Below, piece after piece: positions 1 to 35,764 of a stretch of DNA of 35,764 nucleotides (position 1 is the stretch's first letter; every line of letters begins with the position of its first letter). Location of the stretch: the NCBI GenBank assembly GCA_040757115.1, contig JBFLYA010000010.1, positions 1-35,764 on the forward strand, written 5' to 3'. Under the pieces are notes generated by a model that did no database searches, had not been told where the DNA came from, and saw only the letters and a list, made by a program, of their open reading frames with translations. The stretch is from a bacterium. Lineage in GTDB: Bacteria; UBA9089; CG2-30-40-21; SBAY01. The translations under genes were made by a program, and so were the position numbers.

Positions 1-122
1 TTCCACAATCAATTTCTACCTATTTCTATAAATTTCAATCTATTTCTATTATCTTATCTCCATATCACTCTTATCTCCTTATCCCCTTTCTTACACTTTT
101 GATATATAGCCTGAACGGTTAC
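1..122 (-). mobile_element. Partial reverse copy of the 237-bp IS66-like MITE (MITE-A), cut by the window edge
   Basis: Reverse complement of the first 122 bp of 15028-15264 and 33425-33661; ends in CCTGAACGGTTAC. Confidence 0.9.
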
Positions 123-290
123 AAATAATTTAAAAACAGATAGATTGGAATAAGTAATGGCAATATCTGCTGATAATAGACAATCACCAGTGTGTAATAT
201 GTCATAATCATCAAAACCTACATGCAGTAACAAAGTGAAGTCTCTCGGATAAAATTAGAAAAGTAATCAATCAGGAATTTTAGATTTTTG

Positions 291-522
291 GTAACTATTC
301 ACCATAGAGACACTCAAGACACAGAGGAATAGAGAGAAGAATAATTTTTTCTTTTGTGTTTTTCGCGTTTTTTTGGTATTTAAAAAGGCTTATAACAGAT
401 TGACAAAATCACTGCTCGAAAGCAAGTATTAAAAGCTCAATAAACAACGAAAGATACGAAAGGTGCGAAAGAGAGAATGTGGTAACCGTTCACCGCAGAG
501 ACACAGAGACGCAGAGAAAAAA
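291..522 (+). mobile_element. Nested/truncated IS66-like MITE remnants
   Basis: GTAACTATTCACC at 291 and GTAACCGTTCACCGCAGAGAC at 482; the interior is homologous to the interior of 10814-11059. Confidence 0.7.
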
Positions 523-708
523 TTCGACCTGTGCGGTTAGGTTTAAATAAAATGCAAGAAGCAGATATTCAATGCTACAAACAGGTCGCTCCTACGGAGC
601 TAATTTGATGTTGAGACGATAAATCTATAAACATCTCGCCCTTACAGGGCTGAATATACTTTATAAACTCCGTTAGGAGTGATATATTTGTAGACTGCAC
701 AGGTGGAA
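523..708. repeat. Inverted-repeat-bounded element containing REP-like units
   Basis: TTCGACCTGTGC (523-534) / GCACAGGTGGAA (697-708); internal units such as GCTCCTACGGAGC and CTCCGTTAGGAG; related lone ends CCTATTTCACAGGTCGAA near 2758-2775 and 13053-13070. Confidence 0.6.
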
Positions 709-803
709 ATTTTGGGGGTAAAGAGAAAGTTCAGAGTGTATGAAGACCAATAAAATCAACGCTCAATTTTATCCGAGAGCGTTCAAGGTATAGAAGGAGC
801 ATC

Positions 804-1808
804 ATGTTCTATAAGATTCAAAATCATCTGAAGCTAATTCTAAATTATAAACTCCAAAAGAAAGTTGTTTCTCATATGCCAAGGACTATATGGATTGAAC
901 CCACCAATTATTGCAATCTTAAATGCATCATGTGTCCTCAAATGATAAATGAGGTTGGAGAACGGGGTTTCATGGAGTTTGATCTCTTTAAGAAAATTAT
1001 TGATCAATGTTCTCAATTTCAACCAGTTATACAACTTTTTATGGGAGGAGAACCGCTACTTCACAAAGATATTGTAAAAATGATACACTATATTAAAAAG
1101 AATGGATTGAAGGTATTACTTGCTACAAACGCAACTCTTCTTAATCAATCTTTATCCTTGAACTTAATAAATTCAGGTATCGATTGTCTGGTATTTTCTT
1201 TTGATGGTTATGATAAAACAAGCTATGAGAAGATAAGGGTAGGTGCAGATTTTGATAAAACGCTCGGAAACATTATGAGTTTCCTTGAGATGAGAAAGAA
1301 ATCAGGAAAGAATAAACCAAAAATAACACTATATAGCCTATGTTTGGATACAGAAAAGACATCTGAAGAAGAAATGGCAGAGTATAAAAAGTTACATAAG
1401 GAATTAGAAAAAATGCATGTTGATAGGTTTATTGTTGGAGAAGCTGGACCTTGGGCAGGCAAGTTTGATTATACAAGTAAATTTAAAATTAGAAAACATG
1501 GTTCCCGCTTCATTCCCTGTCCGAGGATATGGGATGACATGGCAATTCGATGGGACGGAAAAGTTGTTCCATGTTGCGCAGATCTTAGAGGAGATGTTAT
1601 TTTGGGAGAGGTAGATAAATTGAAACTTAAAGAGATATGGAATGGAGAACGACTCGTAGCGTTGAGAGAGATGATGATAAAAAAAAAGTATCAAGAAATT
1701 GCCTTATGCAGAAATTGTGATGAGCCTTTTCCTCTATCAAACATGATAACATGGGGACTGCCAAATAGTTATATCCCTGTATCCATACTAAGAATAATCC
1801 ATTCCTAA
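804..1808 (+). CDS. Radical SAM protein with C-terminal SPASM/twitch domain
   Basis: CNLKCIMC (CxxxCxxC), GGEPLLH, TNA motif, C-terminal CPRIW..DGKVVPCC..LG..CRNC; AAGGAG RBS before the ATG. Confidence 0.9.
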   Translation: MFYKIQNHLKLILNYKLQKKVVSHMPRTIWIEPTNYCNLKCIMCPQMINEVGERGFMEFDLFKKIIDQCSQFQPVIQLFMGGEPLLHKDIVKMIHYIKKNGLKVLLATNATLLNQSLSLNLINSGIDCLVFSFDGYDKTSYEKIRVGADFDKTLGNIMSFLEMRKKSGKNKPKITLYSLCLDTEKTSEEEMAEYKKLHKELEKMHVDRFIVGEAGPWAGKFDYTSKFKIRKHGSRFIPCPRIWDDMAIRWDGKVVPCCADLRGDVILGEVDKLKLKEIWNGERLVALREMMIKKKYQEIALCRNCDEPFPLSNMITWGLPNSYIPVSILRIIHS

Positions 1809-1887
1809 TATCTTTATTTCGAGCAACCACAAGTGTTTACTTCCTATTAACCCAACTTCGCCTCTTAAAAAAATAAGTCTTGTATTA

Positions 1888-2190
1888 TCAACAGGTTACA
1901 GAACAGAGAGGTTGAGTTTTGGCACTACAGTATGAATCCCCATAAAATGATTTGACTGTTTTCCCTGGTTGATAAGGTAACTCCAGGGCATTATAAATCT
2001 CTTGATGAGATAATTCAGCCTTTGAGGATTTTCTTATCTGAATCAATTGACCATCCTTCCTTTTCAGGGTTGTGGTTATCCGGACTTGCGTCGACAATAT
2101 CTGGCGAATCCTTGACCAATTATCTTGTATCCCTTTTCGTCGTCCCTTGAAACGAATGGTCTGTCCGATAGGATAAGCAATCACCGTAAT
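1888..2190 (-). pseudogene. IS1634-family transposase C-terminal fragment
   Basis: WSRIRQILSTQVRITTTLKRKDGQLIQIRKSSKAELSHQEIYNALEL resembles IS1634 transposase C-termini; no DDE core; the listed ORF start lies inside a MITE. Confidence 0.7.
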
Positions 2191-2235
2191 ATTGTAATCT
2201 TTAACAATCTTTCTGTCTAATTTGTTAAAAATTTC

Positions 2236-2477
2236 GTAACCGTTCACCGCAGAGACGCAGAGGAACAGAGAAGACATGGAAATAAATCAGATAACAGAAA
2301 AGATTATTGATGCAATCATTGTCCTACATAGGACATCAAAACCAAATTTGTTAATCAATCATGATATGTCGGTCCTCAAAAGCTTGCACTGATGAAAATC
2401 CGTGATGGAATTCTGCGTCTGGTAAATAGTTTTTAATTTTTTCTCTGCGTCTCTGTGTCTCTGCGGTGAACGGTTAC
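2236..2477. mobile_element. IS66-like MITE carrying a GxxExxY remnant
   Basis: Terminal inverted repeats GTAACCGTTCACCGCAGAGAC / GTCTCTGCGGTGAACGGTTAC; no target duplication visible. Confidence 0.8.
2276..2436 (+). pseudogene. Internally deleted GxxExxY-family gene
   Basis: MEINQITEKIIDAIIVLHRT (typical N-terminus), then LLINHDMSVLK, then RDGILRLVNSF* in another frame (typical C-terminus); the central GxxExxY core is missing. Confidence 0.65.
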
Positions 2478-3250
2478 GACTATAGATTCTATTTATGCAG
2501 GAAATTAGTGACATTTGGGAAACCATCCTCAAAACTCTACTCCCTGAATTTTTCCTAATCCTTACCTATGTCAGTGACAGTGACAGTGTCAGTGAAGAAA
2601 CTCCTTCAACTCATCCAACACTTCCAACTCTTTCTACTCTTTCAACTCTTCCAGCAGAAGTATAGGCAGGTCTCCCAAGCCTTCATTCTTCTGCAATTTC
2701 TGCCCGTTTTAGTCTGAGGTCTGATGTCTATAGTCTACTGTCTGAATCACACTTCAACCTATTTCACAGGTCGAAAAATTTTATGCTTCCCATAAGATTT
2801 TGCCACTACAAATGGATTTTTTAAATATTTAATTTTCTAACTCATTGATATTATTGATATTTCATTTTTAAAAATGGCAAAAATTAGACCAAAATGGTCG
2901 TTTTAGTATGAAGTTGGGTCAAGATAATCGCAAAGTTATAACCGACTTCCTTATTTTTCAATGGGTTTGGAAACTTATCCCTCTTAAAATTGTCAAAGTC
3001 AGGAAAAAATTTAAAAAAATCCTTGACTTCTATATGGTAGTCTAACCTGTTACGGAAATCAGTTCTGAAGAGTAAATTTTTAGGATTCTTCTTTTTAAGA
3101 TACGCTTTGGGTACAAGATGATATGTTAACTTAAAAATGCGAAACTTGGGTTATGATAAAATATCCTGCCCATCGGCAAAGAAAATGGTAACACCCAAAT
3201 GCCGAAGATATGATATTTAGGCAAAGTGGTAAAAGTTTGTAAATCTTACA

Positions 3251-3919
3251 TCAAGAAGATTTCTCAAATGTGACACATACATTGCCCATCAATTTTTTGA
3301 TATTCATAGTGGAAATAATTTTGTCGTAGAATCTGCCCAATATGTCCAGAAGGACGAATCTATGGAGATAGAGTTCGACAAATGAGTAGTATTTTATATT
3401 AATTAAACGGAGCCCCGCTGACTCAAATATCTTAACTAATTTTCTAATACTGCTGTATGTATAATAAGTTTTCCATGATTCTTCACCTCTTACCATTTTA
3501 TGAAACCATAAAGGTGTTAATTTCGACAGGATAAATTCTGGTGCAGTAGGATTTGGAATAGATGCGACAAAAATACCGGATGGTTTTAAAACTCGATAAA
3601 TTTCACGAGAAGTTTTGTTTAAGTCTATAATATGTTCTAATACATAACTAGCAAATACTGCCAGATATTTGTTTGATTCTACTGGGAACATCGATTCAAT
3701 CGAGCACTGCCAACATTTATCTACACATGGATGAACTAATGCACAATCATTTATATCAACACGGTCACAAATATAATTGCATCCAGCATGAATTAGATGG
3801 TTTTCAATAAAAAGATTTTTGCCGGCACCAATATTCAAGATTCGAGGAGTATCTTCTTTCTCCTTCTGTAAAACTCTAATGAGTTGTTTTATAAGACAGT
3901 GTTGAGCAGGTGTTTCCAT
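3251..3919 (-). CDS. Class I SAM-dependent methyltransferase
   Basis: ILNIGAG motif I, YVLEHI, EIYRVLKPSGIFVASIPN. Confidence 0.85.
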   Translation of the reverse strand: METPAQHCLIKQLIRVLQKEKEDTPRILNIGAGKNLFIENHLIHAGCNYICDRVDINDCALVHPCVDKCWQCSIESMFPVESNKYLAVFASYVLEHIIDLNKTSREIYRVLKPSGIFVASIPNPTAPEFILSKLTPLWFHKMVRGEESWKTYYTYSSIRKLVKIFESAGLRLINIKYYSFVELYLHRFVLLDILGRFYDKIISTMNIKKLMGNVCVTFEKSS

Positions 3920-4187
3920 AAATTATTCGAACTGTGCGGTTATCTTTTCAACTCCAGATTGGAGGGCGACATTATACGCTCCGATAGGGTCTATCATCCT
4001 TACTACTATGAATTCCTCCGATTTCCTGCAGCCCCCGGTGCTCTCCTGATTAGAGATGATATTTCGTAGTCAGAATTGCTGCCTTCCGCCCGTTGCACAG
4101 CCCCGACTTTCCTCCTTCCTTTCGCCATGGCTTATCCTAATTCTTCTGCAATTCTATGAAGATATTTTTTGATATAGTTGTTTTCGC

Positions 4188-5645
4188 CTAATTTCTTTTT
4201 AGTGTGCGTAGCAGGCGCATAAGTGCCATTTCCGGCATCCAATTATAAAATCTTTTTTTACACCGCCAGGTGGCTATCAAAGTATATAATTGAACTACTA
4301 TTTTAAGTAGTCCTGTTACTTTGTCTTCCACATCTAAAAATCCTGAGAGTTCAGATACCCGTTCCAGGAATTTGCGGTGTTCATCTGACAAATATGTCAG
4401 GTTAACATGGTTATAATCATAATTTGACCAGTCCTCGAGGCGCTGTGGAAATTTATTTCCCATTTCCTTGCATCGTTCAAACAAATCAGTACCAGGCATA
4501 GGAACAAATAGGGACAACTTGTATAGTTTTGCCTGTGGATTTTCTTCTCGCAGTCGAACCATGAGTTTGAGGGTTTGTTCCACCTCTTGCCGTGTTTCAT
4601 CTGGCAATCCTGCCATGAAACTGTATACCGGGATAATCCCGGCATCACGCAAGTTTCTATTGATTTCCAACACCTGTTCTACCTTGATGTCTTTATATAT
4701 GCTGTTGAGTACCCGGTCAGAGCCAGATTCAACCCCTACGAAGATTTGTTCTACACCAGCCCGACGCATCAGTTGAAGGAATTCTGATGAACTTCTGTGC
4801 AGAAAGTCAACTCGACAGTTAGCATTGTAAATGTGAACTCCCAAACCACTTTCAATAAGCATTTTAAAAATTTGTTCTACTCGATGACGGCTGCCAAAGA
4901 AGTTATCATCCAGAAGGAAAATACCGCCGGCATTATAATTTTTCACCAAATTGGTAATTTGTTCTATCACTTTCTCAGGGGACATACCACGCCAGGAAGA
5001 TTGGTAGAATTTTGTATTATAACAATATGCACAACGAAACTTGCAACCGCGGCTGGTAATAATTGGCAAACTGGCTCTCTTGATTCGTAACGGCTGTGTT
5101 TGATAACTGCTCAAGTCTAACAGGTCATAAGGTAAAGGAGGCAATTGCTCAAGGTCATACAGAGGAGGAGGATTAGTGGAAACTATTTTCCCATTTTTGC
5201 TGTAGCAAATTCCTGGCACATTAGACCATTCTTTTCTTTCCTCCAAAGCCTTGATTAATTCAGAAAAAGATATTTCTCCTTCTCCAACACAGACAATATC
5301 TACCATCTCGGATTGGACTATCTGTTCTGGTAGCAAACTGGGATGAACTCCACCCCAGACGATAGGGAGCTCTGGTGCCATTTTTCTGACGGCTTGAGCT
5401 ATCTCCATAGCGTGCCCAATTTGTGGGCCGGTCATAGTAGTAATACCAACCGCCAAAGTCTGAGGTTTGTTCACGGCGCGACGCAATACATCACGCCACC
5501 CCGGTTCTTTTCGTTGGTCAATGATGGTTACAGAATGCCCCTTTTGAACAAGTGGTGCGGCTACATAGAGTAAGCCCAATGGCAAAATTTGCTCACTGGA
5601 TTTAGTGTAACCTGTATGAGGGAAAAGTAAAACTATGTGTCCCAA
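4188..5645 (-). CDS. Cobalamin-dependent (class B) radical SAM protein
   Basis: LPLGLLYVAA, IVWGGVHPS, GEGE B12-binding domain; TSRGCKFRCAYC; DDNF; GVESGS. Start moved to TTG at 5645 (AGGAG 7 nt upstream) because the longer ORF start lies in repeat DNA. Confidence 0.9.
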   Translation of the reverse strand: MGHIVLLFPHTGYTKSSEQILPLGLLYVAAPLVQKGHSVTIIDQRKEPGWRDVLRRAVNKPQTLAVGITTMTGPQIGHAMEIAQAVRKMAPELPIVWGGVHPSLLPEQIVQSEMVDIVCVGEGEISFSELIKALEERKEWSNVPGICYSKNGKIVSTNPPPLYDLEQLPPLPYDLLDLSSYQTQPLRIKRASLPIITSRGCKFRCAYCYNTKFYQSSWRGMSPEKVIEQITNLVKNYNAGGIFLLDDNFFGSRHRVEQIFKMLIESGLGVHIYNANCRVDFLHRSSSEFLQLMRRAGVEQIFVGVESGSDRVLNSIYKDIKVEQVLEINRNLRDAGIIPVYSFMAGLPDETRQEVEQTLKLMVRLREENPQAKLYKLSLFVPMPGTDLFERCKEMGNKFPQRLEDWSNYDYNHVNLTYLSDEHRKFLERVSELSGFLDVEDKVTGLLKIVVQLYTLIATWRCKKRFYNWMPEMALMRLLRTLKRN

Positions 5646-5649
5646 TCCT

Positions 5650-6075
5650 TTTCTCCTGGAAATAGGAAGTAGAGAGTAGAAAGTAGAGAGTAGAAAGTAA
5701 GGAAAGACAAGCCTTTTCTTTCTCTTTCTACCCTCTAGTATTTTCATCCTCCTATGTGCCGACTTGTCGGCATGTCCGTTCTCCTGAAAATGTAAAATGG
5801 GACGCAGATTTTCGCAGATGAACAGGATTAAAATTAATTTTTTATTATTGTATTTCTATAGTTATTTCCTTATTGTTTCTTGATGTTTTTAGTGCTTTAG
5901 TGGTTTTTCTTTAAAATCCTGTTAATCCTGTAAATCTGCGTCCTATTAATTTTCATCCCCCTTTGTGCCCACTCCCTGTAGGCATGAGCGTTTCTCCTGA
6001 AAATACTTTTTTCACCGCACAGACGCAGAGGAAACCACAGAGATATTTTTAAAATTATTTCTTCTCTGTATCTCT
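5650..6075. repeat. Cassette-like array: ~52-56-bp conserved units separated by different hairpin spacers
   Basis: Half unit TTTCTCCTGGAAAT (5650-5663); full units ATTTTCATCC...CATG..CGTT(T)CTCCTGAAAAT at 5740-5791 and 5949-6004; three unrelated repeat-rich spacers. Confidence 0.7.
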
Positions 6076-7523
6076 GGTTTATCACTTTCTTGCTTTTGAT
6101 TCCAAAAATGAATGGCAAATATCATTGCCGCAAGTGTCCAAAAAACACGGACAGTAGTATTTATTCGCAAGTTCCAGTCCCCCACTCCCTGAACTAATAT
6201 TGCAATGAAGCCCGCAAGAGAACCCAAATTAATTGCATTCAACAGATTATCTTTACCTTTAAGGTTTGAAATTCCTACCCTGATGACCATAAAACAGATG
6301 GATAAGAATAAGAGTATTCCAAAGATACCCTGTTCGGCGAAAATCAATAGGTAAATATTATGAACCGGCGGGTCCATTTTCCCCCACTGTATACCGGAAT
6401 AGTCATAATCCGACATTACAAAGGTAAAAGAATTTAAACCTGTGCCCCACCAAAAATTCGATTGTATCATCCGCCAGGCAATGTACATACATTCAACCCG
6501 GGAACTAATTGATGCTGGATCGCTAAGAATAAACTTTTGGATTATAGTCCCTGAAAATAAAAGTCCAATGACCAATGCAGAGCCCAAGATAAATATCAGT
6601 GTAATAATTCTCTGGCGACCCACTGCTGGACGTAAGAACAATATTACCATAACGGAGGTTGCGAAACTAATCCAACCACCACGAGAAAGCGTTAATATGA
6701 GTGCCATTTCTCCAAATACCAGAATGGCTATACATAGTGCCTTGTACCAAATCGAGATTCGGACAAATATCAAGATAAATGCCAGAGGTAGTAACATTAC
6801 AAGATACCCAGCAAATATATTTGGATGACCTAACATCGCCCCGACCCTGCTGGCGGTTCTCATTCCCAGTTCTTCAGTAACCATTTCGGGAGATTGACCC
6901 AGTCGCTGGAGTGGAAGGTTCAATCCACAAAAATGTTGCATCAATCCATATATTATCTGCAAGAATACCCCTATCATCAATGCCGCGACAACCAATTTTA
7001 TCTGATTACGAGTTTTTCCATAATTGACAAGATATATAAAAAGTAACAACATTTTTGTCATAGAGATAATTTCATAAGCGGCCATAGTGCGATAGGGGGA
7101 AAAAATTATGCTCCCAAGTCCCAAAATGATGAGCAATAACCAAAATATCGCTACCGCAGGTATTTGAATTGATAACCGTCTGGTGATAAAGTCTTTAATC
7201 AAATATGCATACAATATGACGAGAAACAAATCTGTTACCTCGATACGCAATGCCCATTCTCCACCAAAGTGAGGGTAATATTTCAAGAATTTAGACAAAC
7301 TCAATGGGAGAACCATGAGCAGTCCAATGAGAAAAAAAACTCGTGGGTTTCCCGAAAGTATGGCGATTACAGAAATGAATAAACTTAACAAAACAGAATA
7401 ACCGATAATTGGAGTGTTTTCAAAAGCAACAATCAATACTATGCACCCTATAATAGAAAAAAGAAAGATTAGAATTATATTGCCTGGAATTTTATGAGAA
7501 TATCGTACCTGGAGATGATTCAT
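6012..7523 (-). CDS. O-antigen ligase/Wzy-like polymerase family membrane protein
   Basis: Multiple TM helices; RVGAMLGHPNIFAGYL, TLSRGGW, GTGLNSF and PVHNIYLLIFAEQGIFG motifs. Confidence 0.85.
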   Translation of the reverse strand: MNHLQVRYSHKIPGNIILIFLFSIIGCIVLIVAFENTPIIGYSVLLSLFISVIAILSGNPRVFFLIGLLMVLPLSLSKFLKYYPHFGGEWALRIEVTDLFLVILYAYLIKDFITRRLSIQIPAVAIFWLLLIILGLGSIIFSPYRTMAAYEIISMTKMLLLFIYLVNYGKTRNQIKLVVAALMIGVFLQIIYGLMQHFCGLNLPLQRLGQSPEMVTEELGMRTASRVGAMLGHPNIFAGYLVMLLPLAFILIFVRISIWYKALCIAILVFGEMALILTLSRGGWISFATSVMVILFLRPAVGRQRIITLIFILGSALVIGLLFSGTIIQKFILSDPASISSRVECMYIAWRMIQSNFWWGTGLNSFTFVMSDYDYSGIQWGKMDPPVHNIYLLIFAEQGIFGILLFLSICFMVIRVGISNLKGKDNLLNAINLGSLAGFIAILVQGVGDWNLRINTTVRVFWTLAAMIFAIHFWNQKQESDKPEIQRRNNFKNISVVSSASVR

Positions 7524-7537
7524 AAGATCTATTTCCC

Positions 7538-9766
7538 TTATTTTGAAACAATTATCAACCCCATTTTACGGAGATTGCATTTATTCAGTATGTTTCTATA
7601 AGATTTGATTTCTGACCAGTGGCTTACATTCGACATCACCAGGAGCATTGTGCAATCCACAATTGATGGGAAGGCAAATGCTGATGGGTCTTCCATCACA
7701 GAATCCGAACTCAGCAGAACAACATCAAATTGTTCCTGCAATTGGGTTAGTTTTTCCTTCAGTTGATTTGATGTCATCAGATGGGTCATTCCATAATTGC
7801 TCTTGCCGGCAGGTAAGAAAAATACTTTGGGATAGTCAGTTAGGTGAATGAGTGAATCAGTTAATGGCTGGGTCCCATCAAGCATATTCAAGAAGCCCGG
7901 CGAGGAAGAAACTTTAAATTCTTTACTCAATAGATTGTCTTTAAAGAATGCATCTATAATCAGCACCTTGCGATTTTGATCTATAGCAAGAAACTCAGCC
8001 AGTTCTAATACAAACTGACTTGTTACTTCGGGCAAGTAAGGACATGAAAGCATCAGGCAATACCCTAGTTCAGAGCCACCAAGTTCGAAGTGCAACTGCA
8101 TGGCTAATTTGTGATATGATTTGTTGTATTGGTTATTTTTCTTATACTGTCTCTCAGACCACCCTGATAGCCAACCCTTTTTCTGTTCAGGGATGAATTT
8201 GGAAGGTGTTTTATTCCTATGTATGCCCAAATGAATATTTCCATATACTGGAATATCCAGGATATGTCCAACATCATCTTCACTGTAAATAGTTTCATTA
8301 AAATAGTTAGCAATGAAGCCGGCAATGATGCCTAATAGTATTCCTATCAGCACGGCTATAAACAAATACAGTTTTACCTTTGGCCGTATAGGTTTCTCCG
8401 GTATCTGGGCTGTTTCGATAAGTTTCAAACTTGCAGTTTTCTCTGATTCAGTCACTGCGGAGATAAAAGCTTGTCGCTGTTTACTCAGTAAAGTCCGATA
8501 TTCCGTATCTGCCAGAACAAGTTCCCTCGTGAGTCTCTGCAAAACACGCTGTTTGAAAGGCAAGTCTTTCAGACTATTTTTATATTGATTTACAATCTCC
8601 TGGATTTCGGTTTCCCCTGCTCGAAGTTGAGCCAATTGAACCAGGAGGTTAGTGCGCTCAGCACGTAAACTGGACCAGATTGGATTGGATTTTTCTACTT
8701 TACCGCTAATGACCATTTCTTCCGACTCTTTAAGCATATCCTTCAACTTGCTAATATTACTTTTTAATTCCTCGACTTCCTGAGAATCCTCTGTATATCT
8801 ATTCTGCATTTGAATCAACATCATTTCATAGCTTAGCAGATTTGCCTTCATCTTGCTGTGAATTTCGTTGAGACTCAGAGACCGAGAATCAATCTCCATT
8901 TGTCCTTCATTTTGAAGTAAACGCTCTATCTCCGCCAGGCGTGCTTCTAATCCCTCGATGGATGCCCTGGTGGTTAATAATTCTGCCTCCTGGTCAGTTA
9001 ATATCTTGACATCACTATGCTCTTTTTCGAACTCAAATTTGATATTGTTCTTAACAACATAATCCTCTAATTCTTTTTCTATCTTTCCCAAATTTTCGTG
9101 GGCTCTTTTCACCTGTGTATTCAGGATATTAGCGGCAGATATCGCTTCCTCTCCGTGTTGTTGTCTCCTATATTGGAGATATACCTCAGTGAGTTCATTA
9201 GCGATTTCCGCCACTCTCTTGTTAGGACCAAGAAGACTAATCTCGGCGACATTAGAGTTGCCAATGGCACGAACATTGATGCCCTTCTGGAAATCAAAGA
9301 TAGTTCTTGCTAATTCTATTTCTTCCGGTGTAAGATTAAATGGACTTTTCTCAGGTGGAAAGAAAAAATTCTTAACGCGTTTGTACTTCCGTCCAATCCA
9401 TGAACGACTCCACATATCGGTGATGTGGCGTATCAGTGGGTGATAGACATCGTCATACTTAAGATTAAGGTTCTCTACAACTTTTTTCACCAGCGGCCCA
9501 AGTTTGACCATTTCTGCCTCGGTTTTAGCCTCTTCTGCCTTGCGAAAAACATTCCACTGCCCATAGAATTGATCTTTAAGTTCATCTTTTTCCTTCTCGA
9601 CCAAAATCTTAACCGAAGCTTTGTAGACCGGCGGAAATAGTTGAATGTAAAGCAGAGTTAGAGCCACCGTAAATAGACATGTGCCCAGCACAATCCATTT
9701 GTACCGAATGGTAATATTCCAAATTGTGTTTATTGACCGGCGGACATCAAAGGAATCAATTTCCAT
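7538..9766 (-). CDS. GumC/Wzc-like polysaccharide co-polymerase with degenerate kinase domain
   Basis: N-terminal TM plus PPVYKAS, long coiled coil, IETAQIPEKPIRPK plus TM, C-terminal kinase-like fold (KVLIIDA, FLPAG) without a Walker A motif. Confidence 0.85.
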   Translation of the reverse strand: MEIDSFDVRRSINTIWNITIRYKWIVLGTCLFTVALTLLYIQLFPPVYKASVKILVEKEKDELKDQFYGQWNVFRKAEEAKTEAEMVKLGPLVKKVVENLNLKYDDVYHPLIRHITDMWSRSWIGRKYKRVKNFFFPPEKSPFNLTPEEIELARTIFDFQKGINVRAIGNSNVAEISLLGPNKRVAEIANELTEVYLQYRRQQHGEEAISAANILNTQVKRAHENLGKIEKELEDYVVKNNIKFEFEKEHSDVKILTDQEAELLTTRASIEGLEARLAEIERLLQNEGQMEIDSRSLSLNEIHSKMKANLLSYEMMLIQMQNRYTEDSQEVEELKSNISKLKDMLKESEEMVISGKVEKSNPIWSSLRAERTNLLVQLAQLRAGETEIQEIVNQYKNSLKDLPFKQRVLQRLTRELVLADTEYRTLLSKQRQAFISAVTESEKTASLKLIETAQIPEKPIRPKVKLYLFIAVLIGILLGIIAGFIANYFNETIYSEDDVGHILDIPVYGNIHLGIHRNKTPSKFIPEQKKGWLSGWSERQYKKNNQYNKSYHKLAMQLHFELGGSELGYCLMLSCPYLPEVTSQFVLELAEFLAIDQNRKVLIIDAFFKDNLLSKEFKVSSSPGFLNMLDGTQPLTDSLIHLTDYPKVFFLPAGKSNYGMTHLMTSNQLKEKLTQLQEQFDVVLLSSDSVMEDPSAFAFPSIVDCTMLLVMSNVSHWSEIKSYRNILNKCNLRKMGLIIVSK

Positions 9767-9769
9767 AAT

Positions 9770-10540
9770 TTACTCCTCTTCTCCTAAAATTTCTATTAAC
9801 CGTAATGTGGTCAGGATATCAATAGCTCCTGTAAGGATTTTGTTTATATGCTGGTCGATAAATATATCTACACGGGCAATGAAGGTCTTTGGAACGAAGA
9901 TTATATCATCCGCCTGCAAGGGGACATTGTGCAAAGTTATGTATGAAGCACTCTGACCTTTCAACTGCAAATTAACGCGGGTGGCGGTAAGGTAATTATC
10001 TTCGGTAACTCGAATGATTATGACGCTGTTTCGTTTCGCCTCATTGGTGAAGCCACCGGCACGAGTTACTGCCTGAAGAGCCGTGGCGGCATCGTGGAGA
10101 GATACGATTGACGGAGTAGTAACTTCGCCGATAACATATATCACCGGCGGCTGAAATTTTGTTACAATTACTGTTACTTCCGGCTCTTTCAAGCGGTGTG
10201 AAAACATCTCGGTTAACTTTTTATCCAATTCCCCGGGCGTTAAACCGGCTGCCTTAACATCGTCAAGGATAGGTAGAGATATGTAACCGTCAGGTCTGAT
10301 GGTGCATACACGGGTTATCTCAGGATGCTTAAGTAAAACTACTTCAACAATGTCCTCCGGGACAAGAACATATTCTTTATGAAACCGTGTCGTAGCCACC
10401 GCGATTTCAGGCAAGACCGACATACGAATTTCATCACCTTTACTAATCTTCGCTGACCGATTAGTGGTTACACATCCCTGTGTCAGTAGCATAATTGTAA
10501 AAATTACTATAACTTTAAATAATCTTTCCGTCTTTTTCAT
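9770..10540 (-). CDS. Wza-like polysaccharide export lipoprotein
   Basis: Lipobox LLTQGC after ATG 10540; IRPDGYISLP..AAGLT poly_export motif; SLBB domain VIGEV..AGGFT. Confidence 0.85.
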   Translation of the reverse strand: MKKTERLFKVIVIFTIMLLTQGCVTTNRSAKISKGDEIRMSVLPEIAVATTRFHKEYVLVPEDIVEVVLLKHPEITRVCTIRPDGYISLPILDDVKAAGLTPGELDKKLTEMFSHRLKEPEVTVIVTKFQPPVIYVIGEVTTPSIVSLHDAATALQAVTRAGGFTNEAKRNSVIIIRVTEDNYLTATRVNLQLKGQSASYITLHNVPLQADDIIFVPKTFIARVDIFIDQHINKILTGAIDILTTLRLIEILGEEE

Positions 10541-10585
10541 AATCTTAATTCGTAGGTATTTAGTCTGTAATAAAAGGGAAGAACT

Positions 10586-10719
10586 GGAGAAACGCTCATG
10601 TCCACAGGGATGGACACAAAGGAAGATGAAAATTGAGTTGAAACGCAGGATAGAGCCTGCGGCTACCAACCTTCCCGAGTCCCGAACCCCGAGTTCCGAG
10701 TCCCCATTTTCAGGAGAAA
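10586..10719 (-). repeat. Single cassette-like unit of the same family as 5650-6004
   Basis: GGAGAAA directly repeated at 10586-10592 and 10713-10719; contains the CATGAGCGTTTCTCC tail, TGAAAAT/ATTTTCA and a CCCGAGT-type heptamer spacer also seen at 35532-35764. Confidence 0.65.
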
Positions 10720-10813
10720 TAGCCACTTTCCCTTTCTCCCTTTTCCCTCATTTACACTATCTACTACCTGCTTTTCTTTTATTTATCAATGTCATTTTTA
10801 GCAACCGTTACTT

Positions 10814-11059
10814 GTAACCGTTCAGGTAATCCTTTACCGCAGAGACGCAGAGAAACAGAGAGGAAAATATCTTTTTTTTTCGTGTTTTTCGCGTTTTTCG
10901 GTGTTTAAAAAGGCTTAAAAACAGTTAGTCGAAAGTCCGTATTAAAAGATTAATAAACAACGAAAGACCCGAAATGTACAAAAAAAGGAAATCTCTGTCT
11001 CTGGTGAATAGATTTTAATTTTTTCTCTGCGTCTCTGTGTCTCTGCGGTGAACAGTTAC
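10814..11059. mobile_element. IS66-like MITE with 8-bp target duplication
   Basis: Ends GTAACCGTTCA / TGAACAGTTAC; CGTTACTT duplicated at 10806-10813 and 11060-11067. Confidence 0.9.
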
Positions 11060-12196
11060 CGTTACTTTTTCCAATGTTTTTTCTAATTCCTGGCAAAATC
11101 TTTCCCATGAGTAATTTTTCTGCATCATTTCTTGAGCACGATATCCACGGCGTTGTGCTTCTTCTGGATTAGAAATGACATCCAACATTGCCTCTTCTAA
11201 TGCCTTTGCATCCTCTGGCGGCACAAGGTATCCTGTCTCTCCATCCTGAAGTATTTCTGGTATGTTTCCAACCCGTGTTGCTATAATCGGCTTACCAACA
11301 GAACAAACCAGCGACAACACTGCACTCTGGTATAAATAGGTATAAGGTAACACAACTACATCACTGGCAATTAAAAAGTCTCTTGCTACCTCTTCTGACA
11401 CAAGTTCTGGACGAAATAATACCCGCTGACCAATCCCAAGTCTTTTCACCTGCTCAAAATACGGCTTCAAACTCACCTTCCATGGCCGACCGATGACCAA
11501 TAGTCGAGCCTTTGGCTCTTGAACTAATACCCCAGCAAAGGCATCTAACAAATATTTCAAACCCTTATTTTTCTTAATCTGTCCAAAACAAAGTATAATT
11601 GGTTCATCTATCTGTAACCCCAATTTTTCTCGCGATATAATTTGGTCTTTGCGACAAAAAGTTTTCTCACCTTCACTCATTCCAAAAAATAGTACCTGAA
11701 TTTTGGACAAAGGAATTCCAAAATTAGAAATAAGTTGATTTTTGCCGTATTCGCTGAATGCCAAAATGGCCGTAGCGTTATTATATATCTTGCGATAAGA
11801 ATGACGATATTCTTTATTAGAAGACAACGGCAATATATCATGGGCTCCAAGTATAGCAGGAATACCATGATTCCGCAAATTTCGGATAAATAGATTATCC
11901 AGAGTAATTTGCAAGATATAGTAATAAATTACCACATTCGGCTGAAAGCGACAAATTTGCCTCCAAACTCTTATTAAAGAACGGACATAGTTGATTCCTT
12001 TCACTACAAAATTATAATTCCCAACTATGCCCTTAAAAGGGGTAATTTGCTCAAATTCAGACTCCACATTTAGAAACGGATATTTCTCGTTTGTAGCCAA
12101 AATAACCTTGTGTCCCTTTTGGGCTAAATAACGACAAATCTCCTTGTCGTGCAAACCAAGAATATGTCCAATAGGATCTGCAAAAAATATTTTCAT
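11015..12196 (-). CDS. Glycosyltransferase family 4 (GT-B)
   Basis: FGQIKKNKG, SDVVVLPY..QSAV, GKPIIATRVGNIPEIL.DGETGYLVPP; the last residues come from the MITE. Confidence 0.9.
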   Translation of the reverse strand: MKIFFADPIGHILGLHDKEICRYLAQKGHKVILATNEKYPFLNVESEFEQITPFKGIVGNYNFVVKGINYVRSLIRVWRQICRFQPNVVIYYYILQITLDNLFIRNLRNHGIPAILGAHDILPLSSNKEYRHSYRKIYNNATAILAFSEYGKNQLISNFGIPLSKIQVLFFGMSEGEKTFCRKDQIISREKLGLQIDEPIILCFGQIKKNKGLKYLLDAFAGVLVQEPKARLLVIGRPWKVSLKPYFEQVKRLGIGQRVLFRPELVSEEVARDFLIASDVVVLPYTYLYQSAVLSLVCSVGKPIIATRVGNIPEILQDGETGYLVPPEDAKALEEAMLDVISNPEEAQRRGYRAQEMMQKNYSWERFCQELEKTLEKVTVTVHRRDTETQRKN

Positions 12197-12328
12197 TTTA
12201 CATATTTTTTAATTTGAGGATGTTATGTTTCAATCGGTGCATAAATCAAATTATATCTCAATGTTTGGACACGCTAAACACATACTTCAATTTACTCTTA
12301 AATCAAAGATTAGAATACAAAAGTAGTG

Positions 12329-12973
12329 CTATACACCTTGACCCGCCATAACTGCCCATATAGTCCGAATTAGTATTTTAAAATCCAGCCACAAAGAATA
12401 GTTGTCAATATATTCCAAATCCATACGCATCCATTCTTTAAAGCTAATCTTATTTCTACCGCTTACCTGCCATATACAGGTTAGCCCAGGTTTCATGCTC
12501 AATCTACGATATTGATATGATTCGTATTTCTCCACCTCTTCAGGTAGAGGAGGACGGGGACCAACTATACTCATTTCTCCCTTGAGAACATTGAAAAATT
12601 GTGGTAATTCATCAAGACTGTATTTTCTTAAGAAACGGCCGAATTTAGTAATCCGAGGGTCATCGCGGATTTTAAATACAGGCCCATCCATTTCATTCAG
12701 ATGTTCCAGAGAATTCCTCTTTTTCTCTGCATCGATAACCATAGTGCGAAATTTGTAGAAGCAGAATTGGCGACCATTAAGTCCAACGCGGGTTTGTCGG
12801 AAAAGAACGGATTCCCCCTGGCGAGAGGTCAATTTGATAATAAGAATTATCGGTAGCATCAGAACCGGACCCAGTACCAATAGTCCCAACAATGCACCTA
12901 CCCGGTCAAAGACGCTTTTCACAAAAAGTGCCATATTTTTCTCTTCAGAAATAGAGGGAAAAGCAAATTCCAT
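12329..12973 (-). CDS. Bacterial sugar transferase (priming polyprenyl-phosphate sugar-1-phosphate transferase)
   Basis: KFRTM, DDPRITKFGRFLRKYSLDELPQFFNVLKGEMSIVGPRP, KPGLTCIWQVSGR. Confidence 0.92.
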   Translation of the reverse strand: MEFAFPSISEEKNMALFVKSVFDRVGALLGLLVLGPVLMLPIILIIKLTSRQGESVLFRQTRVGLNGRQFCFYKFRTMVIDAEKKRNSLEHLNEMDGPVFKIRDDPRITKFGRFLRKYSLDELPQFFNVLKGEMSIVGPRPPLPEEVEKYESYQYRRLSMKPGLTCIWQVSGRNKISFKEWMRMDLEYIDNYSLWLDFKILIRTIWAVMAGQGV

Positions 12974-13086
12974 TTTTAAAATTAACCTCCCGCATTTCTT
13001 CCTGATATCTCTCTAATTCCCCTCCCTCTAACATAACTGGGATATTTGTAACCCTATTTCACAGGTCGAATTTTTTTACTAACTTA

Positions 13087-13115
13087 AGTATAACACAGAT
13101 GCTATGTTATGTCAA
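13087..13115 (-). promoter_or_regulatory. Sigma70-like promoter for the polysaccharide operon
   Basis: TTGACA-17 bp-TATACT with extended -10 TG on the minus strand, upstream of 12973. Confidence 0.65.
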
Positions 13116-13256
13116 GAAAAAACTTTAGGCTGAAGTTTTGAATGTTGTTTCCTTCAGCCTTCAGCCTATAACCTAATTTTCATCGCTCTGTCCTCCACAG
13201 GTTAATGTTCGTTCCCCCAAATAACTAACCCATTACTTAATCCTAAAAAAATCTTC

Positions 13257-13285
13257 TTGACTTTTATTTTATTTTGTGATATATT
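13257..13285 (+). promoter_or_regulatory. Sigma70-like promoter
   Basis: TTGACT-17 bp-TATATT with TG extension, followed by AGGAGG and ATG 13308. Confidence 0.6.
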
Positions 13286-13307
13286 ATATTTTACAGGAGG
13301 TGAGAAA

Positions 13308-13499
13308 ATGAATATCAATGATATTAAGACAAAGGCTAAAGAAGTTGGGGTCAAAGCAGGTAAAATGAATAAAAGTGACCTGATTCGAGCCATCCAATCT
13401 GCCGAAGGAAATTTTCCATGTTTTGAGACAGCGACAGATTATTGTGACCAGAGTAATTGTGCCTGGATGGAAGATTGCCTATCCAATAAGAACAATTAG
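13308..13499 (+). CDS. Small SAP/Rho-N-like domain protein with four cysteines
   Basis: MNKSDLIRAIQSAEGNFPCF..CDQSNCAWMEDC; strong RBS and promoter. Confidence 0.8.
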   Translation: MNINDIKTKAKEVGVKAGKMNKSDLIRAIQSAEGNFPCFETATDYCDQSNCAWMEDCLSNKNN

Positions 13500-13623
13500 G
13501 AAATATTCAGCCATCAGGTAAAAGAAGGTTAAGGCAATGGTTAAGGTTAAGTAGAAGGAATTAAATGTTCCACAGTAACTAATCCTTTTTGTTCAACCTC
13601 CTTCAACTGATGGCTGAAAATTA

Positions 13624-14045
13624 GGTGGTGTCTGAAAATAACTCTAATAGTGAAATCTATGCAGATTTGGTGTCCAAAAGGGATTTCCTCCAAAGAGCAA
13701 AATGCAAAACTCGTTTATAGTTTATGGTTTATAGTTTATAGTCTATAGTCCTTCAACTATCAACTATCAACTATAAACTATAAACTATCTTTGCCAAAGT
13801 TCAGTAAAATTATCTCTTTCCTTTCAGCGTTAAAATACTTGAAGCAAAGATATTACCAAATTCCTCCAACTCTTTGAGAAACCCTGCTACTTCCTCTTTG
13901 AAATTTGATTTGTAATTTTGCATTTTGATATTTATATTTGATATTTAATATTTGATATTTGATATTTATTTGTTGTCTCCCTCAAATCCTATTTTGCAGA
14001 ACCCTATACACTATTTTAACCTTCATGCTAGATTAAGACACCACC
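13624..14045. mobile_element. 422-bp MITE with GGTGGTGTCT ends and 8-bp target duplication
   Basis: GGTGGTGTCT (13624-13633) / AGACACCACC (14036-14045); GAAAATTA at 13616-13623 and 14046-14053. Confidence 0.85.
13810..13923 (-). pseudogene. Internally deleted four-helix-bundle protein gene (37-aa mini-ORF)
   Basis: MQNYKSNFKEE fused in frame to VAGFLKELEEFGNIFASSILTLKGKR*; the C-terminus resembles IELKKIFSSIIEKSK of 20627-20992; flanked by heptamer arrays. Confidence 0.7.
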
Positions 14046-14089
14046 GAAAATTAACGCCTGAACGCTTACAAAATACGAGGAGATATGTG

Positions 14090-15031
14090 ATGTCTTTTAC
14101 TATTCTTCGCACTGGTGTTGGTTCATCACCATCAATATCCACCATTAAAACACTTCAAAAATTAGGTGTAAGAGTTATAGGTGTGGATAGTCATCCGTTA
14201 TCTATTGGTTTTTATTTTGCCAATGTTGGATATTGCATCCCAAAGGCAGATGCACCTGATTATATTTCTACCTTAATAAAAATTTGTAACAAAGAAAAAG
14301 TGAATGCTATCTTACCCGCTGTAGATGAAGAATTAGTAGTTTTATCGAGGCATAAAAAAGAATTTGAAAAAAAGGGTATTTTGCTTGCGGTGGCAGAAAA
14401 GAAAGTAATTGAAATCTGCTTTGATAAACTAAAAACTTACAACTTTTTTCTTCAGAATAACATTTCGACCCCTTCTACTTTTGATGCCTTAAAGGTTAAC
14501 TTAAAAGAAATAATCTATCCCAGTATTATCAAACCCCGCTTTGGTCGCGGACAGCGCGATGTCTATAAGATTAATAATCAAAGGGAGTTTAAATTTTTTA
14601 GACAGTATGTTAAAAAGCCTTTAGTTCAGGATTATATTGAAGGACAGGAATATACGATTGATATTCTGGCTGATTTTAATAGTAAAGTTTTATGTCTTGT
14701 GCCGCGAAAAAGACTTCAAGTTGAATCAGGTATCTCAATTAAAGGAATAACAACTTATAAAAAAGAAATAATTGATAGTTGCCTTGATATTGTCCAAAAA
14801 TTAGGCATAATTGGACCGGCTAATATTCAATGTTTTATTGATAAAAACAATACCTTACTTTTTACTGAGATTAATCCAAGACTGGGGGGAGGAGTGGCAC
14901 TTTCAGTCGCCGCTGGTTCAAATATTCTGCCAAATTTAGTCAGATTACTTCAAGGTAAATCAGTAAAACCGTGCCTTGACTTCCAGGAAGATTTATTAAT
15001 GTTACGATATTGGGAAGAAAAATTTATGTAA
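14090..15031 (+). CDS. ATP-grasp domain protein (carbamoyl-phosphate-synthase-like type found in polysaccharide loci)
   Basis: CFDKLKTY, IIKPRFGRG, VQDYIEGQEYTID, FTEINPRLGGG; GAGGAG RBS before 14087/14090; stop codon supplied by MITE-A. Confidence 0.85.
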   Translation: MSFTILRTGVGSSPSISTIKTLQKLGVRVIGVDSHPLSIGFYFANVGYCIPKADAPDYISTLIKICNKEKVNAILPAVDEELVVLSRHKKEFEKKGILLAVAEKKVIEICFDKLKTYNFFLQNNISTPSTFDALKVNLKEIIYPSIIKPRFGRGQRDVYKINNQREFKFFRQYVKKPLVQDYIEGQEYTIDILADFNSKVLCLVPRKRLQVESGISIKGITTYKKEIIDSCLDIVQKLGIIGPANIQCFIDKNNTLLFTEINPRLGGGVALSVAAGSNILPNLVRLLQGKSVKPCLDFQEDLLMLRYWEEKFM

Positions 15032-15264
15032 CCGTTCAGGCTATATATCAAAAGTGTAAGAAAGGGGATAAGGAGATAAGAGTGATATGGAGATAAGATA
15101 ATAGAAATAGATTGAAATTTATAGAAATAGGTAGAAATTGATTGTGGAAAACAACAAATTTCCATAAATTTCTATTAGTTTCTATTAATTTCAATTTTTT
15201 TAATAATATCTCCCTATCTCCTTAATCTCCACATCTCCTTTTGTTACACCACCTGAACGCTTAC
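15028..15264. mobile_element. 237-bp IS66-like MITE (MITE-A)
   Basis: GTAACCGTTCAGG / CCTGAACGCTTAC ends; appears identical to 33425-33661; no target duplication at this site. Confidence 0.92.
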
Positions 15265-15335
15265 GGAATTTGGAATTTGTGATTTGGAATTTCATAGCCA
15301 TATCTGGGTCAAATTTCGATTAATAAGTGCTATAA

Positions 15336-16640
15336 TTACTCGTGCCTTACTTTATCCATTTCCACCTTTTCTCGTTTCCCACTTTCAGTAACAGTAGATG
15401 ATTCTTTGGATATTTCACATTTATCTTGAAGGGTTAAAGTTGGCTGAAGGGTAAAGGTATTTGGAACAGAGTAGGATAATGGTAAATTAATAAGTAAAGG
15501 AGAGGATTCCAGAAATTGTTTGGGTAAAATCTGGTGTGGGACAAATCTGATGTTATCCTCTGTCAATAAGGCATTTTTGGTATATTTACATCCTGGATTC
15601 CAGAGTAGCCATTCATCTACTCCGTGAGCATAGAGCGCATTGATTTGGTCTCTGACTTCTTTTGCCCCATAGGTGTATTCAAGTGAAAAATCCTGGAGCC
15701 AGGGTCGAATTTTACAGTTTGTCTCTTTAATCTGTTGATTTGCATCTTTTATACTTAAGAAAATAGTTTTATAAGGTTGCGAATCAGGGTTAGATATGCC
15801 ATAAGAGCCTTTGGCATAGTGAGAAGGATAGACCATTGGTGAGATAAAATCTACATATTCAGCTATCTGCTTAAATTTTTGACCTATACCAATCCCATTT
15901 TTGCAAAGCGTAGTTAAACCAAAAACATCTATGGATAAAAATGCAGCTGCGCCGAGTGTTTGTTTAGCAAATTTGATAAATTCAATAATGGTATCTGCCT
16001 GTTTTTGCGTAGAATGTTCCTCGCCATACCAACAATTACTTATCAAGCCATCTGACGGGAATCTGACATAATCGAACTGAATTTCATCAAAACCTCTCTT
16101 AATCGCATCCATAGCAATATCAACATTATATTTCCAGACCTCTTTTAGATAAGGATTGACCCAACTTTGACCTTTGTCGTCGCGCCAAACCTTACCTGAT
16201 TTATCCATAACCGCTAAATATGGTTTTTTGGTTGCCAGCCAATTATCTTTAAATACAGTAATTCTGGCAATTTTGTAGAGGCCGTATTCATCACATAAAG
16301 CGATAATTTCATCAATATTTTTAATTCGTCTCTTAACAGCCTTAATTTCTTTTGCCAATGGCACATCTACATCGTAGGCAATAATTCCATCTACTTCTTT
16401 AATGTCAATTACTACGGTATTAAGTTCAGTTTCATTGATTAAATTGAGGGTTTTTTGAAAGAGGTTTTTACTCCCTGCAACCCAACTGGTAATATGGATT
16501 CCTTTGACTTTAAATGGTGACGAGATTGCAGTAGGTGAGCCTGGCGAGGTAAATTGTGCCTCACTGTTTATAGGGCAGATAGGATATATAAGACAGATAA
16601 GGAATATTAAAATCAGTTTATTCTTCCTGTTTAAATTCAT
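15336..16640 (-). CDS. Secreted putative glycoside hydrolase (DUF4015-like)
   Basis: Signal peptide; ELNTVVIDIKEVDG, GFDEIQFDYVRFP, ISPMVYPSHY, RPWLQDF, WLLWNP. Confidence 0.8.
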   Translation of the reverse strand: MNLNRKNKLILIFLICLIYPICPINSEAQFTSPGSPTAISSPFKVKGIHITSWVAGSKNLFQKTLNLINETELNTVVIDIKEVDGIIAYDVDVPLAKEIKAVKRRIKNIDEIIALCDEYGLYKIARITVFKDNWLATKKPYLAVMDKSGKVWRDDKGQSWVNPYLKEVWKYNVDIAMDAIKRGFDEIQFDYVRFPSDGLISNCWYGEEHSTQKQADTIIEFIKFAKQTLGAAAFLSIDVFGLTTLCKNGIGIGQKFKQIAEYVDFISPMVYPSHYAKGSYGISNPDSQPYKTIFLSIKDANQQIKETNCKIRPWLQDFSLEYTYGAKEVRDQINALYAHGVDEWLLWNPGCKYTKNALLTEDNIRFVPHQILPKQFLESSPLLINLPLSYSVPNTFTLQPTLTLQDKCEISKESSTVTESGKREKVEMDKVRHE

Positions 16641-17739
16641 AGACTTCAGTTCCGCCGGCGTAAATTCCACGAACATTCAATCTAAACTCTTCAGGATTAC
16701 TGGAGGCATCGAGTGCATCTTCAAAGGTAACTAAACCATTTTGATAAAGGTAGACCAATGATTGATTAAATGATTGCATCCCATAAAATTTTCCGCCAGT
16801 AATAGCTGAGGAAATTTGAGGTGTTTTTCCTTCTTCGATTAACTTTCGGACTAACGGTGTTACGGTCAAAATTTCCACAGCCGGCACCCGACCATGACCA
16901 TCCGCTCTTGGTAATAATCGTAGAGAAACTATGCCTTTCAAGACAAGTGAGAGCTGCATCCGCACCTGGTTATGTTGATAAGGTGGGAAGAAATTAATTA
17001 TTCGTTCTACTGTTTGAGGGGCATCAATTGTGTGCATTGTTGTTAATACTAAATGTCCGGTTTCTGCGGCAGACAAGCACGCTGAGAGACTTTCTATATC
17101 ACGCATTTCACCTATCAGTATCACATCTGGATTTTGACGAACAATGTGTTTTAGTGCCTCAGCAAAGGAAAGGGTATCCATTTCTACTTCTCGTTGTTCA
17201 ATAACCGATTCCCGATCTCGATGTAGAAATTCAATTGGGTCTTCCACCGTAACGACATGAGCCCGACGAGTAGAATTTATGTGGTCAAGCATTGCGGCTA
17301 AAGTTGTAGATTTACCTGAACCCGTCGCCCCGGTAACGACAATTAATCCCCTTGGGATACTGGCTAAATCCCGAATTACCTCAGGCAAATATAACTCTTC
17401 AAAACCCGGTATCTCAAAAGGAATCATTCTAAAAACAAGTGCTGTGGTATTTCTTTGACAAAACATATTACATCTAAATCTACCAATCCCGGAGGCACTA
17501 TAGGCTAAATCCAATTCATAGCTTTCTTCAAATTTCCGTTTTTGGTCATCATTCATAATCGAATAGGCTAATTCCGAGGTTTCCGCTGGTGAAAGTCTGG
17601 GAAATACATCCACTCTATTATCTTGCATCATATAGGTTAATTTACCATCTATCCGCAAGACCGGTGGACTACCTACTTTAAGATACATATCTGAGGCTTT
17701 TTCATTTACCATTTTTCGTAAATATTCATTAACATGCAT
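16618..17739 (-). CDS. pilT: Type IV pilus retraction ATPase, PilT/PilU family
   Basis: ASDMYLKVGSPP, GATGSGKSTTLAAM, TVEDPIEF, QNPDVILIGEMRD, AAETGHLVLTTMHT, GMQSFNQSL. Confidence 0.85.
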   Translation of the reverse strand: MHVNEYLRKMVNEKASDMYLKVGSPPVLRIDGKLTYMMQDNRVDVFPRLSPAETSELAYSIMNDDQKRKFEESYELDLAYSASGIGRFRCNMFCQRNTTALVFRMIPFEIPGFEELYLPEVIRDLASIPRGLIVVTGATGSGKSTTLAAMLDHINSTRRAHVVTVEDPIEFLHRDRESVIEQREVEMDTLSFAEALKHIVRQNPDVILIGEMRDIESLSACLSAAETGHLVLTTMHTIDAPQTVERIINFFPPYQHNQVRMQLSLVLKGIVSLRLLPRADGHGRVPAVEILTVTPLVRKLIEEGKTPQISSAITGGKFYGMQSFNQSLVYLYQNGLVTFEDALDASSNPEEFRLNVRGIYAGGTEVYEFKQEE

Positions 17740-17883
17740 CTTCTTCTGAAAATAGTAGTCACTAGTTAGTAGTCAGTAGTCAGTAATTACTGTCCACTGG
17801 TTACTAATCACTATTTTTATCTCCTTTCGAAAATAGTAGTTAGTAGTCAGATTAAGGAATATTCTGTCTACTATCTACTTAAT

Positions 17884-19035
17884 TCAATCTGCCTGTCTTC
17901 TTAAGAAAGTAGGGATTTCGAAGAGGTCGCTATTATAAACATTAATTCTTTCCTGGATTGCTTCCTGTTGTTTTTCATATTCGGCTTTTTTAAATATTTT
18001 TTCTCCTTTGAAACTTTCCATATCTATTGTTTTCGCTTGTGATTGTGGCACTCGTTCTATTTTTGGAACTGTTTTCCCAAATCCCGTGGCAATAACTGTA
18101 ATTTTTATTTCACCCTGAATCGCTTCAGAAGTAACCGCACCGAAGATAATATTTGCATTTCTATCTGCCTTTTCTGTAATAAAAGTAGCGGCTTCATCTA
18201 TTTCGGATAAAAGCATATCTGTTCCACCAGTAATATTTATCAATATTCCTTGAGCACCCTCAATAGATGCTTCTTCTAACAAGGGGGATGAAACGGCATG
18301 TTGAGCGGCATGTAGGGCTCGATTTTCACCGGTGCCGACTCCAATGCCCATCAGTGCATTTCCTTTAGAAGACATAATCGTCCGCACATCGGCAAAATCA
18401 AGATTAATTATTCCCGGGATAGTAATTAAATCTGATATTCCTTGAATAGCCTGTCTTAAGACATTATCTGCGACTTTAAAGGCATCCAGGATAGTTGTAT
18501 TTTTTTCAACAACACCTAATAATTTTTGATTGGGAATGGTAATAAGTGTATCAACCTTATCAACGAGTTCTGCTAAACCTAATTCACCCTGCTGGATGCG
18601 TTTTTGTCCCTCAAATAAAAATGGTTTAGTCACAACGGCAACAGTAAGAGCACCTGATTCCCGTGCAATTTCCGCAATAATTGGTGCGGCTCCTGTACCT
18701 GTTCCACCACCCATACCCGCGGTGATAAATATCATATCTGATCCGACTAATGCTTCCTGGAGTGTTTCTCTATCTTCTTGTGCGGCTCGCTGTCCTATTT
18801 CTGGATTAGACCCAGCACCTAACCCTTTGGTCAATTTATCACCAATCTGTATTTTGTATGGGACAATTGATGTTTTTAGCGCCTGGGCATCCGTATTAGT
18901 TACTATAAATTCAATACAGCTATTGCTCATTCGATTAGCAAACATACCATTGACCGCATTACTTCCCCCTCCGCCAACACCAATTACTTTAATCTTCGTT
19001 GGTGATGTTACATCATTTTCAAATTCAAAACCCAT
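17884..19035 (-). CDS. ftsZ: Cell division protein FtsZ
   Basis: [32 protein letters not shown]-terminal [11 protein letters not shown]. Confidence 0.99.
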
Positions 19036-19056
19036 GAATTTTTACCCCCTTGTGTT

Positions 19057-19141
19057 TGGTAACTGGTAACTGGTAATTAGTTACCAATTACCAGTTACCA
19101 CTTAACCGATTAGTTAGTTTATAATTTCGTGAAGCCCTATT
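19057..19141. repeat. Heptamer palindrome (TGGTAAC)n/(CAGTTAC)n plus a 20-bp tail motif
   Basis: TGGTAAC TGGTAAC TGGTAAT TAGTTAC CAATTAC CAGTTAC; tail TAATTTCGTGAAGCCCTATT recurs at 21220-21239. Confidence 0.75.
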
Positions 19142-19186
19142 AATTTTGGATTTTAGATTGGGAAAAGATTTCCATCAATCCAACAT

Positions 19187-20416
19187 CTAAAAGAATTCTC
19201 CAACCCATTCTTTCATTCGATTCAGAACTCTTTGAAAGGCATTTCTTCCACCCAATTTAGTTTTCTTGCCTTCTAATTTATGCATCATACCATAAGTTAC
19301 CAGTCCGACACCCGTTGAGTATAGTGGTGAATTAACCACATCGACTAAACCACTTACTCCCCGTGGGAAACCAATTCTAACGGGTAAATCAAATACCCGT
19401 TCGGCTAATGCGGCTGTGCCTTCTAACATCGAAGCGCCGCCCGTTAAAACAACTCCTGAAGTAACTAAATTTTCATAGCCCGTCATTCTTATTTCTTGAT
19501 TTATCAAGCTGAAGATTTCTTCCATTCGTGGTTCAATAATCTCAGCTAATACCTGTCGCGGCAAAGTTCTTTCTTTGTATTCTCCTACTGATGGAATACC
19601 AATCGTTTCGCCATTTTTAATTAAAGAACCCATACAACAGCCATAATTTATTTTAATCTTCTCTGCCTCAACAATTGGTGTTCGTAATCCAACAGATATA
19701 TCTTTCGTCACATTATCTCCACCAATAGATAAAACGCCTGTGTGCCAGATACTTCCATCAATGAAGATAACAATATCGGTTGTTCCACCACCAATATCTA
19801 CCAGAACAATACCTAAATCTTTTTCATCTTCAGTTAAAACTGCATAGGCATCAGCTAAAGGTTCAAGGACAATATCATCCACCTCAAAGCCGGCTCGATT
19901 AACACATTTGATAATATTTTGAGCCGAGGTCACGGCGCCGGTAACAATATGAATTTCTACTTCTAATCGAACTCCAGACATTCCAACGGGTTCTTTTATT
20001 CCATCCTGACCGTCGATAATAAATTGTTGTGGTAAAACATGAATTACTTCGCGGTCAAGTGGGATAGATACGGCTTTGGCGGCATCTATGACGCGTTCGA
20101 CATCTGCCTGAGTTACCTCGCGACCCCTTGAAATAGCAATGACACCATGACTATTCATCCCTTTTATATGCCCACCGGCAATACCAGCAAATACCGATGA
20201 TACCTCTACACCGGCCATAAGTTCTGCTTCACTGACTGCATTCTCAATAGATTTAACCGTAGAATCAATATTTACAACTACCCCTTTTCGTAATCCATGA
20301 GAGGGGCTGGTGCCCACACCGATTATTTCTACCCTATCTTCGTCAATCTCTCCTATAACGGCACAAACCTTTGTTGTCCCTATATCCAATCCAACGATTA
20401 TATCTTCTTTTGCCAT
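19187..20416 (-). CDS. ftsA: Cell division protein FtsA
   Basis: GLDIGTTKV, GLRKGVVVNID, VDIGGGTTD, VLTGGAS, C-terminal amphipathic helix; directly upstream of ftsZ. Confidence 0.99.
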   Translation of the reverse strand: MAKEDIIVGLDIGTTKVCAVIGEIDEDRVEIIGVGTSPSHGLRKGVVVNIDSTVKSIENAVSEAELMAGVEVSSVFAGIAGGHIKGMNSHGVIAISRGREVTQADVERVIDAAKAVSIPLDREVIHVLPQQFIIDGQDGIKEPVGMSGVRLEVEIHIVTGAVTSAQNIIKCVNRAGFEVDDIVLEPLADAYAVLTEDEKDLGIVLVDIGGGTTDIVIFIDGSIWHTGVLSIGGDNVTKDISVGLRTPIVEAEKIKINYGCCMGSLIKNGETIGIPSVGEYKERTLPRQVLAEIIEPRMEEIFSLINQEIRMTGYENLVTSGVVLTGGASMLEGTAALAERVFDLPVRIGFPRGVSGLVDVVNSPLYSTGVGLVTYGMMHKLEGKKTKLGGRNAFQRVLNRMKEWVGEFF

Positions 20417-20461
20417 TTAATATCTCCTTATTTTTGGTAATTGGTAATTAGGGAACGGTAA

Positions 20462-21186
20462 CTAGTGCTCTGTCGCTACTCAATTGATGTCCCCCCTGGC
20501 CTAATCATTACCCACATCTTTTAGTGGACAGATTAGATAGAAATTCCAAATTCCAAGCACCAAATTCCAAATAAATTCCAAATTCCAAACACTAAATTCC
20601 AAAGTTTATATTACAACGATAAAAATTCATTTAGACTTTTCAATAATTGAAGAAAAAATTTTCTTCAATTCTATTGCCTCCTTGAAAAGCCTTTCTCCTT
20701 CTTGTTTAAATTTTTCATCGTTAGTTCCAATTATTAATCTTAACCAATAAGCAGATTCTTTTGATTCTTTACGACAAATCTTTATTCTCATCTTAAAATC
20801 TTTCGAGCCTAAAGACTCATTTGCCTCAATATAGTTTGCTCCAACTGAACCCGAAGCCCTAATTATTTGCTTTACATATTCGATATTAGTAATAGTTTTA
20901 GGTAGTTTCTTACAGAATAAAGCAACCTCTTGAGCAAATTGATAAGTTCTTTCTTCTAAATCATATTGTTTGGAATTTTGAATTTTGGTCATTGGAATTT
21001 ATTTGTATTTTGGAATTTGTGATTTGGAATTTTGCCACTCACTCCGCTCTCCTGCAATCTCTAATCTCCCCTTTATAGTTTATCCTTGCTTACCTCATCT
21101 TGTTACCCAACTTGTGGGTAACGATAAGACTCCCGCCAGCGGGGGACAACGGCCAATCAATCACTTGAATGGCGACAGAGCACTAG
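20462..21186. mobile_element. CTAG-bounded MITE (IS630/IS5-like ends) carrying a four-helix-bundle gene
   Basis: CTAGTGCTCTGTCGC / GCGACAGAGCACTAG with longer imperfect internal inverted repeats; no transposase. Confidence 0.75.
20627..20992 (-). CDS. Four helix bundle protein (TIGR02436 / 23S rRNA-IVP / Avd-like)
   Basis: DLEERTYQFA, QIIRASGSVGANYIEANE, KDFKMRIKICRKESKESAYWLRL. Confidence 0.92.
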   Translation of the reverse strand: MTKIQNSKQYDLEERTYQFAQEVALFCKKLPKTITNIEYVKQIIRASGSVGANYIEANESLGSKDFKMRIKICRKESKESAYWLRLIIGTNDEKFKQEGERLFKEAIELKKIFSSIIEKSK

Positions 21187-21238
21187 TTACCTCTTATCAG
21201 TTAACCAATTACTTACTTTTAATTTCGTGAAACCCTAT

Positions 21239-21386
21239 TTATTCTAACAGTCCAAATACCTTTACTTGCTGATTATTTCTATCTACTACATAGATATTGC
21301 CCTTATTGTCACAGGCAATACCTGCTGGTTTATTCAAACCATACCATTGTAGCACAAAACTACCCATTTTGTCAAATTTTTTTATT
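21239..21386. repeat. Direct repeat copy 1 (3' end of the giant gene)
   Basis: Matches 32403-32549 with 5 substitutions and 1 indel. Confidence 0.92.
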
Positions 21387-24300
21387 CGGTTATTGTTCGT
21401 ATCTGAGATATAAATATATCCCTGACCATTTACTACTATGCCTTCAGGCTTGTTAAACTTGCCGTCTTCCTTAATTTGCATCTGCAAAATTCCTTCTTTA
21501 TCAAACTTTAATACCCGGTCATTATTTCTATCTGCAACATAAATATTACCTTGCTCATCTACGAATATTCCTGCTGGTTTGTTTAGTAGTTGATTACCTA
21601 TTTCTATGAGTAATTCTCCTGCTTGATTAAATTTTAATATTCGATTGTTATTGGAATCTGTAACATAGATATTACCTTTTTCATCTAATGTTACCCCAGT
21701 TGGCTTGTTAAAGCCTTTACCTATCTCCATAATTAATCTTCCATCTTTATCAAACTTTACTATCCGATTGTTATTAGTATCTGCGACATAAAGATTATCT
21801 TCACTGTCTATGGCAATTCCTTCTGGATGATTTAATCCTTCATCCTGTCCAATTATCTCTATTAACCCTCCTTTTGAGTCAAATTTTAGTATCTCTCCAG
21901 TGTTGGAATGGTTAGTAACATAGATATTTTCTTCCCTGTCTAAAGCCACATAGCTGGGGTGAAATTTCCCCTTTTCATAACTAATAGTGGTTAAAAGTTC
22001 TGGTTTACCAATAAATATTACCACACTATCTTCTATTAAATTAGTTACCTTATCTTCTGTTGTTACTTTTAAGGTATAGTATGAGTCTTGAGTTAATTTT
22101 GATGTCTCCCATTTGAATTCTATCAATGAGACAGTTCCTTTAGTTAATTCTGTCCATGTAGGAGTATCTGTCCCTTGTGCATAACTTATCTTGTAATCTT
22201 CTAAATGAATATCCTCTATTGTCCCGAAAATAGTTATTGTCCCTTGAAATATCTGACAGACACCAACATTTTCCTTTGAGGGTGAAATTAGCTCTACCTT
22301 CGGTGAAGTCGTATCCAAAATCACAGTGATATTCTTTGTTGTTTCTGTATTCCCAGCCTTATCTACCCCACGGTAATAAATCGTATGTGTCCCATCTTCA
22401 TACCCGGCTAAAGTAAATATCCCGGCTCTAATCCAGGATTGATTATCAACATTGTATTCCGTATATCCTATTCCTGAGAAATTGTCAACTGAAGTTAGTG
22501 TAAACGGTGTAACTCCACTGACAATAGTCTCCTGGTAGTTTGGAATGCCAATAGAAATAGTTGTTACGGGTGGAATGATGTCAATTACCCTGACATAACT
22601 ACTGGCAATAGATATTGTCTTTCCTTCTGCTTCTGCCTGTAACGCAAGCAGATATGACTTAGCCTCCAACCCGGCTGTCTCTACTACCAGACTACTGCCA
22701 TAATTTGCACCCATAGGCAAATTAATTACTTCGGTGAATGTCTTAACTACTGCTTTTGTCTCCGGGTCAATTATAAGTTTATTAACAGTTAAACTACCCA
22801 GGTCAATATTACCTATGTTGGTTAAGGAATAATTCAAGGTAAAGGCGGCAGGACCTTCAACTACCTTCGGTTCTGCTCCAATCTGTCCCTTAATGCCCGT
22901 CCCACTTTCTAAACTGGAGAGTATCTTAAAAGAAGCAGTGGCTTGATGTATGGGTTCATTCTGGTAATAGACTATTTGAGTGACAGAATAGGTGCCCGCT
23001 GAATTTGTGAGTGTATTCCAATACGATTTTAGGTCCTTTCTTGCCTCTGGTAAAAGAATGGGAATAGGCTTTTGGTCAGTAAAAATAGGTTTTCCAACAT
23101 CATTAGTAATTGCTATTTCAACTACCAGATTCTCAAAGGTAAAATTAGGGCTCTGACTCTTTATATTACTCAGGATAGTTACATCTGTGTTAGCAGAATA
23201 AGAAATTTTGTCAGTAGCCACTGATGCATCTATCTCTAATACTGGCAAAATAGCAAAATTATCCGTGGTTTGAACTCTGGGTATTCCTACCTCACTCAAT
23301 ACTGCCTTTACCTGATAATCTGCAGATATAACATCTCTGGTGTTCCAGATAAGGGAATAGTTTCTTTGTTCTGCTGGAGTAATCCCGGCTATCGACACTG
23401 TCCCTACTTTATCTACCAAATTACCTTTTATATCAACAATTTCTATCTCAGCCATCAGGTCTTTTACCAGATTACTCAGATTAGTTACCTCTATTTGAAT
23501 ATCTACCTTTTCAAAGGCAGTATAAGTAGCTTTGTTAGTTGATGCCCTCAAACTAAATTGGGCGGGGTTAATCAGAATGGTCTTTTGATATGAATTATTG
23601 GTCTCGTCTAACTCTTCAATCTGTGAATCCGGGTCAGCCGTAACGATAATCTCACGCTCACCTGCGTTGCCCAGGGTATTCCAGATTAAGGAAACATCCT
23701 TTGTTCCTGCCAGCGGAATTGAGGATACTACTACATCACCCATATCTGAAAATCGAACCTTAACTCCGCAGACCTCTTGACCATAATTATGCACTACCGC
23801 CGTAATTACTACCTCATCGCCTTCCGTTGGGGTTGGGTTGGAGAAAGAGATACTATCTATACTCAAGTCTGGCTTATCTGGAATGGCTATATCTATGGCT
23901 TTATGAGTGATATTATTAACTTCATTAGACTCATCAATCAGGTTGTCTGGATCTACTATAACATAGATATAATTTTGCCCACTCTGGCTTAATGTATCCC
24001 AGGTTATCTGAGCAGTTGCCACCCCTCCAGCAAGAATTTGGGAAATATTGCTTACTCCTATCTCGTTGCTTCCTGGTATATCTGGATTGCCATCAAAGAA
24101 CTGAACAACCACATTATTTGCTGAAATCCCACCCTGGTTATGAACTACCGAGGTGATAACAACTGGCTTGCCTTCGGTTGGCTGGGAAGGTGAAAAGGTA
24201 ATATCATCTTTGCCTATGCTCAAATCTGGTTTTGGAACCATACCACTAATTACTGTTATAGAAACAGAAGCAAAGTTATTAGTTTCATTCATCTCTTTTA

Positions 24301-27300
24301 TCGTATCTAATGGGTCGACAACTACATAAATATTGTGTATTCCAATAGTTGACACCCAATTAATTTGAGCTGTTTCTGTAGAGTGTGGGAGAATAGTTGC
24401 TATTGTTTTTGTCCCTATTAAAATTCCACCATCCGCAGGATTTCCATCATAAAAATTCAACCAGATATCATTTGCCTCAAGCTCACCAATATTATGAATT
24501 ATAGCTGTAATTGTTAGATATTCACCTTCTATTGGGTTTGAATTTGAAAAAGATATATCTGATTCGGAAAGTGTAATATCCGGCTTCATCAATAACCATT
24601 TGATTATATTTCTGAATAATTGAATCCAATCACCCGGGGAGGCATCTAACACTCCTCCACTATCCCATGAGGCATATATCTCTTCCGCCATTAAAACTGT
24701 TTTATGTCCCTGATAGCAAATAAATACATCTTCATATTTATCAACTAATAAAGGTTGTGCACCATCTAACTCAAATTTATCGTTATCCGGATCAGCTATA
24801 CTTCCCAAATCACTCACTCCCTGGGCAAAGAAAGAGTTCTTAAAAGTAAATGGAGCGGTAAAATGTTTCTCTGTTGATGCGCTAATTCCAAAAAGAGGGA
24901 AAATTATATCATGTATCCACCACTCTGCTCCAATATCATCCTGGGCTAAGAATACTGCCCCTCCTTTATTAAGATACTCTCTTATCGCCTCTGCCTCCTG
25001 TGTAGTAATTTTATAATCATGCTCAGTAACTACAATCACCTCATAATCTTTAAGATGCTCATAGATGTAATTTTGTTCTGTTACTCCCACAATAGGCAAC
25101 TCATTACTATTTAGCCTGTTAGCCACCTCCATATAAAAGTGCCCTACTACACCTACCTTAACCTCCGGTAACACCTCTGATGGTGTAGCCTTTGCTTCTA
25201 TTGATTTTTCACTTTCATTACCTGCTTTATCTAAGGCTGTTATCCTATAAGCATATTCCTGGCCATTGGTAAGTCCAATATCCCAATACAAAGTCCCAAC
25301 TATTATAGTTGGGTTAATTTTACTCCCATCACGATATATGTTATATCCGGCTAAATCGGATTCAGTATTAGCAGTCCAATTTAAATAGACAAATTTGTTC
25401 CCTGGTGTTGCCTTTAACCCTGTTGGTGCTTGGGGTGGTGTAGTATCTAATATAATGACTATTGGTAATGAAGGTTGACTCCTATAACTATCTTTAATTG
25501 CTACCACAGTAATAGTATTTGTTCCTTCGATTAAACCTACTCCTGTAAAGGTAAATGTCCCATCATCATCAGCCATAGTTATTCCAAAAGATATACCATT
25601 AGCAAATACTTCAACCTCTATATTTGGCTCTGTTTTTCCAGAGATAGTTATAGGAGTAGTATTAACCCAGATGGGTGTCCCGGCAATGGTAGGAAAGGTA
25701 ATAGTCGGTGGATTGATGTAATAGCCTTGAGGTGTAGCACATACAGATGCAGAATGCTCACTTTCATTCCCTTCTTTATCTACTGCGGTGACAGTATAGG
25801 TATAAATTAGTCCATTAATCAATCCTGTATCTCGATAGTTTGTAGAGATAATCAACGCTGTATTTATCTTAACCCCATTTCGATATAAATTGTATCCAGC
25901 CAGATTTCCTTCAGGATTTGCATTCCAGCTCAGGTCTATCATACTATTGCCTGGAATAGCAATTAATCCGGTAGGTGCTGATATAGTAGGCGTCCCTTTG
26001 ACTGTAAGGGTTTTAGAGATGATATTATTTGCCTTATTGGATTCAACGATGCTCTTTGCTGGGTCAACTACCACATAGATATCATAAATTCCAGCCGGGA
26101 GTGGTCCATAATCAAGTGTAAGTTCAGCCTGTGCTCCACCTGGTAATAAAGCACAGGTAGATGTGCCCAATTCATAACCATTTTCCGCAGGATTTCCATC
26201 ATATAACTCTACCACAACATCCTTTGCGGCTGACTCACCCAGATTATAAACTATGACCTTAATAGCTACTACATCTCCCTCTTGAGGATTTATTGGGTTA
26301 AATGAAATGCTGGCAGTTAAATCAGGTAATGTTGCCACTGTCAGGTTCTTCTCGGCGATGTTATTTGTCTCATCCCGCTCTTTAATTTGATTCGCCGGGT
26401 CAACCTCTACAACAATCTTATGCGTCCCCGCCGTAAATGTCCCTACCAAACTCACCGTTGCACTTCCTCCATCTTCTATCTCACCAATGGCTAATGACTG
26501 ATGACTAATGACTCCTTCCACATCCTTAACCGGTGTGCCACCATAATTCCAGATAGTCGCTTTAATCGTCACAGGCTCACCTTCAACAGGCACCTCAGGT
26601 TCAAAGGTAATATCTTGCCAACTTATCGCCAGGTCTGGTGCCGAATCCTTCAATGCCCGCAATGCTAAGGCCGTAGTATAGGCATCTTGATTCCAACTGC
26701 CGTCTTCATCTTGAGCATCCAAAATATATTCTAATGTCTTCTCTAAATCCGCAATCCGCAATCCGCAATTTGCAATCGCAGAATATGCCAATGCTGTTTC
26801 CCAGATACTATTCCTAAAACTACCATCTGCATTTTGCTGGGATATAAGCCACTCAACTGCTTTATCAATTGCAGGCTCAACATAAAAATCCAGGCGATAC
26901 TGGTTAAGTACAAGAAGTACTAAAGCAGTAAGATAAATGTTACTTCCACTCTCAGAAGTAAATCCCCAGCTTCCATCTGGGTTCTGGTTAGCCGAGATGT
27001 AAGAGATGGCATTGTTAATGATGGTGGTATCAGAATAATTAGCCATACAAAGAGCTTTTAGTACTAAGATAGTATTTAGTATAGTGCTTTTAAATCCTTT
27101 ATTAATTCCCCAGCCACCATCACTATTTTGGGCTAAGGTAAGTGTACCGATAAGCGGAGTAGTCTGAGTACCAAAAGTTGCTAATGTATTTATCTTTCTT
27201 GCTAATTGACGAATACAAGTAGTATCTTGACTTGTAATCCAATTAACAACATTTATAGTTGGAGTATCTAAGAGATTAAGATAACATAAGGTATCAGCAA

Positions 27301-27484
27301 TAAGGCAAGTATCTCTAAAGAGAGTACTTGGATACACAGTCTCAGTACCCCAACAACCATTAGAACTCTGAGTATCTTTTAGCCATTGGACACCTTTATC
27401 AATTGCTACATCTTGAGCCTCTACATGGATTGGGATTAATCCACCAAAAAGTACTACAAATATTAAACATTTGAATTTACTCAT
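21239..27484 (-). CDS. Giant secreted multidomain protein: prenyltransferase/squalene-cyclase-like repeats, CARDB, FN3, Ig-like, GATase-like insert, NHL propeller
   Basis: Signal peptide from ATG 27484; QNSDGGWG-type QW repeats; PDL...VDP.N.I.E.NE.NN CARDB units; APTGL.A.PGN FN3 units; C-terminal P.GIA.D..GNIYV.D..NNRI repeats. Confidence 0.85.
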   Translation of the reverse strand: MSKFKCLIFVVLFGGLIPIHVEAQDVAIDKGVQWLKDTQSSNGCWGTETVYPSTLFRDTCLIADTLCYLNLLDTPTINVVNWITSQDTTCIRQLARKINTLATFGTQTTPLIGTLTLAQNSDGGWGINKGFKSTILNTILVLKALCMANYSDTTIINNAISYISANQNPDGSWGFTSESGSNIYLTALVLLVLNQYRLDFYVEPAIDKAVEWLISQQNADGSFRNSIWETALAYSAIANCGLRIADLEKTLEYILDAQDEDGSWNQDAYTTALALRALKDSAPDLAISWQDITFEPEVPVEGEPVTIKATIWNYGGTPVKDVEGVISHQSLAIGEIEDGGSATVSLVGTFTAGTHKIVVEVDPANQIKERDETNNIAEKNLTVATLPDLTASISFNPINPQEGDVVAIKVIVYNLGESAAKDVVVELYDGNPAENGYELGTSTCALLPGGAQAELTLDYGPLPAGIYDIYVVVDPAKSIVESNKANNIISKTLTVKGTPTISAPTGLIAIPGNSMIDLSWNANPEGNLAGYNLYRNGVKINTALIISTNYRDTGLINGLIYTYTVTAVDKEGNESEHSASVCATPQGYYINPPTITFPTIAGTPIWVNTTPITISGKTEPNIEVEVFANGISFGITMADDDGTFTFTGVGLIEGTNTITVVAIKDSYRSQPSLPIVIILDTTPPQAPTGLKATPGNKFVYLNWTANTESDLAGYNIYRDGSKINPTIIVGTLYWDIGLTNGQEYAYRITALDKAGNESEKSIEAKATPSEVLPEVKVGVVGHFYMEVANRLNSNELPIVGVTEQNYIYEHLKDYEVIVVTEHDYKITTQEAEAIREYLNKGGAVFLAQDDIGAEWWIHDIIFPLFGISASTEKHFTAPFTFKNSFFAQGVSDLGSIADPDNDKFELDGAQPLLVDKYEDVFICYQGHKTVLMAEEIYASWDSGGVLDASPGDWIQLFRNIIKWLLMKPDITLSESDISFSNSNPIEGEYLTITAIIHNIGELEANDIWLNFYDGNPADGGILIGTKTIATILPHSTETAQINWVSTIGIHNIYVVVDPLDTIKEMNETNNFASVSITVISGMVPKPDLSIGKDDITFSPSQPTEGKPVVITSVVHNQGGISANNVVVQFFDGNPDIPGSNEIGVSNISQILAGGVATAQITWDTLSQSGQNYIYVIVDPDNLIDESNEVNNITHKAIDIAIPDKPDLSIDSISFSNPTPTEGDEVVITAVVHNYGQEVCGVKVRFSDMGDVVVSSIPLAGTKDVSLIWNTLGNAGEREIIVTADPDSQIEELDETNNSYQKTILINPAQFSLRASTNKATYTAFEKVDIQIEVTNLSNLVKDLMAEIEIVDIKGNLVDKVGTVSIAGITPAEQRNYSLIWNTRDVISADYQVKAVLSEVGIPRVQTTDNFAILPVLEIDASVATDKISYSANTDVTILSNIKSQSPNFTFENLVVEIAITNDVGKPIFTDQKPIPILLPEARKDLKSYWNTLTNSAGTYSVTQIVYYQNEPIHQATASFKILSSLESGTGIKGQIGAEPKVVEGPAAFTLNYSLTNIGNIDLGSLTVNKLIIDPETKAVVKTFTEVINLPMGANYGSSLVVETAGLEAKSYLLALQAEAEGKTISIASSYVRVIDIIPPVTTISIGIPNYQETIVSGVTPFTLTSVDNFSGIGYTEYNVDNQSWIRAGIFTLAGYEDGTHTIYYRGVDKAGNTETTKNITVILDTTSPKVELISPSKENVGVCQIFQGTITIFGTIEDIHLEDYKISYAQGTDTPTWTELTKGTVSLIEFKWETSKLTQDSYYTLKVTTEDKVTNLIEDSVVIFIGKPELLTTISYEKGKFHPSYVALDREENIYVTNHSNTGEILKFDSKGGLIEIIGQDEGLNHPEGIAIDSEDNLYVADTNNNRIVKFDKDGRLIMEIGKGFNKPTGVTLDEKGNIYVTDSNNNRILKFNQAGELLIEIGNQLLNKPAGIFVDEQGNIYVADRNNDRVLKFDKEGILQMQIKEDGKFNKPEGIVVNGQGYIYISDTNNNRIKKFDKMGSFVLQWYGLNKPAGIACDNKGNIYVVDRNNQQVKVFGLLE

Positions 27485-27946
27485 CTTTCTTTTACCTTTC
27501 CCCATCTAAACTTAATATTGGTAGAATTCCTTCCTTTTTTGCCAATAATTGCTCCTCCAATACCTCTCCCGATTGTACTTAAAAGTGCAAATCCTAATAT
27601 TATCAGCCATATTTCTATGTGGAAACAAGTTCGAGAAGTACTTTCCTCTATAATAAAATCCACTACCCAAAATGCTCCTCTTATACAAGTTGCACTAAGA
27701 ATACCAAATTTCCCTTTAATTTCAGCAGAAAGAGGTATGTATGTTCTCCTTACTACCCCATCGGATAAAATTAACTATCCAGAGAATAACAGCACTTATT
27801 ATACCACCAAAAAGAAATCCAAAGACAAAAAATACTATACTAAAACAAATAGACAATAAAAGATTAGGTGTACCCCCTCCTGTATAAGTAAGAGCCCAAC
27901 TTGTCAATCCTCCAATTAATATAGCGATATAAATCCATATCTTCAT
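27481..27946 (-). pseudogene. Frameshifted small multi-TM membrane protein (candidate degenerate immunity gene)
   Basis: The 74-aa hydrophobic ORF overlaps a second open frame (from ~27775) that continues into the 60-aa ORF; its TGA overlaps the next ATG (ATGA). Confidence 0.55.
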
Positions 27947-27976
27947 TTTACCTTATATTTCATCATGTATATCATC

Positions 27977-28966
27977 TTAAAAGTAAAGATCTAAAAATTT
28001 CTTATTACTCGCATCTATTCGGGCTATCCCTTCTCTATATCTTAATTCTGAATGTATTTCTTTATCCATGTCTTTAGTTTTCACCTCCACAACCCATGTT
28101 AATCTTGTCTCAGTATTAAACTTATCATAGGGAGGAATCATAAGATAAGTATAATTTGGTGACACAATATATAATTTTGCTGACTTAACCTTTAAGACTT
28201 TATGCTTCAATACCCATTCAAAAAATCTCTTTGTTTTAGCAATCGCTTGTTTTTTTGTCACCTTAACATTTAAAGGACAATTTGAACTTATTAGCCACCA
28301 AGGACTTTTAGAATAGAACAATAACTCACCTGTATAGATATCTACTTTTATTATAATATCAACACTCCCATGAACTTGATCTCTAAACTCATATCCTTCT
28401 CTGTTTTTTACCCATCTAATTTTCCATGCATAAAAAGGAGAACTATGAAGACTATCTGTCCTTATTTTTTTTATCTCTTTTAACACAGCATCCTTGGGGC
28501 TACCTATTAAAGATAAATATTCCTCTGCTTTTTGCAAGGCTTCATTTTGAGAAATAGGATTCTTATTATATAAAAGAGATTTTTGTTTCTGAGAATAAGA
28601 AAAACCAACTATCATCTTTTTATATCTGCTTATAGTTAAACCTACCCGTGTTTTATCATTTTCCCATACTATATAATATTCATAAGGATTAGTTAAACTC
28701 CTAATTTTGTTACATACTGGTGTAGCATTAATATGAATCCCTAATTTTTTCAACAAATCACTTCCCGATGCAATAATATTATCTTCTCTAACAGGTGGAA
28801 ATGGTTCATAACTTTCTCTAATCTCTAAGTTATTTAACCAACCATTGATATAAAGAGAAGCAATGAAATATCCAATAGGCCCATAATAGTAAACAGGATA
28901 TACTATTATTAATAATATAAATATCCATATCATAGTTCCTAATCTCTTCTTTTTAACTTCATTCAT
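27977..28966 (-). CDS. Membrane-anchored PepSY/YcdB-YcdC-like repeat protein
   Basis: N-terminal TM; two units ISQNEALQKAEEYL...IKVDIYTGEL and VTKKQAIAK...RLTWVV...ARIDA. Confidence 0.6.
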   Translation of the reverse strand: MNEVKKKRLGTMIWIFILLIIVYPVYYYGPIGYFIASLYINGWLNNLEIRESYEPFPPVREDNIIASGSDLLKKLGIHINATPVCNKIRSLTNPYEYYIVWENDKTRVGLTISRYKKMIVGFSYSQKQKSLLYNKNPISQNEALQKAEEYLSLIGSPKDAVLKEIKKIRTDSLHSSPFYAWKIRWVKNREGYEFRDQVHGSVDIIIKVDIYTGELLFYSKSPWWLISSNCPLNVKVTKKQAIAKTKRFFEWVLKHKVLKVKSAKLYIVSPNYTYLMIPPYDKFNTETRLTWVVEVKTKDMDKEIHSELRYREGIARIDASNKKFLDLYF

Positions 28967-28980
28967 AAAATATCCTCTTA

Positions 28981-31900
28981 CTAAGGAATAGATGGGTCCA
29001 AAACTGTATTAATATCGCCAATATGTTCCCTATTAGTAAGGAGTACTTCCATAGATTCGCCTGCTGTGAAACTACTAATCATTAACTCCCAAAAATTTAA
29101 TGCATTTATCCATGATTTCCCAATAATAATTCCTTTATATCCAATAAATATTTCCTTACCTTCTTCAGATTCATTTATCCCCAAAACCTTAGCAAACTCC
29201 CTACCTTTTTTGAAAGTATGACATCCACTCAAGAATACTATTTTAAAATCTCCAGATACATCATCTGGACTAATATCTTGCTCTCCATCTTTTGGATCAA
29301 GAATAAGATTTCCTGTTACTCCTCCTCCATGTCCCATAAAGTAGAAAACGTCTTTATGTGTTCTATTTTGAGCTAATAGCGTATTAAAATCATTTTTAGT
29401 AAAAGTCTCTCCATAGACTACATTATATCCTCGAGCATATAATCCATCTGCAACATCATAGATATGTTCTATCCCCCAACCACAAATCCTCTTAATCCAT
29501 CCCCCAAATCCTCTCTCAGGTTTTCCCAGACACAGTATTGCCCATGCCCTGCTCATATCTACTTTAAAATCCTTTGGGGTAGTTCCTGTAAGGTAATGTA
29601 CCATATATCCTGGGATATATGTATCATTCGTTCCTCCAGCTAACTCACCTGAAATTATATATCCACCTGCACCTGTTTCCAAATCCATAGCTATGTATCC
29701 TACTCCATTCCAATTATTAACTGAAATATTTGTTTGAGGTATGGTTATTGTTCTACCTGCATTTACATAATTCCATAATTCTTCCTTTACTGTATCAGAG
29801 ACGCCAAGTTGCGGTATAATTTCTCCTGCATTATTACTGTTGAAATTATGTATAGTTATTCCTCTTTGATTTGCTATTCGAAGTAATTTCACTGCTGAAA
29901 TTGAAGATAAGCCATAACATTCCTCAAGTAATGCATGTTCCCAATAAGAAGCCTCCATTCCACTTATCCTCATAAATTGTAACTGCTTACTAAAGTTTCC
30001 ATCATCTACAAAAGGAGTAACAATTATTCTATCAATATCCATAGATAGCTTACTAATCTCTATGCTCTTGGGAATCTGAAATAAATAAGTTGTATTGAGT
30101 TCAAATGCCATTGTGCCTTCAGAGATTCCTTTAGTTTTAACCACATGCATTAATTGTTCTAATAATGTATAAGATTTATCAAGTTTTTGAAAGTAAAATA
30201 GAAGGGTGTCGTAAAGTATCTCACCTACAAAATCATCTCTTTTCTCATTTTTGATATTTAGGATACCAAACAAGTCTTTAGCATCTAAAAACTTATCTAT
30301 CCGTTGATCTATAAGTTGTGACGGTATGTTTTGCATATTTAAACCAATAGCATAGTAACTTCCTCCAGTTATCTCTTTAGTAGTAATATCAATTAAACCT
30401 TCTGGTGATACAAATTGGATAGTGAAGTTTTGAGTAGTTCCCATCTTTACTTCTAAACCAACAATTTTAGTTTCTCCTTCCACCCGTAACACAGGTTTTA
30501 AATTCGTTAGGTAAGCAGGGGCATAATATAATCCACCATACTCTTTAGCTATCTTTTCATCATCAGAAGCTGCTGGGATGTATGATAATGTTATTCTTTT
30601 TCCTGCTAATTCAGGGAATCTTACGGTATAATCTATCCCACCAACCTTAAAACTTATCTTATGTCTTAACTCACCTGGAATTTCAGAGTATTTATCCAAA
30701 ACTGCAAGAGTATCATAAGCAAGTGAATCAGGTAAAATACCAAATTCTTCTTTAATTATCCCCTTTAATCTTAAAATGTCTACTAATTTCTTATCTGGCA
30801 TGTTAGCATTAAGATAATCAACAAGTTGATTAAAATATTCTAATACTGGTGAAATAGTCTTGGTCCCACTGAGATATGCATTTGTATCAAACTGTAATTG
30901 TAAAGATAAGTCTATATCTTCCTTAGTGGTATACTGTTTAAAACTTGGGTCAAGTGAAACCCACATTTTATTTCCTCTTGAAATACTTACTCCTTCATCT
31001 GGCAGATAAGGAATATAAATCTCTACCCAAACATGTTCTATTTTTAGCTTTGAAATCTCACCACCACTTATACCTAAAGCAGATGGTATTCCACCACTGG
31101 CAAACATATCACCACAGGTTTTTTTATCTTTCACTCCCACCCAATTCATTGCCTGTTCGATGGGTATTTCAATCGTGCCATAGACATAGCGGGCGGGGAT
31201 GTTGGCAGCTCGATAGAGAGCAATTAATAAAGATGCTAAATCAAAGTCATTGCCTGCTTTTTCCCATAAGGTTTCTTGACTCCCTTTGAGTGAACCATAG
31301 TAAGGTTCGTAGTCAAAATTATTGCGGACATATTCGTAGATTAATACAGGATTGCTTTTTAAGGTATTGGTGGCTAATTGGCGGATTTCAGGGGTTATCT
31401 GAACATCAATGGTTTCTGATAAATCAGCTTCCGTAGGTAAATTACTGATGGGAGACTGTTCCTCTATCGCCTGAGCTAGCACAAAGGTATCTGGGAAACC
31501 AGCAGAGGCGTATAAGGGATGTGAGATGTGGGATGTGGGATGTGGATTGCGGACTGCGGATTGGAGTTCAGGCTTTAGCCTTTCATTCTGCCCTCTGCCC
31601 TCTGCCTTCTGATATCTGTCTACTGACTTCTGCCCACTATCTACTTTTATCCTTGGTGGCTTTGGCGTTAACTTCGGTGCCATACGATGCGGTAATTTAT
31701 TGGGGTCTAATGGTTTTGGTTTGGGGCGATACTGTGCCTTCTCAATAAACTCTTGCAGTTCCTTTATCTTCGTTTTTTGCTCTGTGTTATTAGCTGAAAT
31801 AGCCACACTTAACCTGCTCTGAAGATTAGCAAAATTTTCCTCATACTGTTTCACAAAATCATAATGCCGCTGAAGTATTTTATCTGGCAGTTTCTTATCC

Positions 31901-32199
31901 TTCAAAAATTCCTCAGTCTCTTTAAACTCTCTCCTGAGTTCTTTATCCAGCTCTTTGAGTTCTTCCTCTTTAACTCTCAGCTCCTCAACCCTTATCTCTT
32001 CACTTTTCACTAACTCATCAATTGCCTCTGTCCACTTCTCAGCTGTAGTCTTTTCTTTTTTCTGACTTTTGACTTCTGACTTCTGGCTTCTTTCCTCAGT
32101 CGCCGCGTAAACAAAATTATTCCCTCCCACCGCAGTATAAGTAAAACAAATTAAGACTACCCAGATAATCGGTTTTAACTTTTTAGTCCAAGTTTGCAT
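28981..32199 (-). CDS. Secreted transglutaminase-like protein with C-terminal caspase-fold (clan CD-like) domain
   Basis: Signal peptide; YYGSLKGSQETL..KAGNDFDLASLLIALYRAANIPARYV, EHVWVE, WVSLDPSFK; linker GYIISGELAGG; C-terminal FYFMGHG...VFLSGCHT. Confidence 0.8.
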   Translation of the reverse strand: MQTWTKKLKPIIWVVLICFTYTAVGGNNFVYAATEERSQKSEVKSQKKEKTTAEKWTEAIDELVKSEEIRVEELRVKEEELKELDKELRREFKETEEFLKDKKLPDKILQRHYDFVKQYEENFANLQSRLSVAISANNTEQKTKIKELQEFIEKAQYRPKPKPLDPNKLPHRMAPKLTPKPPRIKVDSGQKSVDRYQKAEGRGQNERLKPELQSAVRNPHPTSHISHPLYASAGFPDTFVLAQAIEEQSPISNLPTEADLSETIDVQITPEIRQLATNTLKSNPVLIYEYVRNNFDYEPYYGSLKGSQETLWEKAGNDFDLASLLIALYRAANIPARYVYGTIEIPIEQAMNWVGVKDKKTCGDMFASGGIPSALGISGGEISKLKIEHVWVEIYIPYLPDEGVSISRGNKMWVSLDPSFKQYTTKEDIDLSLQLQFDTNAYLSGTKTISPVLEYFNQLVDYLNANMPDKKLVDILRLKGIIKEEFGILPDSLAYDTLAVLDKYSEIPGELRHKISFKVGGIDYTVRFPELAGKRITLSYIPAASDDEKIAKEYGGLYYAPAYLTNLKPVLRVEGETKIVGLEVKMGTTQNFTIQFVSPEGLIDITTKEITGGSYYAIGLNMQNIPSQLIDQRIDKFLDAKDLFGILNIKNEKRDDFVGEILYDTLLFYFQKLDKSYTLLEQLMHVVKTKGISEGTMAFELNTTYLFQIPKSIEISKLSMDIDRIIVTPFVDDGNFSKQLQFMRISGMEASYWEHALLEECYGLSSISAVKLLRIANQRGITIHNFNSNNAGEIIPQLGVSDTVKEELWNYVNAGRTITIPQTNISVNNWNGVGYIAMDLETGAGGYIISGELAGGTNDTYIPGYMVHYLTGTTPKDFKVDMSRAWAILCLGKPERGFGGWIKRICGWGIEHIYDVADGLYARGYNVVYGETFTKNDFNTLLAQNRTHKDVFYFMGHGGGVTGNLILDPKDGEQDISPDDVSGDFKIVFLSGCHTFKKGREFAKVLGINESEEGKEIFIGYKGIIIGKSWINALNFWELMISSFTAGESMEVLLTNREHIGDINTVLDPSIP

Positions 32200-32402
32200 T
32201 TTTTTAGCACTCCTTTTATCAAAATTATACCATAAATTCCCTTAAAGTTAATAGAAAATTAAGATTATAAAATGGACACGGTGGTTATTTTATCATAAGT
32301 AGTGCCGGGAGCTAACCAGATATCTACCTCATCCATCAGGACAACAACCTGTTTTTTTGGAACAGCAAGTTCTTAACAGACGCTTACAATACCTTCTTTT
32401 AC

Positions 32403-32549
32403 TTATTCTAACAATCCAAATACCTTCACCTGCTGATTATTTCTATCTACTACATAGATATTGCCCTTATTGTTACAGGCAATACCTGCTGGTTTATTCA
32501 ACCCATACCATTGTAGCACAAAACTACCCATTTTGTCAAATTTTTTATT
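32403..32549. repeat. Direct repeat copy 2 (orphan 3' end of an NHL gene abutting the ftsQ stop)
   Basis: Encodes KFDKMGSFVLQWYGLNKPAGIACNNKGNIYVVDRNNQQVKVFGLLE*, like the giant-protein C-terminus. Confidence 0.92.
32510..32539 (-). promoter_or_regulatory. Sigma70-like promoter inside the direct repeat (second copy at 21346-21375)
   Basis: TTGACA-18 bp-TACAAT with TG extension. Confidence 0.45.
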
Positions 32550-33399
32550 AGATTTTTTCTCTATCTTTAACAATAATATTATCAAATCTTAAATCAATAT
32601 ATTCTGGATATTCTGATTTTTCCCGGTAGTAGTCCAAAATTATTTTTAATTCCTTTAATCTTTCAACTAATCTTTTTGGTTCTAATTGATGTCCCAGATG
32701 TATTTTTGTCTCGTCAAATTTTGTAATGAGTAATATATCATATTGATGGGCAATATCAATGCACAAAAGATCAGGTAGTAATTCAATTTCGTGTTCTTTT
32801 ATTTGTGAAATAACTAATAAGGCATCAGTTAATTCTTTATTCGTAAGCGGTATGCCTGTTTTTAAAGTTCTAATGCCTGTGATAACAGGTAATTCTTGTT
32901 CATTTTCCATTTTAAAAGCAATAAGATTTTTGTCAATTCCAAATACCCGCGAACCAATTAATATCTTTGCTACTGGCTTTCGTGGTTTAATTTTAATCAC
33001 TATGTCTTTTGGAAATTTTCGCTGAATAACGATATATTCTATCTTAGGATTTTTTAATAATGTATTTTTTAAATCTGTAAATTTTATCTTAAATATACTT
33101 GGCTCGACACTCGAATAATTCTTGAGGCAAAACTCTTTAAATGTCTTAAAAATCTCTTCTTCTTCGATTATCCCCTTATTTTCTAAAATAATAATTGGTT
33201 TTTTAACCTGAAATTTATGAGAACTCATCAGAAAAAATGGTAATTGGATAATTTGCCAGAGAATAACTATGACTAAAATTAAGATAGATAACTTGATAAA
33301 TTTTTTAAGGTATGTTTTAATGAGTCTCTTTCGTCCCTTTTTGCTTCGCCATTTATCTTTTCTGCCACTTAGTTGTTGGGCTAAACCTTTGTGTTTCAT
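32548..33399 (-). CDS. ftsQ: Cell division protein FtsQ/DivIB
   Basis: Basic N-terminus, single TM, POTRA-like IQRKFPKDIVIKIKPRKPVA, C-terminal YIDLRF; lies after ddl in the dcw order. Confidence 0.88.
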   Translation of the reverse strand: MKHKGLAQQLSGRKDKWRSKKGRKRLIKTYLKKFIKLSILILVIVILWQIIQLPFFLMSSHKFQVKKPIIILENKGIIEEEEIFKTFKEFCLKNYSSVEPSIFKIKFTDLKNTLLKNPKIEYIVIQRKFPKDIVIKIKPRKPVAKILIGSRVFGIDKNLIAFKMENEQELPVITGIRTLKTGIPLTNKELTDALLVISQIKEHEIELLPDLLCIDIAHQYDILLITKFDETKIHLGHQLEPKRLVERLKELKIILDYYREKSEYPEYIDLRFDNIIVKDREKI

Positions 33400-33424
33400 C
33401 TCTCCATTCCTCCTTCCTATTTTT

Positions 33425-33661
33425 GTAACCGTTCAGGCTATATATCAAAAGTGTAAGAAAGGGGATAAGGAGATAAGAGTGATATGGAGATAAGATAATA
33501 GAAATAGATTGAAATTTATAGAAATAGGTAGAAATTGATTGTGGAAAACAACAAATTTCCATAAATTTCTATTAGTTTCTATTAATTTCAATTTTTTTAA
33601 TAATATCTCCCTATCTCCTTAATCTCCACATCTCCTTTTGTTACACCACCTGAACGCTTAC
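33425..33661. mobile_element. 237-bp IS66-like MITE (MITE-A) with 8-bp target duplication
   Basis: GTAACCGTTCAGG / CCTGAACGCTTAC; CTATTTTT at 33417-33424 and 33662-33669. Confidence 0.95.
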
Positions 33662-34624
33662 CTATTTTTTAGGGATAATACTTGAATAAAGCATTTTCAG
33701 TATCAGTTCATCATAACTAATTCCAACTGCCTTCGCACACGCGGGTAGGTCAGATAAATCCGTTAATCCTGGAATAGTATTAACATCATGCACATAAGTG
33801 ATACCCGTCTTATCTACGATTATATCTACCCGTGAAAATCCATGGCAGTTGAGGGCTAAATGTGCCTTTAAAGCCGTCTCTTGAGTTTTACGATAAATAT
33901 CCTCTGGTAATCTTGCTGGAATAACGAATTGTGTCATTCCTTGAGTATATTTTGCGTGATAATCATAGAATTCATTTTTTGCCACTAATTCTAAAATAGG
34001 TAATGCCTGAATATCATTTCCACACCCTAATATTCCCACAGTTACCTCTGTGCCGTCAATGAATTCTTCGATAAAGGCATTATTAAATTCTGCCATTATG
34101 CCTTCAATAACCTTAAGTAAATCTTTTCTTTTTTTAACAATCGTTACCCCAATACTTGAACCTTCTGATATTGGCTTTGCTACGACTGGCAGGTCAAAAT
34201 CTCTTAATACCTGTTCACATTGACCAGTTAACTCATTTACGGAATTAAAAACATAATATTTAGGTGTGGGAATATCACAGGCATTAAATATTCTCTTTGA
34301 GGCGACTTTATCCATACCTAATGCAGAAGCCAATACTCCAGAACCAGTATAGGGTATGTCAAGTAATTCCAGTAATCCCTGAACACACCCATCTTCTCCG
34401 TAGCGACCGTGAAGGGCAATAAAGGATACATCTATATTCTGGAGTTTATCCAGAAAATCTTTTTCTGCCGGGTCTATGGCTACCGCTACAAGTCCTTGTT
34501 TTTGAAGTGAAGATAAGACTTTATTCCCGGAACGAAATGACACCTCCCGCTCACGACTCTTACCACCCAACAAAACCCCTATCTTTTTATCTAAAAAGTG
34601 TTCTTTCATTTCTACCATTTCCAT
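33662..34624 (-). CDS. ddl: D-alanine--D-alanine ligase
   Basis: GGKSREREVS, ALHGRYGEDG, PYTGSGVLASALGMDK, EGSSIG, FYDYHAKY, VNTIPG. Confidence 0.97.
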   Translation of the reverse strand: MEMVEMKEHFLDKKIGVLLGGKSREREVSFRSGNKVLSSLQKQGLVAVAIDPAEKDFLDKLQNIDVSFIALHGRYGEDGCVQGLLELLDIPYTGSGVLASALGMDKVASKRIFNACDIPTPKYYVFNSVNELTGQCEQVLRDFDLPVVAKPISEGSSIGVTIVKKRKDLLKVIEGIMAEFNNAFIEEFIDGTEVTVGILGCGNDIQALPILELVAKNEFYDYHAKYTQGMTQFVIPARLPEDIYRKTQETALKAHLALNCHGFSRVDIIVDKTGITYVHDVNTIPGLTDLSDLPACAKAVGISYDELILKMLYSSIIPKK

Positions 34625-35496
34625 TAAATAATAATAATTTCTTCTTCCAGTCCAATGCCAAATTTATCAAAGACACTTTTTTTTATCTTTGTAATTAAAT
34701 TTAATATATCCATTGCGGTTGCCGTGCCGTCATTCAGGATAAAATTAGCATGTTTATTGGAAATATAGGCACCGCCTATTCTTAATCCTTTTAATCCTGC
34801 GGCATCAATTAGTTTTCCGGCAAAATTTCCTGGTGGATTTTTAAAGATACAGCCGGCATTTCTATAACCTTGAGGCTGAGTATCTTTTCTTTTTTGCTTA
34901 TAATCTTGCAAAACAGTGATTATGTGCGAGATTTCGGCTTTTTTTAATAAAATTTCTACCTCTAAAATAACATATTTCCTTAAATTGCTATTTCGGTAGG
35001 AAAAACCGCATTCTTTATGAGATAATTTGTTATCGAGTATTTTAACGAAACTAACACAGTCACCAATGGATTTTTCCTGTATTCCTGCATTGCCTATCAC
35101 GGCACCGCCAATAGTTCCCGGGATGCCAACTGCAAATTCTAACCCACTCAATCCTCTTTTACAAGTTAGATTAACTAATTTTGGTAGTTCCACTCCTGCA
35201 CCAGTAATTATCCTGCCGTTGTCAAGCCACCTTATCTTTTTAAATTCATCCACTAATTTAATAACGACCCCGCGAATTCCCTTATCCGTGACTAAAACAT
35301 TTGAACCTCCACCTAAGACAAAAAACGGTGTCTTAAATTGAGCACACAGGCTTACTACCTGTTTTAATTCCCCCTCATTACCAACCTCTACGAATATATC
35401 GGCTAAACCACCGACTTTAAAATGGGTATGGCGGCTCATTGGCTCGTTAAGTTTAACTTTATTTGTTATTTTCTGAAGTTCTAAAACTAAATTCAT
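34624..35496 (-). CDS. murB: UDP-N-acetylenolpyruvoylglucosamine reductase
   Basis: HTHFKVGG, GGGSNVL, GLEFAVGIPGTIGGA, FSYRNS, AGCIFKNP, KHANFI. Confidence 0.97.
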   Translation of the reverse strand: MNLVLELQKITNKVKLNEPMSRHTHFKVGGLADIFVEVGNEGELKQVVSLCAQFKTPFFVLGGGSNVLVTDKGIRGVVIKLVDEFKKIRWLDNGRIITGAGVELPKLVNLTCKRGLSGLEFAVGIPGTIGGAVIGNAGIQEKSIGDCVSFVKILDNKLSHKECGFSYRNSNLRKYVILEVEILLKKAEISHIITVLQDYKQKRKDTQPQGYRNAGCIFKNPPGNFAGKLIDAAGLKGLRIGGAYISNKHANFILNDGTATAMDILNLITKIKKSVFDKFGIGLEEEIIII

Positions 35497-35531
35497 ATTT
35501 AATACTTGCCAATTTGATAAACTTGCAGGTC

Positions 35532-35764
35532 TCTCCTGAAAATCGGGACTCGGGACTCGGGGTTCGGGATTCGGGAAGGCTGGTAGCCGCAGGCTTCAGC
35601 CTGATTTCACCTGAACCATCAAACCATCAAACCCATTTCTCCTGAAAATCGGGACTCGGGACTCGGGGTTCGGGATTCGGGAAGGCTGGTAGCCGCAGGC
35701 TTCAGCCTGATTTCACCTGAACCATCAAACCATCAAACCCATTTCTCCTGAAAATCGGGAGTCG
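35532..35764. repeat. 106-bp tandem repeat (2 copies plus a partial third)
   Basis: TCTCCTGAAAATCGGGA at 35532, 35638 and 35744; the unit is homologous to the reverse of 10655-10719. Confidence 0.9.

Follow-up and report, generated by a model that had tools for sequence, protein, structure and literature searches.

How does a nest of mobile elements come to lie just upstream of ftsA, a gene that is essential in model bacteria? The question is raised by a window of 35,764 nt (the whole stretch of DNA that was analysed), which comes from a metagenome bin of 462 contigs. The initial annotation described nested mobile elements at this position, and the features that it listed are all found where it placed them. 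It explained them as layers that had been inserted at ftsA one after another, each into the centre of a hairpin. From comparison of the sequences, the nest is better read as one recent insertion of a ready-made 725-bp composite that was not built at ftsA, a reading to which we give a probability of roughly 0.8.

The ftsA locus and its leader cassette

The genes ftsZ and ftsA are both encoded on the minus strand, and each is preceded by a leader of the same kind, which constitutes the outermost layer of the nest (layer A):

17884..19035, minus strand: ftsZ (PF00091, E 3e-47; PF12327, E 1e-32)
19036..19150, minus strand: uninterrupted ftsZ leader cassette (tail 19122-19139, hairpin 19057-19100, ribosome-binding site, ATG at 19035)
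19187..20416, minus strand: ftsA (PF14450, E 7e-49; PF02491, E 4e-34)
20417..20461, minus strand: layer A, proximal half of the ftsA leader (TGGTAAT-type heptamers, ribosome-binding site, 45 nt to the ftsA ATG)
21187..21239, minus strand: layer A, distal half of the ftsA leader cassette (tail-motif match with one mismatch; nhmmer match 21238-21168)

The cassette consists of an 18-nt “tail” motif, a heptamer hairpin and a ribosome-binding site. Its heptamers are of the TAACTGG/TAATTGG type and are arranged as inverted arrays that make up the hairpin, with the ribosome-binding site between hairpin and ATG. The leader motif is present in 58 copies in this genome and 93 in its sister genome, is locked in orientation and is genus-specific; the hairpins precede the ribosome-binding sites of dozens of genes, including those for EF-Tu, GroEL, FtsZ and FtsA. 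The uninterrupted palindrome and tail before ftsZ (19057-19141) are present as annotated, but they do not make up a special empty counterpart of the ftsA site, being simply one of the 58 copies. The resemblance between the two leaders is real: with 20466-21186 removed, the emptied ftsA site aligns with the ftsZ leader at a score of 53, compared with 9.9 ± 2.7 (maximum 19) in 1000 shuffles.

In the ftsA leader, the ribosome-binding site is a GGAG at 20427..20424, the outer arm of the heptamer hairpin has decayed in the distal half, and the tail motif (21220-21237) follows immediately 3' of the stop codon of the neighbouring upstream gene. The annotation had placed the insert in a dcw transcript. 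The neighbour is a 2088-aa NHL-repeat gene, no dcw gene, and ftsQ is found 12 kb further upstream, at 33399..32548.

No clear sigma-70 promoter was found in the tail motif by scanning, nor could one be placed by eye. The promoter and terminator scan of the region gave 7 promoter-like sites, compared with 8.1 ± 3.2 in shuffled sequence, none of them within the tail motif. Rfam searches returned nothing relevant, either for the whole window at gathering thresholds, where no rRNA was seen, or for 18900-21400 at E up to 5. The ftsZ hairpin gave a single miRNA match, put down to chance. The leader cassette may be a portable module that serves as promoter or 5'UTR, and it is worth a separate study.

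The sister genome, G001, belongs to the same genus, with an FtsA that is 100% identical and DNA that is 98% identical over 2595 nt. Its ftsA leader carries no element: the proximal half runs directly into the distal half, with a single YTAG at the empty site. As far as the insertion point, the proximal half in the window does not differ from this uninterrupted leader. An excision footprint was considered for the G001 site and rejected, since its apex is an ordinary uninterrupted apex of the ftsZ type bar one base. Before ftsA in L001 and L002, which represent two other genera, both the insert and this leader are missing.

An IS630-type element in the leader hairpin

The two halves of the ftsA leader are separated by the second layer:

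20462..21186, no strand assigned: layer B, 725-bp non-autonomous IS630-type element (MITE or mobile insertion cassette), whose ends are common to the 148-149-bp copies and the IS

IS630 elements are described as inserting at TA and duplicating it (PMC2170065). Layer B has CTAG at each end, with the TA duplication at 20463-20464 and 21184-21185, and the sequence that belongs to B itself comprises 20462-20500 and 21129-21186. The perfect 20-bp inverted repeat that had been described here (20457-20476 / 21172-21191) is present and begins 32-nt arms that are 91% complementary. However, it is not one unit but a composite, in which 5 nt of the host hairpin (GGTAA/TTACC) are followed by the CTAG target and then by the terminal repeat of the element.

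As the annotation had anticipated, these ends also occur elsewhere in the genome, some 70 times in all. A search with the 19-mer of the B end at up to three mismatches gave 64 matches, which form 16 pairs: eight of 148-149 bp, one each of 289, 341 and 377 bp, three of 723-798 bp that are composites, and two back-to-back. Of the 32 ends left unpaired, about 25 are no more than 300 nt away from the end of a contig. The 4-mers that flank the pattern hits have the CTA ending in 63 of 115 cases, which take in nearly all the hits that have the element's own inner sequence.

A search for an autonomous IS630 or IS5 element with the same ends had been suggested. The first half of that suggestion stands, as IS630-family fragments with the same ends are present. 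On C444 (14843-15626), the terminal repeat is followed by a helix-turn-helix ORF (PF13565, E 7e-18); on C45 (1-178), C185 and C149, a transposase C-terminus leads into the same terminal repeat; and C418 carries an 83%-identical paralogue in which a DDE_3 domain is recognised. The IS is seen only as pieces at contig ends, and the assembly has no intact transposase gene with exactly the ends of layer B. Two short copies (TTAG/TTAG on C12 and ATAG/ATAG on C3) are better explained by a duplication of 4 bp than by one of 2 bp and prompted an IS5-type reading with 4-bp YTAR duplications, which was rejected since the linked transposase fragments are IS630-like. Layer B has no transposase gene of its own between 20462 and 21186: the sole Pfam-positive ORF there is the PF05635 gene described below, and an 81-aa ORF on the plus strand is without a match. 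B-type elements also split leader hairpins on C419 (7349-7750) and C259.

A second element and its IVS-protein cargo

Of the four layers, the annotation had missed layer C, which is defined by its own terminal repeats and encloses layer D, a cassette of heptamer arms around a gene:

20501..21128, no strand assigned: layer C, a further miniature element (terminal repeats 20501-20516 and 21113-21128)
20541..20606, no strand assigned: layer D, left arm of tandem AAATTCC-type heptamers, downstream of the ORF in the transcript sense
20627..20992, minus strand, as ftsA: gene for a 121-aa protein of the 23S-rRNA-intervening-sequence (IVS) family (PF05635)
20964..21032, no strand assigned: layer D, right arm of complementary GGAATTT-type heptamers, spanning the ORF start codon and the first 9-10 codons

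The AAATTCC arms pair over 49 nt at 80% (20541-20589 / 20984-21032) or over 59 nt at 71%, and one of them runs into the N-terminal codons of the ORF, just as had been noted. The 121-aa ORF matches PF05635 with an E-value of 8e-14 and 52.2 bits (gathering cut-off 33.8) over profile positions 5-104 of 106, and also matches PDB entry 2rld at E 7e-11. About 23 heptamer-armed IVS-protein genes were counted.

All 11 complete copies of the layer C family are flanked by direct repeats of 8-11 bp, mostly 9 bp. The copy in the window is without a target duplication, and about 50 nt of the centre of B are missing, so that the step that brought C into B was not a simple insertion. Repeats of the layer C type are adjoined only by AAATTCC cassettes, with C31 as a possible further case. 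An autonomous partner was looked for in the form of an inverted pair of these terminal repeats at IS-like spacing with a transposase, and none was found.

Predicted fold and possible role in ftsA expression

Nested stems are predicted for the insert, with a minimum free energy of -235.3 kcal/mol compared with -175.1 ± 9.0 in 20 shuffles (z -6.7). Arm-to-arm pairs in this structure number 14 for A, 37 for B and 50 for D. It had been proposed that the whole insert folds into one long stem; it is predicted to fold well, but in this structure the ends of C form no pairs with each other, and the stem is not continuous. In a read-through transcript, the element would fold on itself through stems A, B and D, and once folded it may be trimmed by RNase III in the manner of an rRNA intervening sequence. 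A gene for RNase III is present in the genome (C26:429-812, E 2e-40). A look-up of RNA runs that cover the region listed none.

One alternative to a parasite that is simply tolerated is that selection maintains the insert for a function in ftsA expression, either as an mRNA “intervening sequence” or as a regulatory leader with a promoter or processing site. It shares the orientation of ftsA, its anatomy of a stem with a PF05635 ORF is like that of ORF-bearing rRNA IVSs, which are described as being excised by RNase III (PMC4990558), and the depth of about 312 in run X1 shows an abundant organism. A selected role is nevertheless unlikely, since the composite is found at ftsA in this genome only, with a sister of identical FtsA that lacks it and two other genera that have neither insert nor leader there. 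The remaining copies are at unrelated sites, and the promoter-like matches are not above chance.

A more far-reaching idea, which we consider doubtful, is that the leader hairpins and the arms of the IVS genes form one heptamer-hairpin system in which the hairpin tips act as landing pads. The IVS-protein cassette would then be an “intervening sequence for mRNAs”, spread in transposon shells, transcribed from the host leader and removed by RNase III, which would keep the host gene functional. If true, essential protein-coding operons would be added to the range of the rRNA-IVS phenomenon, and a very large family of unknown function would have its first concrete route of spread. A strongly self-pairing insert of 725 bp at 45 nt from the ftsA start is, in any event, a natural test of RNA-level neutralisation of hairpin inserts.

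Assembly support

A second alternative is that the assembly has threaded a repeat wrongly through the ftsA leader and that the real locus carries a short 148-bp element or none at all. The element is high-copy, with a summed contig depth of up to about 20,000 compared with about 312 for unique sequence, and many contigs of the bin break inside it. Among the pieces listed, no independent contig spans the right junction or the interior, and the composite form, as opposed to the 148-bp form, consequently rests on the bin's own assembly. Against this stands an independent contig from run X1 (19059-20489, depth 312) that covers unique ftsA sequence and continues without a difference for 28 nt into the element, a stretch shorter than the 31 letters of the bridging rule. 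It does so at the depth of the organism itself, which indicates that such an end abuts the ftsA leader. The bin contig, moreover, runs through to unique sequence on both sides, and an artefact is highly unlikely.

Two joints in runs X1 and X2 touch the same site. A contig of run X1 joins 20460 to 21209 with five other letters between (depth 293, 30-letter side); it is tentatively read as another leader copy. In run X2, 20462 is joined to 21184, skipping 721 nt with four shared letters, at a depth of 4.3 and with a side of 29, below 30; the letters between are not known. This could be the empty-site allele of a related strain, but is a hint only. Three further joints (19141-20461, 19083-21209 and 19104-21194) were set aside, as they look like cross-matches between leader copies.

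Origin of the nested insertion

The layers A, B, C and D are each a separate multi-copy family in this genome. The finished composite, B(C(D)), itself occurs about 13-15 times here and is also found in the sister genome: 13 left and 15 right composite junctions were counted in the assembly, the window included, and full composites are found on C266 (98.6% identical) and on G001:C502 (98%). Composite copies elsewhere are 96-99% identical to that in the window and lie at unrelated sites. C266 and G001:C502 encode the identical PF05635 protein, and the version in G001:C701, where the C(D) unit is found alone, flanked by a 9-bp duplication of its own, differs by one residue. A complete composite elsewhere, a C(D) unit that stands alone with its duplication and an empty site in the sister genome together point to a single insertion at ftsA.

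That the layers were instead built stepwise at ftsA, each landing in the centre of the previous hairpin, as the annotation had it, could draw on the separate families and on hairpin tips that are struck repeatedly (C419 and C259 included; by a rough estimate, 3 of about 35 B-type insertions fall in 66 apex-like sites among some 42,000 CTAR sites), but it is hardly credible in the face of the same finished composite on C266, at the composite junctions here and in G001:C502, of a C(D) unit that exists by itself and of a sister site that is empty and shows no intermediate form.

On the reading of a single insertion, the composite would have made a single recent jump into the leader hairpin, with the TA of a CTAG at its tip as the target, 45 nt upstream of the ftsA start codon. 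Layer B would have acquired layer C earlier, and with it the heptamer-armed IVS-protein cassette that C bears. The composite probably moves by cut-and-paste, with the transposase provided in trans by an IS630-family IS that has the same terminal repeats; this mobilisation by a cognate transposase is suggested by the ends that the two have in common, by numerous copies that sit at different places and by the orthologous site that is empty. As for the C(D) unit inside, it could also move independently, via another transposition system that gives duplications of about 9 bp. The insertion is presumably tolerated since the ribosome-binding site and the start codon stay intact. Together, the target duplications, the candidate transposase and the empty site in the sister genome amount to a concrete, testable route of spread for the cassette.

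Comparison with known systems

MITEs and mobile insertion cassettes are known kinds of element; what is new here is an IVS-protein cassette as cargo inside two transposon shells. The RUP element of Streptococcus pneumoniae is described as a MITE derived from the IS630/Tc1-mariner group and is thought to be moved by IS630-Spn1 (PMC2229807). The elements in this genome are like RUP-type MITEs in being short, non-autonomous and multi-copy, with a long stem-loop (here predicted), terminal repeats that match an IS630-family IS of the same genome and insertion at TA, here within CTAG as for IS630. Unlike RUP-type MITEs, which are about 100-150 bp long, the copy in the window measures 725 bp and holds another transposable element and a complete protein gene.

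Mobile insertion cassettes (MICs) are described as IS ends around passenger genes, without a transposase (PMC3129680). Here, too, IS terminal repeats flank a passenger gene that is not a transposase, and the whole has multiplied in the genome. Unlike in MICs, of which MIC231 of Bacillus cereus is an example, the passenger is a hairpin cassette within a second MITE, and there are two shells that differ in their chemistry (TA versus duplications of about 9 bp).

Intervening sequences in 23S rRNA that bear an ORF are described for Coxiella burnetii and Leptospira, with tandem GACAGAT repeats before the ORF of the Coxiella IVS (PMC4990558). As in these, complementary ends form a stem whose loop holds a PF05635/S23p gene, heptamer repeats adjoin the start codon, the ribosome-binding site is weak or absent and RNase III is the expected processing enzyme. 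However, the insert described here is not in rRNA but in the 5' leader of a protein gene (between the 2088-aa gene and ftsA), it is enclosed in two transposon shells, and its excision from RNA is putative. Literature searches found nothing specific on the IVS-protein family with repeats or on nested heptamer hairpin MITEs, and no paper on the mobility of heptamer-armed IVS-protein cassettes.

The leader cassette invites comparisons of its own. Near-identical cassettes upstream of unrelated genes recall the reused or mobile promoters described in prokaryotes (PMC3575422). Correia elements are described in Neisseria, and hairpin repeats in transcripts have been proposed as RNase III targets that affect neighbouring genes (PMC2229807). 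Unlike in mobile promoters and Correia elements, any promoter activity or processing of the leader cassette here is putative, and the scan gave no clear sigma-70 match in its tail.

Finally, Beggiatoaceae, Cyanobacteria and Bacteroidetes are described as having intergenic TAACTGA heptamer repeats immediately before start codons (PMC4679880). The leader heptamers TAACTGG/TAATTGG are one base off, and they too lie directly before many unrelated genes, essential ones included. Unlike the TAACTGA repeats, they form inverted rather than direct arrays, stand between the conserved 18-nt tail on the upstream side and a normal ribosome-binding site on the downstream side, and are specific to the genus.

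Organization of the locus

Nested MITEs are already known, as are cassettes that carry passengers. What is new at this locus is that two shells carry an IVS-type hairpin cassette as their passenger, that the insert lies in an essential division gene's leader, and that the orthologous empty site is available. No paper on an IVS-type cassette carried in two shells was found in the open-access literature searched. The sample is a metagenome bin (4.3 Mb, 462 contigs, GC 36.8%), and the interior of the composite at ftsA is known from the bin's own assembly. The NHL-repeat gene, insert region (20435..21239), ftsA and ftsZ follow one another in this order, and the genes of interest all lie on the minus strand.

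Features of the ftsA locus. Layers are given from outside in; the four emerge from genome comparison.
27505..21239, minus strand: NHL-repeat gene (2088 aa), upstream of the insert region
20417-20461 and 21187-21239: layer A, host leader
20462-21186: layer B, with CTAG at each end
20501-21128: layer C, with 16-nt terminal repeats
20541-20606 and 20964-21032: layer D, heptamer arms with the ORF between them
20416..19187, minus strand: ftsA, downstream of the insert region
151 nt: ftsA-ftsZ spacer
19035..17884, minus strand: ftsZ, downstream of ftsA

The initial annotation described a four-level nested insertion, and all the features that it listed were found. The nested layers are real, although one of the four had been overlooked. 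The inverted repeat starting from 20457/21191 indeed has 20 perfect nt, and complementarity stays at 91% across 32 nt, but the repeat is not one unit: the perfect 20 bp are made up of 5 nt of host hairpin, CTAG and the start of the layer B terminal repeat.

About 12 kb lie between ftsQ (33399..32548) and ftsA, with three genes (2088, 329 and 1072 aa; 21239-32199). In relatives from two other genera (L001, L002), ftsQ directly adjoins ftsA, and in the same-genus sister genome G001, only a 195-nt remnant from the 3' end of the 2088-aa gene lies between ftsQ and the ftsA leader.

The leader cassette

The outermost “palindrome with tail” is a leader cassette: an 18-nt tail motif, a heptamer hairpin and a ribosome-binding site. 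There are 58 instances of the tail motif (at most two mismatches) in this genome, where a reversed control gave 0, and 93 in G001; the other 29 of the 31 genomes searched have at most five each, kin genomes not being independent samples. Of the 169 hairpin loci found with an nhmmer profile, 41 have the tail. A ribosome-binding site, start codon and ORF of at least 60 aa lie 80-140 nt downstream (mode 104) of 26/58 tails, compared to 4.5% of 2000 random positions under the same criteria. A same-strand ORF precedes 36 of the 58 tails, and for 14 of these its stop codon is no more than 30 nt away. The cassette is genus-specific, with its orientation and distance to gene starts locked. Besides ftsZ and ftsA, the genes behind it include some that, from their N-termini, resemble EF-Tu and GroEL.

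The cassette is a candidate promoter, processing site or translation element. No sigma-70 promoter was found inside the tail motif. The best sigma-70-like match of the region (21375-21346, minus strand; TTGACA, 18 nt, TACAAT, with TG; 11/12) falls within the 3' end of the 2088-aa gene, about 105 nt upstream of the tail of the ftsA leader; the G001 remnant right after ftsQ has retained it. In Beggiatoaceae and others, TAACTGA repeats have been described ahead of start codons (PMC4679880). The leader heptamers TAACTGG/TAATTGG are one base off, but the repeats described there are direct, whereas those of the leader cassette are inverted. Four tails are found in tandem at about 80-nt spacing in G001 (C200:4892-5153).

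Relatives from other genera of the family also have hairpins in the ftsA-ftsZ spacer, made from differing tandem heptamers: TGGTAAT-type, GATTTTG-type (L002) and purine-rich (L003). L002 has an additional heptamer hairpin before ftsA.

Heptamer hairpins in relatives.
L001: 3489-3570
L002: 2400-2500 and 3727-3850
L003: 3727-3850

The empty site

An uninterrupted palindrome with the same tail, as had been reported, lies before ftsZ. When 20466-21186 is removed in silico, the emptied site aligns with this ftsZ leader with a score of 53, against 9.9 ± 2.7 (maximum 19) in 1000 shuffles, and the ends of the element recur elsewhere in the genome; both outcomes favor the original observation. The orthologous site is found in G001, whose FtsA protein is identical (98% DNA identity over 2595 nt). 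There, the ftsA leader is uninterrupted from its proximal half to the tail: where the window reads host hairpin, CTAG, 725 bp, CTAG, host hairpin, G001 has an ordinary apex, which matches that of the ftsZ leader save for one base. The insertion is thus younger than the split of the two genomes.

Contigs from public sequencing runs, compared with the window, contribute little. One from run X1, at the organism's depth (312), carries ftsZ, ftsA and 28 nt of layer B, which is below the 31-letter threshold for bridging. A low-depth contig from run X2 skips 721 nt with four shared letters and a side of 29, and may represent an empty-site allele. Summed contig depth over the element reaches about 60 times that of unique sequence, which is consistent with a high-copy repeat and is not a copy number.

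Layer B, an IS630-type element

Layer B is a non-autonomous IS630-type element of the MITE/MIC kind: it shares its ends with an IS, has TA within CTAG, lacks a transposase and is present in many copies. Its end 19-mer occurs 64 times in the genome (at most three mismatches). Sixteen pairs of ends comprise eight at 148-149 bp, three at 289-377 bp, two back-to-back and three composites (723-798 bp; the window, C266 and C322). Of the 32 unpaired ends, about 25 are within 300 nt of a contig end; the assembly broke at these points. Back-to-back B-type elements with one common CTAG lie at C426:17989-18378 and C189:27759-27956 (MITE-IS and MITE-MITE).

The IS with layer B ends is present only in pieces, with no whole copy in the assembly. 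On C444, an ORF with a homeodomain-like helix-turn-helix domain (PF13565, E 7e-18) comes after a B terminal repeat, and on C45, C185 and C149, a transposase C-terminus leads into the other B terminal repeat. A 5'-truncated paralogue on C418, 83% identical, has the DDE_3 domain (E 4e-28) and the usual two-frame arrangement. The ends of the short B copies resemble those of the IS on both sides, as a deletion derivative's would. Mobilization in trans by an IS630-family transposase is, on this sequence evidence, a candidate route.

According to PMC2170065, the IS630 family targets TA, which is duplicated on insertion. Flanking 4-mers ending in CTA accompany 63/115 pattern matches, and these 63 make up nearly all matches with the element's own inner sequence. 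In two short copies (C12, C3), the four-letter flanks match each other, which leaves a slight chance of a 4-bp target duplication for this family.

Layer C and the origin of the composite

Layer C belongs to a second, separate family, whose terminal repeat occurs 109 times in the genome (at most three mismatches). Each of the 11 complete copies examined has direct repeats (8-11 bp) on either side and encloses a heptamer hairpin of AATTGAC-type or AAATTCC-type units. Within the composite, layer C has no target duplication, and about 50 nt of the layer B center are absent. On C407 and C419, layer C lies within the right or left GC-rich arm of B with proper 9-bp duplications. The composite could have arisen when C inserted into B and a deletion between the near-identical arms of B then took place.

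A finished composite on C266 is 98.6% identical over 727 nt, and the assembly, window included, contains 13 left (B-left with C-left) and 15 right composite junctions. G001 has a full composite on C502 (98%), and its C701 carries layers C and D without B, with the gene intact and a 9-bp duplication. The window, C266 and G001:C502 all encode the same protein sequence, from which that of G001:C701 departs at one residue. On these comparisons, the composite is older than the ftsA insertion. Decay is also seen: the ORF is truncated in the C322 composite, and at C409:18640-18920, C28:3620-3900 and C101:14300-14600, its middle is deleted, leaving both arms together with its first and last codons. 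The layer C copy at C46:21139-21621 has AAATTCC arms around a different, repetitive 216-nt loop.

The PF05635 hairpin cassette

The 121-aa ORF of layer D belongs to PF05635 (23S_rRNA_IVP; E 8e-14), with a solved relative, 2rld (E 7e-11). Its first codons are within the right AAATTCC-type arm; the arms pair at 80% over 49 nt or 71% over 59 nt. The cassette works like the ORF-bearing intervening sequences of 23S rRNA but, unlike them, does not lie in rRNA (no rRNA match). The genome has 27 PF05635 matches, 23 above cut-off. Most of the 25 loci scanned are enclosed by units of 6-8 nt, mostly 7 nt, arranged in inverted arrays, and almost every paralogue has a different unit (e.g., TCGGGAC, GCAGAGG, GTAGAGA, GTAGTCA, AATTCAC). 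Only the AAATTCC cassette, and perhaps that on C31, is inside layer C repeats, so spread aboard a MITE is one route but not the general rule. At 15200-15360, fragments of two other hairpin repeats adjoin, a GGAGATA-type heptamer arm and an AAATTCC-family right arm, followed by a flank common to C322 and C92.

Predicted RNA fold

For the minus strand of 20417-21240, the predicted folding energy is -235.3 kcal/mol, whereas 20 shuffles gave -175.1 ± 9.0 (z -6.7). Predicted arm pairs number 14 for A-A, 37 for B-B and 50 for D-D; the C ends form none and fold locally. The proposal of one long stem therefore gives way to nested stems with a branched middle. The start codon and first 9-10 codons of the 121-aa ORF are inside predicted stem D, with no GGAG-type ribosome-binding site before the ORF, an arrangement that recalls the weakly translated Coxiella S23p gene (PMC4990558). 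An RNase III gene is present, and RNase III may process the element, with possible effects on ftsA.

The hairpin tip as a target

CTAG is strongly avoided in the genome, with 760 sites where base composition predicts 14,553 (ratio 0.05; about 19-fold under-represented), and 58 of the 760 mark an end of B or of the IS. The apex of the leader reads YTAR, with CTAG at ftsA. B-type elements split the leader apex at two further sites, C419:7349-7750 (341 bp) and C259:~200-330 (a B relative). The 66 apex-like sites, among about 42,000 CTAR sites, hold 3 of about 35 insertions, far above chance (about 2e-5, a rough figure as the events are not independent). Two leader hairpins have a small apex insert of about 36 nt (C195:912-1038 and C33:9414-9540). 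Other 4-mers avoided across the genome are ACGT (0.04), GATC (0.16) and GTAC (0.18).

Follow-up and report, generated by a model that had tools for sequence, protein, structure and literature searches.

Between ftsQ and ftsA in the window, the whole 35,764-nt stretch of DNA that was analysed, lies a four-gene module with a direct repeat of 147 nt on each side (Table 1). The two repeat copies share 96% identity and are spaced 11,164 nt apart. In a genome of the same genus, the module is absent from the ftsQ/ftsA site, where the flanks are 97–98% identical and a single hybrid repeat copy occupies the corresponding position. Its bounding repeats and this absence mark the module as accessory. The insertion is absent from four related genomes, and its presence among relatives is patchy (14 of 41 genomes, that of the window included). 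The window genome holds one copy only, and no orphan cassette of the kind described below was found in it. A conserved tie to the cell-wall gene cluster was considered and is ruled out by the four module-less genomes together with 77 related loci, across which no match to MurB, Ddl or FtsQ was found. The host, with three Omp85 and seven secretin matches, is a diderm. Within the module itself, no gene for an outer-membrane translocator is present.

Table 1. Features of the module and its borders (positions in the window)
Feature	Position	Strand	Remarks
Direct repeat copy R2	32400..32546	.	Spacer between ftsQ and the toxin gene; upstream module boundary
Toxin gene, 1072 aa	28981..32199	-	Five parts: signal-like N-terminus, transglutaminase-like core, 437-aa module, Gly-rich junction, 216-aa tip
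Predicted Sec signal peptide, about residues 1–32	32104..32199	-	MQTWTKKLKPIIWVVLICFTYTAVGGNNFVYA/AT, judged by eye
Transglutaminase-like core, residues 269–418	30946..31395	-	Pfam Transglut_core, E 9.1e-16
Post-transglutaminase trunk module, residues 420–856, 437 aa	29632..30942	-	Conserved
Junction motif, residues 834–856	29632..29700	-	GYIAMDLETGAGGYIISGELAGG, ending at base 29632
Tip, residues 857–1072, 216 aa	28984..29631	-	Modelled as a peptidase domain of clan CD (caspase-like)
Candidate immunity gene, family D2, 329 aa	27977..28966	-	N-terminal membrane helix and PepSY-like repeats
74-aa ORF	27722..27946	-	Two hydrophobic helices; uncertain as a gene
60-aa ORF	27481..27663	.	Overlaps start of giant gene
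Giant partner, 2088 aa	21239..27505	-	Signal peptide, alpha/alpha-toroid domain, CARDB x5, fn3/Big, NHL propeller (Pfam)
Direct repeat copy R1	21236..21382	.	3′ end of giant gene; downstream module boundary

The reading frame of the putative toxin translates to the length given in the initial annotation, and the junction and the two catalytic positions fall exactly where that annotation had placed them. Its claim of a signal peptide finds support as well: the N-terminus looks like a Sec signal by eye, and 96 of 103 full-length homologs carry a hydrophobic 19-mer beginning in their first 35 residues. The stretch of trunk ahead of the transglutaminase-like core forms a helical N-region. The core itself scores 58.5 bits against a Pfam cut-off of 23. 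An active Cys–His–Asp transglutaminase bears its catalytic Cys in a GxCxxFA motif; matched by eye to this canonical form, the window protein reads GNDFD, with Asp318 in place of the nucleophile, while His389 and Asp417 are kept. Among the 134 trunks having the motif, Asp occupies the nucleophile position in 86, Ala in 44, Asn in three and Ser in one, whereas Cys is never found there. Given this loss of the catalytic Cys, the domain probably binds rather than cuts. For the 437-aa module that follows, no structural relative was detected in the PDB, and a scan for RHS/YD repeats after the transglutaminase domain returned no RHS family match in the query or in 48 homologs.

The latter result bears on the earlier proposal of a toxin class built on a transglutaminase-like rather than an Rhs trunk. 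The distinction from Rhs holds, but the class is less unprecedented than implied, since Zhang et al. (2012; PMC3482391) had already reported, in Sec-dependent polymorphic toxins, an inactive transglutaminase domain that is always followed by RHS repeats. Compared by description, which does not imply orthology of the transglutaminase domains, those toxins resemble the window family in their signal peptide, their transglutaminase-like domain devoid of triad residues and their diverse C-terminal toxin domains, and for them, too, anchoring instead of catalysis was proposed (PMC3482391). Unlike them, the window family is without RHS and features instead the 437-aa module, a junction motif of its own and a giant toroid/CARDB partner.

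The trunk belongs to a large family, with at least 1415 homologous proteins at E ≤ 1e-3. Among species-representative genomes, at least 575 stretches contain relatives, and 77 of these loci were retained for comparison. For most homologs, BLAST similarity stops at about query residue 856, at the SGGxxGG junction, and column conservation drops from 0.55–0.73 upstream of the junction to 0.09–0.28 past it. The junction itself, with the family consensus GYIxxDPxTGAGAYMISGGLAGG, is retained by 118 out of 120 further proteins; such conservation, like that of the tip dyad described below, greatly exceeds chance. The abruptness of this boundary is seen in one locus with tandem copies, whose trunks are 92% identical and whose tails belong to different clusters; nucleotide identity there falls from 75–100% to about 30–50% at the junction. 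Likewise, five Undibacterium trunks that are 66–75% identical bear five different tail clusters. Altogether, 115 tails fall into 35 clusters, and with the loci added, 177 distinct tails fall into 70. The homologs thus share no single C-terminal domain, as the initial annotation had anticipated, and the family displays a conserved N-terminal body, unrelated C-terminal domains and a sharp boundary between them, an arrangement expected of polymorphic toxins.

Most of the 70 tail clusters lack a Pfam match. Those tips that do have one, always C-terminal, comprise NlpC/P60, CHAP, M15_2, M15_3, M23 (E 1.5e-26), SLT, DUF6973, DUF6310, Ntox16 (E 1.6e-12, above the cut-off) and PLA2G12, a weak lipid-related match below the cut-off. 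Recognised toxin domains are found in the tip slot, namely Ntox16 as well as NlpC/P60, M23, M15 and SLT; a passage of PMC3482391 names the first among the toxin domains that polymorphic systems bear on RHS, T6SS and PVC scaffolds. Apart from Ntox16 and the DUFs, the identified above-cut-off tips target the cell wall, and no cytoplasm-acting enzyme occurs among tips with an above-cut-off Pfam match. The short tails present a different picture, in that 60 of 79 are bundles of hydrophobic helices, and many of these could be anchors, not toxins. A further trait of polymorphic toxin loci is seen in relatives of the window locus, namely orphan cassettes in which a tip and its immunity gene retain part of the body. 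Such cassettes consist of the end of the trunk, a new tip and a small membrane gene, and have no signal peptide. One locus packs four of them into 9.3 kb, and after every one comes a gene for a membrane protein; five further loci also contain them, and NlpC/P60 recurs as a tip in this setting.

The mainly wall-acting character of the identified tips means that part of the family may serve a self-directed, wall-remodelling role. Extended to the locus as a whole, this reading would make the proteins modular envelope-remodelling enzymes akin to autolysins or endolysins, directed at the cell's own wall or surface and perhaps acting together with the giant surface protein, with the downstream genes as their regulators or inhibitors. 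The predominance of peptidoglycan hydrolases among the identified tips would fit, as would an inactive transglutaminase-like core that could bind wall peptides, the position of the window module inside a division and cell-wall gene cluster, and the lack of an encoded export machine. That position, however, is not conserved across the 77 loci, the insertion is missing from the four related genomes, and presence among relatives is patchy. Moreover, signal-less orphan cassettes, tandem copies differing only past the junction and an Ntox16 tip point to toxins, not to housekeeping enzymes, so that self-remodelling is an unlikely account of the locus.

The tip of the window protein itself has no counterpart among curated models: Pfam, searched to E ≤ 10, returned nothing, and NCBIfam nothing meaningful. 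Its structural model nonetheless adopts the caspase–hemoglobinase alpha/beta fold and presents a His–Gly and then a Cys, each closing a hydrophobic strand, in the order characteristic of clan CD. The first motif, FYFMGHG (residues 952–958), places G956 and H957 (29329–29331) after strand 949–955 (model residues 97–103); the second, VFLSGCHT (residues 988–995), places Cys993 (29221–29223) after strand 987–991 (model residues 135–139). The Gly, His957 and Cys993 are invariant in an alignment of 16 tip sequences. Model and alignment together thus favour the caspase fold first suggested from the two motifs. In view of the missing curated match, the tip is best regarded as a clan-level structural member that stands outside any named family (C14, C13, C11, C25, CHAT). 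A sequence search recovered only seven matching proteins among 1.84 billion representatives, and a profile search among longer proteins gave three matches, all of them transglutaminase-trunk proteins. On a FastTree tree of the trunks, the distribution of this tip type requires three changes; it may have had a single origin followed by many replacements.

Downstream of the toxin gene, on the same strand and separated from it by a gap of 14 nt, is the 329-aa ORF of family D2. The window tip type is followed by D2 in five loci (seven genes). Pfam matches of D2 are weak and are found for PepSY and for DUF4901 in three of the seven members each; for the window protein, PepSY reaches E 0.013, below the cut-off (best among the seven, 3.5e-4), and DUF4901 reaches E 2.4e-4 with 21.7 bits, below the cut-off of 27. 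An alternative neighbour of the same tip type is a serpin-like lipoprotein, whose three members all match Pfam Serpin (best E 2.3e-6) and which also matches PAI-1. By their sequences, D2 and this lipoprotein would be inhibitor-like proteins from families unrelated to each other, both encoded next to the same protease-like type of tip. In all, three gene families follow the window tip type (D2, D4/D5 and D10), which fits the existence of tip subtypes and weakens a simple one-to-one pairing. Across the family, the immediately downstream gene nevertheless covaries with the tip, as is expected of putative cognate immunity: a downstream family is common to 19 of 83 pairs with the same tail cluster versus 10 of 2270 pairs with different tails, a contrast reached in 0 of 500 shuffles and one that agrees with the prior expectation that tip and next gene vary together. 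That recurrence is limited to 19 of the 83 same-tip pairs, on the other hand, tells against the reading. The downstream families, D2 included, are mutually unrelated (hhalign probability ≤7.9%). On the same values, the possibility that the roughly 300-aa, single-helix downstream proteins form one homologous component was dismissed. The initial annotation had counted two genes for membrane proteins here. The 329-aa gene alone finds support; the 74-aa and 60-aa ORFs have no homologs in the 77 related loci, so that the second, small membrane-protein gene is not upheld.

A clan CD domain need not be a toxin. In the portion of PMC3482391 consulted, most caspase-like domains of polymorphic toxins are peptidases that release the toxin, and the domain here could similarly work in processing or transpeptidation, either cutting the trunk or the giant protein at the cell surface or, in the manner of sortase-like clan CD enzymes, attaching it there. 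The Gly-rich junction could then serve as a cleavage site, and legumain-type ligases are indeed among the structural matches of the tip model. Yet the same portion of that source assigns the C-terminal-most location, the one found here, to the toxin versions; the slot holds NlpC/P60, M23 and Ntox16 tips in other members; nothing lies downstream of the tip to be released; and the tip adjoins serpin-like or PepSY-like proteins. A processing role is accordingly quite improbable. The tip resembles Tox-Caspase (Zhang et al., 2012) in its clan CD fold, His/Cys dyad and C-terminal-most position. The neighbours differ, the immunity protein of Tox-Caspase being Imm36 in the part of PMC3482391 that was covered, as opposed to the PepSY-like or serpin-like proteins adjoining the window tip type.

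The module also encodes the giant partner, whose toroid is of the prenyltransferase/SQHop/TED-like kind. ORFs matching its N-terminal 300 aa occur in 46 of the 77 related loci, and a toroid combined with beta-sandwich arrays is common to the partner proteins of relatives. The giant CARDB protein singled out earlier is thus confirmed as a conserved neighbour, while the idea that the toxin is displayed with it draws on synteny only. This alpha/alpha-toroid/CARDB/NHL protein is probably a partner for surface display or targeting. Its conservation beside the variable genes also raises a comparison with the VARTIG modules of Thermococcales, in which, according to the portion of PMC8416519 used here, a large CARDB/TEP-like protein lies beside hypervariable genes in a polymorphic-toxin-like layout, and recognition is one of the hypotheses raised. 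By analogy, variable tips, membrane partners and the giant Ig-like protein might mediate surface recognition, kin discrimination or adhesion. Agreeable to this are the conserved giant CARDB/MG2/toroid neighbour, the hypervariable membrane proteins that make up the short tails and their partners, and the fact that VARTIG loci, too, set variable downstream genes beside a large protein with Ig domains (PMC8416519, same portion). The analogy is imperfect, however: in VARTIG, as far as that portion goes, the large Ig protein is itself hypervariable, the modules are confined to archaea, and the transglutaminase domain has 0 occurrences, there being no transglutaminase trunk (PMC8416519). Many tips, furthermore, are enzymes of intact catalytic families, such as M23 and NlpC/P60, and the window tip retains its invariant His/Cys dyad and adjoins inhibitor-like proteins. 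Recognition as the primary function is hence highly improbable.

Taken together, the locus is likely a polymorphic toxin–immunity module on an RHS-free trunk, with toxicity, immunity and delivery all predicted from sequence. In such a module, Sec would export the 1072-aa protein into the periplasm of the diderm producer, and further export beyond the periplasm would follow. The conserved trunk would act as the carrier, with the transglutaminase-like domain probably a binder, and the consensus junction motif would mark the breakpoint of recombination and probably also the site of release, at which cleavage is presumed. The payload would be a clan CD cysteine protease that presumably cuts envelope or periplasmic proteins of a competitor, and the membrane-anchored, PepSY-like 329-aa protein would protect the producer. 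More tentatively, and with some doubt, the trunk, the 437-aa module and the giant partner might constitute an unrecognised Sec-dependent platform for envelope-targeting polymorphic toxins, independent of T5SS, T6SS, T7SS and Rhs. The 437-aa module would then dock at the surface or move the tip into the periplasm of a neighbour, and the platform would be spread over Desulfobacterota, Nitrospirota, Pseudomonadota, Myxococcota, candidate phyla and possibly archaea.

The toxin–immunity reading places the family next to several well-known systems. CdiA-CT/CdiI and Rhs-CT/RhsI loci carry VENN or PxxxxDPxGL as their junction motifs. In these loci as in the window family, the body is conserved and ends sharply at the junction, the tip varies, a cognate gene lies downstream, and body fragment, tip and immunity gene also occur as orphan arrays; unlike them, the window family has an unrelated trunk, no TpsB, T6SS or YD shell, and payloads that are so far mainly envelope-directed. 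The periplasm-acting effectors of the T6SS, Tae, Tge and Tle, come with periplasmic immunity proteins. The window family is similar in its amidases, muramidase/SLT, M23 and possibly lipase tips and in its membrane- or lipid-anchored periplasmic immunity candidates, but it bears a Sec signal in lieu of T6SS loading.

No description of the RHS-free trunk emerged from a literature search whose scope excluded a 2019 survey, in mBio, of polymorphic toxins in archaea and the supplements of PMC3482391; the family, large and probably made up of toxins for competition between bacteria, seems not to have been recognised as such before. If the interpretation is true, at least 1415 proteins would make up a large family of polymorphic toxins whose carrier is of a new kind. 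The giant partner and the unmatched 437-aa module raise the question of the path by which a Sec-exported toxin reaches another cell. The hosts include Geobacteraceae, Nitrospirota, syntrophs and candidate phyla, groups whose interbacterial weapons are little studied. The tip slot would be a source of uncharacterised envelope-acting domains, each adjoined by a candidate inhibitor, and the clan CD protease with its serpin-like or PepSY-like proteins would be one such pair.

The locus in the window is probably a polymorphic toxin–immunity module that here carries a clan CD protease as its payload, a prediction from sequence and structural models. The initial annotation had proposed a transglutaminase-like trunk, a caspase-fold tip and adjacent immunity-like genes, and its coordinates all proved correct, with the Gly-rich stretch at residues 834–856 of the 1072-aa protein and the motif residues at His957 and Cys993 (see the table). 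Judged by eye, the N-terminus looks like a candidate Sec signal peptide. The genome encodes three Omp85 and seven secretin homologs; the host is therefore a diderm, in which a Sec substrate reaches the periplasm first. The sole Pfam match in the protein is Transglut_core (residues 269–418, E 9.1e-16), with Asp at the nucleophile position. Across 180 trunk pieces, the motif could be located in 134 (some of the other 46 are truncated), where this position is D in 86, A in 44, N in 3, S in 1 and never Cys, so the domain is probably a binder devoid of enzyme activity. The transglutaminase His is kept in 149 of the 180 pieces and the Asp in 147. Recognition instead of killing is a less likely, rival reading of the locus. 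For the polymorphic toxin that we favour, the nearest precedent is a set of toxins in which an inactive transglutaminase domain follows the signal peptide (PMC3482391, section 19); there the domain is "always" followed by RHS repeats and was suggested to anchor the toxin via peptide binding. The window's trunk, in contrast, is RHS-free, and Pfam scans of 48 representative homologs found Transglut_core in all 48 and RHS in none. The remainder of the trunk (residues 420–856) is modelled confidently (pLDDT 87.6, pTM 0.86), and a structure search gave it no convincing relative among solved structures.

Coordinates of the features discussed, in the window unless a related locus (L) is named
Feature	Position	Strand	Basis
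Toxin gene, 1072-aa ORF	28981-32199	-	ORF reading
Gly-rich stretch, end	29632
His957	29329-29331
Cys993	29221-29223
329-aa ORF, 14 nt downstream of toxin gene	27977-28966	-	ORF reading
74-aa ORF	27722-27946	-	ORF reading
Giant gene, 2088-aa ORF	21239-27505	-	ORF reading
147-nt direct repeats	21236-21382; 32400-32546
Interruption of ftsQ-ftsA-ftsZ	20417-32547
23S rRNA intervening-sequence protein gene	20627-20992	-	PF05635, E 8.2e-14
T2SSE secretion ATPase gene	16618-17739	-	type II/IV, E 2.7e-41
DUF4015 glycosyl hydrolase-like gene	15336-16676	-
L007, serpin-like and M23 genes	9247-10960
L009, serpin-like and M23 genes	10171-11868
L012, serpin-like and M23 genes	9238-11067
L051, DUF6310-tip and DUF5953 genes	3831-4568 with 4584-7308
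L080, DUF6310-tip and DUF5953 genes	3292-4014 with 4209-5750
L092 (contig G018:C82, 9.3 kb)	1-9261
L094 (contig G034:C54), two orphan cassettes	627-4404

No Pfam model at E ≤ 10 fits the last 220 residues, and the one NCBIfam match at E ≤ 1 is negligible (E 0.072, 11.4 bits). Gly956-His957 and Cys993 are invariant in an alignment of 16 tips, comprising the window, ten locus tails and five short proteins from the representative search. The AlphaFold model of the tip (pLDDT 77.8, pTM 0.79; first 25 residues disordered) places a strand before the His (97–103, tip numbering) and another before the Cys (135–139). Foldseek returned 16 PDB matches at E ≤ 1e-3, every one from clan CD: SAVED-CHAT, caspase-1, -4 and -11, separase, gingipain R and metacaspase. 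VIA-align applied to the Foldseek list likewise gave clan CD enzymes in all 50 rows shown, with values of 15.2 for SAVED-CHAT (8tl0_B; rmsd 3.2, 168 aligned), 14.4 for RgpB (4ief_D), 13.5 for legumain (4n6o_A) and 12.7 for caspase-8 and MALT1 (3h11_B, 8v4x_F). A processing role for the tip is a less likely, rival reading. A "Tox-Caspase" is listed in PMC3482391.

Of 8000 candidates scored in a search with trunk residues 250–855, at least 1415 are homologous proteins at E ≤ 1e-3. The top 120 show 37–50% identity, and in whole-query BLAST their alignments mostly end near residue 850–870, leaving unaligned tails of ~90–370 residues; about 15, including Geotalea and Trichlorobacter, align on to residue ~1040–1053. 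The trunk closes with a junction motif (consensus GYIxxDPxTGAGAYMISGGLAGG) kept in 118 of the 120, and majority-residue conservation is 0.55–0.73 across the 100 columns leading up to the junction versus 0.09–0.28 after it. BLAST groups the 115 tails that reach 60 aa into 35 clusters; with genomic loci added, 177 distinct tails fall into 70. C-terminal Pfam matches among the 48 representatives comprise NlpC/P60, CHAP, Peptidase_M15_2, M15_3, M23, SLT and DUF6973, plus PLA2G12 below cut-off. Twenty further locus tails yielded an Ntox16 tip above cut-off (E 1.6e-12), DUF6310 in two, NlpC/P60 in two orphan cassettes and Tox-ART-HYD1 below cut-off (E 0.0038); PMC3482391 lists Ntox16 among the toxin domains of RHS, T6SS and PVC toxins. 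Three loci (L011, L030, L074) lie on contigs labelled Hydrothermarchaeota or Candidatus Pyrohabitans (archaea), a label that reflects contig binning; L074 has an orphan cassette besides its full toxin gene and giant gene.

Sequence comparison indicates that tips are exchanged through recombination at the junction. A tail cluster is shared by 2% of trunk pairs at 30–40% identity and by 98% of those at 80–90%, yet tandem copies in one locus (L015) have trunks 92% identical and different tail clusters, and five Undibacterium trunks, 66–75% identical, carry tails from five separate clusters. Nucleotide identity between the L015 copies is 90–100% over most of the trunk, 75–84% in its last 400 nt, and ~30–50% from the first base past the junction. 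Mapping the 70 tail labels onto a FastTree phylogeny of 122 trunks takes 66 changes, and the window's tip type, T2, falls into two separately supported sets of rows with three changes. Matches at E ≤ 1e-10 occur in 14 of 41 genomes (the window's own and 40 relatives). One of the same phylum, G018, has 16, many spanning only trunk residues ~654–856 within ORFs of 340–435 aa. Its locus L092 holds four ORFs that join a trunk fragment to a new ~200-aa tip, and behind each lies a gene whose product has hydrophobic helices. Such orphan cassettes, whose ORFs have no signal-like N-terminus, number two in L094, with a membrane-protein gene after each, and one in L095, and recur downstream of the full-length gene in the public loci L074, L028 and L013; the window's genome carries a single full-length copy without orphan cassettes. 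In several genomes the trunk fragments share a start near residue 654, which may be a border between domains or a site favoured for recombination.

The identity of the next gene changes in step with the tip. Downstream ORFs of 73 trunk–tail rows (the window and loci) fall into 90 clusters. Comparing pairs from different loci with trunks below 60% identity, ignoring the giant-protein cluster and leaving out three rows whose only downstream ORF is the giant, a downstream cluster is common to 19 of 83 same-tail pairs versus 10 of 2270 different-tail pairs; none of 500 label shuffles reached 19. Eight of the larger downstream families have no detectable relation to one another (hhalign probability ≤7.9%), and their Pfam content is PD40 propeller, LolA-like, bacterial PH, YARHG, DUF5953 or none. 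Tails shorter than 160 aa are bundles of hydrophobic helices in 60 of 79, and their neighbours multi-helix membrane proteins in 31 of 39; most long tails are soluble, and 19 of 32 of their neighbours have a single N-terminal helix. DUF6310 tips precede DUF5953 proteins in two distant loci and may form a toxin–immunity pair with them.

Three gene sets follow T2 tips: family D2 (the window, L009, both copies in L019, L041, two copies in L044), D4 plus D5 (L007, L009, L012), or D10 (L004, L049). In D2 proteins, an N-terminus of signal, lipoprotein-like or membrane-helix type precedes repeats that weakly match PepSY in three of seven members (best E 3.5e-4) and DUF4901 in three of seven; the window's 329-aa member has an N-terminal hydrophobic helix and sub-threshold Pfam matches to both. 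D4 is serpin-like, with Pfam Serpin in all three members (best E 2.3e-6), and its profile matches only PAI-1 chains in the PDB (E 0.04–0.5), covering hinge, reactive loop and C-terminal strands. PepSY is an inhibitor of the protease-propeptide type, and caspases are among the targets of some serpins. A protease-like tip accompanied by either of two unrelated inhibitor-like families is the pattern that a toxic protease paired with its antidote would give. In Geobacteraceae loci with a T2 tip, a small Peptidase_M23 gene (E 7.1e-25) comes after the one for the serpin-like lipoprotein.

The four-gene module lies between ftsQ and ftsA/ftsZ, otherwise contiguous, downstream of murB and ddl. Self-directed wall remodelling is a less likely, rival reading; the 77 other loci contain no MurB, Ddl or FtsQ homolog. 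In a same-genus genome (G001) with flanks 97–98% nucleotide-identical, the module is absent and ftsQ adjoins ftsA, as in three same-family genomes. The module is accessory, a recent gain or loss. Direct repeats, 96% identical, bound it, and G001 has one hybrid copy, so that the difference looks like loss, or gain, through recombination between them. A 23S rRNA intervening-sequence protein gene between ftsA and the giant gene is likewise missing from G001 at this site; secretion ATPase and glycosyl hydrolase-like genes follow ftsZ.

Besides its signal peptide, the giant protein has an alpha/alpha toroid (prenyltransferase/SQHop-cyclase/TED-like), five CARDB domains, fn3/Big domains and an NHL propeller. 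Its N-terminal 300 residues match ORFs in 46 of 77 loci, and a 1759-aa metagenomic homolog (P0017) unites trunk, DUF6973 and the kind of SQHop-cyclase/TED-like toroid with which giant partners begin; the toxin–giant link is therefore conserved. Most lineages have the giant gene downstream of the candidate toxin–immunity pair; in Proteobacteria and Myxococcota it is upstream. Of eight partners scanned, five have the toroid, all but one have CARDB, CarboxypepD_reg, MG2, PKD or Big arrays, and several have FG-GAP repeats. The full-text literature searched contains no description of the RHS-free trunk, junction motif or giant partner. Polymorphic-toxin logic, the tip class and inactive transglutaminase domains in such toxins are already known; the apparent novelty lies in how the carrier is built, in its partner gene, and in the family's size and spread.
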